Shown piece after piece: positions 1 to 64,000 of a stretch of 64,000 bases of DNA. Origin of the DNA: an uncultured Candidatus Saccharibacteria bacterium. Lineage in GTDB: Bacteria > Patescibacteriota > Minisyncoccia > Phycocordibacterales > SBAW01. Location: contig CAZYUH010000001.1 in NCBI GenBank assembly GCA_964650645.1, positions 564,274 through 628,273 of the forward strand. Direction: 5' to 3'. How positions within the stretch are numbered: the first letter of the stretch is position 1; every line of letters starts with the position of its first letter. The notes under the pieces were generated by a model. That model searched no databases and was not told the DNA's origin. It was given only the letters and a program-made list of their open reading frames with translations. The position numbers and the translations under genes are program-made.

Positions 1-1
1 A

Positions 2-2998
2 ACCGGTGACGTTGTGGTTGATGGAAATTTGATAGTAAACGGCGTCACGTCATCCCCGGTTATTTTAAATGGCACCATTCAAGCGCTTGGAAGCTCTATC
101 ACGAAAATTGACAATGCAACCATAAATGGCGCCTTGTATGGCCTTGGCGCAAGCTTGCAGATAAGCAATGTGACAGTAAACTCGACGCTTGAAGGATGGT
201 ACGCGGTGTATTGGGGCAATGGGGATTTTATCCATGCGTCAACTACCATAAGAGGTAGTAGTCAATACAACGGCTTCGTCGTAGCTCTCTCGTTAATGAT
301 GCAAAATCAGACTTGGACCAATGACAACGACACGCCCTACATCATTGAGGCGGGGGATTTCATACCATCGGGCATTCATCTGACAATCCAACCAGGCGTG
401 ATAGTTAAGGTCGTCCAGGTAGGACCGGGCCCTGGCTCTGTCGAAAATAGAGGTCTGATAAATATCCAAGGGAGCACATCTTCGCCGGTATACGTAACCT
501 CCATAAAGGATGATTCGGTCGGCGGGGATACGAACGGCGACGGCTCGGCGACAGCGCCGCAACGCGGGGATTGGGGCGGATTTGATAACGGCAACGGAAG
601 CATGACATTAAGCAATGCAAAATTTTCTTACGCCAATTGGGCTTTTGATGCGTCGAATTCTTCAGTCTCGACAGGTGGCATTAACGCTTCCTATATTACG
701 ATTTCTTCCTCGACGGTCGGGATTTATAACAATGGCATAACTTTTCTTCGTGACAGCATTAGCCGTTCAACATTCTCCAATGTAGAGATAACGGGCAATG
801 GGGTAGGCATACAATGCAGCGGCAATCCGACGGCTAATTTTACCGTACGCGACAGCGTTATTGCCGGGAACGATAAAGGGACTGGTTCAACCTGCTCCGG
901 TTCAAATGATCTGACTGATTTAAGAAATAATTGGTGGGGAGACGCATCGGGGCCTTATAATGCCACCTTCAATCCCTCGGGCAAGGGCGACAGCGTAGAG
1001 GGCGACCTTTCGCTCTATCATCCGTGGGTAGGCGCGTCGTCTACTACCTGTTCAGTAGATTGCAATTCCAGCGTGATGTTTTTGCCGGGTTTCGAATCCA
1101 GCAGGCTTTATGTTCCTAGTCTTTTAGGAGAGAACAAGATTTGGGAGCCTAATAGTATTGTCAGTCATGATGTGGCTAACTTGGATATGAACAATTCCTC
1201 TGCAGCAAACATCGTTTATACAAAAGAAAAATCGATTATAGACACTGCGTACAATGGTCTTCCGTTTGTAAGCAGTCGCTATGATGTATATGCGTCGCTC
1301 ATTGCTCAGATGAACGCATTGGCAACCGGCACCACACCACTTATAAACGAATGGGAGCCTATTGCCTACGATTGGCGACTTGACTATGACGCATTACTCA
1401 ACGCTGGTAACAAAATTGGCGAAAAAATATACTACCGCGGCACTAATGCGGCCACCAGCACGCCTTACATTATTCAGGAGCTGCAAAGGCTCGCTGCCAG
1501 CTCGCGTACGAAGAAAGTGACCATAGTCGCGCATTCCAACGGCGGTTTGCTGGCTAAAGCGCTCACTAACGCATTAGGTACCACTACGGCCAGCCAGCTC
1601 ATAGACAAAATAGTAATGATAGCCACGCCGCAGTTGGGAACACCTAAGGCAATCGGTGCGTTACTTTCTGGTTACGACCAAGCTCTCCCGCTCCAAGTTT
1701 TCCAAGCATTCTTAACAAATGCAGATGCCCGTGCTCTTGCACTAAGTACTCCCGCTGCCTACAATCTCTTACCATCAAGCGAGTATTTTGATGATATTCA
1801 GAATCCAGTCGTTACCTTTGATCCAGCTACGTTGCCATGGTGGGTTACAAAATATGGTTCATCTATATCCTCCGCCAGCCAGCTACGTAACTTTTTGACC
1901 GACTCGACTCGTCCGAGTCCGCAATATAGCGACATGAAGACACCAGGTGTGGCCAACTTGGCGCTCTTTGATAGTGCGCAGAGTGTCCATAATAGCCTTG
2001 ATAACTGGACACCTCCACCGGGTGTGCAACTCGTTACAATTGCGGGCTGGGGAGTTCCAACCTTGTCGACAATTAACTATAAAAGGAAACCACAGAGCGT
2101 ATTAGGGATTTCCACTGGCTATGCAACAACCACCGAATTTACTATGGCAATAGACGGTGACGGCACAGTGGTAGATGCTAGTGCCCAATGGGCGAATGGC
2201 GCTCCTGATACGCGCTACTGGATTAATTTGTCAGGTTACAACCATGCTTCATCCAAAGATATCAAACATGACAATATATTTAAGGCAAAACCGCTTCAAG
2301 ATTTGCTGGCAGTCATCGTTAGTAATGCCTCGACTTCTACTCTTCCGCAATATATTTCAACTTCACGGCCTATGTATGTAGGCACTGACCCCCGCGTTTA
2401 CTTTACTCTCCATTCGCCCCTGACTCTCGGTTTTATAGACGCCTCGGGCAATTACACCGGCTCGACCGCTACCTCTACGGTATTTAACGCGCCCGGAGTG
2501 GATTATGAGCGCTTCGGAGAAGTGCAGTGGCTTTCCGTGCCCGCCGGCATGGCGGGGCAGGTGGCCATGCGCGGCACAGGCAGCGGCAGCTTCGCGATCG
2601 ATATCGAGAGCGTCAACGGCAATGACGTGCTCGCGACGACTACGTTTGCCGCGATTCCGGTATCGACCTCGACAGTTGCGACCCTCGCGCTTACGGGCAC
2701 CGGTTCGCCCACGGCAAGCAGCACTCTTGTGGTGGACAGCGACGGCGATGGCGCGAGCGACTTCAGCATGCAGGCGCAGCAGGGAAGCGTGGTCCTGCCG
2801 CCTCCGCAGGAGGAGATGTGCAAGCCTGGAATGCCGCCGCGTGCCCGTGGGCATATGCCCAAGCTGCCGGATTTCCTTACCGCCTTCCTTAATGGTAAGA
2901 ATAACGGCGCCCTTCATAATAAAGACCACTTCCCGCCAGGCCGCGAGAAATGCAAGCAGGATAAAATAAAAACTCCGCCAAAAAAGACGAAGCGGTAG
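2..2998 (+). CDS. 5'-truncated large secreted/surface protein: parallel beta-helix repeats (NNWWGDASGP motif) fused to an alpha/beta-hydrolase (lipase/esterase-like, nucleophile elbow VAHSNGG) domain, plus a C-terminal extension encoded in a GC-rich patch
   Basis: The ORF is open from the window edge and in frame with bases 2-13. It has repeated NG/T/S beta-helix turns, and the motif 'LPGFESSRLY...IVAHSNGGLLAKAL' is typical of lipase class 2/LCAT-like hydrolases. The DNA is ~45% GC until ~2480, then ~68%. Confidence 0.6.
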   Translation, partial: TGDVVVDGNLIVNGVTSSPVILNGTIQALGSSITKIDNATINGALYGLGASLQISNVTVNSTLEGWYAVYWGNGDFIHASTTIRGSSQYNGFVVALSLMMQNQTWTNDNDTPYIIEAGDFIPSGIHLTIQPGVIVKVVQVGPGPGSVENRGLINIQGSTSSPVYVTSIKDDSVGGDTNGDGSATAPQRGDWGGFDNGNGSMTLSNAKFSYANWAFDASNSSVSTGGINASYITISSSTVGIYNNGITFLRDSISRSTFSNVEITGNGVGIQCSGNPTANFTVRDSVIAGNDKGTGSTCSGSNDLTDLRNNWWGDASGPYNATFNPSGKGDSVEGDLSLYHPWVGASSTTCSVDCNSSVMFLPGFESSRLYVPSLLGENKIWEPNSIVSHDVANLDMNNSSAANIVYTKEKSIIDTAYNGLPFVSSRYDVYASLIAQMNALATGTTPLINEWEPIAYDWRLDYDALLNAGNKIGEKIYYRGTNAATSTPYIIQELQRLAASSRTKKVTIVAHSNGGLLAKALTNALGTTTASQLIDKIVMIATPQLGTPKAIGALLSGYDQALPLQVFQAFLTNADARALALSTPAAYNLLPSSEYFDDIQNPVVTFDPATLPWWVTKYGSSISSASQLRNFLTDSTRPSPQYSDMKTPGVANLALFDSAQSVHNSLDNWTPPPGVQLVTIAGWGVPTLSTINYKRKPQSVLGISTGYATTTEFTMAIDGDGTVVDASAQWANGAPDTRYWINLSGYNHASSKDIKHDNIFKAKPLQDLLAVIVSNASTSTLPQYISTSRPMYVGTDPRVYFTLHSPLTLGFIDASGNYTGSTATSTVFNAPGVDYERFGEVQWLSVPAGMAGQVAMRGTGSGSFAIDIESVNGNDVLATTTFAAIPVSTSTVATLALTGTGSPTASSTLVVDSDGDGASDFSMQAQQGSVVLPPPQEEMCKPGMPPRARGHMPKLPDFLTAFLNGKNNGALHNKDHFPPGREKCKQDKIKTPPKKTKR

Positions 2999-3148
2999 GT
3001 GGGGCGCCGGCCTCGCCGCGATGGTCCTCCTCATGATAGTCGTCTCCTTCCACGACATTGCCAGGCTGGTGGGGTAGAGCGAGCCATTTCAAGCTTTTTC
3101 TAGCAGCCCGGCCTCTTCTTTGCATGAGCCGCTCCTGTATTTTCCAGT

Positions 3149-3194
3149 GGGGATAACCCTGGCGGTTGATAAACTAAGATGGTAGCCTAACGTC
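3149..3194 (+). promoter_or_regulatory. Conserved leader/promoter element A (GGGGATAACC...GATAAACTAAGATGGTAGCCT) immediately 5' of paralog A
   Basis: A ~45-nt sequence is repeated with ~75% identity in front of three paralogous genes (3149, 3700, 4530). It ends 0-1 nt before the ATG. Confidence 0.45.
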
Positions 3195-3629
3195 ATGAAG
3201 GGTACAGGTATATTTGGCTGGATACAGTTGCCGAAGTGGTTTGTTTTTTGCGCTTCAGCTTTCCTGACTATTGCATGCCTCGCTCTTTTTTTTCCTAGGC
3301 TTTCAGGGATTTGTTCTGAATATCAGCCCAATTGCGTAGTTCCATACTCAACTTTGTCTTTGTATCTTTTTTGGGCTCCAATTTTACTATTCTTTTCCGT
3401 ATTGACTCTTCCGATAAATCGAACAGTATTCAATTCATGGATTAAATTTATGGTGCCATGGACTTTGTTTTCAATTCTAGTAATTTCAGCAACTCCAGGT
3501 AACTTTGGAAATAACTTAGAAATTAATTTGAAAGCAGTAGCCTCTCTTTCCTTAACGGCTATTTCTTTCTTTGCCTCGCTCCTAATTATTATCATCAAGT
3601 CAGTCCAAGTGTATTGGCGCAAGAAGTAA
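3195..3629 (+). CDS. Small integral membrane protein, paralog A (4 predicted TM, N-term MKGTGIFGWIQLPKW, CxxxxxC loop, C-term YWRKK)
   Basis: The 144-aa ORF lies in AT-rich DNA and shares clear motifs with ORFs 3747..4175 and 4580..4894 (WIKF..PW, FWAPxLL, CxxxxxC). Confidence 0.65.
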   Translation: MKGTGIFGWIQLPKWFVFCASAFLTIACLALFFPRLSGICSEYQPNCVVPYSTLSLYLFWAPILLFFSVLTLPINRTVFNSWIKFMVPWTLFSILVISATPGNFGNNLEINLKAVASLSLTAISFFASLLIIIIKSVQVYWRKK

Positions 3630-3699
3630 GGCTTTAGGTAATTATTTTATAGTTGTCCTCAGCGTCTTCTTGTTTTGAGCAGCTCCGGCATCGGCTAGC

Positions 3700-3746
3700 G
3701 GGGATAACCCCGGCGGTCGATATAACTAAGATGGTAGCCTTGGGAC
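3700..3746 (+). promoter_or_regulatory. Conserved leader/promoter element B
   Basis: The sequence ggggataaccccggcggtcgatataactaagatggtagccttgggac aligns with leader A. Confidence 0.45.
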
Positions 3747-4175
3747 ATGAAGAACACAGGCTTTTTTGATACGTGGATCACAAAAAACACCGTCTTAGTG
3801 GTATCGATTCTTTACGCGGGCGCCGTATATTTCTTCGAAATAAAAGACGCTCCTGCAGGATGTCAGGCCGGATGGTGCTTGAAATTCAGCTCGGATCTCT
3901 TGCTTCCGCTTTTCCTTCCCGCGGTCATTATCGCGTTTTTTTCGCTAGTAACTTATTTTCTCCCAAATCAGATATTCAGAGCATGGATAAAATTTGCGCT
4001 TGCGTGGGCCCTTGTCTCAGGGTTGTGGGTTGTCGCGACGCCGCATGATACCGGTTACGCGCTTAGTCTGGATCAAAAGCCGATGCTAGCGCTCTCTCTT
4101 TCCGCCTTATTCTTCGGATTGTCTGCATTGGTAATTCTTATAAAGCTAATAAGGTTCTATTGGCTTAAGAAGTAA
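3747..4175 (+). CDS. Small integral membrane protein, paralog B
   Basis: The 142-aa ORF has N-term MKNTGFFDTWI, a C..C loop (CQAGWC), the WIKFALAW motif and C-term YWLKK, marking it as a paralog of A and C. Confidence 0.65.
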   Translation: MKNTGFFDTWITKNTVLVVSILYAGAVYFFEIKDAPAGCQAGWCLKFSSDLLLPLFLPAVIIAFFSLVTYFLPNQIFRAWIKFALAWALVSGLWVVATPHDTGYALSLDQKPMLALSLSALFFGLSALVILIKLIRFYWLKK

Positions 4176-4178
4176 CGT

Positions 4179-4203
4179 TAGGATAAGCTGGTAGCCAAGT
4201 GAC
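4179..4203 (+). promoter_or_regulatory. Degenerate copy of the paralog leader (GGATAAGCTGGTAGCCAAGTGAC-ATG) with a decayed downstream ORF
   Basis: It matches the 3' half of leaders A/B/C (GGTAGCC..G.GACATGA.G). The ATG at 4204 opens only a very short ORF. Confidence 0.3.
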
Positions 4204-4265
4204 ATGAGGGGCGCAGCTCCTTCTAAATGTGAATTAATAAAATTGCCGATCGTACTTAATTTTTT

Positions 4266-4496
4266 ATGTTGTACTTAGGACCAGGGTGGCAGTTTGATTT
4301 GATATCTTATGCAATAGTTCTTGCCATTATTTTATTTTTTGGAATGCTGATTCATTTTTCGCGCCGACTGATAAAAAGGGCCAATCTTTCTAGAAACGTA
4401 GCTAAAATAATCTACTCAGTAGAAGTATTGCTTGGTATCGGGTTATGTGCGGTTGTATTGTTTCCAATCATACAGTTTAACCTTGGGCGCTTGTAA
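4266..4496 (+). CDS. Hypothetical small membrane protein (2 TM), possibly a divergent or decayed member of the array
   Basis: The 76-aa ORF sits in 42% GC DNA, where random long ORFs are unlikely, and the protein is hydrophobic. It has no recognisable similarity to paralogs A-C. Confidence 0.3.
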   Translation: MLYLGPGWQFDLISYAIVLAIILFFGMLIHFSRRLIKRANLSRNVAKIIYSVEVLLGIGLCAVVLFPIIQFNLGRL

Positions 4497-4529
4497 ATAA
4501 ACTTTAGCGGTAGGTATCCTTGGTAGGTC

Positions 4530-4579
4530 GAGGGATAACCTGTAAAGACGATAGGAGGGTTGAGTGGTAGCCTAGAGTC
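4530..4579 (+). promoter_or_regulatory. Conserved leader/promoter element C
   Basis: The sequence gagggataacctgtaaagacgataggagggttgagtggtagcctagagtc aligns with leaders A and B. Confidence 0.45.
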
Positions 4580-4894
4580 ATGAAGAATACAGGCATATTT
4601 AGCTGGATACGGCTGCCGAAGTGGTCCGTGTTCTGGTTTTCAATGATTGCGACAGTGGCGTTTGTTGCCAGTTCGGTACCGCAATTGTCAGGATTATGTT
4701 CAAGATGGGAGCCAAACTGCCAGCTGCCGCATTTATATTTTGCAGAAGCGATATTTTGGGCGCCTGTTTTGCTACTTATGTCCATCGTTACTTATCCTTT
4801 AAATGAAAAAGTCCATTACGCTTGGGTTAAATTCGCATTACCGTGGGTTGTTCTGTCTACGGTGGTAGTTTTTTTTAAGTCCTCCCAAGCATGA
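4580..4894 (+). CDS. Small membrane protein paralog C, apparently frameshifted or truncated (its C-terminal TM continues in another frame)
   Basis: The N-term MKNTGIFSWIRLPKW, CSRWEPNC, FWAPVLL and WVKFALPWV motifs match paralog A. The ORF stops early at 4894. Frame +1 downstream encodes ...KAVLSFYSSVLLFVISLLIIFVRSVQISRPKN, homologous to the C-terminus of paralog A. Confidence 0.55.
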   Translation: MKNTGIFSWIRLPKWSVFWFSMIATVAFVASSVPQLSGLCSRWEPNCQLPHLYFAEAIFWAPVLLLMSIVTYPLNEKVHYAWVKFALPWVVLSTVVVFFKSSQA

Positions 4895-4904
4895 AATATA
4901 TGCG

Positions 4905-5012
4905 ACTGACTGGAAGGCTGTATTGTCTTTTTATTCGTCCGTTTTATTATTTGTAATCTCGCTTTTAATAATTTTTGTTAGGTCAGTCCAAATTAGTAGG
5001 CCTAAAAACTAA
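4905..5012 (+). pseudogene. Out-of-frame C-terminal remnant of a membrane-protein paralog (belongs to copy C or to a lost copy)
   Basis: Translation of 4905..5009 gives TDWKAVLSFYSSVLLFVISLLIIFVRSVQISRPKN*, which aligns with the A C-terminus LKAVASLSLTAISFFASLLIIIIKSVQVYWRKK*. Confidence 0.45.
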
Positions 5013-5065
5013 TCTCCATGAGAAAGGTCCCGCATGGGGTGCTGCAGCGTCGCCCGCCTGGTCGG

Positions 5066-5230
5066 GTAAAATAAAAAACCCCGCACCGAAGTGGGGGGTG
5101 AGACGCCGGCTTTGCCGTTTCCGGCCCTGCTTCATCGTGAAGCCCTGGGAACGCCACTCGCTCAGTAAGGAGGGGGTGAGTAGCCAAGACTCGCATCAAA
5201 TGTCCCGGTGACCAGCGTCTCGGTATTTAA
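5066..5230 (-). ncRNA. Putative small structured RNA ending in an intrinsic terminator; class unresolved (weak SRP/4.5S-like GNRA hairpin GCCGGAAACGGC)
   Basis: This is a GC-rich non-coding gap between the low-GC island and proS. On the minus strand a hairpin (5079..5098) is followed by a T-run (rev-comp of 5067..5078), with no CDS upstream on that strand. The stem-loop cagggccGGAAacggcaaagccgg resembles SRP helix 8 only loosely. Confidence 0.25.
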
Positions 5231-5286
5231 TATACACCTAATAATACTTTTTGTCAATCGGGGTGGTGCTAGGCTCATTTTGGCCA

Positions 5287-5292
5287 TACAAT
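5287..5292 (+). promoter_or_regulatory. -10 box TACAAT 12 nt upstream of the proS ATG (leaderless or very short 5' UTR)
   Basis: The sequence is cataCAATagctctacttatATG. There is no Shine-Dalgarno. Confidence 0.3.
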
Positions 5293-5304
5293 AGCTCTAC
5301 TTAT

Positions 5305-6561
5305 ATGCGCCAATCCAAGCTCTTCACGAAGACCCGCCGCGAGGCCCCAAAGGACGAAGTTTCGAAGAACGCGCAGCTCCTCATACGCGCCGGGTACGTC
5401 CATAAGGAGATGGCGGGCGTATACGCGTACCTGCCGCTTGGCCTGCGCGTGCTGGAAAAGATCAAGGGCATCGTGCGCGAGGAGATGGACAAGATAGGCG
5501 GGCAGGAAATCATCATGACGAGCCTCCAGCGCAAGGAGCTGTGGGAGAAGACCGGGCGCTGGAGCGACGAGGCCGTGGATGTGTGGTTCAAGTCCTCGCT
5601 TGCGGCGGGCGGCGAGGTCGGCTTCGGCTGGTCGCACGAGGAGCCTATTGCGGACATGATGCGCAATTACGTCGCGAGCTACAAGGACCTGCCCGTGGTG
5701 GTCTACCAGTTCCAGACCAAATTGCGCAACGAGCTGCGCGCGAAGTCCGGCATCATGCGCGGGCGCGAGTTCGTGATGAAGGACGCGTACTCCTTTTCAA
5801 CCGGGGAGGAGGACCATACGAAGTTCTATAACGCGTGCATCGAAGCCTACAAGCGCGTGTTTAAGCGCGCGGGCGTGGGCGGCGACACGTTCGTGACGTT
5901 CGCCTCCGGCGGCGCGTTCACGGAATTCAGCCACGAGTTCCAGACTATCTGCGAGACCGGCGAGGACACTATTTATATAAACCGCGAGAAGAACATCGCC
6001 GTAAACGGGGAAGTGCTCAATGACGAAACCCTTAAGACGCTGGGCGTGGCGCGCGAGGAGCTGACCGAGGTCAAGACCGCCGAGGTCGGCAACATCTTCA
6101 ACTTCGGCGTGCAGAAGTCAGAGGACCTCGGGCTTTCCTATAAGAACGAGAACGGCGAGGACGTTCCGGTATGGATGGGCTCCTACGGCATCGGCATCAC
6201 GCGCCTCATGGGCCTGCTCGCTGAGAAGCTTGCCGACGGCAAGGGTCTCGTGTGGCCCGAGGCGGTGGCGCCCTTCCGCGTGCATCTCGTGTCCCTGCCC
6301 AACGGCAACGCCGACGTCGTGGCCGAGGCGGACGAGCTGTACCGCGAGATGAGCGAGGCGGGCGTCGAGGCGCTGTACGACGACCGCGACGCGCGCGCCG
6401 GCGAGAAGTTCGCCGACTCGGACCTTTTGGGCCTGCCGTTGCGCGTCGTCGTTTCAGAGAAGACCTTGGCTGCGGGCAAGTTCGAGTGCGTCGAGCGCGC
6501 GTCGGGCGCGACGCGCCACAGGAGCTTCTCGGAGCTCATCGAGGAGCTGTCCGCGCGCTAG
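5305..6561 (+). CDS. proS: Prolyl-tRNA synthetase (short bacterial type lacking the INS editing domain)
   Basis: The protein begins MRQSKLFTKTRREAPKDEVSKNAQLLIRAGYV...YAYLPLGLRVL, and class II motifs are present. The upstream in-frame ATG at 5251 was rejected because the N-terminus aligns from 5305. Confidence 0.9.
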   Translation: MRQSKLFTKTRREAPKDEVSKNAQLLIRAGYVHKEMAGVYAYLPLGLRVLEKIKGIVREEMDKIGGQEIIMTSLQRKELWEKTGRWSDEAVDVWFKSSLAAGGEVGFGWSHEEPIADMMRNYVASYKDLPVVVYQFQTKLRNELRAKSGIMRGREFVMKDAYSFSTGEEDHTKFYNACIEAYKRVFKRAGVGGDTFVTFASGGAFTEFSHEFQTICETGEDTIYINREKNIAVNGEVLNDETLKTLGVAREELTEVKTAEVGNIFNFGVQKSEDLGLSYKNENGEDVPVWMGSYGIGITRLMGLLAEKLADGKGLVWPEAVAPFRVHLVSLPNGNADVVAEADELYREMSEAGVEALYDDRDARAGEKFADSDLLGLPLRVVVSEKTLAAGKFECVERASGATRHRSFSELIEELSAR

Positions 6562-6592
6562 CCCGCGTCCCGTACCGTCCGCAACCCGAATA

Positions 6593-7648
6593 ATGGCGAA
6601 TTACTTCCACAATCGGATACTCCCCCTGCTGTCCAACGATGTCGGCATCGACCTCGGCACGGCAAACACGCTCGTCTACCTGCGCGGCAAGGGGATCGTC
6701 GTGTCCGAGCCCTCGGTGGTCGCGGTCAACCAGAAGACGGGCCAGGTGGTGGCGGTGGGCACCGCCGCAAAGCAGATGCTCGGCCGCACGCCGGGCCACC
6801 TCGTGGCGGTGCGCCCGCTCGTGGAGGGCGTCGTGTCCGACTACGAGGCGACCGAGGAGATGCTGAGCTACCTCATGAACCGCGCGCAGGGGGTATCCAA
6901 GAAGATGCTGGGGCCCCGCGCGGTCGTGGGTGTGCCCTCGGGCATCACCAACGTCGAGGTGCGCGCGGTCATCGACGCCGCGCGCGGCGCGGGCGCGCGC
7001 GAGGTGCACATCATAGAGGAGCCGGTCGCGGCCGCGCTCGGCATCCGCATGCCCATCCGCGAGGCGATGGGCTCGATGATCGTCGACATCGGCGGCGGCA
7101 ACACCGACATCGCCGTGCTGTCGCTCGGCGGCATCGTGCGCTCCAAGAACCTGCGCATCGCCGGCGACAAGCTCAACCAGGACATCATTTCCTACGTGCG
7201 CTCGGAGTTCAAGATCCTGATAGGCGAGAAGACGGCCGAGCAGGTGAAGATGGCGATAGGATCGGTGATGGAGGAGGGCGGCTCCTTGCAGGCCGTGGTG
7301 CGCGGGCGCGACCTCATTACGGGCCTCCCGCGCGAGGTTATAGTCACCGACCAGGACCTGCGCGAGGCGATATCGCAGTCCGTCGATACGCTCATCGAGA
7401 GCGTGCGCGAGGTTCTGGAGACCACGCCGCCCGAGATCCTCTCCGACATCATGCGCTCGGGCATCGTGCTCGTGGGCGGGGGCGCGCAGCTGCGCGGCCT
7501 CGACGCCCTCCTCTCGCAGTGGCTCAAGGTGCCGGTCGTCGTGGCGGACGATCCCTTGACCGCGGTGGCGCGCGGCGCGGGCGTGATACTCGAGAACCTC
7601 GACCTGCACCGCGACCTCCTGATTGAAAACGATGGCGATATCTCCTAG
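6593..7648 (+). CDS. mreB: Rod shape-determining actin-like protein MreB
   Basis: It has the typical MreB N-terminus DVGIDLGTANTLVY and ATPase motifs, at 351 aa. Confidence 0.95.
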   Translation: MANYFHNRILPLLSNDVGIDLGTANTLVYLRGKGIVVSEPSVVAVNQKTGQVVAVGTAAKQMLGRTPGHLVAVRPLVEGVVSDYEATEEMLSYLMNRAQGVSKKMLGPRAVVGVPSGITNVEVRAVIDAARGAGAREVHIIEEPVAAALGIRMPIREAMGSMIVDIGGGNTDIAVLSLGGIVRSKNLRIAGDKLNQDIISYVRSEFKILIGEKTAEQVKMAIGSVMEEGGSLQAVVRGRDLITGLPREVIVTDQDLREAISQSVDTLIESVREVLETTPPEILSDIMRSGIVLVGGGAQLRGLDALLSQWLKVPVVVADDPLTAVARGAGVILENLDLHRDLLIENDGDIS

Positions 7649-8387
7649 CCCGTTCGACCGCATGCCGCGCAAGCGGGCGCCCAGGCGCTCGTGGCCGCTC
7701 TTTGTTGTCGCGGCCGTCCTGCTTGTGGGAGCGGTGGCGCTCTTGCGCGAGCCGGCGTCGAGCCTCCTGTGGCGCGTCCTTGCCCCCGCCGCGCGCGTGC
7801 GCGACTCGCTCAGTAATTCCGAGAACGCGCGCCTGCGGGCCGCGCTTGCTTCGACCACTGCCGCGCTCGCCGACCGCGCGCTTTTGTACGAGGAAGTCGC
7901 CGACCTGCGCGCGCGGCTGGGCCGCCCCGACGCGCCGCACGCGCGCGTGCTCGCCGCAGTGCTTGAGCGCCCGCCGTGGACGCCGTACGATACGCTGGTC
8001 ATCGACGCGGGCGCCGACCATGGCCTTGCCGCGGGCTCGCTCGTTTCGGCGGGCGGGCGGGGGCTCGTCGGGCGCGTGTCGGAAGTGTACGACACTGCCG
8101 CGCGCGTCGAGCTCTTTTCCGCGCCGGGCGCCTCCTACCAGGCCCTCCTCAACGGCACCATGCCCGTGGCGGTAGAAGGCCAAGGCGGCGGGTCGCTCCG
8201 CGCCGAGGTGCCGGCCGGCACGCCGGTGAAGGTCGGGGATAGCGTCGCGTTTCCGGGGCTCCTGGGTGGTATAGTGTCTGTTGTATCCGCGACCGAGGCC
8301 AAGGAAGGCGAGTCCTTCATCGTCGTGTACATGCGCCTTCCCGCCAACCCCGCAGACCTGCGCTTCGTGGAGGTTATCCGCCCATGA
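7623..8387 (+). CDS. mreC: Rod shape-determining protein MreC
   Basis: An N-terminal TM and coiled coil are followed by the beta-domain GxRVGRVSEV...VSAGG. It overlaps the mreB stop. Confidence 0.8.
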   Translation: MKTMAISPSPFDRMPRKRAPRRSWPLFVVAAVLLVGAVALLREPASSLLWRVLAPAARVRDSLSNSENARLRAALASTTAALADRALLYEEVADLRARLGRPDAPHARVLAAVLERPPWTPYDTLVIDAGADHGLAAGSLVSAGGRGLVGRVSEVYDTAARVELFSAPGASYQALLNGTMPVAVEGQGGGSLRAEVPAGTPVKVGDSVAFPGLLGGIVSVVSATEAKEGESFIVVYMRLPANPADLRFVEVIRP

Positions 8388-8674
8388 CCCTTTCAAGCGG
8401 CCACATATACGCGCTGACGTTCGCCATCGCCGCGACCGGCTTCCTTGTGCCGTTCTGGCCCCTGTCGGTGGCCGGCATCCTCATCGCGGCGCTTTCGGGG
8501 CGCTATATTTTCGCGCTCATGGTCGCGCTTCTCCTGGACCTCGCCTCCGGGGTCCCGACGGGAGTCCTGCACTATTTGTATGCGCCGTTCACTATCCTCG
8601 CCGCCCTAGCGGGAGCGCTGAGGATCTTCGGCGGCGCGTACGTCTTGGACAAGACCCCGCCCGATACGCTTTAA
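8384..8674 (+). CDS. mreD: Rod shape-determining protein MreD (short form)
   Basis: This is a 96-aa polytopic membrane protein whose start overlaps the mreC stop by 4 nt, and it is followed by PBP2. Confidence 0.55.
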   Translation: MTLSSGHIYALTFAIAATGFLVPFWPLSVAGILIAALSGRYIFALMVALLLDLASGVPTGVLHYLYAPFTILAALAGALRIFGGAYVLDKTPPDTL

Positions 8675-8681
8675 TGGGTCC

Positions 8682-10364
8682 ATGCTTCGCTGGCGGTTCC
8701 GCAAGAGGAGGATGCGCTCGGAAATACATCCCGACGAGATTTTCATAGATTCTGAGAACGTCTCCGAGCTCGACCGCGACCAGTTCGAGGGCCGCATCGA
8801 GCGCCCGCTCTCGCGCCGCCAGCTCGCCATCGCGGGCGGCGTCGTTTGCCTGGCCTTCGTCCTCCTGTTCGCGCGCGCGGGCGTGCTCCAGGTGGTGCAC
8901 GGGCAGGAGTACGCCGAGCAGGCGGAGCGCAACCAGCTTTCCGAGCAGACGATATTCGCCGACCGCGGCGCGATAGTGGATCGCAACGGGGTGCCTTTGG
9001 CGTGGAACGAGCGCGGGAGCGTGGACGATGATTTCGCGAAGCGCGTGTACGCAAACATGCGCGGGCTGGCGCATGCGGTGGGCTACACCCGCGCGCCCGC
9101 GAAGGACTCGAAGGGCTTCTACTTCCGCACCTCGTTCGAGGGGCTCGACGGCGCCGAGCAGGTGTACGACGAGAAGCTGCGCGGCCAGAACGGCGTCGAG
9201 CTCACCGAGACCGACGCGCTCGGCGACGTCGTGTCGCAGGCGACGACGCGCGCGCCGGTGGCGGGGGAGACGCTCAGGCTCTCGCTCGACGCCAATGTCA
9301 CCCAGGGGCTCTACGACGTGCTCGCGAAGAACGCCAGCGCGGCGAACTTCCAGGGCGCGGCGGGCATCATCATGGACGTGCGCACCGGCGAGCTCCTCGC
9401 TTTGGCGAGCTACCCCGAGTACGGGCAGAACGCCATGGTCGAGGGCGACCGCGCGCTCCTCGCGCAGTACAACAGCGACGAGCGCCAGCCGTTCCTCGAC
9501 CGCGCGGTGGACGGGCTCTACGCGCCCGGCTCCATCGTCAAGCCCGTCGTCGCGGCGGGCGCCATAGCCGACGGCGTCATCGATGAGTACAAGCAGATAG
9601 AGTCGACGGGCAAGCTCGTCCTCCCTAACCCGTACGACCCGGACAACCCGAGCATCTTCCGCGACTGGCGCGTCAACGGCTGGGTGGACGCCCGGCGCGC
9701 CATCGCGGTCTCCTCTGACATCTATTTCTACGAAGTGGGAGGCGGCTTCGGCAGCCAGAAGGGCATGGGCATAGAGTCCATAGGCAAGTGGCTCAGGGCC
9801 TTCGGGCTCGGCGCCGACGCGGGGCTTGAGGGCTTCTCGTCCAAGGCTGGCACCATACCGAGCAAGGAGTGGAAGGCGCAGGCGTTCCCCAAGGACCCTA
9901 CGTGGCGCGTGGGCAACACCTACCACACCGCCATAGGCCAGTACGGCACGCAGGTCACGCCCTTGCAGGCCGTCCGCATGACTGCCGCGCTCGCAAACAG
10001 CGGCACCCTGCTGGTGCCGACCCTGCTGGCGAGCTCGACCCCGCAGGCTTCAAAGGTGCAGATAGACCCGCACGCCCTGCAGGTCGGGCGCGAGGGTATG
10101 CGCATGAGCGTCACCGACGGCATCGCAACCGGCGTCAAGCTCCCGTACGTGTCGGTGGCGGCGAAGACCGGCACCGCGCAGATAGGCATGCGCAACGAGT
10201 ACCTCAACGCCTGGATGGTAGGCTTCTGGCCGTACGAGGATCCCAAGTACGCCTTCGCAGTCATACTCGACCGCGCGCCCGAGCACACTTCGACGGGGGG
10301 CAACGCGGTCATGGGCCAGTTCTTCGCCTGGATGCGCGATAACGCCCCGCAGTACCTCAAGTAG
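8682..10364 (+). CDS. mrdA: Penicillin-binding protein 2 (elongation transpeptidase)
   Basis: The SIVKP (SxxK), SSD (SxN-like) and KTGTAQ motifs are present, along with an N-terminal TM and the mre operon context. Confidence 0.9.
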   Translation: MLRWRFRKRRMRSEIHPDEIFIDSENVSELDRDQFEGRIERPLSRRQLAIAGGVVCLAFVLLFARAGVLQVVHGQEYAEQAERNQLSEQTIFADRGAIVDRNGVPLAWNERGSVDDDFAKRVYANMRGLAHAVGYTRAPAKDSKGFYFRTSFEGLDGAEQVYDEKLRGQNGVELTETDALGDVVSQATTRAPVAGETLRLSLDANVTQGLYDVLAKNASAANFQGAAGIIMDVRTGELLALASYPEYGQNAMVEGDRALLAQYNSDERQPFLDRAVDGLYAPGSIVKPVVAAGAIADGVIDEYKQIESTGKLVLPNPYDPDNPSIFRDWRVNGWVDARRAIAVSSDIYFYEVGGGFGSQKGMGIESIGKWLRAFGLGADAGLEGFSSKAGTIPSKEWKAQAFPKDPTWRVGNTYHTAIGQYGTQVTPLQAVRMTAALANSGTLLVPTLLASSTPQASKVQIDPHALQVGREGMRMSVTDGIATGVKLPYVSVAAKTGTAQIGMRNEYLNAWMVGFWPYEDPKYAFAVILDRAPEHTSTGGNAVMGQFFAWMRDNAPQYLK

Positions 10365-10406
10365 GGCGCTCCCGGGCCCGCGCCGCCTTAAGGCGGCGCG
10401 GGCCGC

Positions 10407-10440
10407 GCTTGACTTGCGTCCCGGTTTAGCTACACTTGGT
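10407..10440 (+). promoter_or_regulatory. Sigma70-like promoter TTGACT-N16-TACACT upstream of greA, followed by a ~120-nt structured 5' UTR
   Basis: The sequence is gcgcTTGACTtgcgtcccggtttagcTACACTtgg. The UTR contains the hairpins gtgcTAATgcac and ccccgcgagggg. Confidence 0.35.
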
Positions 10441-10561
10441 GTGCTAATGCACCGTAATTCCCCGCGAGGGGAATTTATGGTCTGGCGAGCGGGGAACGCG
10501 AGCTCGCAGTATCCCGAAGGAAAAGCGGCGCCGTAGTAATTTCATAAATTCATACATTCAC

Positions 10562-11020
10562 ATGGAAGAGATGATGTCCCAGGAGAAGTTCGAGGAGCTG
10601 ACCCAGGAGCTCGAGGGCCTGCGCACGACCCGCCGCAAGGAGGTCGCCGAGCAGCTCGAGTACGCGCGCTCGCTGGGCGACCTTTCCGAGAACGCCGAGT
10701 ACCAGGAGGCGCGCGAGATGCAGTCGGCGGTAGAGGAGCGCATCGGCAAGCTCGAAGGCATCCTCAAGAACGCGAAAATCGTGAAGGCAGGCAAGGGCGA
10801 CGGCGTGGGGATGGGCTCGACCGTGACCGTGCAGAAGACGGGCGGCGGCGAGAGCCATACCTACACCATAGTGGGCGCCGAGGAGGCCGACATCATAAAG
10901 GGCAAGGTCAGCTACCACTCGCCGCTGGGCGCGGCGCTTCTGGGCAAGAAGAAAGGCGATGAGTTCTCCTTCAACACCCCGCGCGGCGTGCAGAAGTACA
11001 AGATACTGAAAGTGGACTAA
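10562..11020 (+). CDS. greA: Transcription elongation factor GreA
   Basis: The protein spans MSQEKFEELTQELEGLR...LSENAEYQEAREMQ...GDEFSFNTPRG. Confidence 0.95.
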   Translation: MEEMMSQEKFEELTQELEGLRTTRRKEVAEQLEYARSLGDLSENAEYQEAREMQSAVEERIGKLEGILKNAKIVKAGKGDGVGMGSTVTVQKTGGGESHTYTIVGAEEADIIKGKVSYHSPLGAALLGKKKGDEFSFNTPRGVQKYKILKVD

Positions 11021-11032
11021 AAGCCAAAAGAA

Positions 11033-11061
11033 GAACCCCCGGCGAAAGCCGGGGGTTTTTG
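11033..11061 (+). terminator. Intrinsic terminator after greA
   Basis: The sequence is cccccggcgaaagccggggg followed by ttttt. Confidence 0.8.
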
Positions 11062-11073
11062 AGCACGAGGCGC

Positions 11074-11322
11074 TCAGAAGCGCGGGTAGTTTTCGGGCAC
11101 TTTCCCGTCGGGAAAGAAGTAGCCCACGTCGACGTTGTTCCTTCTCGCGACGAATTCGAGCTTCTGCCCGCATGCGGGCTTGCCGGCTTCCCAGTCGGAT
11201 ATCTCCTTCTGGTGCGTCCCGCAACGGGCGGCGAAGTCGCTCGGGGACATCGGGCCGCGCAGCTCCTTTAGTCTGCTTCCAACGAACCTGTGGATGGCCT
11301 CGTCGTTGGGTTTACGCGCCAT
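11074..11322 (-). CDS. XRE-family helix-turn-helix transcriptional regulator
   Basis: This is an 82-aa protein with HTH_3-like core LKELRGPMSPSDFAARCGTHQKEISDWEAGK. Confidence 0.7.
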   Translation of the reverse strand: MARKPNDEAIHRFVGSRLKELRGPMSPSDFAARCGTHQKEISDWEAGKPACGQKLEFVARRNNVDVGYFFPDGKVPENYPRF

Positions 11323-11488
11323 AGTCGCTTCCTTCTCGTTGCGCCCCTCAGGGCAGGGTTCTTAATGGGCCGCGACGCGCGTTCGCAGCCCCGTTTCGGC
11401 GTATTCTGTACCAGCTCGCCGTGTAATACACTACTATAATTTTGCAAATAGTCAAGAGTGAATTGTAGTGCCTGTGCCGGCAAAAAGC

Positions 11489-11509
11489 GCTACATGCAAA
11501 ACATGTAGC
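11489..11509. promoter_or_regulatory. Perfect inverted repeat GCTACATG-N5-CATGTAGC (candidate operator) between the divergent XRE regulator and the lysyl-tRNA synthetase gene
   Basis: The 8-bp half-sites at 11489..11496 and 11502..11509 are exact reverse complements. A second 8-N2-8 palindrome, GGGAAAGC-GA-GCTTTCCC, lies at 11512..11529. Confidence 0.4.
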
Positions 11510-11555
11510 CTTGCTCGCATGGGAAAGCGAGCTTTCCCAACTCGCTCCGCTAGAC

Positions 11556-11561
11556 TATAGT
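11556..11561 (+). promoter_or_regulatory. -10 box TATAGT 6 nt upstream of the lysK ATG (leaderless start)
   Basis: The sequence is gactaTAGTtacgctATG, with a weak -35 TTCCCA 16 nt upstream. Confidence 0.35.
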
Positions 11562-11567
11562 TACGCT

Positions 11568-13085
11568 ATGTTTTGGGCAGACCGCATAGCGGGGGAGGTT
11601 GTGACGCGCTTCGGCGCGCGCTCCGAGCCCCTTCTCATACGCGACGAGAAGACGCTCTCCGGCCGCGTGCATGTCGGAAGCCTGCGCGGCGTGGCGATAC
11701 ATGGCGTCATGCATGAGGTGCTGAAAGAGAAGGGAATCGGCAGCGCGTTCATGTTCGAGTTCAACGACTACGACCCCATGGACGGCATCCCGGCGTATCT
11801 CGACCAGGCCGCGTACGAGAAGTACCTAGGCATGCCGCTTAAGAACATCCCGAGCCCGGAGCCCGGCTTCGATAACTTCGCGGAGTACTACGGCGCGGAG
11901 TTCAGGGCCGTCATCGAGGCCGCGGGCTGGGAGCCCGAGGTGTACCGCAGCAGCGAGCTGTACCTTTCGGGCCGCATGGACGGCGCCATCCGCGCGGCGC
12001 TCGAAGGCGCGGCCGATATCCGCCGCATCTACAAGGAAGTCTCGGGCGGCGAGCGAAAGGATGCGTGGCTTCCCGTATCGGTCATCTGCCCGTCGTGCGG
12101 CAGGCTCTCGACCACGTTCGCGAGCGATTTCGACGGCGAGACCGTGCAGGTGTCGTGCCGCGACCTCGAATGGGTGAAGGGCTGCGGCTTCGAGGGGCGC
12201 GTATCGCCGTTCGGCGGCAATGCGAAGCTCCCGTGGAAGGTCGAGTGGCCCGCAAAATGGAAGGTCGTCGGCGTCGACATCGAGGGCGCGGGCAAGGACC
12301 ATTCGACCAGGGGCGGCTCGCGCGACGTCGCCAACCATATTTCAAAAGAGGTGTTCGGATACGAGCCGCCGTTCGACATGCCGTACGAGTTCTTCCTGGT
12401 CGGCGGAAAGAAGATGTCCTCGTCCAAAGGGCGGGGCAGCAGCGCAAAGGAGATTTCGGACCTCGTGCCAGCGAAGATCCTGCGCCTGGCGCTCCTTGGC
12501 AAGGATCCGATGCACGCGTTCAGCTTCGACCCTGAGGGCGATACCATTCCCGTTTTGTACGACCTGTACGACAAGCTCGCCGCGGCCTACTGGGCGGGGA
12601 TGCGCGACGACTTCTCGCGCCTGTTCGAGTACGTCCATCCGCGCCGCGCCATTCCCGCGCAGTCGGCATTGCCGCGCTTCTCGCAGGTCGCGTTCGTCGT
12701 GCAGATGCCGCATATGGACCTGCACAAGGAGTTCCCCGAGGCCGACCGCGCCGAATTGGACGAGCGCGCGAAATACGCCCGCCACTGGCTTTCCGCGTAC
12801 GCGCCCGAGAAGTTCGTATTCAAGCTGCAGGAGGAGCTTCCGGATGCCGCGAAGGGCCTTTCCGATTCTGCCAAAGCGGCACTCAAGGGGCTGCATGGCT
12901 TCATCGCCTCGCGCGAGGCGATGCCCTCTGGCGAGGAACTGCACGCCGAATTGCACAAGACGAAAGAATTTAAGGCGGTGTATCTCGCGTTTTTGGCCAA
13001 AGAGAGCGGCCCCAAGGCTGGGTGGTTCCTCTCGAGCCTGCCGCGCGAGTTCGTGCTCGCACGGCTTGCGGAGGCGAGCGCGTAA
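11568..13085 (+). CDS. lysK: Class I (archaeal-type) lysyl-tRNA synthetase
   Basis: The N-terminus MFWADRIAGE matches the class-I LysRS N-terminus (M.HWAD...). It has the HIGH variant HVGSLRG, KMSKS as KMSSSKG, and a Zn knuckle CPSCGRL...C. The in-frame ATG at 11511 is a possible alternative start. Confidence 0.85.
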   Translation: MFWADRIAGEVVTRFGARSEPLLIRDEKTLSGRVHVGSLRGVAIHGVMHEVLKEKGIGSAFMFEFNDYDPMDGIPAYLDQAAYEKYLGMPLKNIPSPEPGFDNFAEYYGAEFRAVIEAAGWEPEVYRSSELYLSGRMDGAIRAALEGAADIRRIYKEVSGGERKDAWLPVSVICPSCGRLSTTFASDFDGETVQVSCRDLEWVKGCGFEGRVSPFGGNAKLPWKVEWPAKWKVVGVDIEGAGKDHSTRGGSRDVANHISKEVFGYEPPFDMPYEFFLVGGKKMSSSKGRGSSAKEISDLVPAKILRLALLGKDPMHAFSFDPEGDTIPVLYDLYDKLAAAYWAGMRDDFSRLFEYVHPRRAIPAQSALPRFSQVAFVVQMPHMDLHKEFPEADRAELDERAKYARHWLSAYAPEKFVFKLQEELPDAAKGLSDSAKAALKGLHGFIASREAMPSGEELHAELHKTKEFKAVYLAFLAKESGPKAGWFLSSLPREFVLARLAEASA

Positions 13086-13130
13086 TTTTTTTAAATAAAA
13101 GCCCGCCCCGGCAAAGCCGAGGGCGGGCGT
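13085..13130 (-). terminator. Minus-strand intrinsic terminator downstream of gene 13162..13404
   Basis: The hairpin gcccgccc...ggcgggc at 13101..13128 has its T-run on the minus strand (the A/T run 13086..13100). Confidence 0.6.
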
Positions 13131-13161
13131 GAGTTCGGCGTGAAGCCGAAAAACTTGATCC

Positions 13162-13404
13162 TCACCTCCGCGAAGCGGAGAGGGTATCCGGAGGAACTCT
13201 GGTCTGGACGCTGCTTGGTGCAACGGCTAAACGAGAATCCCTGCCATCATAAGGCTGTAAAGAACCGTGCTTTTCCTTCCACGCGGGGCCGGGGCCGCGC
13301 ATGTAGTGCAGCTCGGGCTTGTAGGAATCGAACAGGACGGCGCGCAGGCCCCTCTTTTCGACTTCCTGGAGTTTCGTCTTGATGGTCTTCGTGAGACGCG
13401 TCAT
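13162..13404 (-). CDS. Hypothetical small protein (80 aa)
   Basis: An RBS ggaaaggg lies 8 nt upstream of the ATG, and the terminator sits directly after the stop. The N-terminal half, MTRLTKTIKTKLQEVEKRGLRAVLFDSYKPELHY, looks protein-like. Confidence 0.4.
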   Translation of the reverse strand: MTRLTKTIKTKLQEVEKRGLRAVLFDSYKPELHYMRGPGPAWKEKHGSLQPYDGRDSRLAVAPSSVQTRVPPDTLSASRR

Positions 13405-13524
13405 GGGAAAACCCTTTCCTGTGTGCGGTTGTGCGGTACGCAGAAGGCTACTTGCCCCTTTATACCAGACGGGCCGGGTTTGTAAAACTTACGGGGCGCA
13501 GCAGGGCCTGCGTGAACGGGCCAG

Positions 13525-13560
13525 GGAATGGAAAAGGCCGGCATCGCAGTGCGATGCCGG
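13525..13560 (-). terminator. Minus-strand intrinsic terminator after gene 13570..13755
   Basis: The hairpin is ccggcatcg/cgatgccgg (13537..13559), with a minus-strand T-run at 13528..13536. Confidence 0.55.
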
Positions 13561-13569
13561 TCGCGGGCG

Positions 13570-13755
13570 TCAAAAGACCATGAGCGCCCAGAGGAAACTG
13601 CCGCAAAAGACCGCGGCGACGAGGCAGGCCCCGAACTTCAGCTTGAAGTTCCGCTCCACCCTTTCCAGTTCGCGGCAGTAGGCGTCGAGCTCCTGCAGCT
13701 GCGGGGGCTTAGAGAGAGGGGCGGGCTTCATGGGGGCGGTGGGAATGAACGGCAT
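13570..13755 (-). CDS. Hypothetical small membrane-anchored protein (61 aa, C-terminal TM)
   Basis: An RBS aggaga lies 7 nt upstream and its own terminator follows. The protein is MPFIPTAPMKPAPLSKPPQLQELDAYCRELERVERNFKLKFGACLVAAVFCGSFLWALMVF. Confidence 0.5.
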   Translation of the reverse strand: MPFIPTAPMKPAPLSKPPQLQELDAYCRELERVERNFKLKFGACLVAAVFCGSFLWALMVF

Positions 13756-14027
13756 CGGTATTCTCCTGGCTGGTGTTCAGCTTCGGGAACAGTCTGTTTG
13801 ACCTTCCTGCTATTAATTATACACCCGTTTGTATAAATTGTCAAGCATATAAAACCCCTTATATACCAACGTTTTTCGGCTTCTTGCTGGCGCCGCTCCC
13901 GCTTGCCGCCAAACGGGTCGAAATGTGGATAAATACACAAGTTAAGTAGGAAACTGTGGAGTAAAATGGTTTCTAGTGGGATGAAGTGGGATAGCCCGCC
14001 CCGCTAGGGTTCCGCAGAAAACACCAT

Positions 14028-14462
14028 ATGCTGATCGGCGAATACCTCCACACCCTCGACGCGAAGAAACGGCTCAGCCTGCCTTCGAAGTTCAGGAAAG
14101 AGGTCGGCCGAAAGGTCGTGGTGACCCGCGGGCTCGATTCGTGCCTCTTCATGTTCCCGGAGAAGGCATGGCAGAAGATCGCGCAGAAGCTCTCGGACCT
14201 GCCGGTGGGGCAGGCCGACACCCGCGGCATGGCGAGGTTCCTCCTGGCGGGCGCGGTCGAGGCCGAGGTGGACGGGGCGGGGCGCATCCTCATTCCCGAC
14301 TACCTCAAGGAGTTCGCAGACCTCAAGTCCCGCGTCGTCCTGGCCGGCGTGTCGGACCGCATCGAGATCTGGAACGAGAAGACCTGGGAGGAGTACAAGC
14401 GCCGCATCGAGAAGGGCGCCGACCAGATGGCCCAGGCGCTGGGGAACATGGGGATTCTTTAA
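14028..14462 (+). CDS. mraZ: Division/cell wall cluster transcriptional regulator MraZ
   Basis: The protein spans MLIGEYLHTLDAKKRLSLPSKFR...GVSDRIEIW (a duplicated MraZ fold). Confidence 0.9.
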   Translation: MLIGEYLHTLDAKKRLSLPSKFRKEVGRKVVVTRGLDSCLFMFPEKAWQKIAQKLSDLPVGQADTRGMARFLLAGAVEAEVDGAGRILIPDYLKEFADLKSRVVLAGVSDRIEIWNEKTWEEYKRRIEKGADQMAQALGNMGIL

Positions 14463-14465
14463 CAT

Positions 14466-15440
14466 ATGACTTCTACTTTTACTGCTGCTCGTGCATCGCA
14501 CCGCTCCCGTCGAGAGGAGGGCGTCGTGGCACATGAGCGGCAGCAAGAGCGGAAGCGGAAAATCGAGGCAGAGCGGAAGCTGGACGCCAAGCACGTGAGC
14601 GTCATGCCGCGCGAGGCGCTGGCGGCGCTTGCCGTGCAGGACAAGGAGATAGTCGTCGATGCGACCTACGGGCAGGGCGGGCACTCGAAGCTCCTGAAGA
14701 AAGAGGCGAGGATAAAGCTCGTATGCCTCGATGCCGACCCGGCGGCGGGCGTCATCAACGCGAACTTCGGCGATTTGGGCCGGGTAGCGGAAGACCTGGG
14801 CATCACCGAAATAAACAAGGCGCTTTTTGACCTCGGGTGGAACCGCGGCCAGCTTTCCTCCGGCCGGGGCTTTTCCTTCATGGCCGACGAGCCTCTTAAT
14901 ATGAGCTACGGCGAGGCGCCGCGCTCGGGCTTTACCGCCGCCGAGATGCTCAACACGTTCAGCGAAAAGGCGCTGGCCGACGTGTTCTTCGGCTACGGCG
15001 AGGAGCGCTACGCGCGCCGCATCGCCGCCGCGGTCACCAAGCGCCGCGAAGAGAAGCCCTTCGAGACCACGCTCGAGCTCGTCGAAACTATACACGACGC
15101 GGTGCCCGCCGCGTACCGCCGCGGCCGCATCCACCCGGCGACGCGCACCTTCCAGGCCCTGCGCATCGCGGTCAACGACGAGCTGGGCGCCATAGAGCAG
15201 GGCGTCGGGGCGGCATGGGCGCTCCTGGCGTGCGGCGGCCGCATCGCGGTCATTACCTTCCACAGCATCGAGGACCGGCTGGTAAAGCGGCTCTTCGCGG
15301 GCTTATCCAAAAAAGAAGGGGACGGGCACAGGGGAAGGCTGTTGTACAAGAAGCCTCTCGTCCCGTCCCAGGCCGAAGTGAAAGCAAACCCCGCGTCCAG
15401 GTCCGCCAAGCTAAGAGCGATAGAAAAGATATGCCAATAA
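14466..15440 (+). CDS. rsmH: 16S rRNA (cytosine1402-N4)-methyltransferase RsmH
   Basis: The motif DATYGQGGHS is present at the SAM site. The conserved N-terminus begins near HVSVMPREAL, so the true start may be internal (GTG 14595 or ATG 14604). Confidence 0.85.
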   Translation: MTSTFTAARASHRSRREEGVVAHERQQERKRKIEAERKLDAKHVSVMPREALAALAVQDKEIVVDATYGQGGHSKLLKKEARIKLVCLDADPAAGVINANFGDLGRVAEDLGITEINKALFDLGWNRGQLSSGRGFSFMADEPLNMSYGEAPRSGFTAAEMLNTFSEKALADVFFGYGEERYARRIAAAVTKRREEKPFETTLELVETIHDAVPAAYRRGRIHPATRTFQALRIAVNDELGAIEQGVGAAWALLACGGRIAVITFHSIEDRLVKRLFAGLSKKEGDGHRGRLLYKKPLVPSQAEVKANPASRSAKLRAIEKICQ

Positions 15441-15754
15441 AACTCAACCCCATAGCGCTCTACCACCTCTACGTGAGGCGCGCCGTCGCCGCGCTTGCGG
15501 CCGTCATAGTGCTCAGCACCTTCCTGTACGGGTTCTTCCTCCTTGAGGCCGTGTCGCATGCCGCTTCACAGGCTTCCGCGCGCCGCGAGATAGCCCAGCT
15601 TTCCTCGAGGGTGGGCGAGCTCCAGTCCAAGTACCTGACGGCGACCAGGGCGCTCACGCCCACGCTGGCGCGCTCGCTGGGTTTCGTGGCGCCCGTGGAC
15701 GTCGCGACCGTGTACGCCGAAGCCGGCGCGCAGACGCTCACCGCGAACCGGTAG
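15431..15754 (+). CDS. ftsL: FtsL-like cell division protein (single TM plus coiled coil)
   Basis: The start overlaps the rsmH stop (atATGccaataa). It has a TM AALAAVIVLSTFLYGFFLL followed by a coiled coil, and sits in the dcw cluster between rsmH and ftsI. Confidence 0.55.
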   Translation: MPIKLNPIALYHLYVRRAVAALAAVIVLSTFLYGFFLLEAVSHAASQASARREIAQLSSRVGELQSKYLTATRALTPTLARSLGFVAPVDVATVYAEAGAQTLTANR

Positions 15755-15787
15755 CGCGCCGCGCGGCTCATGCGGGCTTCATCGCGG

Positions 15788-15793
15788 TATACT
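15788..15793 (+). promoter_or_regulatory. -10 box TATACT 9 nt upstream of the ftsI ATG
   Basis: The sequence is cgcgGTATACTaactgaattATG, with no SD. Confidence 0.3.
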
Positions 15794-15802
15794 AACTGAA
15801 TT

Positions 15803-17320
15803 ATGTCGTCCCGATTCGTCCTGCGCGTCCGCCTCCTGACGGCGGCCCTCCTCTTCATGAGCCTGGCCATCATCGCCAAGCTCTATTTCCTGCAAATCGT
15901 GCACGGGGACGAGTACGACCGCCGCGCCTCGGCCCAGCTCGTCTCGACGCGCAACCCGCTGCTTAACCGCGGGGCCATCTACTTTACCGACAAGGACGGC
16001 GCGCCGATACTCGCCGCGACCCTGCGCGAGGTCGAGGACTCGGGGGACCACCAACGCTACTACCCGGGCGGCTCGCTCGCCGCGCGCACGCTCGGCTTCG
16101 TCGCGTACAACAACGACGACGAGCAGAAGGGCCGCTACGGGCTGGAGCGCTACTACGAGCCGGTCTTGGGCCGCTCGGGCGACAACCTGTACCGCAACTT
16201 CTTCGTGGAGCTGTTCGGCGCCGCGCAAGGCGTTTTGGCGGGCACGAGCGAGCAGGGCGACCTCATCACCTCCATCGAGCCTTCCGTACAGGGCGAGCTG
16301 GAGCGCACCCTGCAGGAGTACGAGGGCACCTGGCACCCCACGCTCTCGGGCGGCATCGTCATGGACCCGCACACCGGCGCCATCGTCGCCATGGCGCTCT
16401 CGCCGACGTTCGACCTCAACGAGTTCAACGAGCAGGAGAACCCGGTCGTGTACGCCAACCCGATGGCGCAGAACGTCTACGAAATGGGCTCCATCATGAA
16501 GCCGCTCACCATGGCCGCCGGCATCGACTCGGGCGCGGTGAAGGAGGATACTACCTACGACGACACCGGCTGCATGACCGTCGACACCAAGAAGATATGC
16601 AACTACGACGGCAAGGCGCGCGGCGTCGTGCCCATGCAGGAGGTGCTCTCGCAGTCGCTTAACCTGGGCGCGAGCTTCGTCGCCACCAAGATGGGCCCGT
16701 CCGTGATGCGCGAGTATTTCCTCGACCACTACAAGTTCAACGAGGAGACGGGCATCGACCTGCCGGGCGAGGTGCGCGGGCTCACCGACAACCTCAACAG
16801 CAGGCAGGCGGTCGAGTTCGACACGGCATCCTTCGGGCAGGGCATCGCGGTGACGCCTGTTGAGATGGTGCGCGCGCTCGCGGTCCTGGCAAACGGCGGC
16901 AAGCTCGTGACGCCGCACCTGGCGAGCGCGATAAAGGAAGAGAGCGGGATCACCCGCGCGCTCGGGTGGGGCGAGCCCAAGCAGGTCCTCAAGCAGGAGA
17001 CCGCCACGGCCGTGACGCGCATGCTCACGAAGGTGGTGGACGGCCCGCTCGCCGACGGAAAGGTGAAGATGGAGCACTGGAGCATCGCCGCGAAGACCGG
17101 CACCGCCCAGATCGCAAACCCGGCGGGCGGCGGCTACTACGCCGACAAGTACCTGCACAGCTTCTTCGGGTACTTCCCGGCGTACGACGCGAAATTCCTC
17201 GTATTCCTCTTCGCGGTCGAGCCGCAGGGCGCGCCCTTCGCGAGCCAGACCTGGGCCCCGCCGTTCACCTCGCTGACCCGCTTCCTCATCAACTACTACA
17301 ACATCCCGCCGGACCGGTAG
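15803..17320 (+). CDS. ftsI: Penicillin-binding protein (FtsI/PBP3-type division transpeptidase)
   Basis: The SIMKP (SxxK), SQSLN (SxN) and KTGTAQ motifs are present, with an N-terminal TM and dcw context. Confidence 0.9.
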   Translation: MSSRFVLRVRLLTAALLFMSLAIIAKLYFLQIVHGDEYDRRASAQLVSTRNPLLNRGAIYFTDKDGAPILAATLREVEDSGDHQRYYPGGSLAARTLGFVAYNNDDEQKGRYGLERYYEPVLGRSGDNLYRNFFVELFGAAQGVLAGTSEQGDLITSIEPSVQGELERTLQEYEGTWHPTLSGGIVMDPHTGAIVAMALSPTFDLNEFNEQENPVVYANPMAQNVYEMGSIMKPLTMAAGIDSGAVKEDTTYDDTGCMTVDTKKICNYDGKARGVVPMQEVLSQSLNLGASFVATKMGPSVMREYFLDHYKFNEETGIDLPGEVRGLTDNLNSRQAVEFDTASFGQGIAVTPVEMVRALAVLANGGKLVTPHLASAIKEESGITRALGWGEPKQVLKQETATAVTRMLTKVVDGPLADGKVKMEHWSIAAKTGTAQIANPAGGGYYADKYLHSFFGYFPAYDAKFLVFLFAVEPQGAPFASQTWAPPFTSLTRFLINYYNIPPDR

Positions 17321-17385
17321 GGCGGCCGCGCCGCGAGGCTCCGGGTCTCCCGGAGCTTTTTAGATAAGGTAGAATAGGAGAAACG

Positions 17386-18690
17386 ATGAAGCGGTTTCTA
17401 AAAGGCATTGTGGTGCGCATTCTGCAGGCGGAAGCCAAGGCGGTATTGCGCAAGTACAGGCCGCGCGTCGTGGCCATTACCGGGAGCGTGGGCAAGACCT
17501 CGACCAAGGACGCGGTGTACGCCGTGCTTTCAAGGAAGTACCACGTGCGCAAGTCGGAGAAGAGCTTCAACAGCGAGCTGGGGGTGCCGCTGACGATACT
17601 GGGGCTCGGCAACGCGTGGGGCAACCCCCTGCGCTGGCTGCAGAACATCGTGGACGGGCTCTCTTTGATAGTCATGACGCATCCGTACCCGGAGTGGCTC
17701 GTGCTTGAGGTGGGCGCCGACAGGCCGGGCGACATACGCTCGCTGGCGTCGTGGATAAAGGTGGACGTCGCCATAATCACGCGGCTTCCGGAGGTGCCGG
17801 TGCACGTGGAGTTCTTCGACTCGGTGGAGGCGGTCATTGAGGAGAAGGCCTCTCTTATGGACGCGGTGCGGCCGGGCGGCTCGATACTTTTGTACGCCGA
17901 CGACGAGCGCACCCGCAAGCTGGAACAGCGGCTCCCCGCGCCCGACGCGCGCCTGCTCTTTTTCGGCTTCAGCAACGGGGCGGACGTATGGGTGCACAAG
18001 TTCGAGGTGGTGCGCCAGGAGGGCGGCTATAACTGGCCCATAGGCATGCGCGCCACCGTGACGGTCGGGGAAGAGTCGGCGCCCGTGCAGATTATCGGCT
18101 CGCTCGGCAGGCACGCCTTCGCGCCCGCCGCCGCGGCCGCGGCGGCGGGCCACGCGCTGGGCGTGGGCCTGCAGGACATCGTAGCGGGGCTCGAAGCTTA
18201 CGAGCCGCCGCCTGGGCGCGTGCGCCTGCTTCCGGGCATCAAGGACTCTTTAGTGATAGACGACACGTACAACTCCTCGCCGGCGGCAACGGAGGCGGCG
18301 CTCCACGCGCTCGCGCTCACGAAGCCCGTGCGCGCCATAGCGGCCCTGGCCGACATGATGGAATTGGGGCGCGTGTCCGTGGAGGAGCACCGCAAGGCGG
18401 GCGCCGTGGCCGCAAAAACGTGCGATGCGCTCGTGACGGTCGGCGTGCGGGCGCGCGATATTGCCATGGGCGCACTGGACAACGGCATGCCCGATGCGAA
18501 TATTTTGCAGTTCGAGGATGCGGGCAAGGCGGCCGAGGAGCTCAAGAACCTTATACGGGAAGGCGACGCTATTTTGGTAAAAGGCAGCCAGAGCATGCGC
18601 ATGGAGCGCATCGTGGAGGAGATCATGCTCGAGCCCGAGCGGGCAGGGGACCTTTTGGTGCGCCAGGACAGGGAGTGGAAAAAACGGTAA
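17386..18690 (+). CDS. murF: UDP-N-acetylmuramoyl-tripeptide--D-alanyl-D-alanine ligase MurF
   Basis: A P-loop AITGSVGKTSTK is present in the Mur ligase middle domain. An RBS aggaga lies upstream. Confidence 0.9.
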   Translation: MKRFLKGIVVRILQAEAKAVLRKYRPRVVAITGSVGKTSTKDAVYAVLSRKYHVRKSEKSFNSELGVPLTILGLGNAWGNPLRWLQNIVDGLSLIVMTHPYPEWLVLEVGADRPGDIRSLASWIKVDVAIITRLPEVPVHVEFFDSVEAVIEEKASLMDAVRPGGSILLYADDERTRKLEQRLPAPDARLLFFGFSNGADVWVHKFEVVRQEGGYNWPIGMRATVTVGEESAPVQIIGSLGRHAFAPAAAAAAAGHALGVGLQDIVAGLEAYEPPPGRVRLLPGIKDSLVIDDTYNSSPAATEAALHALALTKPVRAIAALADMMELGRVSVEEHRKAGAVAAKTCDALVTVGVRARDIAMGALDNGMPDANILQFEDAGKAAEELKNLIREGDAILVKGSQSMRMERIVEEIMLEPERAGDLLVRQDREWKKR

Positions 18691-18707
18691 TTGATTACCG
18701 TTTTTTC
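18680..18707 (+). terminator. Intrinsic terminator overlapping the murF stop
   Basis: The sequence is aaaaaacggtaa-ttga-ttaccgtttttt. Confidence 0.7.
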
Positions 18708-18855
18708 CGGTCCCGGGCCATGCCCGGGAATTGCCGTTGTTCGCTCGCGAACAGGCAATAGGCGGAACGAAAAGGTGATTGACTGCCTTCGCCGTTTTTA
18801 TTGACAAAAGCGTTGCCTTGTACAAATATGCGTTCAGGATCCACGTACAACAGAG

Positions 18856-19155
18856 GTGCAGATGACCGGAGAGAACAGGGAGCGTTTCCATGATTCCTTG
18901 CGGGCGGAGACCGGAGCGAGGTCGGATCTCGCGAAGCAAAAGCGGAAGCTGAAATCCCTCGCGTTGCATAGGCGCAGCGTGAAAAAGGAGCTGCCAAAGC
19001 TCATTGAAAGCGGCAGGAAATTCATCGGCCAGCCGGTCATTGCGGGAGGGAAAAGGGGGTATGGCATCAGGGTCGATCCCTCGACCGGCGCTATCATTGT
19101 CAGGTTCCCATTGACTGAAAAGAAGTTCAGCCAGGAGGAGGTGGAGCTGGCCTAG
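18856..19155 (+). CDS. Hypothetical protein (99 aa)
   Basis: A TTGACA-N17-AAATAT promoter-like sequence lies ~60 nt upstream and a strong terminator follows the stop. The region is lower-GC. Confidence 0.5.
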   Translation: MQMTGENRERFHDSLRAETGARSDLAKQKRKLKSLALHRRSVKKELPKLIESGRKFIGQPVIAGGKRGYGIRVDPSTGAIIVRFPLTEKKFSQEEVELA

Positions 19156-19178
19156 GTCCCCGGCGAAGTAACGCTCTT

Positions 19179-19218
19179 TTGGCCGGCGTACGCACCGTAC
19201 GCCGGCCTTTTAATTTTC
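19179..19218 (+). terminator. Intrinsic terminator after 18856..19155
   Basis: The sequence is ggccggcgtacg-cacc-gtacgccggcc followed by ttttaatttt. Confidence 0.8.
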
Positions 19219-19282
19219 CCGCTTTTGTCGTACATTGTCTGGGACGGCCCGCGATTAATTATCCGGGCGGAAGCGCGAACAT

Positions 19283-19354
19283 GGCCCTATCGTCTAATGG
19301 TTAGGACAGATCCCTCTCACGGATCAAATCGGGGTTCGAATCCCCGTAGGGTCA
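19283..19354 (+). tRNA. tRNA-Glu (anticodon CUC)
   Basis: The structure is a manual cloverleaf. The acceptor GGCCCTA/TAGGGTC has 7 bp, the anticodon stem GATCC/GGATC carries loop CT-CTC-AC, and the T-arm is CGGGG-TTCGAAT-CCCCG. CCA is not encoded. Confidence 0.85.
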
Positions 19355-19362
19355 CAAAGGCT

Positions 19363-19690
19363 GAAAATCCTGCACTGCTGCAGGATTTTCTGCGCTTTGT
19401 GACGGCCGGAGGCATGTTTTGCGAGCACGCAAAACGGCCGAGGCGGGGCCGGCGACCAAAACTTTGCGACGGCAAAGTTTTGAGTTGTGGGCCAGGCTGA
19501 CGGAAGGCAGATTCGAAAGGCGCAGGCCCGGCGGGGTCGAGCCGGGGTCGCGAGCGAATTCTGCGACGGCAGAATTCGACTTGTGACCACCTGTGACGGC
19601 CGCAGCGTTGTCCTGCACTGGCAGGGCTGCGAGGCGGGGTCGCGAAAAGTTTTTGCGACGGCGCAAGTTGGACGCCTGACCGAATCTCGT
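19363..19690. repeat. Array of about 5 imperfect palindromic hairpin repeats (core TTTGCGACGGC / GTTTTGC...GCAAAAC) immediately downstream of tRNA-Glu
   Basis: Palindromes occur at aaaatcctgcaCTGctgcaggatttt, gttttgcgAGCACgcaaaac, caaaactttgcgacggcaaagttttg, cgaattctgcgacggcagaattcg and aaagtttttgcgacggcgcaagtt. Each is followed by a ..TTGTGaCC-like tail. Confidence 0.6.
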
Positions 19691-19734
19691 GCATGAAAAA
19701 CCCCGCGCGTGAGCGCGGGGTGCTGGTGGGGACG

Positions 19735-19896
19735 CTATTTTTCTTGGTGCTCGCCCGTCATGCGCTTGGCGAGGCCGACAGTCGGGGTTGCGATGTACGC
19801 GACGCGCGACCGCTTCCGGCCCGGCTGGGAGCGCTTGCAATCCTGCAGGCGGGCATCCTCTTCGCGCTCGATGAGCGCGCGCTTCAGTTGTCCCAT
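19735..19896 (-). CDS. Hypothetical small basic protein (53 aa)
   Basis: An RBS aggagg lies 8 nt upstream of the ATG, and an intrinsic terminator (ccccgcgctcacgcgcgggg plus ttttt) sits right after the TAG. It falls below the 60-aa ORF track threshold. Confidence 0.3.
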   Translation of the reverse strand: MGQLKRALIEREEDARLQDCKRSQPGRKRSRVAYIATPTVGLAKRMTGEHQEK

Positions 19897-20041
19897 TGCT
19901 CGGTTCCTCCTGAACGGGAAAGGCGAGGGCGACGCGATACCAACAAACCCTCTAGCTCTAATTATACTCTAAAATAGGCTAAAGGTCAAGTTGTTCGTGG
20001 CGCGAAAGCGGCGCGTGTTAGGCGAACCCGCAGCCTCACTG

Positions 20042-20494
20042 CTAGTTGAACATCGCGTCAACCACCTCTTTTACGATAGTGCCGTCGGCTTTGCCCTTGA
20101 GGTCCTTCATGAGCGCGCCCATGAGCATGTTGGCCTTGGTCTTGTCGGTAACCCCCGTTTCGGCGGCTTTGGCGGCCGCGGCGGCGGCTATCTCGTCGCG
20201 CGACATCTGGGCGGGGAGCATGGTTTCGAGGACCGCCAGCTCGGCCTTCTCGCCTTCGGCCAATTCCGGGCGGCCGCCGTCGGTAAACTGCTGTATGGAG
20301 TCCTTGCGCTGCTTTGCGGCGCGCATGACCACCGTGAGCACCTCGTCCTCATTGAGCTGGCCATCGGGGCCGTAGCCCTTGGCCACCGCCTCGTTGGTCA
20401 TGGCGCTCATGAGCCCGCGCACGACGCCCAGCTTGACGCTGTCCTTGGCGCGCATCGCGTCCTTCATCATCTCCTTGAGGTCTGCTTGGGTCAT
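20042..20494 (-). CDS. GatB/YqeY domain-containing protein
   Basis: The protein spans MTQADLKEMMKDAMRAKD...GKADGTIVKEVV, a typical stand-alone GatB C-terminal/YqeY domain. Confidence 0.8.
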   Translation of the reverse strand: MTQADLKEMMKDAMRAKDSVKLGVVRGLMSAMTNEAVAKGYGPDGQLNEDEVLTVVMRAAKQRKDSIQQFTDGGRPELAEGEKAELAVLETMLPAQMSRDEIAAAAAAKAAETGVTDKTKANMLMGALMKDLKGKADGTIVKEVVDAMFN

Positions 20495-20578
20495 ATCTAT
20501 TTCTTAAAATGCTATGGCCACAGTATAGCAGGCGTGGTATCTTGCGGCCAGACGCACACGCACGCCAAGGAGGAGGTC

Positions 20579-20968
20579 ATGGTATTAGCGGCTGCCCGGG
20601 AGTTGCCGGAGTTTAACGCCGGCGACCAGGCGTACCTGGTCATAACGCCCGCCACTCCCTCGATATTTACGCGCTCCTACCGGCCCAGGCCGTATTACAT
20701 ACTGGAGACAAGGGTCACGGAGGCGCGGGGCGGAGGGGCCGAGGGAAAGCGGTATCGCTTCGATACGGAGTTCTACGCCAGGCCGGGGCACGTCTTCGCG
20801 TGCCTGGACGAGGCCAAGCGGCGGCTCCGGGAACTGTTCGCCATAGAGACGGACGGCGTGCTTCCCGCCGAAAACATCCGCCTGGTATCGAGCGGGGAGC
20901 AGAAGGCGGGCGAGAAGGCCGTGCATGCGGCGCCTATCGCCACGCCTCCGGCGTATGCCGCTCTTTAG
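20579..20968 (+). CDS. Hypothetical protein (129 aa)
   Basis: An RBS aaggaggagg lies directly upstream of the ATG at 20579. Only this 3' part of the long GC-shadow ORF 19991..20968 looks coding. Confidence 0.5.
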   Translation: MVLAAARELPEFNAGDQAYLVITPATPSIFTRSYRPRPYYILETRVTEARGGGAEGKRYRFDTEFYARPGHVFACLDEAKRRLRELFAIETDGVLPAENIRLVSSGEQKAGEKAVHAAPIATPPAYAAL

Positions 20969-21066
20969 AATCCGATATGCTGCCCGCCGCGCCCTGCGCG
21001 GCGGGCCTTTCTTTTGCCCTTCGCGATTTGTGTACCGCATTTTTACAGACCAAGTAGAATGGGGGA

Positions 21067-22158
21067 ATGGACCTGCTTACCGTACTCGTTGCCGTGCTCA
21101 TACTGCTCGCTTTGGGCATCATTGCCATGCTCTGGCGCATGCAGAAGGGGGCTACCGCCGCGCCGCAGGATTCGCAGAGCATGGTGCTTTTGCAGAACCA
21201 GCTCGCGGAGCTGACGCGCGCCATGGACAGCAAGCTTGGCGAGGGCACCAAGGCCATGAGCGAGTTCATGACGGCCCAGACGGACCAGGGCCGCGCGCTC
21301 ATGGCCACCATTACCAAGCAGGTGGGCGACCAGCTCATAGAGGTCGTCAAGGGCGTTTCGGAAACCCGCGAGAGCACCAAGCAGATATTCACGATTGCCG
21401 AGCAATTGGGCAACCTTGAGCAGGTCTTAAAGAACCAGAAGCAGCGCGGCAACCTGGGCGAGGCGAGCCTCGAGCTCGTCATGAGCAACATTTTGCCGCC
21501 CGGCGCCTACCAGATGCAGTACGAATTCCCGGGCGGGGAGACGGTGGACGCCATCATACGCACCAAGGAGGGGATTATCCCCGTCGACGCCAAGTTCCCG
21601 CTCGAGAACTACTCGCGCCTGCGCGACGAGAAGGACGACCTGCGCCGCCAGGAATACGAGGACGCGTTCAAGAAGGACCTCAAGAAGCGCATCGACGAGA
21701 CGAGCAAGTACGTGCGTCCCAAGGACGGCACCCTGCCGTTCGCGTTCATGTACATCCCGGCCGAGGGCATTTATTACGACCTCCTGAACGACGGGGTGGG
21801 GGCGGTCAACACGCGCAGCCTCCTTGAGTACGCCCAGAACGACCGCAAGGTGATTATCGTGAGCCCTACGACGTTCGCCGCGTACCTGCAGTCGGTTTTG
21901 TACGGCTTCAAGGCCTTCAAGATAGAGGAGCAGGCCAAGGATATCGCCAAAAACGTGGAGGCGCTCAGCCGGCACCTGACCGCCTACGAGGATTACTACA
22001 AGCGGCTGGGCGCGTCCCTTTCGACCACGGTCAACCACTACAACGCGGGCTACAAGGAGCTGGGTAAGATCGACAAGGACGTGCTGAAAATCACGGGCGA
22101 CGCGGCCGGCATCGAGGTGGCGGCCATAGAGAAGCCGCTCCTGGAGGGCAAGGAGTAG
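21067..22158 (+). CDS. rmuC: DNA recombination protein RmuC
   Basis: An N-terminal TM is followed by a long coiled coil and the conserved RmuC C-terminal region (...SPTTFAAYLQSV...). Confidence 0.8.
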   Translation: MDLLTVLVAVLILLALGIIAMLWRMQKGATAAPQDSQSMVLLQNQLAELTRAMDSKLGEGTKAMSEFMTAQTDQGRALMATITKQVGDQLIEVVKGVSETRESTKQIFTIAEQLGNLEQVLKNQKQRGNLGEASLELVMSNILPPGAYQMQYEFPGGETVDAIIRTKEGIIPVDAKFPLENYSRLRDEKDDLRRQEYEDAFKKDLKKRIDETSKYVRPKDGTLPFAFMYIPAEGIYYDLLNDGVGAVNTRSLLEYAQNDRKVIIVSPTTFAAYLQSVLYGFKAFKIEEQAKDIAKNVEALSRHLTAYEDYYKRLGASLSTTVNHYNAGYKELGKIDKDVLKITGDAAGIEVAAIEKPLLEGKE

Positions 22159-22230
22159 GGAGGGGCGGGGTTGGGAATAGGAAAAGGCCGCGTAGTGATA
22201 CGCGGCCTCATCGCACGCACTTCCTTTTTG

Positions 22231-22323
22231 TCAGAAGTGCAAAAACAGCATCACTGCTGGGATAACAACCATTGCGCCTACGCCGGTCCAAAAACCTGCA
22301 CGGAGGCCTTCTTGCCATACCAT
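22231..22323 (-). CDS. Putative 30-aa hydrophobic micro-protein
   Basis: An RBS gggagg lies 7 nt upstream. The protein is MVWQEGLRAGFWTGVGAMVVIPAVMLFLHF, and a terminator hairpin (aggccgcgta-tcac-tacgcggcct plus tttcc) follows the stop. Confidence 0.2.
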   Translation of the reverse strand: MVWQEGLRAGFWTGVGAMVVIPAVMLFLHF

Positions 22324-22498
22324 GTAAACCTCCCTAGTGTGCCCTCACACCCGCCGTACACTATATAGCATGCATGCTGAAACGCAAGGGAAGTTGTCAA
22401 TAGCTGATGGCGCCCGTTTTGGCGCAAAGGCCGGGCTATTCTTGCGCGAAAATGGCTTTTAAGGTAGTATTCCAGACGAGCCCAGGGCTCATTTTTGC

Positions 22499-22924
22499 AT
22501 GGCACCAGCGACTAAGAAAGCATCCAAAACGACCAAAGCCGCCCCCAAGGCGGCAAAGAAGGAGGCCCCGGCGGCCTCCGGCGAGTTCGCCGTCATCCAG
22601 ACCGGCGGCAAGCAGTACCTCGTTACCGAGGGACAGACCCTTAAGGTGGAGAAGATAAAGGGTGCGCTTGGCCGCGACGGCTATGCCGAGCTCAAGGTGG
22701 GCGACAAGGTCACCTTCGGCGAGGTCCTCCTTTCCGATAACGGCAAGGACGCCACGACCGTCGGCGCGCCCTTCATTTCGGGCGCCAAGGTGGAGGCCGA
22801 GATTACGCGCATCGGCCGCGCCCCCAAGGTGACCGTCATCAAGTACAAGGCCAAGTCCAACTATTTCAAGAAGCGCGGCCATCGCCAGCCCTTCTTCGAG
22901 GTGAAGATCACCAAGCTCGCGTAA
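22499..22924 (+). CDS. rplU: 50S ribosomal protein L21 with an N-terminal Lys/Ala-rich extension
   Basis: The L21 core is FAVIQTGGKQYLV...KVTVIKYKAKSNYFKKRGHRQPFFEVKI. A candidate promoter TTGCGC-N17-TAGTAT lies at 22444..22472. Confidence 0.9.
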   Translation: MAPATKKASKTTKAAPKAAKKEAPAASGEFAVIQTGGKQYLVTEGQTLKVEKIKGALGRDGYAELKVGDKVTFGEVLLSDNGKDATTVGAPFISGAKVEAEITRIGRAPKVTVIKYKAKSNYFKKRGHRQPFFEVKITKLA

Positions 22925-22926
22925 GG

Positions 22927-22960
22927 AAAACCCCGGCCTGTGCCGGGGTTTTATATTTTG
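22927..22960. terminator. Bidirectional intrinsic terminator between rplU and the convergent gene 22962..23456
   Basis: The sequence is aaaa-ccccggcctgtgccgggg-ttttatatttt. Confidence 0.8.
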
Positions 22961-22961
22961 C

Positions 22962-23456
22962 CTAGCCAAGAAGCCGGACCAGCATATGCTTGGGATGCCT
23001 GCATTCGCCGAATGCATGAAAGCGGATCCTCCTCGTTATCAGCGGCCCAGGCTCGAGCCTGATGGCTTGCCTGCCGATGCTCAGCTCCCAGCCGCCTTTT
23101 GCTTCGAGGTCCGATAAGAGTTCGGTTCCCTCGCTTGCCAGCGTTCCGCCGGCGTAGTAATTTATCCGGCTGCCGTAATGGTAAACCTTAATGGTGGCCC
23201 ATGACCATTTTTCCCCTACAGTCGCGATTTCCCATCGTTCAGGCTCGCGCGGGCTATCGCTGTAAAGCTTGTACGGCTTGCAGCCGGCCCTCCTCATCTT
23301 CATGGCAGCGGCCCGGTCGATAATCCTCCCGGTACCGGCAGACCAGCCGTACTGCCAGTCGAGATTGACCAGCAGCCCTCCATCGAGCGGTACCGAGTAG
23401 TGGCCTGCCACGCACAGTGAGACAGGGAAGCATTTCCTGGAAATAACCCGCATCAT
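22962..23456 (-). CDS. Hypothetical protein (164 aa)
   Basis: It has coding-like composition and convergent terminator sharing with rplU. No family was recognised. Confidence 0.45.
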   Translation of the reverse strand: MMRVISRKCFPVSLCVAGHYSVPLDGGLLVNLDWQYGWSAGTGRIIDRAAAMKMRRAGCKPYKLYSDSPREPERWEIATVGEKWSWATIKVYHYGSRINYYAGGTLASEGTELLSDLEAKGGWELSIGRQAIRLEPGPLITRRIRFHAFGECRHPKHMLVRLLG

Positions 23457-23498
23457 CCGGCTCCGTTGCTGAATGCGTCTGGCCGTACTCTACAAAAA

Positions 23499-24116
23499 TT
23501 AGTGCCTGTTGCCCAGCGCCTGGGCGATGGTGTCGGGGTCGGCGTACTCTAGCTCGGAGCCGGTGGAGAGGCCGCGGCCCAGGGAGGAGATGCGGAAGTT
23601 GAGGCCCTCGGAAAGGGGGCGGAGCTTCTCTACCAGGATCTCGCGGGTGTGGTCGCCCTCGGTCGTGGCCGAGAGGCCCAGGATGAGCTCGCCCAGCCTG
23701 AGCGCCGAGGCGTCCTCTTCGACGCGCTTGAAGAGCTCGCGCATGCGCACGAACTTCTCGGGCTCCTCGGTCGCCAAGGCGATGGTGCCGCCCAGCACGA
23801 AGTAGAGGCCGCGGAAGCCCGAGCGCTCGACGTTCTCGATGTCGGCGTCCTTCTCGACCACGAACAGTATCGAGGTTTCGCGCGCCGGGTCGGCGCAGAT
23901 GGGGCAGAGCCCCCGGTCAGCGCCGCCAAGCGTGTACCAGCGGTGGCAATGGGCGCACTGGCGGCTTTCGGCGCCCAGGCGCTTTATATAGTCGGCGAGC
24001 TCGGAGCGCGCGGCGGGGCTGGCGCTTAAGAGGTGCTGGACGAAGCGCCGCGACTGGCGCGGTCCGATGCCGGGGAATTTCTCGAAAAGCGCGGCGAGGC
24101 GGTGTATTGAATCCAT
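23499..24116 (-). CDS. recR: Recombination protein RecR
   Basis: It has the HhH motif FPGIGPRQSRR, a C4 zinc finger CAHCHRW...CPIC and a Toprim domain. The start was chosen at MDSIHRL; the ORF extends in frame to 24143. Confidence 0.9.
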   Translation of the reverse strand: MDSIHRLAALFEKFPGIGPRQSRRFVQHLLSASPAARSELADYIKRLGAESRQCAHCHRWYTLGGADRGLCPICADPARETSILFVVEKDADIENVERSGFRGLYFVLGGTIALATEEPEKFVRMRELFKRVEEDASALRLGELILGLSATTEGDHTREILVEKLRPLSEGLNFRISSLGRGLSTGSELEYADPDTIAQALGNRH

Positions 24117-24248
24117 GGTGCGAGGCTTGCTTGGGAGGCGCATAGCGGGGTTCGCCTCGCGCGCGTAATTTCCTGCTGGAAATTCGCTACGCTCGTCCCG
24201 TCGGACTGCGCGATGCTCGTCTCGCCCCGCTATGCGCCTCCTATTCTA

Positions 24249-25664
24249 TCAGAACGCGTCGAGCGGGTCGGCGGCCCCGAAGGCGCTCATGTCGGCCTTC
24301 TCGAGCGAGCGGAAGGTGGTGCGCTTGTCGTCGAAGTACAGCTCGACCATGCCCGTGGGGCCGTTGCGGTGCTTCTCTATCAGTATCTCGGCAATGTTGG
24401 GGCGGTCGGACTCCTTGTTTATCTTGTCCTCGCGGTGGATGAACATGACGACGTCGGCGTCCTGCTCGATGGCGCCCGAGTCGCGCAGGTCGGAAAGCCT
24501 CGGCTTGCCGCCGCGCTGCTCGACGGCGCGCGAGAGCTGGGAAAGCGCCAGCACGGGCACGTCCATCTCGCGCGCGAGCTGCTTGAGCGAGCGCGATATC
24601 TCGGTTATCTGCTGGACCAGGTTGTCGTTGGCCTTCGCCTGCGTAGGCACCATGAGCTGGAGGTAGTCCACGATTATCATGTCGAGCCCGTGCTCCTTCT
24701 TGAGCCGGCGGGCGGTGGCGCGCATCTTGAGTATGTTCTGCGCTGGCTCGTCGCTGATGTAGATGGGGGCGGCCCCCAGGAGGTCGTAGGCCTCGCGGAT
24801 GCGGTCCCAGTCCTCCTGCTCCTTTATGTTGCCGGTGCGCAGGTTCCAGGAGTTGACGCCCGACTCCGCCGCGACCATGCGGTCTATGAGCTGCTGGGCG
24901 GCCATTTCCAAGGAGAACACGCCCACGACCGCCTTGTGGGTCACCGCGGCCTTGCGGGCTATGTCGAGTGCGAACGAGGTCTTGCCCATGGAAGGGCGCG
25001 CCGCGAGGATGATGAGGTCCGACTTCTGGAAGCCCGCCAGCAGGTTGTCCAAGTCGCGGTAGCCGGTGCGCACGCCGCGCACCTCGTCCTTGTGCTCGTG
25101 CAGGTACTCGAGGCGCGACCACGCTTCCTTCAAGGAGTCGCCGAGCGCCATGAACTTGCTCATGGTCGGCGTCTGCGTGACCTCGTAGACCTTCTTCTCC
25201 GCCTTGTCCAACGTCTCGTCGAGCTCGCTCGACTCGTCGTAGCCCAGCTCGGCGACGAACTCGCCGGCGTCTATGAGGCTTCGCAGCATGTACTTCTTCT
25301 GCACCTGGCCCGCGTAGTGGCGCGCGTTGGAGGCCGCAGGCACGTCCGCCGCGAGCTCGGCCAAGTAGGAGACGCCGCCGACGCCCTCGAGCTGGCCGTC
25401 GTCGGAGAGGCGCGCGCGCACCGACTCGATGTCTATGGGCTCGTTTTTTGCGTACAGCGCCTGCATGGCGCGGTAGATGATGCGGTGCTTTTCGGCGTAG
25501 AACGCGTCGGGCGTTATGAGGTCGCTCGACTCTATCATGCCCTCCGGGCGTATCATGAGCGCGCCCAGGAACGCCTTCTCGGATTCGAGCGTCTGCGGGG
25601 GCAGGCGCAGGCCGTCGCGCCTGCCTGCCGGCTTTTTAGCGTCTTTAAACTTGCCTTCGGCCAT
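24249..25664 (-). CDS. dnaB: Replicative DNA helicase DnaB
   Basis: It has Walker A AARPSMGKTSFAL, Walker B MIIVDYLQLM and the DnaB N-terminal domain. Confidence 0.95.
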   Translation of the reverse strand: MAEGKFKDAKKPAGRRDGLRLPPQTLESEKAFLGALMIRPEGMIESSDLITPDAFYAEKHRIIYRAMQALYAKNEPIDIESVRARLSDDGQLEGVGGVSYLAELAADVPAASNARHYAGQVQKKYMLRSLIDAGEFVAELGYDESSELDETLDKAEKKVYEVTQTPTMSKFMALGDSLKEAWSRLEYLHEHKDEVRGVRTGYRDLDNLLAGFQKSDLIILAARPSMGKTSFALDIARKAAVTHKAVVGVFSLEMAAQQLIDRMVAAESGVNSWNLRTGNIKEQEDWDRIREAYDLLGAAPIYISDEPAQNILKMRATARRLKKEHGLDMIIVDYLQLMVPTQAKANDNLVQQITEISRSLKQLAREMDVPVLALSQLSRAVEQRGGKPRLSDLRDSGAIEQDADVVMFIHREDKINKESDRPNIAEILIEKHRNGPTGMVELYFDDKRTTFRSLEKADMSAFGAADPLDAF

Positions 25665-25880
25665 AGGGTAAGTGTACCCCCTCGGGCCTGTAATTTACAT
25701 ACGCGAACTTGAAGCCCGCATGTGGGTAGGGGGACAAAAAGGGGATAATTCCCATTTTTTGTCCGGTGCCGCAGGCAAAAGCCGTTGCCGAGTCCGCGAG
25801 GCAGGCTTTAGGCGGGTAAAAAGGGGATAAGGGTACGCAAAAGGCGCCGTGAGGCGCCTATTGGCATGGACGGGCATGAA

Positions 25881-26462
25881 CTAGTGTGCCGCAATGTAGG
25901 CGCGCGTAAGCGGGCCGAAGTAGCCGGCGGACGGCGTGATGCCGCTGGCGGCCTGGAACTTCGCGAGCGCCGCCTGCGTAAGGGCGCCGAAATAATCGGT
26001 TTCCTGGCCCAAAGAGCCTTCGGCGCTGGGCGCTACCGGGTAGCCGCGGGCATTGAGGTATTTCTGAAGGGCGCGCACGTCCTCGCCGCGAGAACCGATG
26101 TCGAGGTCGCGGGTGAAGGCGTATGCGGGAGTGGCGCCTGCTCCCGTATGGGGCTGGCCGTTGAGGGCCAAGGTGACGTTGGCGATAGTGGCGCCGTCGG
26201 CGCCGAAAGAGCCCAAGAGCCCGAGTATGGCCTGTATTTGGGCGTCGGTTAGGCCCTGACTGCCGGTATCGGCGGGCGTGTCCGGCTGGGGGATAATAAT
26301 AGTGCCGCTCCCGCCGTTAGTCCGATTGCCCCCTTGTTCTTCATAGCCGGTGCCGTAGGCCCCCTCGCCGTACGGGCCGCTGCCGTATGGCGCGGCAAGG
26401 GAAAATGAGGGCGCCATGAGCGCCAGCGAAACGAGCAGGAACCCGAGTTTCTTAGCCGCCAT
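25881..26462 (-). CDS. Secreted protein with a C-terminal peptidoglycan-binding (PG_binding_1-like) domain
   Basis: A signal peptide MAAKKLGFLLVSLALMAPSFSLA is followed by a G/Y-rich linker and the motif LDIGSRGEDVRALQKYLNARGY...GYFGPLTRAYI. The ORF extends in frame to 26501. Confidence 0.65.
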   Translation of the reverse strand: MAAKKLGFLLVSLALMAPSFSLAAPYGSGPYGEGAYGTGYEEQGGNRTNGGSGTIIIPQPDTPADTGSQGLTDAQIQAILGLLGSFGADGATIANVTLALNGQPHTGAGATPAYAFTRDLDIGSRGEDVRALQKYLNARGYPVAPSAEGSLGQETDYFGALTQAALAKFQAASGITPSAGYFGPLTRAYIAAH

Positions 26463-26643
26463 AGGTCGAGCTGCCGTATCCGGCAGTGGCCTTGCGGCCA
26501 AGTACGGTTGATACTGCGGTCTTTGTGCCTACGAATTTGCTCAAGAACACCACGGCAGCGGCGCCTCCCACGACCGTCAGGAACTCCTTGCGGCTTATTT
26601 GCCTCTTTTCATTCATAGTCATGCCAGTATTTTTCCTATTCAT
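26452..26643 (-). CDS. Small secreted protein with a twin-arginine-like signal (SRKEFLTVVGGAAAVVFL)
   Basis: It has a leaderless-type promoter (TATACT 5 nt before the ATG, gctATACTtatatATG). The 63-aa protein is MNRKNTGMTMNEKRQISRKEFLT.... It overlaps the next gene by 11 nt in another frame. Confidence 0.5.
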   Translation of the reverse strand: MNRKNTGMTMNEKRQISRKEFLTVVGGAAAVVFLSKFVGTKTAVSTVLGRKATAGYGSSTYGG

Positions 26644-26648
26644 ATATA

Positions 26649-26654
26649 AGTATA
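26649..26654 (-). promoter_or_regulatory. -10 box TATACT 5 nt upstream of the ATG of 26452..26643
   Basis: The minus-strand sequence is cgcTATACTtatatATG. Confidence 0.3.
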
Positions 26655-26727
26655 GCGCAGTTTGCCGGCAGTAATCCCGCTGTTCACAGGCGGGGGCGGG
26701 CGGGGGCTTGGCTCAATCGGGGTCGTG

Positions 26728-26733
26728 TATACT
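26728..26733 (+). promoter_or_regulatory. -10 box TATACT 8 nt upstream of the ATG at 26742
   Basis: The sequence is tcgtgTATACTaagctcatATG. Confidence 0.3.
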
Positions 26734-26741
26734 AAGCTCAT

Positions 26742-27122
26742 ATGGCACGACTTCCGACTCCCGGTTCCGATGACGGTACCTGGGGTACAGTGCTGAATAC
26801 GTACCTGGCCGTGGGGCACGATTCGGCAGGCCTCAATATAGGGCCGGTATCCGAAGCCGCGAAAACGAGCGGCTTTACCCTCGCTGCGGCGCACAACGGC
26901 ACGCGCATCGTCTGCACTGCGGCGCTTACCATTACGGTGCCGGCGGTCGGAACGCTCGACGACGGCTTTGAATGCCAGATCGTCAACGATTCCGGCGGCT
27001 CGGTCACCATAGACGGCCCCGGCTCCACCAACGTCACCATGGCCGACGGCGACGTGGCCGGCATCCTTGAAGTGAACGGCAAGCAGCGCGTGGTCAGCGG
27101 TCCCAGCACGCTGATCTCGTAA
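26742..27122 (+). CDS. Hypothetical secreted/surface protein (126 aa; N-term MARLPTPGSDDGTWGTVLNTYL)
   Basis: It has its own -10 box and a downstream terminator (27143..27180). It is Thr/Gly-rich and beta-rich. The N-terminal motif looks tail-fibre/minor-tail-like, but this is unverified recollection. Confidence 0.5.
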   Translation: MARLPTPGSDDGTWGTVLNTYLAVGHDSAGLNIGPVSEAAKTSGFTLAAAHNGTRIVCTAALTITVPAVGTLDDGFECQIVNDSGGSVTIDGPGSTNVTMADGDVAGILEVNGKQRVVSGPSTLIS

Positions 27123-27142
27123 CCTGTTTCCCTGAATCGGCA

Positions 27143-27180
27143 CAAGCTCCCGTGCTTTGCGGGAGCTACTTCTTTTTCGC
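27143..27180 (+). terminator. Intrinsic terminator after 26742..27122
   Basis: The sequence is agctcccgtgctttgcgggagct followed by acttctttttc. Confidence 0.6.
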
Positions 27181-27184
27181 GTGA

Positions 27185-27190
27185 TACAAT
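27185..27190 (+). promoter_or_regulatory. -10 box TACAAT 6 nt upstream of the ATG at 27197
   Basis: The sequence is gtgaTACAATctccgtATG. Confidence 0.3.
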
Positions 27191-27196
27191 CTCCGT

Positions 27197-28447
27197 ATGA
27201 GCCAATTCAGGGCGATAGCGGGCGTTGTCGGAGCAGCGGCGGTAGCAGCCAGTACTCCGATAGAGCTGTTTGCCGCCGATCCGGCGCTTAGCGCGGACGA
27301 TGCCAATGCGAATACGTCCTTCCGTGTCGTGTGCGCCATAACCGGCAGCACGGGAACGCAGATTCGCGTGACCTTCCAGCCCGGGTCCACGAACAGCCTC
27401 TCGATTCTCCACGCCTCGTTCGGAAAATGGGATACCAACCTGAACTACTCGAATACGACCGCGACCCCCATTGAGCTGAAGTTCGGAGGGGCGAGCGGCT
27501 TTGCGGGCGCGACCACGGCCCAGACGAGCGATTGGGCCGACCTTTCGGGCCTCGACCTCTCTACGGGCGACAGGATAGTCGTCATTTACGACGTCGCCCC
27601 CGGGACGGCTTCCACCTCGTCGCAGAGGTACAACAACGCCGCGACCGGCGCGACGGCCTTCTTCCATGGCGGCGACGCGACCTGGGACGACATGGATGTA
27701 ACCACTAACGGATTCACCAAGCTCGCTGCGACCAACTACTGCATCGCTTCCGTTGAAACGAAGGGCGCGGGAAGCTCGACTAGCGGGGGAGACAGCGGAG
27801 GAGGCGGAGTCGCGCACGATATCCCGCTGAGCTTCGACGACGGCAAATTCACCGGCATGACGGAGCTTGTCATGCCCGTCGTCCTGGAGAACGGCGACGA
27901 TCTCAGTCATTACAGCATCCGGGAGCAGGGAGTGAGCTACTCGATCCTGTGCAAGGGCAACAACGAGCTGAGCTTCATCAGGGTGCTCTCGCGGGAGTGC
28001 ATCAGGATCACCGACAACGATCTCCTCATCGAGGACGCCTACCTCGAGGCCGAAGGCGTGGGCGACGACCATGCGGACACGCTCCAGGCCTACTCGCCGG
28101 GGGCAAGAGGCGGCACGGTGACCCTCAGGAGGGTCCATGTAAGGGCCCACACGACGGCGGCAACCGCCGGGTTCTTCATCGCGGATAACTGGGGCGGCAG
28201 CGTGGTCCTTCAGGACGTGATCATCCAGGGCGGGCCCTGGGGCCTGAGGTTCATGGCGGACGGCGCGGACATCAATATTTCCCTGAGCAACGTCTATTTC
28301 ATCGGCCCCTTCGGAGCCGAGGGCGGGCCCTACTCTTTCGAGGACTACAATGGCGGCACCCACACTATCCTTCAGTGGGACAACGTGCGCGAGGCGACCA
28401 TAGTCGACGGCGAGCTCGTCCCCGGCAACCTCCTCCCGTCGCCGTAA
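27197..28447 (+). CDS. Hypothetical secreted protein with probable C-terminal right-handed beta-helix (416 aa)
   Basis: It has an N-terminal hydrophobic segment and a T/S/G-rich region. C-terminal repeats (ITDNDLLIEDAYLEAEG..., VTLRRVHVRA..., VVLQDVIIQG...) are pectin-lyase-fold like. An antisense 541-aa ORF was rejected. Confidence 0.55.
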   Translation: MSQFRAIAGVVGAAAVAASTPIELFAADPALSADDANANTSFRVVCAITGSTGTQIRVTFQPGSTNSLSILHASFGKWDTNLNYSNTTATPIELKFGGASGFAGATTAQTSDWADLSGLDLSTGDRIVVIYDVAPGTASTSSQRYNNAATGATAFFHGGDATWDDMDVTTNGFTKLAATNYCIASVETKGAGSSTSGGDSGGGGVAHDIPLSFDDGKFTGMTELVMPVVLENGDDLSHYSIREQGVSYSILCKGNNELSFIRVLSRECIRITDNDLLIEDAYLEAEGVGDDHADTLQAYSPGARGGTVTLRRVHVRAHTTAATAGFFIADNWGGSVVLQDVIIQGGPWGLRFMADGADINISLSNVYFIGPFGAEGGPYSFEDYNGGTHTILQWDNVREATIVDGELVPGNLLPSP

Positions 28448-28502
28448 AAAACAGCGGCTTCGTGGCCCGCCCGCGCCTCGGCGCGGTTTTTTTGCGCCTG
28501 CG

Positions 28503-29231
28503 CTAGCGCCGGGGGTATATCGCTTTCGATACGACGAGCCCTATCTCCCAGAGGGCGACCGCAGGGACGGCGACGATGCCGAGCGTTACGATGTCGGTCG
28601 TGGGCGTGACAATAGCGAGCAGGGTGATGATCGCGAGGACCGCGATGCGCCGCTGCCTGGCCAGGAAATGCGGATTGACGAGCCGCACGTAGGAGAGCGC
28701 GACGGTCACGACCGGAATTTGCAGAACGACGAATACCACCAGAAGCTCCAGGAGGAAGAACGTGAGGTAGCTTTCGGCGGTAAGCATCGAGACGGTGCCC
28801 TCTACAGCGAAGCCCTGCAATACCTTGAGCGTGACGGGAATGAAGTAGAAGTACGCGAACGCCAGCGACCCGAGGCCCAGCGCGGTCGAGCACGCGGCGA
28901 AGAGCGACAGGGCGCGTACGCGCGCACGCGAAAGCGCCGGTGCTATGAAGCTGAGGAACAGACCGAGCCATAAGGGGAACGAGACGAGGAGCGCCGCGTA
29001 TATCGAGATTTTTATCTTGAACAGGAACGGCCCCATGGGGGATAGAAACAGCAGGGTCTGGCCGCCAAGCGGCCTCAGGAGGTACTGAATGAGCGCGTCC
29101 GCGCCGAAGGCGAATATGGCGATAGCGAGGGCGATAAAAACGCCCGCTCCCGCGAGCAGGTAGTTGCGCAGCACGCCGACATGGTCCCAGAATCCCGCGT
29201 GCGCCCCGCGCGCCGGTGCTTCGCCCGGCAT
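28503..29231 (-). CDS. tatC: Twin-arginine translocase subunit TatC
   Basis: It has six TM segments and signature motifs FWDHVGVLRNYL, SFPLWLGLFLSFIAPAL and IVTPTTDIV...ALWEIG. Confidence 0.8.
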   Translation of the reverse strand: MPGEAPARGAHAGFWDHVGVLRNYLLAGAGVFIALAIAIFAFGADALIQYLLRPLGGQTLLFLSPMGPFLFKIKISIYAALLVSFPLWLGLFLSFIAPALSRARVRALSLFAACSTALGLGSLAFAYFYFIPVTLKVLQGFAVEGTVSMLTAESYLTFFLLELLVVFVVLQIPVVTVALSYVRLVNPHFLARQRRIAVLAIITLLAIVTPTTDIVTLGIVAVPAVALWEIGLVVSKAIYPRR

Positions 29232-29232
29232 G

Positions 29233-29406
29233 CTAGGGCTTCTTTTTCGGGTCTTCCTTGGTGCCGTCCGCGAATCCGCTCTTCAGTTCGCGGAACGAGC
29301 GGCCGATGCTCTTCGCGAGGTCCGGCAGCTTGTCCTTGCCGAAGAAGAGGAGGAGTACGAACAATATAAGGAGGATTTCGGGCGCGCCCAGGCCAAATAG
29401 GTCCAT
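29233..29406 (-). CDS. tatA: Twin-arginine translocase subunit TatA/E (57 aa)
   Basis: The protein is MDLFGLGAPEILLILFVLLLFFGKDKLPDLAKSIGRSFRELKSGFADGTKEDPKKKP, showing a TM, hinge FG and amphipathic helix. Its TAG overlaps the tatC ATG (TAGCATG). It falls below the 60-aa ORF track threshold. Confidence 0.75.
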   Translation of the reverse strand: MDLFGLGAPEILLILFVLLLFFGKDKLPDLAKSIGRSFRELKSGFADGTKEDPKKKP

Positions 29407-29475
29407 ATGAGAATCTGTTACGGAGTACCCCGTAAGTATCTCATGCCGCGAGGGGAGCGCAAGCCGCGCTCCGCG

Positions 29476-30939
29476 CTATTTCTTCGTCACCTTCTGGCCC
29501 TCGGGAGTGTCTTTTACGTCGAAGCCTTTCTTGGCGATTTGGGCGCGCAGGTCGTCTGATTTCTTGTAGTCCTTATTCTCGCGGGCTTCCCGGCGGGCCG
29601 ACACGAGCCGCCGGACCTCCTCGGGCAGGTCGTCTGTCGATATGACCGTGACGCGCGCCACCGGGCCCGAGTCGCCGAGCCCCAGCCCCAGCACCCGGTC
29701 GGCCTCCTGCAATGAGGCGCGCTTGACCGTCGGCGCAACGCTCTGGTCGCGCAACAGGTCCCAGACGCGCGCGAGCGCCTGCGGCGTGTTGAGATCGTCG
29801 GCTATGCATGCGTAGAAATCGCGCAGGAACGCCTCGTCGGGCCTCATCTGCGAAGGGGGCAGCTCCAGGTAGGCGCGCGCGAGCCGCGTGTAGGCGGTGT
29901 TGGCGGCCTCGAGCGCGTCCCAGGTGAAGTTCATCGGCGTCGAGTAGTGCCCGGTCAGGAACCAGTAGCGGAGCGCCCGCGCAGCCAGCCCCTTGTCTAC
30001 CACGTTGCGCAGGCTTATCGTGTTGCGCAGCGACTTGGACACTTTCTTGTCCTCTATGGTGATGAACTCGCCGTGCAGCCAGTAGCGCGCGAAGCGCTTG
30101 CCGGTCGCGGCCTCGGCCTGGGCTATCTCGTTGTTGTGGTGGATGGCGACATGGTCGATGCCGCCGGTGTGGATGTCTATCTGCTTGCCAAGCAGGGTGA
30201 ATATCATCGCCACGCATTCGGTGTGCCAGCCGGGGAAGCCCAGGCCCCACGGGGACTCCCACCCGAGCTTCGCGTCGGACTTCCAGAGCACGAAGTCCTG
30301 CGGATTCTTCTTGGCGGCGTTCGCTTCGAGCCGGGCGCCCGGCTCCTGGCCCGCTATGTGCTGGTCGCCCAGCTTGCCGTAGCCCGGAAAGCGCGAGGTG
30401 TCGTAGTACACGCCGTCGTTCAAGCGGTACGCGTAGCCCTTTTGCTCCAAGGTCTTCACGAGCGCCACTTGCTCGGGAATGTAGCGGCTCGCGCGCGGGA
30501 AGCGTATGCGCTCGACGTCGAGGCCGAGCTGTGCGATGTCCTCGAGGAACGCCTCGGCGTACTTCTCGGCGAGCTTGGCCATGTTGGCCATGGTGACTTT
30601 CATCTTCTCGCGCCTGAGGCCGCGGGTCATCTTGTCCTCGCCCTCGTCGGCGTCGGAGACCAGGTGGCCGAAGTCGGTGATGTTGATGGCCTGCTGGACC
30701 TTGTAGCCCCACGCGTGGAGCGCGCGGCGGATGGTGTCGGCGGTGACGTAGGCGCGCAGGTTGCCGACGTGCACGTAGTCGTACACGGTGGGCCCGCAGT
30801 TGTACATCTTCACGATGCGGCCCATGGGGGAGAATTCCTCCAATTCGCCCGAGAGGGTGTTGCGCAGCATGAGCGGCGGCAGGGCGCGCGCGGGCGCCGC
30901 TTTTTTCGGGGACACGGCCTTGAGCAGTTTCTTGAGCAT
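29476..30939 (-). CDS. cysS: Cysteinyl-tRNA synthetase
   Basis: It has HIGH as CGPTVYDYVHVGN, KMSKS as KVSKSLRN, and Zn-binding Cys/His. Confidence 0.9.
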   Translation of the reverse strand: MLKKLLKAVSPKKAAPARALPPLMLRNTLSGELEEFSPMGRIVKMYNCGPTVYDYVHVGNLRAYVTADTIRRALHAWGYKVQQAINITDFGHLVSDADEGEDKMTRGLRREKMKVTMANMAKLAEKYAEAFLEDIAQLGLDVERIRFPRASRYIPEQVALVKTLEQKGYAYRLNDGVYYDTSRFPGYGKLGDQHIAGQEPGARLEANAAKKNPQDFVLWKSDAKLGWESPWGLGFPGWHTECVAMIFTLLGKQIDIHTGGIDHVAIHHNNEIAQAEAATGKRFARYWLHGEFITIEDKKVSKSLRNTISLRNVVDKGLAARALRYWFLTGHYSTPMNFTWDALEAANTAYTRLARAYLELPPSQMRPDEAFLRDFYACIADDLNTPQALARVWDLLRDQSVAPTVKRASLQEADRVLGLGLGDSGPVARVTVISTDDLPEEVRRLVSARREARENKDYKKSDDLRAQIAKKGFDVKDTPEGQKVTKK

Positions 30940-30940
30940 G

Positions 30941-31852
30941 TTAGATCCAGTCCTTGTACTTGAAATAAACGAAGAAGCACGCGGCGAGCGACACCATGAT
31001 GCCGATGATTATCCAGAAGTCGCCCGCGCGCCCCACCAGCGGCATATGGCTCGCGTTCATGCCGAAGACGCTCGACACGAGCGTGAGCGGGAAGGTGACG
31101 AACGCGAGTATGGTGAGCGTCTTCATGGTCTCGTTCTGCTTGGTGTTAAGCAGGCTGTCGTTGGTGGCGCGCAGCTCGCTGAGCGAGTCGCGCAGGGACG
31201 CGAGCTCGTGCTCGACGCGGGCGCGCATGCCCTCGACCTCGCGCAGGTAGTAGGAGAACTCGGGGCCCCACAGCCGCGCCGCCGCGGGCTCGAGCGACGA
31301 GAGCATTTCCCTGTGCGGCGCGAGCGCGCGGGAAAAGTCGTGCAGGGCGCGCGCCACGTGGGAGAGCTCGAAGACCATGCGCCGCTCGTCGCCGCGGAAG
31401 ATGCGCGCCTCTATCTCCTCGAGGCGGTCGCGCATGAGGTCGCACTCGTCGATGAGCGAGAGGTACAGCTTCTGGGCCATGCCCGCGAAGAGGTGCCCGC
31501 CGTGCGAGGCGTGGCCGCGGCCCAGCAGAGAGCCGGCCTCGAACGCGCGGGCGAAGGCGTGCAGGGGGTCGATGTTCTCGTAGCGCGCGGTTATAAGGAA
31601 CTTCTTCCCGATAATGAAGTCTATCTCCTGCTCGGGCCGGCGGTTGTGCCCGCCGCGCAGGGTGGGGAAGTGGAGGATGACGTAGGCGGTGTCGGCGCAC
31701 CGCTCGACCTTGGACTTGTACGAGGCCGAGAGGAGCTCCTGGGCGACGTTCGACGGGAAGCCGAACTCGTCCATGAGGGCGCGGGCCTCCTGCGGCGTGG
31801 GCGCGACCGCGTCGACCCATACCAGGTCGCGCTCTTCATGACGCGTGAGCAT
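30941..31852 (-). CDS. corA: Magnesium/cobalt transporter CorA
   Basis: It has two C-terminal TMs with the GMN motif (VFGMNASHMP). The start was chosen at MLTRHEERDLVWVD (31852). The in-frame upstream extension to 32200 is GC-rich and non-protein-like. Confidence 0.8.
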   Translation of the reverse strand: MLTRHEERDLVWVDAVAPTPQEARALMDEFGFPSNVAQELLSASYKSKVERCADTAYVILHFPTLRGGHNRRPEQEIDFIIGKKFLITARYENIDPLHAFARAFEAGSLLGRGHASHGGHLFAGMAQKLYLSLIDECDLMRDRLEEIEARIFRGDERRMVFELSHVARALHDFSRALAPHREMLSSLEPAAARLWGPEFSYYLREVEGMRARVEHELASLRDSLSELRATNDSLLNTKQNETMKTLTILAFVTFPLTLVSSVFGMNASHMPLVGRAGDFWIIIGIMVSLAACFFVYFKYKDWI

Positions 31853-31926
31853 ACAGGTATGAGTATACCGCGCGTTTGGGCTCCGCCGCGCCCGGCAGGG
31901 ACGGCGGCCCGGCGGTGCCGACGTGC

Positions 31927-31932
31927 TATACT
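31927..31932 (+). promoter_or_regulatory. -10 box TATACT 8 nt upstream of the ctpA ATG (divergent from the corA promoter region)
   Basis: The sequence is gtgcTATACTttgcggatATG. Confidence 0.3.
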
Positions 31933-31940
31933 TTGCGGAT

Positions 31941-33164
31941 ATGAACAGGGCACGATTGAAGGCGGCGGGCGTGTTCGCGGCGCTCGCGCTCGCGTTCGGG
32001 GTGGGCATGTACACCGGCGTCTCTGACCGCGTGTCAGGCCTGGTGCTGGCGCAGGGGCCGGCGGGACTCGGCGGCGTCCAGCCCTCGGGCGTGGACTTCT
32101 CTAAATTCTGGCAGGCGTGGACGCTTCTTAACAAGAACTTCGTCGAGACGCACGCTTCGTCGTCCGTCCCAGGCGACCAGGAAAAGCTGTACGGCGCCAT
32201 AAAGGGCCTGACCGACAGCTACGGCGACCCGTACACGACCTTCTTCCCGCCGGCCGAGGCGCAGGAGTTCAATGATTCCATCGCAGGCTCGTTCTCGGGC
32301 GTGGGCATGGAGCTGGGCGACAAGAACGGCGCGGTCACCGTCATCGCGCCGCTCAAGGGCTCACCGGCCGAGCGCGCCGGCGTGCGCTCGGGCGACGTCG
32401 TGGTGGGCGTCGATGCCACCTCCACGCAGGGAATCACCGTCGACGACGCGGTCAAGCTCATACGCGGCCCCAAGGGTACCACGGTCAAGCTCACCCTTGA
32501 GCGCGCCAGCACCACCGAGCCCGTCGTAGTCTCCATCGTGCGCGACACCATAAACGTGCCGATAATCGACGGCACTTCAAAGAACGGCGTTTATACTATC
32601 GCGCTCTACAGCTTCTCGCAGAACTCGGCCGAGCTGTTCCGCCAGGAATTGCGCAAGTTCGTCCTCTCGGGCGACGACAGGCTCGTGCTCGACCTGCGCG
32701 GCAACCCGGGCGGCTACCTGGAGGCCGCGGTGCAGATGGCGAGCTACTTCCTGCCCATCGGCGACACGGTCGTGACGGAAGACTACAAGGGCAAGCGCCC
32801 GAACGTCGTGCACCGCTCGCTGGGCTACAACGTGTTCGCGGGCAAGAACCTGAAAATGGCGATACTCGCCGACCAGGGCTCGGCGTCGGCCTCCGAAATT
32901 CTGGCGGGCGCGCTCCAGCAGCACCATGTCGCCACGCTGGTGGGCACGCGCACCTTCGGCAAAGGCTCGGTACAGCAGCTCATGGAGCTGGGCGGCGGCG
33001 CGGAGATAAAGATAACGGTCGCGCGCTGGCTGACTCCCAACGGCTCGAGCATCTCCGACGGCGGCCTCCAGCCCGACATCAAGGCCGACTACACGGCAGA
33101 GGACGCCAAGGAGGGCAGGGACCCGCAAATGGACGCGGCGCTCGAGTGGCTCAAGAGCCAATAA
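31941..33164 (+). CDS. ctpA: Carboxyl-terminal processing protease (S41, with PDZ domain)
   Basis: It has a signal/TM MNRARLKAAGVFAALALAF, a PDZ domain (GVGMELGDKNGAVTVIAPLKGSPAERAGV), the catalytic region LRGNPGGYL and Ser-Lys dyad context. The track's GTG start at 31923 was rejected. Confidence 0.85.
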   Translation: MNRARLKAAGVFAALALAFGVGMYTGVSDRVSGLVLAQGPAGLGGVQPSGVDFSKFWQAWTLLNKNFVETHASSSVPGDQEKLYGAIKGLTDSYGDPYTTFFPPAEAQEFNDSIAGSFSGVGMELGDKNGAVTVIAPLKGSPAERAGVRSGDVVVGVDATSTQGITVDDAVKLIRGPKGTTVKLTLERASTTEPVVVSIVRDTINVPIIDGTSKNGVYTIALYSFSQNSAELFRQELRKFVLSGDDRLVLDLRGNPGGYLEAAVQMASYFLPIGDTVVTEDYKGKRPNVVHRSLGYNVFAGKNLKMAILADQGSASASEILAGALQQHHVATLVGTRTFGKGSVQQLMELGGGAEIKITVARWLTPNGSSISDGGLQPDIKADYTAEDAKEGRDPQMDAALEWLKSQ

Positions 33165-33173
33165 TCGCCTAGG

Positions 33174-33204
33174 AAGGCCGGGACCAGCCCGGCCTTTTTC
33201 TTTG
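33174..33204 (+). terminator. Intrinsic terminator after ctpA
   Basis: The sequence is ggccggg-acca-gcccggcc followed by tttttcttt. Confidence 0.8.
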
Positions 33205-33231
33205 CGTGAAAAAGCGGTACAGTGGGTGTAC

Positions 33232-33672
33232 ATGAAAGTCATCCTGCTGAGGGACGTGCGCGGGTGCGGCCAGGCCAATACGGTCGTCGACGTGGCGCAG
33301 GGCTACGCGACCAACTTCTTGCTGCCGCACAGGTACGCCGTGGCCGCCACCGAGGACAAGCTGAGGGAGTTCGAGGCGAAGAAGGCGCACGCCGACGCCG
33401 CCCGGGCAAAGGAAGAGGAAGAGCTGTCAGGCAAGGTGAAGTCGCTGGAGGGGAAGTCGGTGACTATTGCCGCCCGCGCGACCGAGAAGGGCGGCCTCTT
33501 CAAGACCTTGGGCGTGCCCGATGTCGCGCGCGCCATACGCGCCGAGCACGGCGTTGACATTCCCGAGAGCTCCATAGAATGCGAGCCGATGAAGGCGACG
33601 GGGGAGCACAAGGCGCGCCTGCGCTCCAAGCATTCAAAGGCGGAGCTTGCAGTCGTTATCGCGGCGCAGTAG
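33232..33672 (+). CDS. rplI: 50S ribosomal protein L9
   Basis: The protein spans MKVILLRDVRG.G...VVDVAQGYATNFLLP, with a C-terminal domain. Confidence 0.9.
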   Translation: MKVILLRDVRGCGQANTVVDVAQGYATNFLLPHRYAVAATEDKLREFEAKKAHADAARAKEEEELSGKVKSLEGKSVTIAARATEKGGLFKTLGVPDVARAIRAEHGVDIPESSIECEPMKATGEHKARLRSKHSKAELAVVIAAQ

Positions 33673-33723
33673 GCCGCTCCCGCCTGCGGCGCTTCCCGCG
33701 CCTAGCGCGGCTTTCCATGAGCA

Positions 33724-33758
33724 TTAAAAAAGCCCCTCGCGCGAGGGGCTTTTCCTTT
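33724..33758. terminator. Bidirectional terminator between rplI and rpmA
   Basis: The sequence is aaaaaa-gcccctcgcgcgaggggc-ttttcctttgg. Confidence 0.8.
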
Positions 33759-33765
33759 GGAGCCT

Positions 33766-34047
33766 TTACTTGGCCGCGATGACGTCGACGGCGGAGCGGA
33801 CCGTGGTGGTGCCGTCGAAGTTCTGCTTGCGCTTGTTGCGGAACGCCACGACGCCTGCCGCGAGCGCGAAGAGGGTGTGGTCCTTGCCGAGGCCGACGTT
33901 CACGCCGGGGAGCATGCGGGTGCCGCGCTGGCGCACGATGATGTCGCCGCGCTTGGCCGCCTGGCCGGCAAAGAGCTTGACGCCGAGGTATTTCGGCTTA
34001 GAGTCTGTAAGGTTTTTAGCTGTTCCGCCCGCTTTTTTACTTGCCAT
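33766..34047 (-). CDS. rpmA: 50S ribosomal protein L27
   Basis: The protein spans [29 protein letters not shown]...[25 protein letters not shown]. Confidence 0.95.
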
Positions 34048-34068
34048 ACGTTATGCTTATGTGCCCCT

Positions 34069-34461
34069 ATGCTACCAAATAACCCCTTATTTCGCAAGCC
34101 TCAGCGCCTCGAGGCGCTCCTTGTCCCTGCTATGGTCGTCCTGGTGGGCGCAGGGGCGTTCGGGCTGGGAAGGCTCTCTGCTGAGCCCCCTGCGCCGGCG
34201 CTCCGGGTGCTGTACCCGGACGCCCCGGCGGCTGAGCCGTTTTCGAGCACTGCGGCGGTCGCGGGAGCGGCGCCAGCCAAGCCGTCCGCCCCGGCGGCAG
34301 GGCAGGGGGCGTACGTGGCCTCCAAGAACGGCTCCAAATACTACCTGCCCTCCTGCTCCGGCGCCAATCGGATAAAGGAGGAAAATAAGGTATACTTTGC
34401 AACGAAAGCCGATGCGGTCGCGGCGGGCTACGGCCCGGCCGCAGCGTGCCCCGGCCTGTAG
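34069..34461 (+). CDS. Hypothetical membrane-anchored protein with a C-terminal Cys-containing domain (..YYLPSCSGANRIKEENKVYF..AAGYGPAAACPGL)
   Basis: The 130-aa protein has one TM (LLVPAMVVLVGAGAFGL). Its C-terminal ~45 aa resemble the small metal-binding/SH3-like domain often found at C-termini of secreted proteins in small-genome bacteria. This is inference. Confidence 0.5.
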   Translation: MLPNNPLFRKPQRLEALLVPAMVVLVGAGAFGLGRLSAEPPAPALRVLYPDAPAAEPFSSTAAVAGAAPAKPSAPAAGQGAYVASKNGSKYYLPSCSGANRIKEENKVYFATKADAVAAGYGPAAACPGL

Positions 34462-34465
34462 CGCC

Positions 34466-34735
34466 ATGCAAAAAACGCTCAAAAACAGACTCAAGCGCGT
34501 CTTGGTAATCACACTTGGCGCGTTCTTCGTGCTGGTGGGGCTCGCCGGGCTCGTGTTGCCGGTCCTCCAGGGCTGGTTCTTCTTGGCGATAGGCGGGCTC
34601 CTGCTTTCCATGTACTCGCCCAGGCTCAGGGCGTTCATGGACAGGCATACCGTCAAGTACCCCAAGCTCCACGCGTTCGTTATGAAGGCCCAGCGGTGGA
34701 CGGAGCGCGTGTTCGGCGCGCCCGAGGTAGACTAG
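34466..34735 (+). CDS. YbaN/DUF454-like small inner-membrane protein
   Basis: The protein is MQKTLKNRLKRVLVITLGAFFVLVGLAGLVLPVLQGWFFLAIGGLLLS.... The start was chosen internal to ORF 34397..34735. Confidence 0.5.
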   Translation: MQKTLKNRLKRVLVITLGAFFVLVGLAGLVLPVLQGWFFLAIGGLLLSMYSPRLRAFMDRHTVKYPKLHAFVMKAQRWTERVFGAPEVD

Positions 34736-34739
34736 AGCT

Positions 34740-35342
34740 ATGCTGGTGACCGACTGCGAAATGACGGGGCTTGAGCCCACCCTGCACTCCATAGTGAGCG
34801 TGGGGGCCGTCGATCTCGACAATCCCTCGCGCCAGCTCTACGAGGAGTGCCGGATGTGGGACGGCGCCAAAGTAGAAGACGAGGCCCTGGCGGTAAACGG
34901 CTTTACCCGCGCCCAGGTCGAGGACCCTGCAAAGCAGTCGGAAGGGGAGCTGGTGCGCAAATTCATCGCGTTCGCGGACGGCATGGCCGACGCCACGATA
35001 GCGGGGCAGAACGTCTTTACCGACCTCTACTTCCTGCAGAACGCGGCCCGGCGCGCCGGGCACACCGCGTGGCCGTTCGCGCACCGCATCATCGACATCC
35101 ACAGCCTGGCCTGGGAGCATATGGTAAAGAGGGGACTGACTCCCCCGCTCAACCCGGAAAAGCGCCACTCGGCCCTCAACCTCGATGCGGCGCTCCAGTA
35201 CTGCGGCATCCCGGAGGAGCCCAGGCCGCACAACGCGCTGACCGGCGCCAAGTGCAACGCCGAGGTCATCTCAAGGCTTTTGCACGACAAGAAGCTCCTG
35301 CCGGAGTTCGAGCAGTACGAAATTCCTTGGATGGCGGCGTAG
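34740..35342 (+). CDS. DnaQ-like 3'-5' exonuclease (DEDDh family)
   Basis: It has Exo I LVTDCEMTGLEP, Exo II ATIAGQNVFTDLYFL and Exo III HNALTGAKCNAEV. Confidence 0.75.
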   Translation: MLVTDCEMTGLEPTLHSIVSVGAVDLDNPSRQLYEECRMWDGAKVEDEALAVNGFTRAQVEDPAKQSEGELVRKFIAFADGMADATIAGQNVFTDLYFLQNAARRAGHTAWPFAHRIIDIHSLAWEHMVKRGLTPPLNPEKRHSALNLDAALQYCGIPEEPRPHNALTGAKCNAEVISRLLHDKKLLPEFEQYEIPWMAA

Positions 35343-35395
35343 CTGCCGTGGCTTAAAAGGCCCAAATGCGCTACAATCGCAACGTTGAAGAGAAG

Positions 35396-35466
35396 CGGGC
35401 TGTAGTATACCGGCAGTACACATGCATGGGGTGCATGTAGACCGGGTTCAATTCCCGGCAGCCCGA
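35396..35466 (+). tRNA. tRNA-Pro (anticodon GGG)
   Basis: The structure is a manual cloverleaf. The acceptor CGGGCTG/CAGCCCG has 7 bp, with U8, a D-arm GTAT-ACCGGCA-GTAC, an anticodon stem CATGC/GCATG carrying loop AT-GGG-GT, and a T-arm CCGGG-TTCAATT-CCCGG. The discriminator is A and there is no CCA. Confidence 0.8.
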
Positions 35467-35467
35467 C

Positions 35468-35702
35468 ACGAGCAAAGCCAGTGCGGATGAGAACCGCGCC
35501 TTTGGCGCGGTTCTAGGGAATTGAAGGGCGGAGCGATGTTTTGCATTTGCAAAACCGCGAGCCGGGGATGAAAAGCAGATTGCTCTGCTTTTCATCCGGT
35601 GCCGAAGGCAAGCGCCGATGCCGCTTTGCGGCAGGCGCTAGGTGGACGCGGCGCTTTGCTGAGGAGCCAAGCCGACTTGTGGCCAATTCCCGGCAGCCCG
35701 AC
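35468..35702. repeat. Hairpin-rich 216-bp element bounded by a 19-bp direct repeat of the tRNA-Pro 3' end (CAATTCCCGGCAGCCCGAC at 35449..35467 and 35684..35702)
   Basis: The 19-mer copies are exact. The interior carries the palindromes gaaccgcgccTTTGgcgcggttc, gttttgcaTTtgcaaaac and ggatgaaaagcagaTTGCtctgcttttcatcc. Confidence 0.6.
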
Positions 35703-36029
35703 TAAGCTTTTGAGCGGTTTTTCAGAGATTTCAGGGAGCAAAGCCGGCCGGGCAGGGGAGGTGCTTGCCAAAAGCGGCGCTTCCCTGTTCAAGTTGCGCC
35801 GTGGCGCCGCGGGAGTCAAAAAAATCCTTAAAATACGGCTTAAAATAAGGGTTTTATAAAAACGCCAGCGGGGCCGTATTTTTTGTCAAGCACTTCGCTT
35901 GCGGCGCTTGTTTAAAAATAGGTACTATATCTTCAACCCCAAGGGCTTGCCCGCGGGGCTTTTTTCGTGCCCGTCCTCCGGTCGGAGGCCCGGGCGCATT
36001 ACTTATAACTCCGCACTAATTCACCGCTT

Positions 36030-36461
36030 ATGCCAGTCCTCGGCCTCGCCCTCGCCTTCTCGGCCCTCGTTACCGCCAGCTCCACGCCGGCCGTAGCCGC
36101 TGCCGTGCAGGCGCCCGCCGTTCCCGCCGCCCAGTCCGTCGAGCAGTACGTGCGCGAGTACTTCAAGGACGCGCCCGTCATGGCCGAAATCGCCCGCTGC
36201 GAGTCCCGCTTCAGGCAGTATGACAGCGCGGGCCGCGTCCTGCGCAACGAGCAGGGAAGCTCCGCTATGGGCGTCTTCCAGATCATGGCCTCGATACACG
36301 CCGCCTCTGCCAAGAAGAACCTCGGCTTCGACATCTACACCCTCGAGGGCAATGCCGCCTATGCCCGCTACCTCTACGAGAGGAACGGTACGCGCGACTG
36401 GAACGCCTCCAAGGCCTGCTGGGGCAAGTCCCAGCACGTCGCGGTCAGCGCCAGAATATAA
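36030..36461 (+). CDS. Secreted lytic transglycosylase-like (SLT/lysozyme-like) protein
   Basis: It has a signal peptide and SLT motifs ES (IARCESRF), GxxQI (AMGVFQIM) and AYxxY (NAAYARYLY). Confidence 0.65.
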   Translation: MPVLGLALAFSALVTASSTPAVAAAVQAPAVPAAQSVEQYVREYFKDAPVMAEIARCESRFRQYDSAGRVLRNEQGSSAMGVFQIMASIHAASAKKNLGFDIYTLEGNAAYARYLYERNGTRDWNASKACWGKSQHVAVSARI

Positions 36462-36471
36462 GCTCAAGAAC

Positions 36472-36505
36472 GAAAGCCGCCCCGATAAGGGGCGGCTTTC
36501 GCGTT
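36472..36505 (+). terminator. Intrinsic terminator after 36030..36461
   Basis: The sequence is aagccgcccc-gata-aggggcggctt followed by tcgcgtt. Confidence 0.65.
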
Positions 36506-36581
36506 ACGTCGCCGCGCCGAGACAAAGCTGGGTGAAACAGCGGGGGAGCGCTTCCCTCTCGCGACAGGAGTATTTGGTAGG

Positions 36582-36920
36582 ATGAAGCAGGCTCGCTCCT
36601 TGGCATCCTCCGCCGCGCGCAAGCAATCAATAATGAACCCGCACGACATCAGTCTCGACCAGGTGCCCAAGCAGTTCTGCGAGAAGATGCTCATAGGCTC
36701 CAACAACCAGTTCTTCGTCGTGATGCCGTTTACCGGCGCCGATGCCGCAGCCTACGCGATTACGCCCGAGCACGCCAAGAGCCTGCTCAAGACGCTCCAG
36801 GAGCACGTAGCGAAGTTCGAGAAGAATATCCGCCCGATACCGGACATGGGCGGCGCGGTGCCGAGCCCCATACAGACTTCGGATTTGCCGCCGCACGAGG
36901 GGAACGGCCCCAAGAAGTAA
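36582..36920 (+). CDS. DUF3467-family protein
   Basis: The motif YAITPEHAKSLLKTLQEHVAKFEKNI matches the conserved DUF3467 C-terminal motif. An RBS caggag lies upstream of 36582, and an internal Met at 36633 is also possible. Confidence 0.6.
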   Translation: MKQARSLASSAARKQSIMNPHDISLDQVPKQFCEKMLIGSNNQFFVVMPFTGADAAAYAITPEHAKSLLKTLQEHVAKFEKNIRPIPDMGGAVPSPIQTSDLPPHEGNGPKK

Positions 36921-37304
36921 TCCGCAAAAGCCGCATGAGAAATTACCAGCCATGCCGGCGGAGGATGCCAGAGAACGAGCGCAGAGCCGCATGCCAAGGG
37001 CTCCCGGGCCCCTTCCAAGCTTCTCCTATATATATGTCGGAAAAGATATATTGTGCGACGTATAGCCTAGAGCGAAGGGGGGCGCTCGCCTGCCGGTTCT
37101 GCACGGCAAAAGTTTCACCCCCTTCCCTTCTGCCGCGTCCCAAAAAATAAAAAAAATATCGAGCCTGCCTTTGCGCGCTTCTTTTCAAGATTTCCCGCGG
37201 GAATCCAAAACCCGACCCCTCCCCCGATTTTCAAAAATCCGGGTAGGGGACCCGGGATTCAGAAATGCATAAGAACAGGGCGCTGCCTCTCCCCTGTTTT
37301 ATGA

Positions 37305-37348
37305 ATAAAAAATGGAAAACCCCTGCCGCCAGGCAGGGGTTTTGCTTT
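37305..37348. terminator. Bidirectional intrinsic terminator (serves minus-strand gene 37365..37592)
   Basis: The sequence is aaaaaatggaaaa-cccctgccgccaggcagggg-ttttgctttg. Confidence 0.75.
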
Positions 37349-37364
37349 GAGCTCGACGCATGCT

Positions 37365-37592
37365 TTAAGACAATACGAGCTCTGTAGGGAGATTGTCCCG
37401 GAATTTTAGGTCAATCGCGTGCCAGCGCACCTCAACAGAGGTTTCTTCTGGATTCTCCCCCATTGCCTTGTGAAGGTATTTCCGGGCTTCGCGCACAGTG
37501 TCGCCCGGCCGGGGCGACTCATTGCGCTCGTCTCTTTTCGCTACGATCCGCTTCTCGCCGGTATGCTCGTCTCTGAACGTTCCAATAAGCAT
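37365..37592 (-). CDS. Hypothetical small protein (75 aa)
   Basis: An RBS agaggaaaag lies upstream of the ATG and a strong terminator follows the stop. Confidence 0.5.
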   Translation of the reverse strand: MLIGTFRDEHTGEKRIVAKRDERNESPRPGDTVREARKYLHKAMGENPEETSVEVRWHAIDLKFRDNLPTELVLS

Positions 37593-37685
37593 TGTCTTTT
37601 CCTCTTGGCTGAGATGGTCTGCGCCGTCTGACGCTACCGTACCATTATGAATATGAATTGTCTATGGTGCTATGATGGAGGCATC

Positions 37686-38339
37686 ATGGCCTATAAGGAC
37701 GCGCTTAAGGCGCTTTTGACGCCGGGCGAGCGCGCAATCTTGGCGAAGCTCTCGACCCCTAATAAGATCCAGGACTACCTGGACGCGATGCCCAACAACG
37801 TGCTCAACAGCAACGAGCATACGATGCGCTCGCCGCGGCGCGTCATGCGCGACCGGAAGGCCCACTGCATGGAGGGCGCGATGCTCGCGTGCGCGGCGCT
37901 GGCGTACCACGGGCGGCCGCCGCTCCTTATGGGGCTCGAGGCGACCGCGGGCGACTACGACCACATCATCGCGCTCTTCAAGGAGAGCGACCGCTGGGGC
38001 GCGATAAGCAAGACCAACTATCCGGTGCTTCGCTGGCGCGACCCGGTGTACGAAAATCCGCGCGAGCTTGCTATGTCGTACTTCCACGAGTACTTCCTCG
38101 ATACCGGCAAGAAGACCATGCGGCGCTACTGCGAGCCTTTCAATATCCAAGCGTACGACCCTGCGCGATGGCTTGTTGCAGAAGAGGACGTCGACTGGCT
38201 TGCCGAGGAGCTGGGCGAGGCAAAGTACTTCCCCGTGGCGCCCCCGGCGGCCATCCGCGCGCTGCGCAAGGCGTCCAAAATAGAGATACAGGCGACGCTC
38301 CGGCGCGAGTGGGGCCGGGGCGGCAAGCGCCTGCCTTAG
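37686..38339 (+). CDS. Hypothetical protein (possible papain-like/transglutaminase-like Cys-His fold: AHCMEGAML...DHIIALF)
   Basis: An RBS gatggagg lies 5 nt before the ATG at 37686; the track ORF begins at 37647. No confident family assignment was made. Confidence 0.5.
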   Translation: MAYKDALKALLTPGERAILAKLSTPNKIQDYLDAMPNNVLNSNEHTMRSPRRVMRDRKAHCMEGAMLACAALAYHGRPPLLMGLEATAGDYDHIIALFKESDRWGAISKTNYPVLRWRDPVYENPRELAMSYFHEYFLDTGKKTMRRYCEPFNIQAYDPARWLVAEEDVDWLAEELGEAKYFPVAPPAAIRALRKASKIEIQATLRREWGRGGKRLP

Positions 38340-38352
38340 TCCCCTTCCCCGC

Positions 38353-39126
38353 TTAATTCTTGAGCCCGATGCCGTTTCTAAAGAGATAGGCCGTAACGCC
38401 CATGAAGAGTGCCGTCATGCCCGCGAGCACGCCGAAGCACGTCCAGATGCTTATATCGCTGATGCCGAGGAAGCCCCACCGGAACGCGTTGACCATGTAC
38501 AGAATAGGGTTTGCAAGGGAGACTTTCTGCCAGAAGGGCGAGAACTGGTCGATGGAATAGAAGATGCCGCCGAGGTACGTTAAGGGCGTGAGGACGAAGG
38601 TGGGCACGATGGAGATGCCGTCGAAGCCCTTGGCGAACACGCCGTTTATGAGGCCGCCGAAGGAGAACAGCACGGAGGTGAGCACGACCGCGCCCACGAG
38701 CGCGAAGATGTTGAAGATGTACATGTGCGTAAAGAAGAGCGACACGACGGCGACCAGGAAGCCCACCAAAAGCCCGCGCAATACTCCTCCGCTTACGAAG
38801 CCTAAAATGACGAGCCAGTCGGGCATCGGGGAGACAAGTATCTCATCGAGCGTCTTCGTCCACTTGGCGAAGTAGAAGGTCGAGACGGTGTTCATGTACG
38901 AGCTCGTGATGACCGACATCATGATGAGGCCCGGCACGATGAACTGGATGTACTGGAAGCCGTCTATGGGCGCGAGCTGGGAGCCGATGAACTTCCCGAA
39001 GACCACGAAGTAGAGGCTGGTCGTGACGACCGGCGGCAGGAGGGTTTGCGACCATATGCGCATGATGCGCACGAGCTCGTTGCGCATCATGGTTGAGAGC
39101 GGCACCCAGTAGGAAATGGTATTCAT
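38353..39126 (-). CDS. ABC-2 type transporter permease
   Basis: It has six TMs and an ABC-2 family signature region, and is adjacent to the ATPase. Confidence 0.85.
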   Translation of the reverse strand: MNTISYWVPLSTMMRNELVRIMRIWSQTLLPPVVTTSLYFVVFGKFIGSQLAPIDGFQYIQFIVPGLIMMSVITSSYMNTVSTFYFAKWTKTLDEILVSPMPDWLVILGFVSGGVLRGLLVGFLVAVVSLFFTHMYIFNIFALVGAVVLTSVLFSFGGLINGVFAKGFDGISIVPTFVLTPLTYLGGIFYSIDQFSPFWQKVSLANPILYMVNAFRWGFLGISDISIWTCFGVLAGMTALFMGVTAYLFRNGIGLKN

Positions 39127-39132
39127 ATGCGC

Positions 39133-39876
39133 TTATGCGGCCTTCTCCTTTTCCTTGATAATGTCGAGGTATACCTTCTCGAGCTTCTCCTTGCCGTGGC
39201 GGGCAAGGAGGCTCTCCATGCTCTCGTTGGCGGCTATTTGCCCCTTGTTGATGATGGCGATGTTGCGGCACAGCGCTTCCGCCTCTTCCAGGTAGTGGGT
39301 CGTGAGCACAATCGTCGTGCCGTCCTTGTTGAGCTGGCGCAGGAAGTCCCACATGCTCAGCCGCATCTCCACGTCCACGCCGGCCGTGGGCTCGTCCAGG
39401 ATGAGGAGCTTGGGGCGGTGCACGAGCCCGCGCGCTATCATGAGGCGCCGCTTCATGCCGCCCGAGAGGCTCTGGGAGGGCTGGTTGCGCTTGTCCCACA
39501 GCCCTAGCGCCCTCAGGAGCTCCTCGGCGCGCAGGAGGGCCTGGGCGCGCGGTATGCCGTAGTAGCCGGCCTGGGTCACGACGATGTCGATGACCTTCTC
39601 GAATATGTTGAAATTGAACTCCTGCGGCACCAGGCCGATGTAGGTCTTTGCCAGGTCCTTGTCGGTTTCAAGCGACGCGCCGAACACGCTCGCGCTTCCG
39701 GACGTGGCCGTCACCAGGCTCGTGAGTATGCCTATGGTGGTGCTCTTCCCCGCCCCGTTGGGGCCCAGGAGCGCGAAGAAATCGCCCTCCTCCACCTGCA
39801 AATCGACGCCTTTGAGGGCTTCCGTGCCGCCTGCGTAGGTCTTGCGCAGGCCTTTGACGTCGATAGCGTTCGCCAT
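39133..39876 (-). CDS. ABC transporter ATP-binding protein
   Basis: It has Walker A GPNGAGKST, signature LSGGMKRR and Walker B LLILDEP. Confidence 0.9.
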   Translation of the reverse strand: MANAIDVKGLRKTYAGGTEALKGVDLQVEEGDFFALLGPNGAGKSTTIGILTSLVTATSGSASVFGASLETDKDLAKTYIGLVPQEFNFNIFEKVIDIVVTQAGYYGIPRAQALLRAEELLRALGLWDKRNQPSQSLSGGMKRRLMIARGLVHRPKLLILDEPTAGVDVEMRLSMWDFLRQLNKDGTTIVLTTHYLEEAEALCRNIAIINKGQIAANESMESLLARHGKEKLEKVYLDIIKEKEKAA

Positions 39877-39957
39877 GAAGCGCTAAGTATAGCATTTACT
39901 AAAAACGAACGCACCCCGCGCGTGGGCGGGGTGCGTCTCTTGCGGAAGGAAAAGCGG

Positions 39958-40182
39958 CTATGCCCGGCAGTCCCTGCAGGCCCTCCTGTGCGTGAGAAGG
40001 AGCCATACGGCCGAAAGGCCCACGAGCGCGTAGACCGCCGCCTCGAGCGTCATCGAGAAGCCCAGAAGCGAGTGGACGACGTTCCAGTTCTGGCCGCCCA
40101 TAAGAAGCCCCAGTCCCACGGCGCCCCAGTTGAGGCCGCCGATGCCGAGCAGGGCGGACGCGATAATATGCACTGCTTTCAT
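39958..40182 (-). CDS. DUF378-family small membrane protein
   Basis: The segment ALLGIGGLNWGAVGLGLL is typical of the DUF378 2-TM family. Confidence 0.65.
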   Translation of the reverse strand: MKAVHIIASALLGIGGLNWGAVGLGLLMGGQNWNVVHSLLGFSMTLEAAVYALVGLSAVWLLLTHRRACRDCRA

Positions 40183-40307
40183 GTGTGTGGTGTATGCGAT
40201 GCGGGTCGACCAGTCCCGCCTGTAGTTAGTATGGGGCCGGAAAAGCGCCGCGCGTGCGCGCTTCCCTGCCGGTGGGGATAGCGCCGCGTCCGCGCCGGAT
40301 ATGCCTT

Positions 40308-41591
40308 TTACTGCGGCAGGTACGAGAACGGGTTGAGGTAGGCGTTAAGCGGCGCGATGGGGATATAGGCGACGGCGCCGCTGTTGCAGGTGTAGTTCTT
40401 GAACGTGACCGCGCTCGAGATGTAGAGCGTCAGGTGGAGGTGCGGGCCCGTGGCGTAGCCGGTATTGCCCGAGAGCCCGAGCGTTTGGCCCTGCGCGACC
40501 GCCTGGCCCTTGGACACCGATATGGAGGAGAGGTGCGCGTACAGCGAGGTGAGGCCGTTGGGGTGCTTCACCAGCACCCACTTGCCGTACTGGCACATGG
40601 GCGCGACGCCCTGGTTGACGTCTACCACGGTGCCGCCCATCACCGACTTGACCGGAGTGCCAATGGCCGCGGCGAAGTCCACGCCGTTGTGGCCCGAGCC
40701 GTTGTAGCCGCCGGAGGCGGCGAACGCGGTGTTGCCGAAGTACTGCGTTACGCGCACGGAGGCGAGCGGCCAGCCGATGAGCCCGCGCTGGGGCGGCGGC
40801 GCGGTCGAGGGGTCGGCCGGGGCCAGGCTGCGTGCCAGCGCGATGAGCGCCTGCTCGAACGAGGCCTGCTCGGCTTTCTTCTTGGCAATCATCGCCTGGT
40901 ACTCGGCTTCCTGGTTCTTCGTCTGGGTCAAAAGCGTGTTCTGCGTGCTGCGCACCACGGATACGCCCTTCTGCTGGTCGGCCAAATCGTTCTTGAGCGC
41001 GGCGAGCTGCTCGCGCTTCTGCTCGGCGGTCAGCTTGGAGCTGTTGAGGTTGGCCTTGAGCGCTGAAAGGTCCTCGACGTGGTTCTGCAATTCGTCGCGC
41101 ACCGTAGCGAGGGATATGGCCTGGTCGAAGAACGACGCGAGCGTGCCCTCGCCCAAAAGCGCCGCCACCATGGAGTCCTCGGTCAGCTCGTCGAGCTTGC
41201 GCAGGGTCGTCGCTATCTGGTCCTGCGAGGTGCCTATCTTCCCTTCCGTCGTGTGTATGGTGCTGCCCAGGCTCTTGATGTCCCTGTCCTTCTGGGCTAT
41301 CTGGCTCTGGGTTACCGAAAGGCTCTTCTGGAGCTTCTGGATCTGGAGGTCGAGGCCCTTGACCGTGGTCTGCAGGGTGAGCTTCTGCGCGGTGGTGGTG
41401 GTGAGCTGGCTTTCAAGGCGCTTTATCTCCTCCTGTATCTTCTTTATCTGCGCGCTCGTGTCTTCCATCTTCGCCTGCAGCTCTTCGGTGGTCTGCGCCT
41501 CGGCCGGCAGGGGGTGGCGTAGTGACACGAAAGCGGCCGCCGTAAAAAGCGCGGCGGCGCTCCATAGTGCGACTGAACGGTAGCGAAACAT
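40308..41591 (-). CDS. M23 family peptidase with N-terminal coiled coil (EnvC-like murein hydrolase activator/endopeptidase)
   Basis: A signal/TM and ~250-aa coiled coil are followed by an M23 domain with HxxxD-like GHNGVDFAA and HLHLT motifs. The ORF extends to 41630, overlapping the gltX 3' end. Confidence 0.8.
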   Translation of the reverse strand: MFRYRSVALWSAAALFTAAAFVSLRHPLPAEAQTTEELQAKMEDTSAQIKKIQEEIKRLESQLTTTTAQKLTLQTTVKGLDLQIQKLQKSLSVTQSQIAQKDRDIKSLGSTIHTTEGKIGTSQDQIATTLRKLDELTEDSMVAALLGEGTLASFFDQAISLATVRDELQNHVEDLSALKANLNSSKLTAEQKREQLAALKNDLADQQKGVSVVRSTQNTLLTQTKNQEAEYQAMIAKKKAEQASFEQALIALARSLAPADPSTAPPPQRGLIGWPLASVRVTQYFGNTAFAASGGYNGSGHNGVDFAAAIGTPVKSVMGGTVVDVNQGVAPMCQYGKWVLVKHPNGLTSLYAHLSSISVSKGQAVAQGQTLGLSGNTGYATGPHLHLTLYISSAVTFKNYTCNSGAVAYIPIAPLNAYLNPFSYLPQ

Positions 41592-41604
41592 TACGTGGTT
41601 TATT

Positions 41605-42906
41605 TTAAAGCGTTTCGAGCGCCCGGGCAATGCGCGCCAGCGCCTCTTTTTTGCCGATAAGGCCCGCGATGGTGAACGGGTCGGGCGATTTCTCGCGGCC
41701 CGACAGCGCGACGCGCAGGGGCCACAGCACGGCGCCCCTTCCCTCTTGGTCGGCGTAGGGCCATACGGCGTCCTTTATGCGCGAAGCGGTGAAGTCCTCA
41801 TCGTCCATGCCTTCGAGGATGCCGTTCACCGCCCGCAAATGCTTTGACGCATCGAGTGCCGCAATCTTTCCCTTGTTGAGGAGCAGGGCGGGCTCGTAGG
41901 AAACGCCTTTGAGGAATTCGAACTCGCTTGAAAGCAGCTCTGCCGCTTCCTTAAGCGTCTGCGCACGCTCCTTTACGAGCGGCACGAGGCGCATGTCCGC
42001 ACTGGCGCCCAAGAACTCCTCGAGCCGGGCGGCGTAGTCCTCATCGGAAAGGCGCTTGAGGTGCTCGTGGTTGAACCACTTGAGCTTCTCGATGCCGAAT
42101 ACGGCGCCGCCCTTTTGCACCCGCTCAAGCGTGAACAGTTCCGCCAGCTCATCGAGCGTGAACACTTCCTGCTCGCCGCCCGGGTTCCAGCCTAGGAGCG
42201 CCAGGTAGTTTATGAGCGCCTCGGGAATGAAGCCCTGCGCGCGGTAGTCGTTGATGGAAACGGCGCCGTGGCGCTTTGACATTTTTGAGCGGTCGGGCGC
42301 GAGTATGAGCGGGATGTGCGCGTAGGCGGGGCGCACGAAGCCCAGAGCCTCGAGGATGAGTATCTGGCGGGGCGTGTTCGATACGTGGTCCTCGCCGCGT
42401 ATGACGTGCGTGACGCCCATCTCCGCGTCGTCGACGACGACCGCGAAGTGGTACAGCGGCTCATCGGCGCTCTTGGCGATGACGAAGTCGCCGAGCTCCG
42501 TCGTGTCGAAGGTGACGTCGCCGCGCACCGCGTCGGCGAACGTGACGGAGGCGTTCGGGTTCCTGAAGCGCACGACCTTGCGGCCCGAGCCGTCCCTGCC
42601 CTCCTCGGCCTCGTAGGCCTTCCCTGCTTCAATGAGCCGGCGCAGGTGCTCGCGGTACAGCTCGGTCCGCTCCGACTGCTTCCAGGGCGTTTCGTTGTCC
42701 CACGAGAGGCCGAGCCACCGGAGCCCTTCTATAATATCGGCCTCGAATTCGGGCTTGCTTCGCTCGCGGTCGGTGTCCTCGAAGCGGAACACCATCGCTC
42801 CCCCGCCGTGCCTGGCGAAGAGGTAGTTGAACAGAGCCGTGCGCACGGAGCCTATGTGCAAAAAGCCCGTCGGGCTCGGGGGGAACCGGGTGATGACCTG
42901 TGCCAT
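41605..42906 (-). CDS. gltX: Glutamyl-tRNA synthetase (short form)
   Basis: It has HIGH as PSPTGFLHIGSVRTA and KMSKS as KMSKRHG. At 433 aa, the C-terminal anticodon-binding region is reduced. Confidence 0.9.
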   Translation of the reverse strand: MAQVITRFPPSPTGFLHIGSVRTALFNYLFARHGGGAMVFRFEDTDRERSKPEFEADIIEGLRWLGLSWDNETPWKQSERTELYREHLRRLIEAGKAYEAEEGRDGSGRKVVRFRNPNASVTFADAVRGDVTFDTTELGDFVIAKSADEPLYHFAVVVDDAEMGVTHVIRGEDHVSNTPRQILILEALGFVRPAYAHIPLILAPDRSKMSKRHGAVSINDYRAQGFIPEALINYLALLGWNPGGEQEVFTLDELAELFTLERVQKGGAVFGIEKLKWFNHEHLKRLSDEDYAARLEEFLGASADMRLVPLVKERAQTLKEAAELLSSEFEFLKGVSYEPALLLNKGKIAALDASKHLRAVNGILEGMDDEDFTASRIKDAVWPYADQEGRGAVLWPLRVALSGREKSPDPFTIAGLIGKKEALARIARALETL

Positions 42907-42933
42907 ATCCCGCAGTCTAGCAGAAAATCGCCC

Positions 42934-44064
42934 CTATGCCTCGTGGCTCAATGCGATGTCCAGGAGCGCGTTGGCGATGAGCTTGGCGGCGTCGGGGCGG
43001 GCGAAACCGCGCGCGGCGTTCTGCATCGCGTGGCGTATCTGCTCATCGCCGAGTATGCGGTGAATCTCCGCGACCAGGAGGCCCGGCGTGAGGTTGTTCT
43101 GCTCTATAACGGAGGCGCCCCCAGCACGCGCGTACGCGAAGGCGTTGCGGGTCTGGTCGTGGCTTATGGGCTCGGGAATAGGCACCAAAATGGCCGGCAG
43201 GCCCCACGACGCCACCTCGAATATGTTCCCCGCCCCGGCGCGCGATATGACGAGCGATGCCGCGCCGGCGGCCATGCGCGTCGCCAGGTCGTTGAAGTAA
43301 TCGAACGGCTTGTAGCGCTCGAGCGTCGCCGAGTCGGGCACGGCCACGCGCGAGCGGCCCGCCACGTCCTCGTAGTTGGCGCGGCCGGTCTGGTGCACTA
43401 CCTGGTACTCTTCCAGGAGCTTGGGCAGGGCGTCGATGACTGCGTCGTTAATGGTCTGGCTCCCCTGCGAGCCGCCGGTAACGAGCAGGACGGGAAGCCC
43501 GCTTTTAAGGTGCAGGAATTCGCGCGCGCCCTCGCGCGCCGGTACCAGTGCCGCCTTGCGCACTGGGTTGCCGGTGTGCGCCACTTTTTCCTTCGGGAAA
43601 TACTGCGCGCCTTCGGCAAACGCGACGGCGACCTTTACCGCGAACTTGGCCGCCCACTTGTTGACGCGTCCCGGGTCCACGTCGGCCTGCAGGATGACGA
43701 CCGGGATGCGGAACAGGCGCGCCGCGAACAGCGTCGGGAAGCTCGCGTACCCGCCGGTCGAGAAGACGACGTCCGGATAGACGAAGAAGATGTTCATGAC
43801 CGCTCCCGCGATGCCCCACGCGGTCTTGAAGTAATCGACGAAGTTGAGCAGGGAGAAGTAGTTGCGCATCTTCCCCGCCGAGGCCGACACCCACGTGATG
43901 TTGTTGGCGAGCAGGACTTCGCGGTCGTACGGGTCGGGCGCGGCGTAGTAGAGCTTGGGCTCGATGAGGTGCCGCTCGCGCACCTCATCGTTAATGGCCT
44001 CGGCCACCGCCACAATGGGGTAAAAGTGCCCTCCTGACCCTCCGCCGGTAAAAAGTATCTTCAT
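42934..44064 (-). CDS. murG: UDP-N-acetylglucosamine--N-acetylmuramyl-(pentapeptide) pyrophosphoryl-undecaprenol N-acetylglucosamine transferase MurG
   Basis: It has the N-terminal motif MKILFTGGGSGGHFYP and the C-terminal motif GGSQGS. Confidence 0.9.
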   Translation of the reverse strand: MKILFTGGGSGGHFYPIVAVAEAINDEVRERHLIEPKLYYAAPDPYDREVLLANNITWVSASAGKMRNYFSLLNFVDYFKTAWGIAGAVMNIFFVYPDVVFSTGGYASFPTLFAARLFRIPVVILQADVDPGRVNKWAAKFAVKVAVAFAEGAQYFPKEKVAHTGNPVRKAALVPAREGAREFLHLKSGLPVLLVTGGSQGSQTINDAVIDALPKLLEEYQVVHQTGRANYEDVAGRSRVAVPDSATLERYKPFDYFNDLATRMAAGAASLVISRAGAGNIFEVASWGLPAILVPIPEPISHDQTRNAFAYARAGGASVIEQNNLTPGLLVAEIHRILGDEQIRHAMQNAARGFARPDAAKLIANALLDIALSHEA

Positions 44065-44077
44065 GCCTGTGGAATGC

Positions 44078-45196
44078 TTAGCGCTTCATGCGCCTCGATA
44101 TGCCTAATAGTATCCCTATTTCGGCCAAAGAGATAGCCAGGGCCGTGCCGCCGTGCGAGACGAATATGAGCGGCAGGCCCGAGAGCGGTATGAGGCCGAT
44201 GGTGGAGGAGATGTTCATGAACGACTGGCCGATGATGAGCAATACGAGCCCCACCGCCAAGAGGCCCCCGAAAGGGTCCGGCGCGCGCGCGGCGATGCGC
44301 AGGCCTAGAAGCGCGACGGAGGCGTACAAAAGGACGAGCACGACGCTCCCCAGGAATCCGAACTCCTCGGCGGCGACGGCGAATATCGAGTCGCCTATGG
44401 GCTCCGGCAGGAACGAGAACTTCTCGATGCTCTGCCCGAAGCCCTTCCCCGCCACGCCGCCGGAGCCCACCGCGATGAGCGACTGCTGCAGCTGGTAGCC
44501 CGCGCCGCGCGGGTCGGCGTCCGGATGCAGGAAGGTGGTGAACCGCTCCATGAGGTAGGGCCGCTGGTAGGCCGCGAGCCCGACGGCGCCCATGCCGATG
44601 AGCACGATGACGAGTATGTGCCACAGCCGCCCGCCGGCCGCAAAGAGCATGCCGAGCGCCGAGAGCCCGATGATGGCCGCCCCGTCGGTGTCGGGCTGCA
44701 AAAGCAGTATCGCCGCCGCCGAGCCGACCACCAGCGCCAGGGGCAGCACCCCGCCCTTGAGCGTGTGCACCTGCTTCATCCGCGCAGCGAAAATGGCGGC
44801 CAGGAACGCGACGACCGCGAGCTTGAGAATCTCTATCGGCTGGAAGGTGATGGGCCCGAGCGCCAGCCAGCGCGACGCGCCTTTAAGCTCCAGGCCGATG
44901 TGCGGCACGAACGTGAGCGCCGTGAGCGCCATCGCCAGGCCGAAGAAGTACGGCGTAAAGCGCGCCCACTTGCGGTAATCGAGCCGGGAGAGCACCCACA
45001 GCGAGGCGCCCCCGCACATGAGGCCGAGCAAGAGTTGGTTGACCGCCACCGAGGTGAAGGAAGCGCCGTCGCGCGCCAAAAGTCCCAGCGCGGCCGATGT
45101 GAATATGAGGAGGCCGAACACCACGAGGGCGCACATGACGAGCAGGAACGGCGTATCGACAGGAGAGAGTCTTTTCATGGCGCGGCGCGGAAGCAT
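44078..45196 (-). CDS. ftsW: SEDS-family peptidoglycan glycosyltransferase FtsW/RodA
   Basis: It has ten TMs and SEDS motifs (...PIEILKLA..., ...DTDGAAI...). It sits between mraY and murG. Confidence 0.85.
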   Translation of the reverse strand: MLPRRAMKRLSPVDTPFLLVMCALVVFGLLIFTSAALGLLARDGASFTSVAVNQLLLGLMCGGASLWVLSRLDYRKWARFTPYFFGLAMALTALTFVPHIGLELKGASRWLALGPITFQPIEILKLAVVAFLAAIFAARMKQVHTLKGGVLPLALVVGSAAAILLLQPDTDGAAIIGLSALGMLFAAGGRLWHILVIVLIGMGAVGLAAYQRPYLMERFTTFLHPDADPRGAGYQLQQSLIAVGSGGVAGKGFGQSIEKFSFLPEPIGDSIFAVAAEEFGFLGSVVLVLLYASVALLGLRIAARAPDPFGGLLAVGLVLLIIGQSFMNISSTIGLIPLSGLPLIFVSHGGTALAISLAEIGILLGISRRMKR

Positions 45197-45249
45197 CTAA
45201 ATGGGCGGCCGGAAATGCGCCGCACGGAACGACTTCGCTTCGCCTCTTA

Positions 45250-46302
45250 TTATACCAGCGCCAAAACGATGCCCGCTATCGCGGCGACGATGCCCACGAC
45301 CCAGTAGCGCATGGTCACCTTGTAAGCGGGCCAGCCTATGGCCTCGAAGTGGTGGTGCAGGGGCGCGATGCGCAGGATCTTGCGGCCCAGCACCTTCTTG
45401 CCGAATATCTGCACGATATTTGAAACGACGGTCGCGACGAGCGGCAGGGCGATGACGGGGAGCACTGACACTCCCCTGCCCCCGCCCTTCACGTCGGTCA
45501 GGAACGCGATGACCGTGAGCGCCATGGTAAGCGCCATGCTGCCCGTTTCAGAAAGGTAGAAGCGCGCGGGCGGGATGTTGAACCACAGGAAGGCCAGGAG
45601 CCCGCCGGCGAGCGCCGCGCACAGCGACGCGACGTCGTGCTGGCCGTGGAAGAACGCGATGCCCGCGTACGCCCCGAAAATAGAGGCGAAAATGCCGCCC
45701 GAGAGGCCGTCGAGGCCGTCGATGACGCCGCCCGCGTATATGAAGAGCGCTACGAGCGTGAATACGGGAATGAACAGGATGCCGAGCTCGAGCGGCATGG
45801 CCATGAACGGCACGGTAACCGACGAGACGTCGAGCTTGTCGTAGAACCACCACGCGCACAAAAGCGCCACGGCGGCGACGAACGCGAGGCGCACGCGCAG
45901 ACGAAGGCCCTGCCTGCCCGAGACTTCGAAGAGGTCGTCGGCGAAGCCCACCAAGGCGCCCATCGCCATGGCGGCCATGGGCACCCAGGTCTGCGAGCGG
46001 CTTATGAACGCGAGCGTGGAGAACGTGTCGGGAAAGACGCGCGCGAGGAGCGACAAGAGGTCGGCGGTCAGGAGGACGCTCGCCCACACCACCACGCCGC
46101 CGAAGCGCGGCGTGCCCACCTCCTTGTGCCCGTGGAGGCGGTTGAACTCCGCGGCCGCCGTGCCGTCCATCGCGATCTTGCCCCCTTTGGGCTTCCACAT
46201 CTTGTACTTGTACAGGATGTGCGTCAGGAACGGCGTCAGCGCGACGCCGATGATGAACGCCAGCGCGGCCGGGACGAAAATGCGGAATACCTCGAGTGTC
46301 AT
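45250..46302 (-). CDS. mraY: Phospho-N-acetylmuramoyl-pentapeptide transferase MraY
   Basis: It is polytopic, with the conserved DD...D motifs and NxxNxxDGxDGL (GGVIDGLDGLSGG). Confidence 0.9.
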   Translation of the reverse strand: MTLEVFRIFVPAALAFIIGVALTPFLTHILYKYKMWKPKGGKIAMDGTAAAEFNRLHGHKEVGTPRFGGVVVWASVLLTADLLSLLARVFPDTFSTLAFISRSQTWVPMAAMAMGALVGFADDLFEVSGRQGLRLRVRLAFVAAVALLCAWWFYDKLDVSSVTVPFMAMPLELGILFIPVFTLVALFIYAGGVIDGLDGLSGGIFASIFGAYAGIAFFHGQHDVASLCAALAGGLLAFLWFNIPPARFYLSETGSMALTMALTVIAFLTDVKGGGRGVSVLPVIALPLVATVVSNIVQIFGKKVLGRKILRIAPLHHHFEAIGWPAYKVTMRYWVVGIVAAIAGIVLALV

Positions 46303-46862
46303 GCTTGTTCTTGGGCCGCGCCGGCTTCCTTCTGCCGGTACGCGTCCTCTAATGCGGTTAATTTCTCGCGCACGGCCGCGTACTCGGGCAGGTCTTGCGC
46401 GCGCGGCACGCCGAGCGTCGCCAGCAGCTCGGTCGTCGCCTCGAACAGGAACGAGCGGCTGTCCCTGGGGTTCTGCACCTTGCGCACCAGGCCGCGCGTG
46501 GCGAGCGTGCGCAGGGTCTGGCTGGAATTCACGCCGCGGATGAAGTCTATTTCAGAGCGCGTGAGCGGCCCGCGGTACATGACCGCCGCCAGCACTTCCA
46601 GGCCGGCCTTCCCTATGTCGCGCGCGTGCTCCTCGCGGCGGATGCCCTCTATCATCTGCGCGGCTTCGGGCGCGGCGCGCAATTCAACCTGCGCGCCGTC
46701 GTCTGCCACCACCGTGCCCCTCCCCGCCCGCGCGGCGCCTTCAGCGAGCGCGGCCTCGATGTCCTCGGGGGCGGCGCCCAAGAGCTTCTGCAGCTCGGCG
46801 CGCGCGATAGGCCGGCCCAGGGCGAACAGCAGCGCCTCTATCTTTCCGAAAAGCTCATTCAT
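46299..46862 (-). CDS. scpB: Segregation and condensation protein B
   Basis: It shows tandem winged-helix architecture with ALLFA...PLTRSEI...TLRTLATRGLV. It overlaps mraY by 4 nt. Confidence 0.85.
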   Translation of the reverse strand: MNELFGKIEALLFALGRPIARAELQKLLGAAPEDIEAALAEGAARAGRGTVVADDGAQVELRAAPEAAQMIEGIRREEHARDIGKAGLEVLAAVMYRGPLTRSEIDFIRGVNSSQTLRTLATRGLVRKVQNPRDSRSFLFEATTELLATLGVPRAQDLPEYAAVREKLTALEDAYRQKEAGAAQEQA

Positions 46863-47616
46863 ACGTGGGGGTGGAAACGGAGTCGGATTCCATGGTTATA
46901 TCGCCGAAATCCTCGTCCTGCCGTGCACGTAGTATACCCTGCTTCACGAGCTCCAAAAGTGCCAAGAAGCTCACGATGACGCCGTGGCGGGCCTCTGCGC
47001 CCTGCGCGCGGCCGAGCCCCGAGAACTCCCTGAAGCTCGTTCTGAAGGCTCCCGAGATGCGCGCGCTCATCGACTCTATCATCTGCTCGAGGGTCAGTAT
47101 CTTCCTGACCTGCACCTTCGGGAGCGACAGCGCCTGCGGGAAGCCCTGCATGAGCGACTGCGCCGCCGCGCGCAGGCTCTCGGGGGTAACCGAGGCGTCG
47201 GGCATGTACAAGGGCGCCGGCTCCGGGGCCTCGCCCTCGAAGAGGTACGGCGCGCCAAGCTGCGCGCTTAGGCCGCGCGCGGCCTCTTTAATGAGCTGGT
47301 AGAGCGCCAGGCGGTACTCAAGCTCCTTGATGTCGCGCGATTCCTCCTCGGTTATGGTAAGCGTCGGCAAAAGCGAGCGCGATTTTATGAGAAGGAGCGT
47401 GGCGGCGAGCGCCACGAACTCGGCGGTCTCGCCCACCGGAAGCTCGGGCAGGGCGTTCACGCGCGCGATGTACTCGTCGGTCACGCTCGCGAGCGATATA
47501 TCGTTTATGAGGAGCTTGCGCTTCTCGATGAGCTCCAAAAGGATGTCGAGCGGACCCTCGTATACCGGGGTCTTTATGAGGAAATTCCCTGCCTGTGTTT
47601 GCGGGTCAGCCGGCAC
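46855..47616 (-). CDS. scpA: Segregation and condensation protein A
   Basis: It has the motif FEGPLDILLELIEKRKL. It overlaps scpB. Confidence 0.85.
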   Translation of the reverse strand: MPADPQTQAGNFLIKTPVYEGPLDILLELIEKRKLLINDISLASVTDEYIARVNALPELPVGETAEFVALAATLLLIKSRSLLPTLTITEEESRDIKELEYRLALYQLIKEAARGLSAQLGAPYLFEGEAPEPAPLYMPDASVTPESLRAAAQSLMQGFPQALSLPKVQVRKILTLEQMIESMSARISGAFRTSFREFSGLGRAQGAEARHGVIVSFLALLELVKQGILRARQDEDFGDITMESDSVSTPTYE

Positions 47617-47620
47617 CGCC

Positions 47621-48997
47621 TTATTTTACCCCGCTTTCGATGTACTTTACGAGGAAGCGGACGGGCGCGCCGGCGGCGCCTTTGGCGAGGTGGTCTTCGG
47701 GGGTGGCGGTCATGCGCGGCGCCATGTCTACGTGCACCCACGGGCAGTCAAGCTCCTTGGCGAACACTTCCAAGAACTTGCCGCCCGCTATAACGCCGCC
47801 GTGGCGGGAGTTGCCCATGGCGGAAATGTTCGGCACGTCGGCGAACGTCCCCTTCACCATGGGGTCGTACTCCTCCCACAGCGGCAGGGGCCACATATAG
47901 TCGCCTGACGCCTCAGCGAGCTCCATAAGGGGCTGCACGAGCGCGTCCTTGTTGGTCATGAACGCCGAGGCTACGGTGCCCAAGGCTATGAGCGACGCGC
48001 CGGTGAGCGTCGCGACGTCGATGACCGCGGTCGGATTGTACTTCCTGGCGTAGGTGATGGCGTCGGCGAGTATGACGCGCCCTTCCGCGTCGGTGTTGAG
48101 TATCTCGATGGTCTTCCCCGACATCGACGTGAGCACGTCGCCCGGGCGCATGGCGCCGCCCGCCGGCGCGTTCTCGACCGCGGGCACGAGCGCGACGACG
48201 TTCCTTTTAAGCCCGAGGCGCGCGGCGGCGATGACCGCGTGGATGACCGCCGCGCCGCCCGACATGTCCATGTGCATCTCGTACATGCCGTCGCCCGTCT
48301 TTATATTGAGCCCGCCGGTGTCGAACGTGACGCCCTTCCCCACCAGGACCACGGGCTTCTTTGAGCGGTCGGCGCCCCAGTACTCGACGATGATGAGCGC
48401 CGGCGCTTCCTTGGAGCCTTTGGCGACGCCGAGAATGGCGTTCATGCCGAGCGAGGCCATCTCGGCGACGCCGAGGACCTTCACCCGGGCCGGCGTGCCC
48501 TGCGCCGCGGCGACGGCGGCTTCTGCCAGGAGCTCGGGCGTCATGTCGCCGCCCGGAGTGTTCGAGAGCGCGCGGCACGCGTTGACCGATTCGCCCACGA
48601 CGCGCCCCTTCTCGAACGCGTTCTTGGCGGCGGGCGGCGCATTGCGCACCTCGACCGTGTCCACCGACAGGAACCCGCCCTTGGGCGCGGCCTTGTACGC
48701 CGTGTGCTCGTAGTCGGCCATCACGAACGCCTCGGCGCACAGCTGGGCCAGGTCGGCGTCGTCTATGGCCTTGGGCGCGAGCGCGCGCAATTCCTTGAAG
48801 TCGATGCTCACGGCGCGGGCCTCGTTCGCGCGGGCGAACCGGAGCGCCTTGCGCAGGAATACGATGAGCCGGCGGCGGGTCAGGGGCTTCTTGTCGCCGT
48901 ACCCCGCCAGCATGGACAGGCCGTCAAAGCGGCTCAAAGGGCCCTCGATGAAGCGCAGGGGGCGGAACTCGTTTGTGCCGTCAAAGACGAATTGCAT
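47621..48997 (-). CDS. pepA: Leucyl aminopeptidase (M17)
   Basis: It has the signature NTDAEGRVILADAITYA, plus K/D/E metal ligands. Confidence 0.9.
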   Translation of the reverse strand: MQFVFDGTNEFRPLRFIEGPLSRFDGLSMLAGYGDKKPLTRRRLIVFLRKALRFARANEARAVSIDFKELRALAPKAIDDADLAQLCAEAFVMADYEHTAYKAAPKGGFLSVDTVEVRNAPPAAKNAFEKGRVVGESVNACRALSNTPGGDMTPELLAEAAVAAAQGTPARVKVLGVAEMASLGMNAILGVAKGSKEAPALIIVEYWGADRSKKPVVLVGKGVTFDTGGLNIKTGDGMYEMHMDMSGGAAVIHAVIAAARLGLKRNVVALVPAVENAPAGGAMRPGDVLTSMSGKTIEILNTDAEGRVILADAITYARKYNPTAVIDVATLTGASLIALGTVASAFMTNKDALVQPLMELAEASGDYMWPLPLWEEYDPMVKGTFADVPNISAMGNSRHGGVIAGGKFLEVFAKELDCPWVHVDMAPRMTATPEDHLAKGAAGAPVRFLVKYIESGVK

Positions 48998-49150
48998 GGT
49001 GCCAAAACCATACCAAAGAACGCCCCGTTTTCAAGGGCGCCGGGCCTTCGCCGCGTCCCGGGCCTGGGGGGTGGCGCGCGAAAAAAAGTCGACAAAACCG
49101 CAGTTTCGTGATATAAAAGTCGAGGTAAAATCGGTACAGGAGGCAAAGGG

Positions 49151-49432
49151 GTGTTCCTTCCTATCACTGAACGCAATATACGGAAAGCGCTTAAGGCGGC
49201 GCCCGGCGGGTCGCTCGCGTTTCCCGAGCTTCTTAAGAAGTTCGGGCACCAGGTTGAGCTTCTCGCGCTGCTGTTTGAAATGCGGCGCGATGGCTATCCT
49301 CCGATCTGGTTCAATGATAAAAAATGGCTGGATGTTACCCAGCTGGTCGTGACGACCGTAGAGCCAGAGATGCCGGACGGGTTCAGGGAGCTGAAGCGGC
49401 CGGGGCGCAAGGCAAGGGCACGCCCGGGATGA
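49151..49432 (+). CDS. Hypothetical protein (93 aa, GTG start)
   Basis: An RBS aggagg lies 7 nt upstream of the GTG, and a terminator hairpin spans the stop. Confidence 0.5.
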   Translation: MFLPITERNIRKALKAAPGGSLAFPELLKKFGHQVELLALLFEMRRDGYPPIWFNDKKWLDVTQLVVTTVEPEMPDGFRELKRPGRKARARPG

Positions 49433-49451
49433 TTCCCGGGCGTTTTTCGCG
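49421..49451 (+). terminator. Intrinsic terminator after 49151..49432
   Basis: The sequence is cccgggatgattcccggg followed by cgtttttc. Confidence 0.7.
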
Positions 49452-49454
49452 CCG

Positions 49455-50780
49455 CTACTCCTGCTCGGAGAGCGGCAGGTCGATGCGGTTCATGTCGCGC
49501 GGGAACATCGTCGCCTCGCGGATGTTCTTGAGCCCCAGCATCTGCATGGTCATGCGCTCCGCGCCGAACGCAAAGCCGCCTTCGGGCGGGGCGCCGTAGC
49601 GGAACGCCTCGAGGAACATCTCGATCTTCTTCGGGTCCATTTCCCACATCTGCACGTGGCTCAAGAGCTGCTCGTAGTCGTTGATGCGGCGGCCGCCCGA
49701 GAGCCATTCGACGCCGCGGCACAAAAGGTCCATGCCTTCGTTTACCTCCGGGTTCTCCGGGTTCGGGTACACGTAAAAGGGCTTCTGGCGCGTCGGGTAG
49801 CCGTACACGTACACGAAGTCCGACCCGGTCTCCTTTTTAATCATCTCGCAGAGCGCGCGCTCCTGCTCGGGGCTCAGGTCCTTGTCGGCGGGCGCGCCTA
49901 ACTTCTCCAGCGCCTCGGCCAGGGACAGCGTCGGGGTCTTCTCTATCATGACGGGAAGCTCTGCCTGGAGGAGCTTCAGTTCCGCCCCGCACTTGGCGGC
50001 GACGCTCATCAATATGAAGCGCACGCAGTCCTCGGACATGTCGCGCACGTCTTCCCAGCTTTCTATGAACGCCATCTCGGCGTCCAGCGACACGACTTCC
50101 GTAAGATGCCGCGTGGTGGTCGAGGGCTCGGCGCGGAAGATCTTGTTTACGCTGAACACGCGCTCGAACGCGGTCATGACTATCTGCTTGTAGAGCTGGG
50201 GGCTCTGAGAGAGGTACGCTTTCTTATCGAAATAGCCGATTTCAAATACCTCCGCGCCTCCCTCGGCGGTGGCGGGCACCATGGCCGGCGCCTGGAACTC
50301 GAAGAAGTCCTGGCTTTTCATGAACTCGCGGAACGAGTCGATGATGCAAGCTTGCACCTTAAAGACGGCCTGCACCTTCGGGTGGCGCAGGGTGAGCGCG
50401 CGGTGGTCGAGCTCGGTCGGCAAATCGAGGTTGTAGCCCTCAAGCGACATGTCGAACGGCAAGGGCTCGGCCTTGGCCAGTATTTCGAGCGTCTGCACCT
50501 GCAATTCGATATCGCCGTTGAGGACGTCCGGATTGACGTTCTTCTCGGGGCGCTTGTTGACGAGGCCCGACGCCGACACGACGTACTCGGCGCGCATCTC
50601 CTTTGCAACGGCAATAGCGAGCTCCTCCTGGGGCAGCACGACGGCCTGCACGCTTCCCGAGCGGTCGCGGAAATCGAAGAAGACCATGCGGCCCTGGTCG
50701 CGGCGCACCGAGACCCAGCCCTGTATCTTGGCGGCCTCCCCTACCTTCTCCTTGAGATCTTTTATGAGTGTCCGTGGCAT
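49455..50780 (-). CDS. aspS: Aspartyl-tRNA synthetase, archaeal/eukaryal-type short form (likely non-discriminating)
   Basis: At 441 aa it has an N-terminal OB anticodon-binding domain, then class II motifs (FRAEPSTTTRHLTE..., GGAEVFEIGY...). It lacks the bacterial GAD insertion. Confidence 0.85.
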   Translation of the reverse strand: MPRTLIKDLKEKVGEAAKIQGWVSVRRDQGRMVFFDFRDRSGSVQAVVLPQEELAIAVAKEMRAEYVVSASGLVNKRPEKNVNPDVLNGDIELQVQTLEILAKAEPLPFDMSLEGYNLDLPTELDHRALTLRHPKVQAVFKVQACIIDSFREFMKSQDFFEFQAPAMVPATAEGGAEVFEIGYFDKKAYLSQSPQLYKQIVMTAFERVFSVNKIFRAEPSTTTRHLTEVVSLDAEMAFIESWEDVRDMSEDCVRFILMSVAAKCGAELKLLQAELPVMIEKTPTLSLAEALEKLGAPADKDLSPEQERALCEMIKKETGSDFVYVYGYPTRQKPFYVYPNPENPEVNEGMDLLCRGVEWLSGGRRINDYEQLLSHVQMWEMDPKKIEMFLEAFRYGAPPEGGFAFGAERMTMQMLGLKNIREATMFPRDMNRIDLPLSEQE

Positions 50781-50890
50781 AAAAATGTGCCTTTACTATA
50801 GCAAGAAACTTCCCCGAACGCCTCTTGCGGAAATATTGACCCTGTGCGGTTTTATTGGTATTTACAGGATGGAAACGGAGGGACTTTTGA

Positions 50891-51319
50891 GTGAAGATGT
50901 TCGATAGGATCCGCATGTGGCGGAAGACCCAGGCTTTTCTCGGCGCTTTCGGGCCCGATCCCGAAAAGGCGTGCGCCGCCGGCATGTCCCGCGAGGACGA
51001 GATCAGGAGCGCTCTTGAGAAATGGGAACGCGAGCGGTCCGAGCTCCTCCCCCGCCGCCTCGAGCGGATACTGCGCCTGATGGCCGAAGGGGGCTTCTAT
51101 GCCATGGAGCGCCGGACGGCAGAAAGCTTCTGCATGTCCGCGGACGGCAAGCCGGGCCGCGCGCTGCCGTGGCGGGAAGGAAAGGCTTTCTCCTCATTGC
51201 CGCTCGGCTTGCGGAAGATAGCCAGGGAGTACGAGAAGGATGCGGAGAAGCTGTCCGACTCGGCGGACGCGGCGCGGCACTGGTCTGCGGTGTTCGACAA
51301 AAAGAAAGGAAAAGCATAA
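50891..51319 (+). CDS. Hypothetical protein (142 aa)
   Basis: An RBS ggaggg lies upstream and a terminator follows the stop. Confidence 0.5.
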   Translation: MKMFDRIRMWRKTQAFLGAFGPDPEKACAAGMSREDEIRSALEKWERERSELLPRRLERILRLMAEGGFYAMERRTAESFCMSADGKPGRALPWREGKAFSSLPLGLRKIAREYEKDAEKLSDSADAARHWSAVFDKKKGKA

Positions 51320-51351
51320 GCGGCGGGAGCAATCCCGCCGCTTTTTATTTA
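51317..51351. terminator. Bidirectional terminator between 50891..51319 and trpS
   Basis: The sequence is aaag-gcggcgggagcaatcccgccgc-tttttattt. Confidence 0.75.
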
Positions 51352-52296
51352 CAGGCTTACGCCCACTTTTTGCCTGACCTCGGCCATTTTGGCCGACGCT
51401 ATCGCTTTGGCTTTAGCTGCGCCGTCGGCCAATACCCTTCTGACTTCCTCGTCTGATATGGCTGCGTACTTCGCGCGCATGGGCGCTAGGTAGGCGTTTA
51501 TGTCGGCGGCAAGCGCCTCTTTGAGCGCTTGGTACTTGCCCTTATTGGCTTCGTACAGCGGCGCGAGCTCGGCCTCGCTCTTGAGGAGCTTGTGCAGGGC
51601 GTACACGTGCTCGGGCCGCTCGCCGGAGGAGTCGGTCACGATGCTCATGACCGCCTTCTTCGTCTCTTCTTCGCTCGCGAACAGCGGGATGGTGTTCTTG
51701 TAGCTCTTGCTCATTTTCTGGCCGTCGGTGCCGGGCACGATGGCAACCTCGTCCTGCACGAGCTCCTGCGGCTCCTTAAAGGTCTGCCCGTAGGCATTGT
51801 TGAACTTGGCCGCGGCCTCGCGCGCGTACTCCACGTGCTGGCGCTGGTCCTGCCCTACCGGCACGACGTCGGCGTCGTACAAAAGGATATCGGCCGCCAT
51901 GAGTACCGGGTAGTTGAACAGTCCCGCGTTGGCTTCGAGCCCCTTGGCGACCTTGTCCTTGTAGGCGTGCGCCTGCATTAAGAACGGTACGGTCACCTGG
52001 CACTCCAATACCCACGCAAGCTCGGTGTGCTCGGGAATGTCAGACTGCTTGAAGAGGACGGCCTTGTTCGGGTCGACGCCGGCCGCGAGGTAGGCCCTGA
52101 CCACTTCCATGGTGTTGGCGCGCACGGCCGCCGCGTCCTTAAGCGACGTGAGCGAGTGGTAGTCTGCGACCATGAGGAAGCTCTCGTGCTTTGCGTATAA
52201 GTCGGCGAACGGCTTGAGCGCGCCGAAGTAGTTGCCGATGTGGAGCGCGCCCGACGACTGCAGGCCGGTAAACAGCCGTTTCTTCCCTTCTGCCAT
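51349..52296 (-). CDS. trpS: Tryptophanyl-tRNA synthetase
   Basis: It has TGLQSSGALHIGNYFGA (HIGH), VGQDQRQH and KMSKSYKN (KMSKS). Confidence 0.9.
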   Translation of the reverse strand: MAEGKKRLFTGLQSSGALHIGNYFGALKPFADLYAKHESFLMVADYHSLTSLKDAAAVRANTMEVVRAYLAAGVDPNKAVLFKQSDIPEHTELAWVLECQVTVPFLMQAHAYKDKVAKGLEANAGLFNYPVLMAADILLYDADVVPVGQDQRQHVEYAREAAAKFNNAYGQTFKEPQELVQDEVAIVPGTDGQKMSKSYKNTIPLFASEEETKKAVMSIVTDSSGERPEHVYALHKLLKSEAELAPLYEANKGKYQALKEALAADINAYLAPMRAKYAAISDEEVRRVLADGAAKAKAIASAKMAEVRQKVGVSL

Positions 52297-52410
52297 ATGC
52301 CTATGAGTGTATCAGAAAAGTCATTGCGGGGCTTGGCGGCACAGTGTATTGACAAACAGCATAAAAAGGAGTATAATTAAATAGAATTATAGTACGCACT
52401 GGAGGGTGAA

Positions 52411-52695
52411 ATGAGGAAGGTTGAGAGAATTGCTGAAAAGGGCCTGTTTTGTTTAGCCATAGAAAAAGCCGTTGAGGACTATAAACGTTCCTGCGGCGCC
52501 GCTGAATGGGGTCCGGGCGAGCTTCTGGAGCTTGCCCGGAGCGCAGCCATTGCCAAGGGCCTGAGTTACGACGGGTTCGAGGTCGACGACAGCGTCGCTC
52601 GCGCCATCGTGGCCATGGCCAGCATCTCGCGGCCGTTTGACCAGGGACTTGCCGCAGTCGAAGCCGCCTGGGATGCGTACCGCAAGCATCCTTGA
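52411..52695 (+). CDS. Hypothetical protein (94 aa)
   Basis: It has an AT-rich promoter region, an RBS ggaggg 6 nt upstream, and a terminator after the stop. Confidence 0.5.
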   Translation: MRKVERIAEKGLFCLAIEKAVEDYKRSCGAAEWGPGELLELARSAAIAKGLSYDGFEVDDSVARAIVAMASISRPFDQGLAAVEAAWDAYRKHP

Positions 52696-52714
52696 GCGTT
52701 CTTGTGGAACAGGC

Positions 52715-52752
52715 ATAAGCGCCGCCCGGTTACGGGCGGCGCTTTCTTCTTG
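52715..52752 (+). terminator. Intrinsic terminator after 52411..52695
   Basis: The sequence is aagcgccgcccg-gtta-cgggcggcgctt followed by tcttcttg. Confidence 0.7.
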
Positions 52753-52912
52753 CCTATTTCCTTATGCGGACCGGGACGAGCGACGGCTCCCGGTGCCCCA
52801 GAAGCTCCAGCAGTTTTTTTACGATCGTGTGCATGTATCCAGCGTACTCCCTTTCGCGCGCGATGCAAGCGGCTCTGTAAGCGAAAAGCGGCGCAGGCCG
52901 CTCTTTTCTTTC

Positions 52913-54022
52913 TTATATCCCCTCCTCTTTGAGTTTTTCCACCAATCCCTTGGCGGTTTTTGAAAGCTTGTGCGGGAAGAGGATCTTCACGCGCACGTAT
53001 AGGTCGCCGCGCTTCCCCGCGCGCCCCGGCACGCCGCGGCCCTTCACGCGCAGCATCTCGCCGTGGGAGACCCCGGTCGGGATGTCTATGGTCTCCTCGC
53101 CGTCGAGCGTCTGGAGCTTGTAAGTGGTGCCCAGGAGCGCGTCGGTGAGCTTGACCGAGAGCTCGGTGATGAGGTTGGGGCCGTCCTTCTTGAAGCGCGA
53201 ATCGGGCGTGACGTGCACCTTCACGTACAGGTCGCCCGGATTGCCGCCCGAGACCGCCTCGCCCATGCCGGTGAGCCGTATCATCTCGTTGCCCTCGATG
53301 CCCGGCGGTATGGTGATGTCTATCTCCTCCTGCTTCTTGTACACGCCCTCGCCGCGGCAGGTCTCGCACTTCTCCTTGGGGACCTTGCCCTGCCCGCGGC
53401 AGTGGCGGCACACGCTCTGCATGGTTATGGCGCCGAAGAACGAGTTGGTCGTCTCGTGGACCTTGCCCGCGCCGTTGCAGTGCGCGCAGGTGACGGTGTC
53501 GGTGCCCATTTTTGCGCCCGAGCCCTGGCAGGCGTCGCAGGTGCCGGTCTTCGCCAGAAGCACCGAGCGCGTCGTGCCGAATACGGACTCCTTGAACGGG
53601 ATCTCGAGGTCTATGGAAATGTCGCGGCCGCGGCGCATGCGCCCGCCGCCTGCCTGGCCCGCGAAGAAGTCCGAGAAGATGTCGCCCATGTCGAAGCCGC
53701 CCGCCTGCCCCTTGCTGAACGCCTCGGCGAACTGCGAGAAGTCGAAGCCGCCGCCCTGCCCGAAGCCGCCGAAGCCCGCGCCCGCGCCGCCGCCGTGGCC
53801 TCCGCCGCCGAACACGCGGCCGTAACTGTCGTACTCGGCGCGCTTCTTGTCGTCTGAAAGGACCGAGTACGCCTCGCTCACCTCCTTGAACTTGTCCGCG
53901 TCGCCTTCCTTCTTGTCCGGATGGAACTTGTGCGCGAGCTTGTGGAACGCTTTCTTAATCTCCTCTTTAGACGCCTTCTTCTCGAGCCCCAGAATCTCGT
54001 AGTAGTCTCTTTTGTTGGACAT
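52913..54022 (-). CDS. dnaJ: Chaperone DnaJ
   Basis: It has a J domain (HPD), a G/F region, and four CxxCxGxG zinc-finger repeats. Confidence 0.95.
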
Positions 54023-54033
54023 AATTGCTCAGT

Positions 54034-54061
54034 AGTATAGCTCCTTTGGGTGCGATTGCAA
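54034..54061 (-). promoter_or_regulatory. Sigma70-like promoter TTGCAA-N16-TATACT, 11 nt upstream of the dnaJ ATG
   Basis: The minus-strand sequence is TTGCAAtcgcacccaaaggagcTATACTactgagcaattATG. No CIRCE element was seen. Confidence 0.4.
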
Positions 54062-54142
54062 CACTCCAACAGTCCCGCTCGGTTGACAAGCGGTGGGAAA
54101 TCCGCGCTTCATGTCATCTTCCCTTCATGGATGCCGCCGCTT

Positions 54143-56053
54143 CTATTGCGATGCGCGCCGGCGCGGGACGCGCTTCTTCTTTGCGGGCGCTTCGGGCTCC
54201 GAAGCGTCCAGCGAGCCGGTTCTTCCAGCATGCGCTTCCTCGGGCTCGCCAAGGAACCCGCCCGCCTGGATGCTCCAGAGTTTCTGGTAGAGCCCGCGCT
54301 CGCGCACGAGCTGCAGGTGCGTGCCCTGCGCCACCACCGCGCCGGCCTCCATGACGATGATGCGGTCCATTTTCATGATGGTCGAGAGGCGGTGCGCGAT
54401 GACGATGACGGTCTTCCCTCTCATGAGCGTCTCGAGCGCGTCCTGGATGAGCGCCTCCGACCCGCTGTCGAGGCTCGACGTCGCTTCGTCCAGGACGAGT
54501 ATGGGCGCGTCCTTGAGTATCGCGCGCGCTATGGCGACGCGCTGGCGCTCGCCTCCGGAGAGCTTGACGCCGCGCTCGCCCACGAGCGTCTCGTAGCCCT
54601 GCGGCAGGCGCTCTATGAACTCGTGGCAGTGCGCCTTCTTGGCCGCTTCGATGACCTGCGCGTCGGTGGCGTCGCGCCAGCCGTAGCGGATGTTCTCCAT
54701 GAGCGACCGATGGAAGAGCGCCGGCTCCTGCGGCACGAAGGCTATCGCGTCGCGCAGGCTGTCCTGCGTGACCCCCGCGATATCCTGCCCGTCTATCTTT
54801 ATCTCGCCCGAGTCGACGTCGTAGAGCCGCAGGAGGAGCTTGGTGACGGTCGATTTGCCCGCGCCCGACGGCCCTACCAGCGCGACGCGCTCGCCGCCCG
54901 CTATGGCGAGGTTGAGCTGGCGCAGGACGGGCGCGTCCGCGTGGAAGTTGAACGACACGTCGTCGAACCAGACCTGCCCGCGCTCTATCGCCAAATGCCT
55001 GGCGCCCCGCTTGTCCCGCACCTCGTGGGGCGTCTGGAGTATCGCGAGCATCTCGCCCGCGTCGGCGAACGCGTCGTAGAACCGGCGCAGGTTGAATCCG
55101 ATGCTCATGAGCAGGTTGAACACGGTCAGGAGGTAGGACTGTATGAGCACGAAATCGCCGACGGTCAAAAGGCCCTGCTTCCAGAGCAGGACGGCGCCCC
55201 ACATGAGCCCCACCTGTATGGCGACAACGAAGAGCCCTATAGCGCCCCATATCCAGCCGTCCACGAGCCAGTTGCGCAGGGTCTTCTGGTGCCAGTCGGA
55301 CACCACTGCCCTGAGCCGCCCGCGCTCGTGGCTAAGGCCCGAAAAGAGCGCGACGGAGGACTGGTTGGCTATCGCGTCGGAGAGCGCGCCGGTGACTTTG
55401 GTGTCGGCTTCGGAGCGCGCCCTGCGCACGGGCTGGCGCAGGCGGCCGATGAGCGCCTGGAACCACACGAACAGGACGCACCACGCGCCGAGCGCGGCGC
55501 CCAGCAGCGGGTGGCGCATGAACAGGACGGCGGTCGCTCCGGCGACGAACAGCGCCGCCGGGACGAACTGCAGGAGGATGGCGTCGAGTATGCCCTCGAA
55601 GGCGCGCGTATAGCGGCTTACTTTGTGCGTGAGCGCGCCGGAGAAGCTGGAGACGAAGAAGCTGTGCGAATGGCCCATGAGGTACGCGAACGTCTTCTCG
55701 TACAGCGACGCCATGATGCCCGCCTGCAGGTAGACGTTGGCGATGTCCTGCGCGCGCTTGAGCAGGCGGTCGGCCACCCATAGGGCCGCTATTACCCATA
55801 GCGTGGAAAGGAGCGCCGCCGCGGCGGCCTCGCTCGGCCCCTGCGCCGCGAGCGCATTGAAGAACTGGCGCAGGTACCACGGCGCCGCGAGGACCGCCGC
55901 TTCCATGGCAACGGTCGACGCGAGCACGGCGCCTAGCAGGAGCGGGCGCCGCCTGACGTGGGGCCAGAACGCGGCGAGCACCGCTTTGGGCGGTACCGCG
56001 CTCTTCTTGCTTTTATTCTGCGCGGAAGCGTCCTGATTCGGGGGCATTTTCAC
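54143..56053 (-). CDS. ABC exporter, fused permease/ATPase (MsbA/lipid-multidrug exporter family)
   Basis: It has six N-terminal TMs, then Walker A GPSGAGKST, signature LSGGERQRVAIARA and Walker B LVLDEATS. Confidence 0.9.
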   Translation of the reverse strand: MKMPPNQDASAQNKSKKSAVPPKAVLAAFWPHVRRRPLLLGAVLASTVAMEAAVLAAPWYLRQFFNALAAQGPSEAAAAALLSTLWVIAALWVADRLLKRAQDIANVYLQAGIMASLYEKTFAYLMGHSHSFFVSSFSGALTHKVSRYTRAFEGILDAILLQFVPAALFVAGATAVLFMRHPLLGAALGAWCVLFVWFQALIGRLRQPVRRARSEADTKVTGALSDAIANQSSVALFSGLSHERGRLRAVVSDWHQKTLRNWLVDGWIWGAIGLFVVAIQVGLMWGAVLLWKQGLLTVGDFVLIQSYLLTVFNLLMSIGFNLRRFYDAFADAGEMLAILQTPHEVRDKRGARHLAIERGQVWFDDVSFNFHADAPVLRQLNLAIAGGERVALVGPSGAGKSTVTKLLLRLYDVDSGEIKIDGQDIAGVTQDSLRDAIAFVPQEPALFHRSLMENIRYGWRDATDAQVIEAAKKAHCHEFIERLPQGYETLVGERGVKLSGGERQRVAIARAILKDAPILVLDEATSSLDSGSEALIQDALETLMRGKTVIVIAHRLSTIMKMDRIIVMEAGAVVAQGTHLQLVRERGLYQKLWSIQAGGFLGEPEEAHAGRTGSLDASEPEAPAKKKRVPRRRASQ

Positions 56054-56131
56054 TAGTCTACACCCGCGCGCGCAAAACGCCTCGCCGTATGCTTGACGAG
56101 GCGCCTGCGTGCCGCGTTGCCGCCCCTGCGG

Positions 56132-56818
56132 CTATGCGCGCCTAAGGGAGGCGTAGGCGATGCCCGCGCCCGCCAGTCCGATGAACGAAAGGAGCGTCCA
56201 TAGGACCATGCTGTCCCCGCCGCCCGTGTTGGGGATGCCGGGAATGCCGCCCGTGCCCGGCGTTCCCGCGGTTGCCGACTGTATGACGGCTATGCCGAGC
56301 GGCTTGGCGGTGGCGCCCTTCTGCGGGTCGGAGCCCTCGACCGTGGCGCTTGCGCCGTCCGCTTCCGCCTCTACCTGGGATACGAATATAGAGGTTGCGA
56401 CGGCGCTCCCGTTGGGAGCGGTCGCGGGGATGCTGCAGGTGAGATAGAGCACCGCCGTCGAATTCGCGGGTATCTCAAGCGGGTCGTCGAGGGTAACCAC
56501 GACGTCCCCGCTCCCCATCTGTCCGAGCGCGTTGGCGCCGGTGTTGAGCGGCGCGCCCGCCGCGCTGTCGCGGTGGAGCATGCAGCCGCTAAGCGGGGTC
56601 GCCTGCGCGTCGCTGTACCCCATAGAGAGCGGGAGCTTTTCGAGCGTAACGTCCTCGCCGCCCGCGCGCAGCGCGATGGTGGCGATGGTGCGGTCCGGGC
56701 CCGTGGCGACGCTCGCCGGAGCGCCGACGCTCACAGTAAGCCCCGGCTGGGCCTGCGCGGATGCCACGCCCGCCAGCCCTACGAGCGCCGCAATGAACGC
56801 GGCTTTCAATGGTGTCAT
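56132..56818 (-). CDS. Cell-surface protein with a sortase-type C-terminal sorting signal (IPNTGGG, hydrophobic segment, then RRA)
   Basis: It has an N-terminal signal peptide. The C-terminus ...GIPGIPNTGGGDSMVLWTLLSFIGLAGAGIAYASLRRA shows an LPXTG-like motif, a TM and a basic tail. Confidence 0.6.
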   Translation of the reverse strand: MTPLKAAFIAALVGLAGVASAQAQPGLTVSVGAPASVATGPDRTIATIALRAGGEDVTLEKLPLSMGYSDAQATPLSGCMLHRDSAAGAPLNTGANALGQMGSGDVVVTLDDPLEIPANSTAVLYLTCSIPATAPNGSAVATSIFVSQVEAEADGASATVEGSDPQKGATAKPLGIAVIQSATAGTPGTGGIPGIPNTGGGDSMVLWTLLSFIGLAGAGIAYASLRRA

Positions 56819-56956
56819 AAGTCTTTATGGTAGTGATTAGGCAAGTAAAGCTCGACCGAACGTAATTGCCACTAATGGCAAAGGCAGCACAATCGCTTGT
56901 GCCGCCTCTACTCCACCATAGTTCTGTGGGCTTAATTTGCCGTGAATCAAGCGCCG

Positions 56957-58864
56957 CTATTTCTGCTCGGGCGCGTCGCCCGGAGGCGTGTCCACCGGAG
57001 GGGTCTGCGGCTCCTGCGGCGCCTGCTGTGCGCCGGGCTCGTTGCCGGCGGCTTTCTGAATCGCCTCGTACGCCTTTGACATTTCTTTCGAAAGGTCTTC
57101 GGTCGCGGCCTTTATCCCCGCGGCGTCGTCGCTCCCCTTCTTGTCCTCGACCGCCTTTATCTTTTCCGTTATCGCGGCGCCGAGCTCGGCCGGAATCTTG
57201 TCCTTGTTGTCGTCCAAAGCCTTCTTTGCGGCGTAGACGCTCTGCTCGGCCACGTTGCGCGCCTCGGCAAGCTCCATCTTCTGCTTGTCCTGCGCGGCGT
57301 TAGCCTCGGCATCCTTGCGCATCTTCTCGATGTCGGCGTCGGAGAGGCCCGACGAGCCCTCGATGCGTATGGACTGTTCCTTGTTGGTCGCCTTGTCCTT
57401 CGCCTTTACTGTGAGTATGCCGTTGGCGTCCACGTCGAAGGTCACCTCGATCTGCGGCAGGCCGCGCGGCGCCGGAGGGATGCCGTCTAATACGAAGCGG
57501 CCGAGGCTCTTGTTGTCGGCGGCCATGGCGCGCTCGCCCTGGGTGACGTGGATCTCGACGCTGGTCTGGTTGTCGGCCGCGGTCGAGAACGTCTGGCTGC
57601 GGCTGGTCGGGATGGTCGTGTTGCGCTCGATGAGCTTCGTGGCGACGTTGCCCATGGTTTCGATGCCGAGGGAGAGCGGGATGACGTCGAGCAGGAGCAC
57701 GTCGCGCACCTCGCCGCCGAGTATGCCGCCCTGGATGGCCGCGCCTATGGCGACCACTTCGTCGGGGTTGACCGACATGTTGGGCTTCTTGCCGAAGTAC
57801 GCCTCTACCGCCGCCTGCATGGCGGGCATGCGGGTCTGGCCGCCCACGAGGATCACTTCGTGTATGTCCGCAGCCTTGAAGGGCGACGCCTCCATGGCGC
57901 GGCGGGTTATGGCGATGGCGCGCTCGATGAACTCGGCCGTAAGCTCCTCGAGCTTCGCGCGGGTCATCTTGACGAGCAGGTGGCGCGGGCCGGACGCGTC
58001 GGAGGTGATGAACGGGATATTGACCTCGGTCTCAAGGGAGGTTGAAAGCTCGATTTTCGCCTTTTCAGCGGCCTCGTCGAGGCGCTGGCGCGCCAGCGGG
58101 TCCTGGCGGATATCGATGCCCGACTCCTTCTGGAACTCGCCTGCCAGCCAGTCGATTATCTTCTGGTCGATGTCCTTGCCGCCCAGGTGCGCGTCGCCGT
58201 CGGTGGAGCGCACCTCGATGGAGCCCTCCTCCCCGCCGGCCATGACGACCTCGAGGACGGAGATGTCGAAGGTGCCGCCGCCGAAATCGAACACGACGAT
58301 CTTCTCATCCTTCTTCTTATTGAATCCGTAGGCGAGCGCGGCCGCGGTCGGCTCGTTGATGATGCGCTTCACCTCGAGTCCGGCGATCTTGCCCGCGTCG
58401 CGGGTGGCGGCGCGCTGGGCGTCGTTGAAGTACGCGGGCACGGTGATGACCGCCTCGGTAACGGGCTCGCCCAGGCGCTTCTCGGCGTCGGCCTTGAGCT
58501 TGCCGAGTATCATCGCGGAGGCCTCTTCAGGGCGCATCCACGCCTCGCCCATCTTTACCTCGATGCCGCCGTTCTGCGACTTGCGCATCTCGAAGGGCAC
58601 GGCCTTGGCGTCGCGCTGGACGTTCGCCTCGTCGAAGGTGTGGCCGATGAAGCGCTTGATCTGGTAGACGGTGTTCTTGGGGTTGGTGACCGCCTGGCGG
58701 CGCGCAATGAGGCCCACGAGGCGCTCGCCGGTCTTGGAGACCGCGACGACGGAGGGCGTCGTGCGCGCGCCCTCGCTGTTTTCAAGTATCTGGGGCTCGC
58801 CGCCGCGCATGACCGCCATGGCGGAGTTGGTGGTGCCCAGGTCTATGCCGAGAATCTTTGCCAT
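56957..58864 (-). CDS. dnaK: Chaperone DnaK (Hsp70)
   Basis: It has the signatures IDLGTTNS and DLGGGTFD, plus a C-terminal lid. Confidence 0.97.
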
Positions 58865-58893
58865 ATCGTTGTAATGCTAGTTGCTAATGGGTA

Positions 58894-59382
58894 TTAAATG
58901 ATTACCTGCGCGGGCCTGATGATCGCGTCCTTAATCCTGTAGCCGGAGCGCTCGACCGACAGTACCTCGTGGTCGTCCGTCTGCTTGGCGAGCGCTTCGT
59001 GCCTTGCCGGGTCGAACTCCTCTCCCGCTTCACCGAAGCGCTCGATGCCGAGGCGCTTGAGCGAGTCGAGGAACTGCTTCTCGATCATCTTGAGGTTCGC
59101 GTCGTCCGGATGGTGCCTGATGGAGAGCTCCAGGACGTCCAGCGCCGGCATGAGCTCCTCGAGCAGCTTGGCCTTGATGCGCTCCTCGCGGTCGCCGTGC
59201 ATGGATGCCTCCTCTTTCTTGTAGTTGGCGAAGTCTGCGCGGGAGCGCTGCCACCCTTCCAGGTATTCCTGTTTCTCCTCTACGGCCTTCTTCAGCTTGT
59301 CGCGGAGCCTCTTGAGCGCCCCGTCGCCGCCCCCTTCCCCTTCTTCTTCCGGGATAAATTCCTTCTCTGAATCATCCATCAT
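58894..59382 (-). CDS. grpE: Nucleotide exchange factor GrpE
   Basis: It has a coiled-coil N-terminus and the GrpE C-terminal beta domain (..VLSVERSGYRIKDAIIRPAQV). Confidence 0.85.
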   Translation of the reverse strand: MMDDSEKEFIPEEEGEGGGDGALKRLRDKLKKAVEEKQEYLEGWQRSRADFANYKKEEASMHGDREERIKAKLLEELMPALDVLELSIRHHPDDANLKMIEKQFLDSLKRLGIERFGEAGEEFDPARHEALAKQTDDHEVLSVERSGYRIKDAIIRPAQVII

Positions 59383-59391
59383 AATGTTGCT

Positions 59392-59397
59392 ATTCTA
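59392..59397 (-). promoter_or_regulatory. -10 box TAGAAT 9 nt upstream of the grpE ATG
   Basis: The minus-strand sequence is tgTAGAATagcaacattATG. Confidence 0.3.
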
Positions 59398-59437
59398 CAT
59401 AAAAAAGAGGCCCCGTCAAAAATACGACGGGGCCGGC
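59398..59437 (-). terminator. Minus-strand intrinsic terminator after the caspase-TPR gene
   Basis: The sequence is ggccccgtcgtatttttgacggggcc followed by tctttttt (minus strand). Confidence 0.65.
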
Positions 59438-59440
59438 GCG

Positions 59441-60964
59441 CTAGTATTTGGGCACGTACCGCTCCCATGCGGCTTTAGCGAGGCAGCTTCTGTCCGCCTG
59501 GTCGCTGTCGCGCCTGGCGGCGTAGTCTGCCTCCTGCCGGGCGGCGTCCGTGTCGCCCAGCATGCGCTTGGCGAAGCAGAGTCCCGAGTGCGGAGCGACG
59601 AACTTGGGGCTTATCTCGAGCGCCTTGCCGAACCACCGTATCGCATCCTGGTAGTCACCCGGCCCGCCGCGCAGGTTGTACGCCTCGCCGAGGAAGTACG
59701 CGTTCTTGGCGGAGGCGGGGTCGAGCTTCGCCGCATTCTGAAGGTCGCTGATAGCGTTGTCCAGGATGCGGTTGGTGCGCTGGCCGGTCCTCTTGAGGGC
59801 CTTCCATGTGGCGGCAATCATGTTGCCGCGGTGGCGGTACGAGTTCGGGTACGCGGGCTCAAGCCGTATCGCCGCGTCCAGGTCCTCGAAGCCTGAACGG
59901 TACATGGCAAGGGCTTCGTGCTGGTTCTGCGCGTTGAGGCCGTCCTGGAGCCATGCGTACCCGCGGTAGCTGTAGTTGATGGCGTTGCGCTGTCCGGAGT
60001 CTATCGCCCGCGAGAGAATCTCCCTCCCGTCGGCGTACCTGAGCTCCGAGAAGCGCTTGTCCGCTTCCTGGTAGGCGGCAAGCGTCGTCGAGTCGACGCT
60101 TTGCGCTGCGCCGGGCGGCGGCATGTGCTGCGGCATTGCCGGCGCGACGGCGGGAGCCTCCGGCGCCGGGCTTACCGCTGCAAGCGGCTCCGTGAAGTAG
60201 AAGGTGCCGGATATCGCCGACGCCTGCATCCACGGCTCCTGCTCGCCCCGCGTCCGCTTCAGCACGAGGTTTGCGGCCTCGTTGACGACGCGGAACTGGT
60301 CGTACCCCGGCTTCCCCATCGCCTCAAGGAGGGCCTTTGCGTAGGGGCTGTTCCCTCCGGCGGGACCGTCAGACGCGACGTTGCCCGGCTGTGTGGCGAA
60401 GCCTATGAGCGTGCCCGTGGGCGCGCGCATCTCGGCCAAGCCGTCGCGCATGGGCACGAAGGACCTGCTCGATGTCCTGATGCTCCGGAACGGGTTGTTT
60501 CGGCACGCGTCCAGGAAGAACAGGTTGAACTTCGAGCGGGCTCGCGCTATCTGGTCCATGACGAAGTCGGCGCTGAGGCTCGCGCTGTCGAGCCTGTCAG
60601 CATCCGGCGCGTCGGCGTCGACGGGCAGGAGGTAGTTAGTCCCGCTGACCTGCATGCCGTGGCCCGAGTAATAGAACAGGGTCACGTCCGCGCCGCGAGC
60701 CGCTTCGCCGTAGAGGCGCGCCAGCCTTTTCATGCCCTCCATGCCGAGGTTGAGCTGGGCCCCGCCGCCCACCAGCTCGAAGCCCTTGCCTTTCAGGAAT
60801 TCCGCTATCTTCCGCGCGTCGTTGGCGGGATTGTTCAGGCTTTGGACGTGCCTGTAGTCGGTGTTGCCGATAACGAGCGCGACCTTCTTTTCCGCGCGCG
60901 CGGGCGCGGCAAGCGTGAGGGATAAAAAGAGCGCGACGAGCGCCCCTTGAGCGCGTAGTGCCAT
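59441..60964 (-). CDS. Secreted caspase-family (C14) peptidase fused to C-terminal TPR repeats
   Basis: It has a signal peptide. The caspase His-Cys dyad contexts YYSGHG and FFLDACRN are present, the start KVALVIGNTDY is typical, and the C-terminal half carries TPR-like repeats (AYFLGEAY...). Confidence 0.75.
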   Translation of the reverse strand: MALRAQGALVALFLSLTLAAPARAEKKVALVIGNTDYRHVQSLNNPANDARKIAEFLKGKGFELVGGGAQLNLGMEGMKRLARLYGEAARGADVTLFYYSGHGMQVSGTNYLLPVDADAPDADRLDSASLSADFVMDQIARARSKFNLFFLDACRNNPFRSIRTSSRSFVPMRDGLAEMRAPTGTLIGFATQPGNVASDGPAGGNSPYAKALLEAMGKPGYDQFRVVNEAANLVLKRTRGEQEPWMQASAISGTFYFTEPLAAVSPAPEAPAVAPAMPQHMPPPGAAQSVDSTTLAAYQEADKRFSELRYADGREILSRAIDSGQRNAINYSYRGYAWLQDGLNAQNQHEALAMYRSGFEDLDAAIRLEPAYPNSYRHRGNMIAATWKALKRTGQRTNRILDNAISDLQNAAKLDPASAKNAYFLGEAYNLRGGPGDYQDAIRWFGKALEISPKFVAPHSGLCFAKRMLGDTDAARQEADYAARRDSDQADRSCLAKAAWERYVPKY

Positions 60965-61090
60965 GTGCGGCCTCCTTTTGAATGACCGTGAACCTTCAAA
61001 CTGCGTCCGGAGTGATTATGCTAAGGAGTGCGGGGTAAGTCAATATACAAAGCGCGGACGCTTTCGCGTCCGCGCTTTTGCTGAAAGCGG

Positions 61091-61510
61091 TTAGCGCTTC
61101 GACCACTGCTTGCGCTTGCGGGCCTTGACGAAGCCGGCCTTGCGGCGCTCCTTGGCGCGCGGGTCGCGCTTGAGGAAGCCTTCGGCCTTGAGCGTGCCGC
61201 GGGTGTCCGGGTCGAACTCGGTGAGCGCGCGCGAAATCGCGTGGCGCACGGCCGTCGCCTGGCCCGAGATGCCGCCGCCGCGCACGATGACCGTGACGGT
61301 GAACTGTTGCGGCAGGGAGAGTTTGAGGAAGGGCTCGACCGCGGTGGTGCGCAGGGCGTCGGTGTGGAAATACTCCTGGGCGTCCTTGCCGTTTATGAGG
61401 ACGCTCATGCGCGACGAGGGCAGGATGCGCGCGCGGGCGATAGCCTCCTTGCGGCGGCCTACGGCCTCGGTGTAGCGGTCCTCCTTCTTGATTGCGGGTG
61501 CGGTAGCCAT
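61091..61510 (-). CDS. rpsI: 30S ribosomal protein S9
   Basis: The protein spans ...GRRKEAIARARI...GGGISGQATAVRHAISRAL...RKAGFVKARKRKQWSKR. Confidence 0.95.
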   Translation of the reverse strand: MATAPAIKKEDRYTEAVGRRKEAIARARILPSSRMSVLINGKDAQEYFHTDALRTTAVEPFLKLSLPQQFTVTVIVRGGGISGQATAVRHAISRALTEFDPDTRGTLKAEGFLKRDPRAKERRKAGFVKARKRKQWSKR

Positions 61511-61511
61511 A

Positions 61512-61856
61512 CTAATTATTTTCTATGATCAAATTCTTGATGCGGCGCATCTGGAGCCTGTTCTTGGGGAGCATGCCCAGGACGGCGCGGCGCAGGGCCT
61601 CGCGGTTGCCGCGGCGCTCGGTGAGCTGCTCGTAGGTCTCGCGCTTCTGGCCGCCCGGGTAGCCCGAGTAGCGGACGTACTCCTTCTGGGTCGCCTTCTG
61701 CCCGGAAATCTTCATGCCCTCGACGTTGGTCACCTTGACCTCGACCGGCGATACCGCGTTCTTCGCGAAGTCGGCGGCGTTCTTGCCGAGCAGGGCCTTA
61801 GCCGCAGCCGAGGCTACGCGTCCGAGGGTCTTGTTCTGTGCGTCGATGGTGATCAT
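61512..61856 (-). CDS. rplM: 50S ribosomal protein L13
   Basis: The protein spans MITIDAQNKTLGRVAS...GMLPKNRL. Confidence 0.9.
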   Translation of the reverse strand: MITIDAQNKTLGRVASAAAKALLGKNAADFAKNAVSPVEVKVTNVEGMKISGQKATQKEYVRYSGYPGGQKRETYEQLTERRGNREALRRAVLGMLPKNRLQMRRIKNLIIENN

Positions 61857-61877
61857 AAAGGTGTGTACGTGTGAGGG

Positions 61878-62225
61878 CTAGACGAATTCGATTACGGCCA
61901 TGGGAGCGGCGTCGCCCTTGCGCGGACCCATTTTAGTGATGCGCAGGTAGCCTCCCCGGCGCTCCGCATACCCGCCGGCCATGCGGATAATCTTGTTGGC
62001 GGTGATGGGCGCGCCGAGCTCGGCGATGAGCGCGCGGCGGTTGGCAAGCGTGGGCGCCTTCGCCTTCGTGACGAGCTTCTCGACCAGGGGGCGGATCTCC
62101 TTGGCGCGCGCCTCGGTGGTGCGGATCTTGCCCTTGACGACGAGGTTGCGGGCAAGCGACTTGAGCAATGCGGCCCGCTGGCCCCTCTCCCTGCCGAACT
62201 TCCTATTTACATTGCCGTGTCTCAT
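61878..62225 (-). CDS. rplQ: 50S ribosomal protein L17
   Basis: The protein spans MRHGNVNRKFGRERGQRAALLKSLARNL...TTEARAKE. Confidence 0.9.
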   Translation of the reverse strand: MRHGNVNRKFGRERGQRAALLKSLARNLVVKGKIRTTEARAKEIRPLVEKLVTKAKAPTLANRRALIAELGAPITANKIIRMAGGYAERRGGYLRITKMGPRKGDAAPMAVIEFV

Positions 62226-62261
62226 TTTATTACTTCTACCTATATTTGCTTAAATAGCAAG

Positions 62262-63215
62262 CTATTTAAGCACAATACCAAAGTTTGCCAAAGCGCGCTT
62301 GATCTCCTGGATGGACTTCGGGCCGAGGCCCTCGACCTCCATGAGGTCCTGCTCCTTCTTGCGCGCGAGCCCGCCGACGGTGCGGATGTTGGCGGCCTGG
62401 AGCGACGAGACGGTGCGCGAGGAGAGCTCGAGGTCCTCGATGCGCGTCTTGAGCGCCTCGGAGGCGTCGACGGAGCTGGAGGGCGCCGCCGCGGAGGCGG
62501 CCTCGTCCTGCGTCTCTATCTCCTCCTCGCGGAAGCCGACGACGGCCTTGAGCTGGGTGATCATTATCTCGATGGAGTGCTCGAGCGCGGCGCGCGGGGT
62601 GAGCGTGCCGTCGGTCTCGATGGAGATGCGCAGGCGGTTGAAGTCGGTGCGGTCGCCGACGCGCATGTTCTCCACCTCGTAGTTGACGCGGCGGATGGGA
62701 GAGAATATGGCGTCAACCGATATCTCGCCTATCTCGACGCGGTCCTTCTTGAGCGCCTCGCGGGCCACGTAGCCCAGGCCCCGCTCGACGGTGAACTCCA
62801 TCTCGATGCCGCCCTTTCCGGTAAGCTCGCAGATGTAGGCGTTGGGGTTGAGGAGGCGCACCTGGCCCGGGAGCTTGAGGTCCTCGCCCACGACGCGCTT
62901 GGGACCCTTAATGGAAAGGGTTACGGTCTGCGCCTCGCCCGAGAGCACCTCGAAGCGGAGCTTCTTGAGGTTAAGCAGGATGGTGACCACGTCCTCGCGC
63001 ACCCCGTCCATGGTCGAGAACTCGTGCTCGACGCCCTCTATCTTGACGGACGTGACCGCCGCGCCCGGGAGCGAGGAAAGGATAATGCGGCGCAGGGAGT
63101 TGCCCAGCGTGTGGCCGTAGCCCGGGTACAGCCCGTCTATCTCGTACGTCCCCTCGGCATCGGCTTCCTTTACGATGCGGGGCTTGCTCGGCAGTGTAAT
63201 CGAATATTCCATCAT
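62262..63215 (-). CDS. rpoA: DNA-directed RNA polymerase alpha subunit
   Basis: It has an N-terminal dimerisation domain (GHTLGNSLRRILLSS) and a C-terminal alpha-CTD (ELSSRTVSSLQAANIRTVGGL). Confidence 0.95.
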   Translation of the reverse strand: MMEYSITLPSKPRIVKEADAEGTYEIDGLYPGYGHTLGNSLRRIILSSLPGAAVTSVKIEGVEHEFSTMDGVREDVVTILLNLKKLRFEVLSGEAQTVTLSIKGPKRVVGEDLKLPGQVRLLNPNAYICELTGKGGIEMEFTVERGLGYVAREALKKDRVEIGEISVDAIFSPIRRVNYEVENMRVGDRTDFNRLRISIETDGTLTPRAALEHSIEIMITQLKAVVGFREEEIETQDEAASAAAPSSSVDASEALKTRIEDLELSSRTVSSLQAANIRTVGGLARKKEQDLMEVEGLGPKSIQEIKRALANFGIVLK

Positions 63216-63260
63216 AACTCAATCGTGATTACGTGACTTGATAATTGAAACTGGAAAAGG

Positions 63261-63875
63261 CTAGCGGCTGTAGAACTGGATGATGGTGGCGGCGTTGAAC
63301 GGCGCCTCCGTCTCCCCCACGCCCGGCGCGGACGCGACCTTCACCGCGAAGCCCTGGTCCTCGAACTGGAGCCACGCGGGCGCCTTCGTCTCGGCCATTA
63401 CGTCCGCGCGGTTGGCGAAGAGCGCGGAGCCGCGGGACTCGGGGCGCACGGAGACGACGTCGCCAACCTCGACCTTGTAGGACGGCACGTTGAGGCGGCG
63501 GCCGTTGACCATGATGTGGCCGTGGCCCACGAGCTGGCGGGCGGCGCGGCGGGTCTTTACGAACCCGGCGCGGTACACGGCGTTGTCGAGGCGCGCCTCA
63601 AGGCGGCTCAGGAGGAGCGTGGTGGCCGCGGAGCCGCGGGCCGACATCGCCTCGTGCACGTAGCGGCTGAACTGGCTCTCGGAGAGGCCGTAAGTGAAGC
63701 GCGCCTTCTGCTTCTCGAGCAGCTGGGCGCCGAAGTCCGAGCCGCCGCCGCGGCGGCCGCGGGTGGGGCGCCTGGGCGCGCGGGCCTCGGCGAGCTGGAA
63801 CTTCTGCGTCTGGCACTTCTCGAATACCGAGGAGCCGAGGCGCTTGCAGATTTTGTACTTGGGTCCGATTAGCAT
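63261..63875 (-). CDS. rpsD: 30S ribosomal protein S4
   Basis: The protein spans MLIGPKYKICKRLG...RLDNAVYRAGF..TRRAARQLV.HGHI.VNG. Confidence 0.95.
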   Translation of the reverse strand: MLIGPKYKICKRLGSSVFEKCQTQKFQLAEARAPRRPTRGRRGGGSDFGAQLLEKQKARFTYGLSESQFSRYVHEAMSARGSAATTLLLSRLEARLDNAVYRAGFVKTRRAARQLVGHGHIMVNGRRLNVPSYKVEVGDVVSVRPESRGSALFANRADVMAETKAPAWLQFEDQGFAVKVASAPGVGETEAPFNAATIIQFYSR

Positions 63876-63900
63876 AAAAGTGATGGGATACGGGTGAGGA

Positions 63901-64000
63901 CTAGACGCGGCGGGCCTTGCGCGGGCGGGGGCCGTTGTGCGGTACCGGGGTGACGTCGCGGATGGCGCTTATCTGGATGCCCTTGGTGGCGAAGGCGCGG
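63901..64000 (-). CDS. rpsK: 30S ribosomal protein S11, C-terminal fragment (runs off the window)
   Basis: The final residues are ...[32 protein letters not shown]. Confidence 0.85.

Follow-up and report, generated by a model that had tools for sequence, protein, structure and literature searches.

A tandem array of four-helix membrane-protein genes beside an LCAT-type hydrolase gene, with a putative leaderless promoter on each copy and a probable self-protective role

In Actinobacteria and Deinococcus, leaderless mRNAs are made from promoters with a TANNNT −10 element (Mycobacterium dRNA-seq). The T6SS Tle and Tli proteins are lipase effector–immunity pairs, in which the Tli proteins are periplasmic or lipoproteins, while CDI and Rhs loci provide examples of orphan toxin–immunity arrays. 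The product of tsaI is a polytopic membrane protein. T7SS immunity genes occur as tandem paralogues in which conserved homology blocks promote recombination (PMC9484751). For Patescibacteria, no mechanism of lipid acquisition is known (PMC11665869, PMC7242380). Here we describe a tandem array of genes for paralogous proteins with four transmembrane helices (4-TM proteins) in a 64-kb stretch of DNA (the window). The leader preceding the copies is best read as a promoter, and the 4-TM proteins as conserved partners of the neighbouring LCAT-type enzyme that are probably self-protective, a reading to which we assign a probability of about 0.6.

All features of the locus lie on the + strand. A large gene for a secreted LCAT-type alpha/beta-hydrolase (14..2998), its 5' end cut by the window edge, is followed by a remnant of the 3' tail of the site-2 protease gene rseP (3005..3077), which marks where the duplicated unit begins on its left side and shares 84% identity with the true rseP 3' end in the related loci L001 and L005. 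The putative promoter module of copy A (3149..3194) leads into the intact copy A (3195..3629, 144 aa, four TM helices), that of copy B (3700..3746) into the intact copy B (3747..4175, 142 aa), and that of copy C (4531..4579) into copy C (4580..5012), a pseudogene or switched-off copy. Between B and C lie a collapsed 5' module (4181..4217) and the gene for a 76-aa two-TM protein (4266..4496). GC content is 37–49% over about positions 1–5000 versus 60–74% beyond. An earlier, sequence-only reading had described a birth-and-death array of three intact or near-intact paralogs of an unnamed 4-TM family in a low-GC island, with a frameshifted third copy, a fourth leader remnant and a set of shared motifs, and these points held.

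The three ORFs show amino acid identities of 34–47% (A–B 35–36%, A–C 44–47%, B–C 34%) and share the motifs MK(G/N)TG(I/F)F, FWAP.LL, W(I/V)KF..(P/A)W and YW(R/L)KK. The cysteine loop, previously given as CxxxxxC, has six residues between the cysteines in A and C (C-x6-C) and four in B (C-x4-C). An AF2 model of copy A has a pLDDT of 90.3 and four TM helices, and copy A is 100% identical in L002 and L003. Copy B, with its C-x4-C loop and TPH..ID.KP sequence, represents a separate subfamily and clusters with P0016, P0020, P0022 and P0024 in alignment A4; its dN/dS versus the L002 allele is 0.21, so copy B is under purifying selection. By their sequences, A and B are assigned to different subfamilies carrying an apparently grafted common 5' module, and are not recent duplicates.

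Copy C carries a +1 frameshift caused by an extra T in the T8 run at 4869–4876, and removal of one T restores a 143-aa ORF. Its C-terminal helix is encoded in the +2 frame (4881–5012), and the family HMM matches 4869–5009, past the shift, with E=1e-7. The truncated 104-aa product is also recorded from a Logan-assembled contig; a repaired version was absent from the searched sequence collection. In the collapsed module, the GGATAA box is fused to GCTGGTAGCCA by deletion of the inter-box spacer, followed by 6 nt, ATG (the boxes and start codon spanning 4181–4206) and about four N-terminal codons. The 76-aa gene product shares 59% identity with a paralog encoded 5' of copy P0003, upstream of the window, and has no detectable similarity to a 77-aa protein of the L006 cassette. 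The array is also larger than the window: in L001 and L005 it reaches further upstream, where it includes another 76-aa gene, the intact copy P0003 and a remnant in decay.

Strains differ in copy number, in their pseudogenes and in mosaic identity. L023 contains five copies plus remnants, and the block 4176–5031 (collapsed module, 76-aa gene and copy C) is missing from L002, L023, L024, L026 and L027. A block of 750 nt (3064–3813) is mismatch-free between strains whose flanks are 75–90% identical. In L020 and L023 the rseP tail is fused to a 4-TM N-terminus, marking duplication junctions. Two of the three homopolymer runs of ≥8 nt in the 64 kb fall within array genes, and gene X1 (L020/L023) carries a frameshift at a run of A7 where the intact homologues of L005 and L019 have A9. 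The module common to the copies would double as a homology block for unequal recombination between them, which would account for duplications, deletions and collapsed remnants, and for the transfer of the module to B, a gene of a heterologous subfamily.

Profile searches with the proteins returned no named family. Searches of Pfam, NCBIfam, PADLOC, PHROGs and PDB sequences were all negative, with no homology to any known immunity or defence family, and a protein-pattern scan of GTDB genomes and viral contigs gave no relatives. A word-indexed protein search with copy A recovered only itself and two relatives; it took a full HMMER scan, run with a profile of 5 sequences, to reveal the wider family, which is not rare, numbering at least 711 clusters at the 50% identity level. 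DUF202 gave weak matches to 3 of 27 members, the best at E=0.0014, and these were discounted; neighbours of 118, 145, 157 and 168 aa in distant loci were ruled out as members of the 4-TM family. By the positive-inside rule, both termini of the 4-TM protein are cytoplasmic, and the first outer loop holds an invariant Cys pair. Conservation peaks in a motif (..F..W.KF...W) found where TM3 meets the cytoplasm and not in the outer loops.

The product of 14..2998 matches the Pfam LCAT family (PF02450) above the gathering score (55.4–55.8 bits, cut-off 21) and shares its GxSxG-type nucleophile motif, here AHSNGG; it would be a lipase or an acyltransferase. It differs from that family in its size of about 1000 aa (994 aa for the window ORF, 1067 aa for the full-length enzyme encoded at 1482–4685 of L001), in its signal peptide (MGKYFRILSILGLFFVGAAPALA in the full-length L001 enzyme) and in its lineage-specific N-terminal region. 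A faint Beta_helix_4 match was seen in the N-terminal region. A match to the Tle3 Pfam family fell below threshold (14 bits, cut-off 27). The enzyme core of about 610–650 aa is 54–57% identical to enzymes adjoining distant members of the 4-TM family. An LCAT-type gene adjoins the family in most lineages checked, often at a distance of 8–12 nt; it was not seen in two of seven lineages, L011 and L022, which are represented by short contigs. In L006/L007 and L009/L010 the LCAT-type gene comes first, and 9–12 nt separate it from the 4-TM gene. In L021 a partial ORF with a C-terminus resembling those of LCAT-type enzymes (E=8e-6) ends 9 nt upstream, and the P0030 gene is preceded, at a distance of 8 nt, by an ORF of 1252–1281 aa. 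Members of the narrow clade have the 4-TM gene first and the LCAT gene second, only 4 nt apart in L004. Remnants of LCAT 3' ends are located 5' of copies in L006, L023 and the window.

From these gene arrangements we infer that the 4-TM proteins would be partners of the LCAT-type enzyme, either immunity-like or serving to dock it. Acting in the producer's membrane, they would work against or with the exo-enzyme, their likeliest role being that of self-protection, including orphan immunity proteins, and the alternative that of a membrane dock for the enzyme. Two features of toxin–immunity loci were found: the LCAT-type gene lies 4–12 nt from the 4-TM gene, in the same orientation, in L004, L006/L007, L009/L010 and L021, and the arrays of the window, L023 and L002 combine divergent paralogs with orphans and pseudogenes in a make-up that changes from strain to strain. 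Of the functions previously suggested for the array, immunity was strengthened by the LCAT-type hydrolase gene being a conserved neighbour in distant lineages, while phage exclusion and envelope stress found no support (0 matches in PADLOC and PHROGs). Counting against the immunity reading is the degree of conservation, 54–57% for the enzyme core versus 25–40% for the 4-TM proteins; since the core is the better conserved, the pattern is closer to that of a conserved exo-enzyme than to that of a polymorphic toxin. The position of the most conserved 4-TM motif away from the outer loops, the two lineages in which no adjacent LCAT gene was seen and the lack of homology to known immunity families count against it as well. 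It is possible, though not probable, that the 4-TM proteins are working partners with no protective role, either a membrane dock or a component for acceptance or uptake of lipids or lysolipids. In line with this, the enzyme core is highly conserved, the pair is situated amid housekeeping genes on a 754-kb contig, and the 8–12-nt coupling suggests production of enzyme and 4-TM protein in fixed proportion; in addition, the means by which Patescibacteria acquire lipids is not known, and lysolipids are enriched there (PMC7242380, PMC11665869). However, a working subunit would be unlikely to occur as three to five divergent copies, with pseudogenes and presence or absence among strains, beside one enzyme gene, and the stretch of the L023 array covered by its contig holds only an LCAT 3' remnant.

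A broader and decidedly unlikely proposal is that enzyme and 4-TM protein together form a lipid-harvesting apparatus of ultrasmall, host-dependent Patescibacteria/CPR, in which the enzyme is shielded against or docked and copies are swapped to match enzymes or hosts. The enzyme would strip the membrane of a neighbour of acyl chains or lysolipids, and the producer's own scavenged membrane would be where the 4-TM proteins shield or dock it. The individually promoted copies would be exchanged among strains, and perhaps toggled at homopolymer tracts.

Turning to the leader, GGGGATAACC is found at 3149 (3149–3158, copy A) and 3700 (3700–3709, copy B), with the counterpart AGGGATAACC at 4531 (4531–4540, copy C). 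TGGTAGCCT follows at 3180 (3180–3188), 3732 (3732–3740) and 4565 (4565–4573), each time 6 nt 5' of the ATG. Two occurrences of the 18-nt box GGGGATAACCCYGGCGGT are present, where 0.21 would be expected by chance. Identity between leaders is 64–88%, versus 43–67% for coding sequence past codon 15, bearing out the earlier observation that the leader is more conserved than the genes. The ~45-nt leader described at that time was recovered, but the conserved block continues for about 45 nt into the coding region, where the first 45 nt are 82–91% identical, B excepted.

Nine distinct copies, from the window, L004, L005, L019 and L023, were compared. TGGTAGCCT (TG-G-TAGCCT) is invariant in all nine leaders, and its distance from the ATG is 6 nt in eight of them and 8 nt in L004; the 6-nt stretch is variable and not SD-like. 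The GGGGATAAC box is conserved at about −47 to −39, GGATAA is separated from TGGTAGCC by 23–26 nt (mode 24), and a second GATA lies exactly 16 nt 3' of the upstream box in seven of nine leaders. The upstream box is locus-specific, three of its six matches in the window (≤1 mismatch) falling at the array. Mid-leader sequence is not conserved across species: the spacers of window copy A, L004, L005 and X1 of L023 are unalignable between genomes, whereas both boxes are invariant. Conservation in orthologous loci of related genomes thus bears out the view of the leader as a functional cis element. A scan of JGI metagenomes and GTDB genomes with the exact pattern GGGATAACC-N17-28-TGGTAGCC-N5-10-ATGAA gave five matches, none preceding a family ORF; all five were set aside as chance. 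By its sequence distribution, the leader appears confined to a narrow clade present only in NCBI, Logan and ENA assemblies. Identification of the GGGGATAAC box as a DnaA box (8/9 match), the conserved 23S rRNA GGGGAUAAC motif, a tRNA 5' half or part of an ECF-sigma −35/−10 pair was dropped for misfits in spacing or flanking bases and for the lack of mid-leader conservation across species. CCCCATAAC is a designed mutant form of this box.

The preferred reading is that each copy in the narrow clade comes with a transferable 5' module, about 95 nt long, whose leader part would be a promoter and not a 5' UTR, the first 15 codons (MKGTGIFGWIRLPKW) being kept as part of the same module. TGGTAGCCT would be an extended −10 element (TGn + TAnnnT), and transcription would begin at the A of the ATG, giving a leaderless mRNA. 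Genome-wide, TAnnnT is found 5–12 nt before the ATG at 23 of 65 putative gene starts (35%), versus 35 of 1095 internal ATGs (3%); the modal gap is 6 nt, and examples of the same layout occur at 21067, 27197 and 42906. SD-like motifs are not enriched at gene starts (9/65 vs 11%), and the 6-nt space leaves no room for one. This enrichment of TAnnnT, with none of SD motifs, points to leaderless mRNA as the local norm, predicted to be normal in the window genome. Geometry and the genome-wide pattern make a leaderless start most likely for the array as well, so that a promoter for leaderless transcription, one of the possibilities raised by the sequence-only reading, is strongly favoured. The hexamer TAGCCT differs from the hexamers of the remaining gene starts in this genome, among which TAGAAT, TACAAT, TAGACT and TATACT predominate, and the invariance of its inner GCC and of the upstream box exceeds the needs of a generic −10 element, which counts against the promoter reading. 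The GGGGATAAC box and the second GATA would probably be bound by a regulator. A regulator binding site, likewise suggested before, is plausible for the GGGGATAAC box, but no cognate regulator gene was found near the array.

Leader conservation could also be devoid of regulatory meaning, the leader being the youngest part of the duplicated DNA and homogenized by gene conversion. The A and B leaders are alike at 42 of 50 positions, variable spacer included, despite 35% protein identity. Since the spacer is shared as well, part of the within-genome conservation is attributable, on sequence grounds, to recent conversion and not selection. Junctions lie just past the 5' module (the remnant at 4181–4217, and the fusion to the rseP tail in L020/L023), and known immunity arrays retain such homology blocks (PMC9484751). 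As an account of the leader as a whole, conversion is nevertheless unlikely: within-genome conversion is insufficient for boxes that are invariant between genomes with unalignable spacers, the 6-nt gap is constant save in L004 (8 nt), and the leader geometry is the general promoter layout of the genome.

Control of the translation of each copy by a transcribed cis-regulatory RNA (riboswitch, attenuator or protein-binding leader) is very unlikely. The 5' block is strongly conserved, read-through from upstream genes is possible with no terminator seen between A and B, and RNAalifold offers a possible 8-bp helix of UGGUAGCC with codons 11–13 (GGCUGCCG) that would bury the start region. That helix, however, has no compensatory pair and is broken in copy B, and the covariation term is positive (+0.45). 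Single-sequence folds are mutually inconsistent, with z-scores from −2.1 to +1.0, mostly near 0, and no pairing is conserved across the variable spacer, which changes both in sequence and in length. With Rfam 15, two tRNAs are the only window matches to reach the gathering score, and at E≤5 over 2900–5400 there are only chance-level matches, none in the leaders. The RNA switch once considered is not supported, there being no conserved fold, covariation or Rfam match. A constant 6-nt spacing from the ATG is expected of a −10 element and, if that assignment is correct, the leader would not be transcribed at all. Finally, the copies are most improbable as integron-like or phage-borne mobile cassettes with the conserved block as recombination site: despite a cassette-like layout, a low-GC island and a 750-nt block identical between diverged strains, there is no integrase or recombinase in this or related array-bearing loci and no attC-like inverted repeat at the locus, junctions fall at differing, non-homologous points (rseP tail, LCAT 3' end), PHROGs and PADLOC give 0 matches, viral contigs hold no relatives, and rseP and proS flank the array in several relatives.

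The array thus represents a widespread, unannotated membrane-protein family tied to a secreted LCAT-type hydrolase, and the pairing gives both family and enzyme a testable functional context. If the hosts are Patescibacteria, as the 754-kb contig and the gene content suggest, the pair would be a candidate for lipid acquisition or self-protection. The leader would provide an example of a lineage promoter, TGnTAnnnT placed 6 nt from the ATG and lacking an SD, that helps in calling gene starts, and the block of promoter and N-terminus common to the copies illustrates how such a block can give a gene array a handle for recombination.

Compared with the T7SS immunity strings of Firmicutes (esaG, tipC, tsaI), the array likewise consists of co-oriented, non-identical paralogs beside the gene of a secreted protein active on membrane or envelope, with blocks common to all copies, recombinational loss or expansion and strain-variable copy number. 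It differs in having no sequence or fold relation to them and no T7SS, in that its conserved block would be promoter plus N-terminus, and in that the neighbouring enzyme is conserved and not polymorphic; the likeness is drawn from the genes, and toxicity or protection would be putative here. As in Tle/Tli, CDI and Rhs loci, the gene for a lipase-type alpha/beta-hydrolase is directly followed by one for a small, putatively protective protein, and downstream arrays hold 3' fragments of the big gene; in contrast to Tle/Tli, the array proteins are 4-TM and secretion-system genes were not seen. With the TANNNT leaderless promoters the leader shares a TAnnnT 6–7 nt before the start codon, the absence of an SD and genome-wide use. 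The organism is a different one, with a high-GC genome and a 754-kb contig, and the putative array promoter is set apart by its invariant, unusual TAGCCT, the TG of its extended −10 and its locus-specific upstream box.

A profile built from five sequences was searched against 1.84 billion cluster representatives, returning 711 at E ≤ 0.001, 121 of them at E ≤ 1e-10. Among 150 listed matches, nearly all are 120–150 aa long; a few exceed this length, some of them being tandem fusions in which two stretches match. The family alignment revealed invariant residues C40, C47, W82 and S128, and near-invariant K14, W89 and P101. The AF2 model, which is confident (pLDDT 90.3), has four TM helices, and the charge distribution, with a C-terminus of KSVQVYWRKK, would by the positive-inside rule put both termini on the cytoplasmic side of the membrane and the Cys pair on the outer side. 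The described feature is genuine rather than a chance pattern, and its genes belong to a family lacking annotation, whose connection to LCAT-type exo-enzymes is new as far as the searched libraries show.

The ORFs of copies A (3195–3629), B (3747–4175) and C (4580–5012) lie where the sequence-only reading had placed them, in a low-GC island as it described (GC 37–49%, versus 60–74% elsewhere). Amino-acid identities are 35–36% for A–B, 44–47% for A–C and 34% for B–C. The reported Cys loop is present, but instead of C-x5-C it reads C-x6-C in copies A and C, and C-x4-C in copy B. Copy B is under purifying selection (dN/dS 0.21). Copy C carries one extra T within a T8 run (4869–4876), and its last helix is encoded in the +2 frame at 4881–5012, where the family HMM matches (4869–5009, E = 1e-7), bearing out the claim of a frameshift with the C-terminal TM out of frame. 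Deletion of one T regains a 143-aa protein. Because the 104-aa truncated product was also recorded from a Logan-assembled contig, and the repaired form was absent from the protein collection searched, the frameshift is probably real. Homopolymer runs of 7–9 nt occur within most copies of the narrow clade of relatives having the leader (window 3286–3293 and 4869–4876; 1172–1180 in L005; 6224–6232 in L019; 397–403 in L020), and in both frameshifted copies, C and X1 of contigs L020/L023, the break coincides exactly with such a run; either mutational decay or on/off switching could account for this.

Contigs with identical or related proteins were used to extend the map leftward. The order to the left of the window is rseP, a 76-aa gene, a leader, copy P0003 (142 aa, behind its own leader and upstream of the large ORF), a decayed 4-TM remnant (family HMM E = 1.7e-4) and the large ORF, whose 3’ part occupies window 14–2998. 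This is followed by an rseP 3’ tail remnant (3005–3077, 84% identical to the true rseP tail), A, B, a collapsed module, a second 76-aa gene (59% identical to the first), C and proS. This order, with rseP upstream and its tail repeated downstream, points to a duplicated unit consisting of the rseP tail, intergenic region, leader and 4-TM gene. The array extends beyond what the window covers and is more dynamic than the window alone suggests. In the related contigs L002, L024, L026 and L027, B is directly joined to the proS side and window block 4176–5031 is missing. Contig L023, whose proS/mreB flanks share 85% identity with the window, contains five consecutive copies, X1 (frameshifted), X2, X3, A and B, together with a 5’ module fused to the rseP tail and just a 3’ fragment of the large ORF, sited between X3 and A. 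The array is a recombining set of paralogs, with copy content differing by strain. Comparison of the window with L002/L003 revealed zero mismatches over the 750 nt of 3064–3813, spanning leader A with its gene and leader B with the beginning of copy B, within flanks of 75–90% identity (79% on the proS side), a pattern that points to recent exchange between diverged strains, through transfer or a sweep of this segment.

The large neighbour is a protein of ~1000 aa with a signal peptide, an AHSNGG nucleophile motif and a PF02450 LCAT domain that scores 55 bits (cut-off 21). Its pairing with the 4-TM gene recurs in distant lineages: the LCAT-type gene ends 9–12 nt before the 4-TM gene in L006/L007 and L009/L010, an upstream ORF with a similar C-terminal tail (E = 8e-6) lies 9 nt away in L021, and a 1252–1281-aa ORF ends 8 nt upstream of P0030. 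The order is reversed in the narrow clade, with the 4-TM gene preceding the enzyme (4 nt apart in L004). No LCAT-type neighbour was seen on two short contigs, L011 and L022. Adjacency to a secreted LCAT-type hydrolase is conserved, and the enzyme cores are 54–57% identical across lineages, versus 25–40% for the 4-TM proteins. In L006, a cassette of three genes (4-TM, 118 aa, 77 aa) is duplicated, each copy behind a copy of the enzyme 3’ end; the tandem duplication at 8001–11695 is exact, with a period of 1612 nt, and a divergent second copy of the enzyme C-terminal coding end precedes the 77-aa gene. In the window, the last ~55 codons of the LCAT ORF (2830–2998), past a ..QGSVVL motif, are unrelated, GC-richer sequence, and ORFs of distant homologues end near the same motif (..KQGSLIINN-stop); the rearrangement that introduced the rseP tail may have removed the ORF’s original stop codon and so lengthened it.

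The 4-TM proteins would reside in the producer’s membrane, either cooperating with the exo-enzyme or counteracting it. We favour a protective, immunity-like role, with a probability of about 0.4, based on the divergent copy strings, orphan subfamily types, pseudogenes, enzyme 3’ fragments and recent inter-strain exchange. The main alternative, which we consider somewhat less probable, is a docking or lipid-handling role; it is favoured by how strongly the enzyme is conserved and by the location among housekeeping genes on a contig of just 754 kb. Should the organism be a Patescibacterium, the pair would be relevant to the open question of lipid acquisition in these bacteria (PMC7242380, PMC11665869).

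The leaders of A, B and C are present as first described, with GGGGATAACC at 3149 and 3700, AGGGATAACC at 4531, and TGGTAGCCT at 3180, 3732 and 4565, in each case 6 nt upstream of the ATG. The proposed fourth leader remnant corresponds to a collapsed module (4181–4206) that has lost the spacer separating its two boxes. Nine distinct leaders were compared (window A, B and C; P0003 in L005; L004; L019; X1, X2 and X3 of L023), and all nine, including those of the related genomes, retain GGATAA and TGGTAGCCT. TAGCCT lies 6 nt from the ATG in eight leaders and 8 nt from it in the ninth, the GGATAA-to-TGGTAGCC distance is 23–26 nt (mode 24), and a second GATA lies exactly 16 nt past the first in 7/9; the spacer is otherwise unalignable between species. 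A GGGGATAAC box at about −47 to −39 is locus-specific within the 64 kb. As claimed, the leader outconserves the protein, with 64–88% identity versus 43–67% for the CDS beyond its first 45 nt. The suggestion of an RNA switch failed the structure and family tests run on the leader: an Rfam search gave no match, the alignment fold had a positive covariation term with zero compensatory pairs in the main helix, and seven single-sequence folds were mutually inconsistent, with z-scores mostly near zero.

Another of the suggestions, a promoter for leaderless transcription, is favoured by the extended −10, the 6-nt gap and the same layout genome-wide. TG-G-TAGCCT fits an extended −10 element (TGn + TAnnnT), and with the 6-nt discriminator the transcript would start at the A of the ATG, leaving no space for a Shine–Dalgarno sequence. 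In this genome, TAnnnT occurs 5–12 nt upstream of 23/65 putative gene starts versus 35/1095 internal ATGs, most commonly with a gap of 6 nt, and SD-like motifs are not enriched (9/65 starts versus 11% inside genes). Clear examples are TAGAAT-N6-ATG at 21067, TGaTACAAT-N6-ATG at 27197 and TGcTAGACT-N7-ATG at 42906. Leaderless or near-leaderless mRNAs seem to be the norm in this organism with its small, high-GC genome, since first genes across the window (also 31941, 34740 and 37647) have TAnnnT, often with TGn, 6–12 nt before the ATG and no Shine–Dalgarno sequence. TAGCCT is an atypical hexamer, since those at other gene starts are mostly TAGAAT, TACAAT, TAGACT or TATACT. The conserved 5’ module has promoter geometry, and the cis element is best explained as a promoter for leaderless mRNA, an ordinary kind of element, from which each copy would be transcribed separately. 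The GGGGATAAC box is a candidate operator-like site, and a predicted regulator binding at the GGGGATAAC/GATA boxes would probably control each copy’s promoter.

Several other features were observed in the window. On the minus strand between C and proS (5075–5257), a small RNA of ~145 nt is predicted from a near-perfect sigma-70 promoter, TTGACA-17-TATATT (5257–5229), followed ~145 nt on by an intrinsic terminator (5092–5078). It matches no Rfam family; its 3’ 80 nt are kept in L002, where a GAAA-tetraloop hairpin and the terminator stem both show compensatory changes. At 48493–48581, ARAGORN predicts an 89-nt tRNA-Gly(GCC) that goes unreported by the Rfam tRNA model at gathering score; the call may be spurious, or the tRNA may be unusual or interrupted. 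A caspase-domain (Peptidase_C14) protein with TPR repeats (59441–60964, minus strand) and a class I lysyl-tRNA synthetase (11511–13085, plus strand), both somewhat unusual in bacteria, could aid in placing the organism.

The conserved block continues from the leader into the coding region, where the first 45 nt are 82–91% identical, B excepted, and the N-terminal MKGTGIFGWIRLPKW extension is found only in the narrow clade having the leader. In the family alignment, B clusters with P0016, P0020, P0022 and P0024 (C-x4-C loop, TPH..ID.KP motif), proteins from other loci that are without this extension; the P0016 gene, at the one locus examined among them, lies 9 nt behind an enzyme gene. Because its relatives lack the extension, yet B has MKNTG and a leader that matches leader A at 42/50 positions, even across the variable spacer, grafting of the 5’ module onto B through recombination is the simplest explanation. 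The breakpoints of collapsed copies (window 4181–4217; L020/L023) fall directly past the module. In T7SS immunity genes, conserved homology blocks drive tandem paralog loss and expansion (PMC9484751), and the same homology-block logic also fits the module of the window array.
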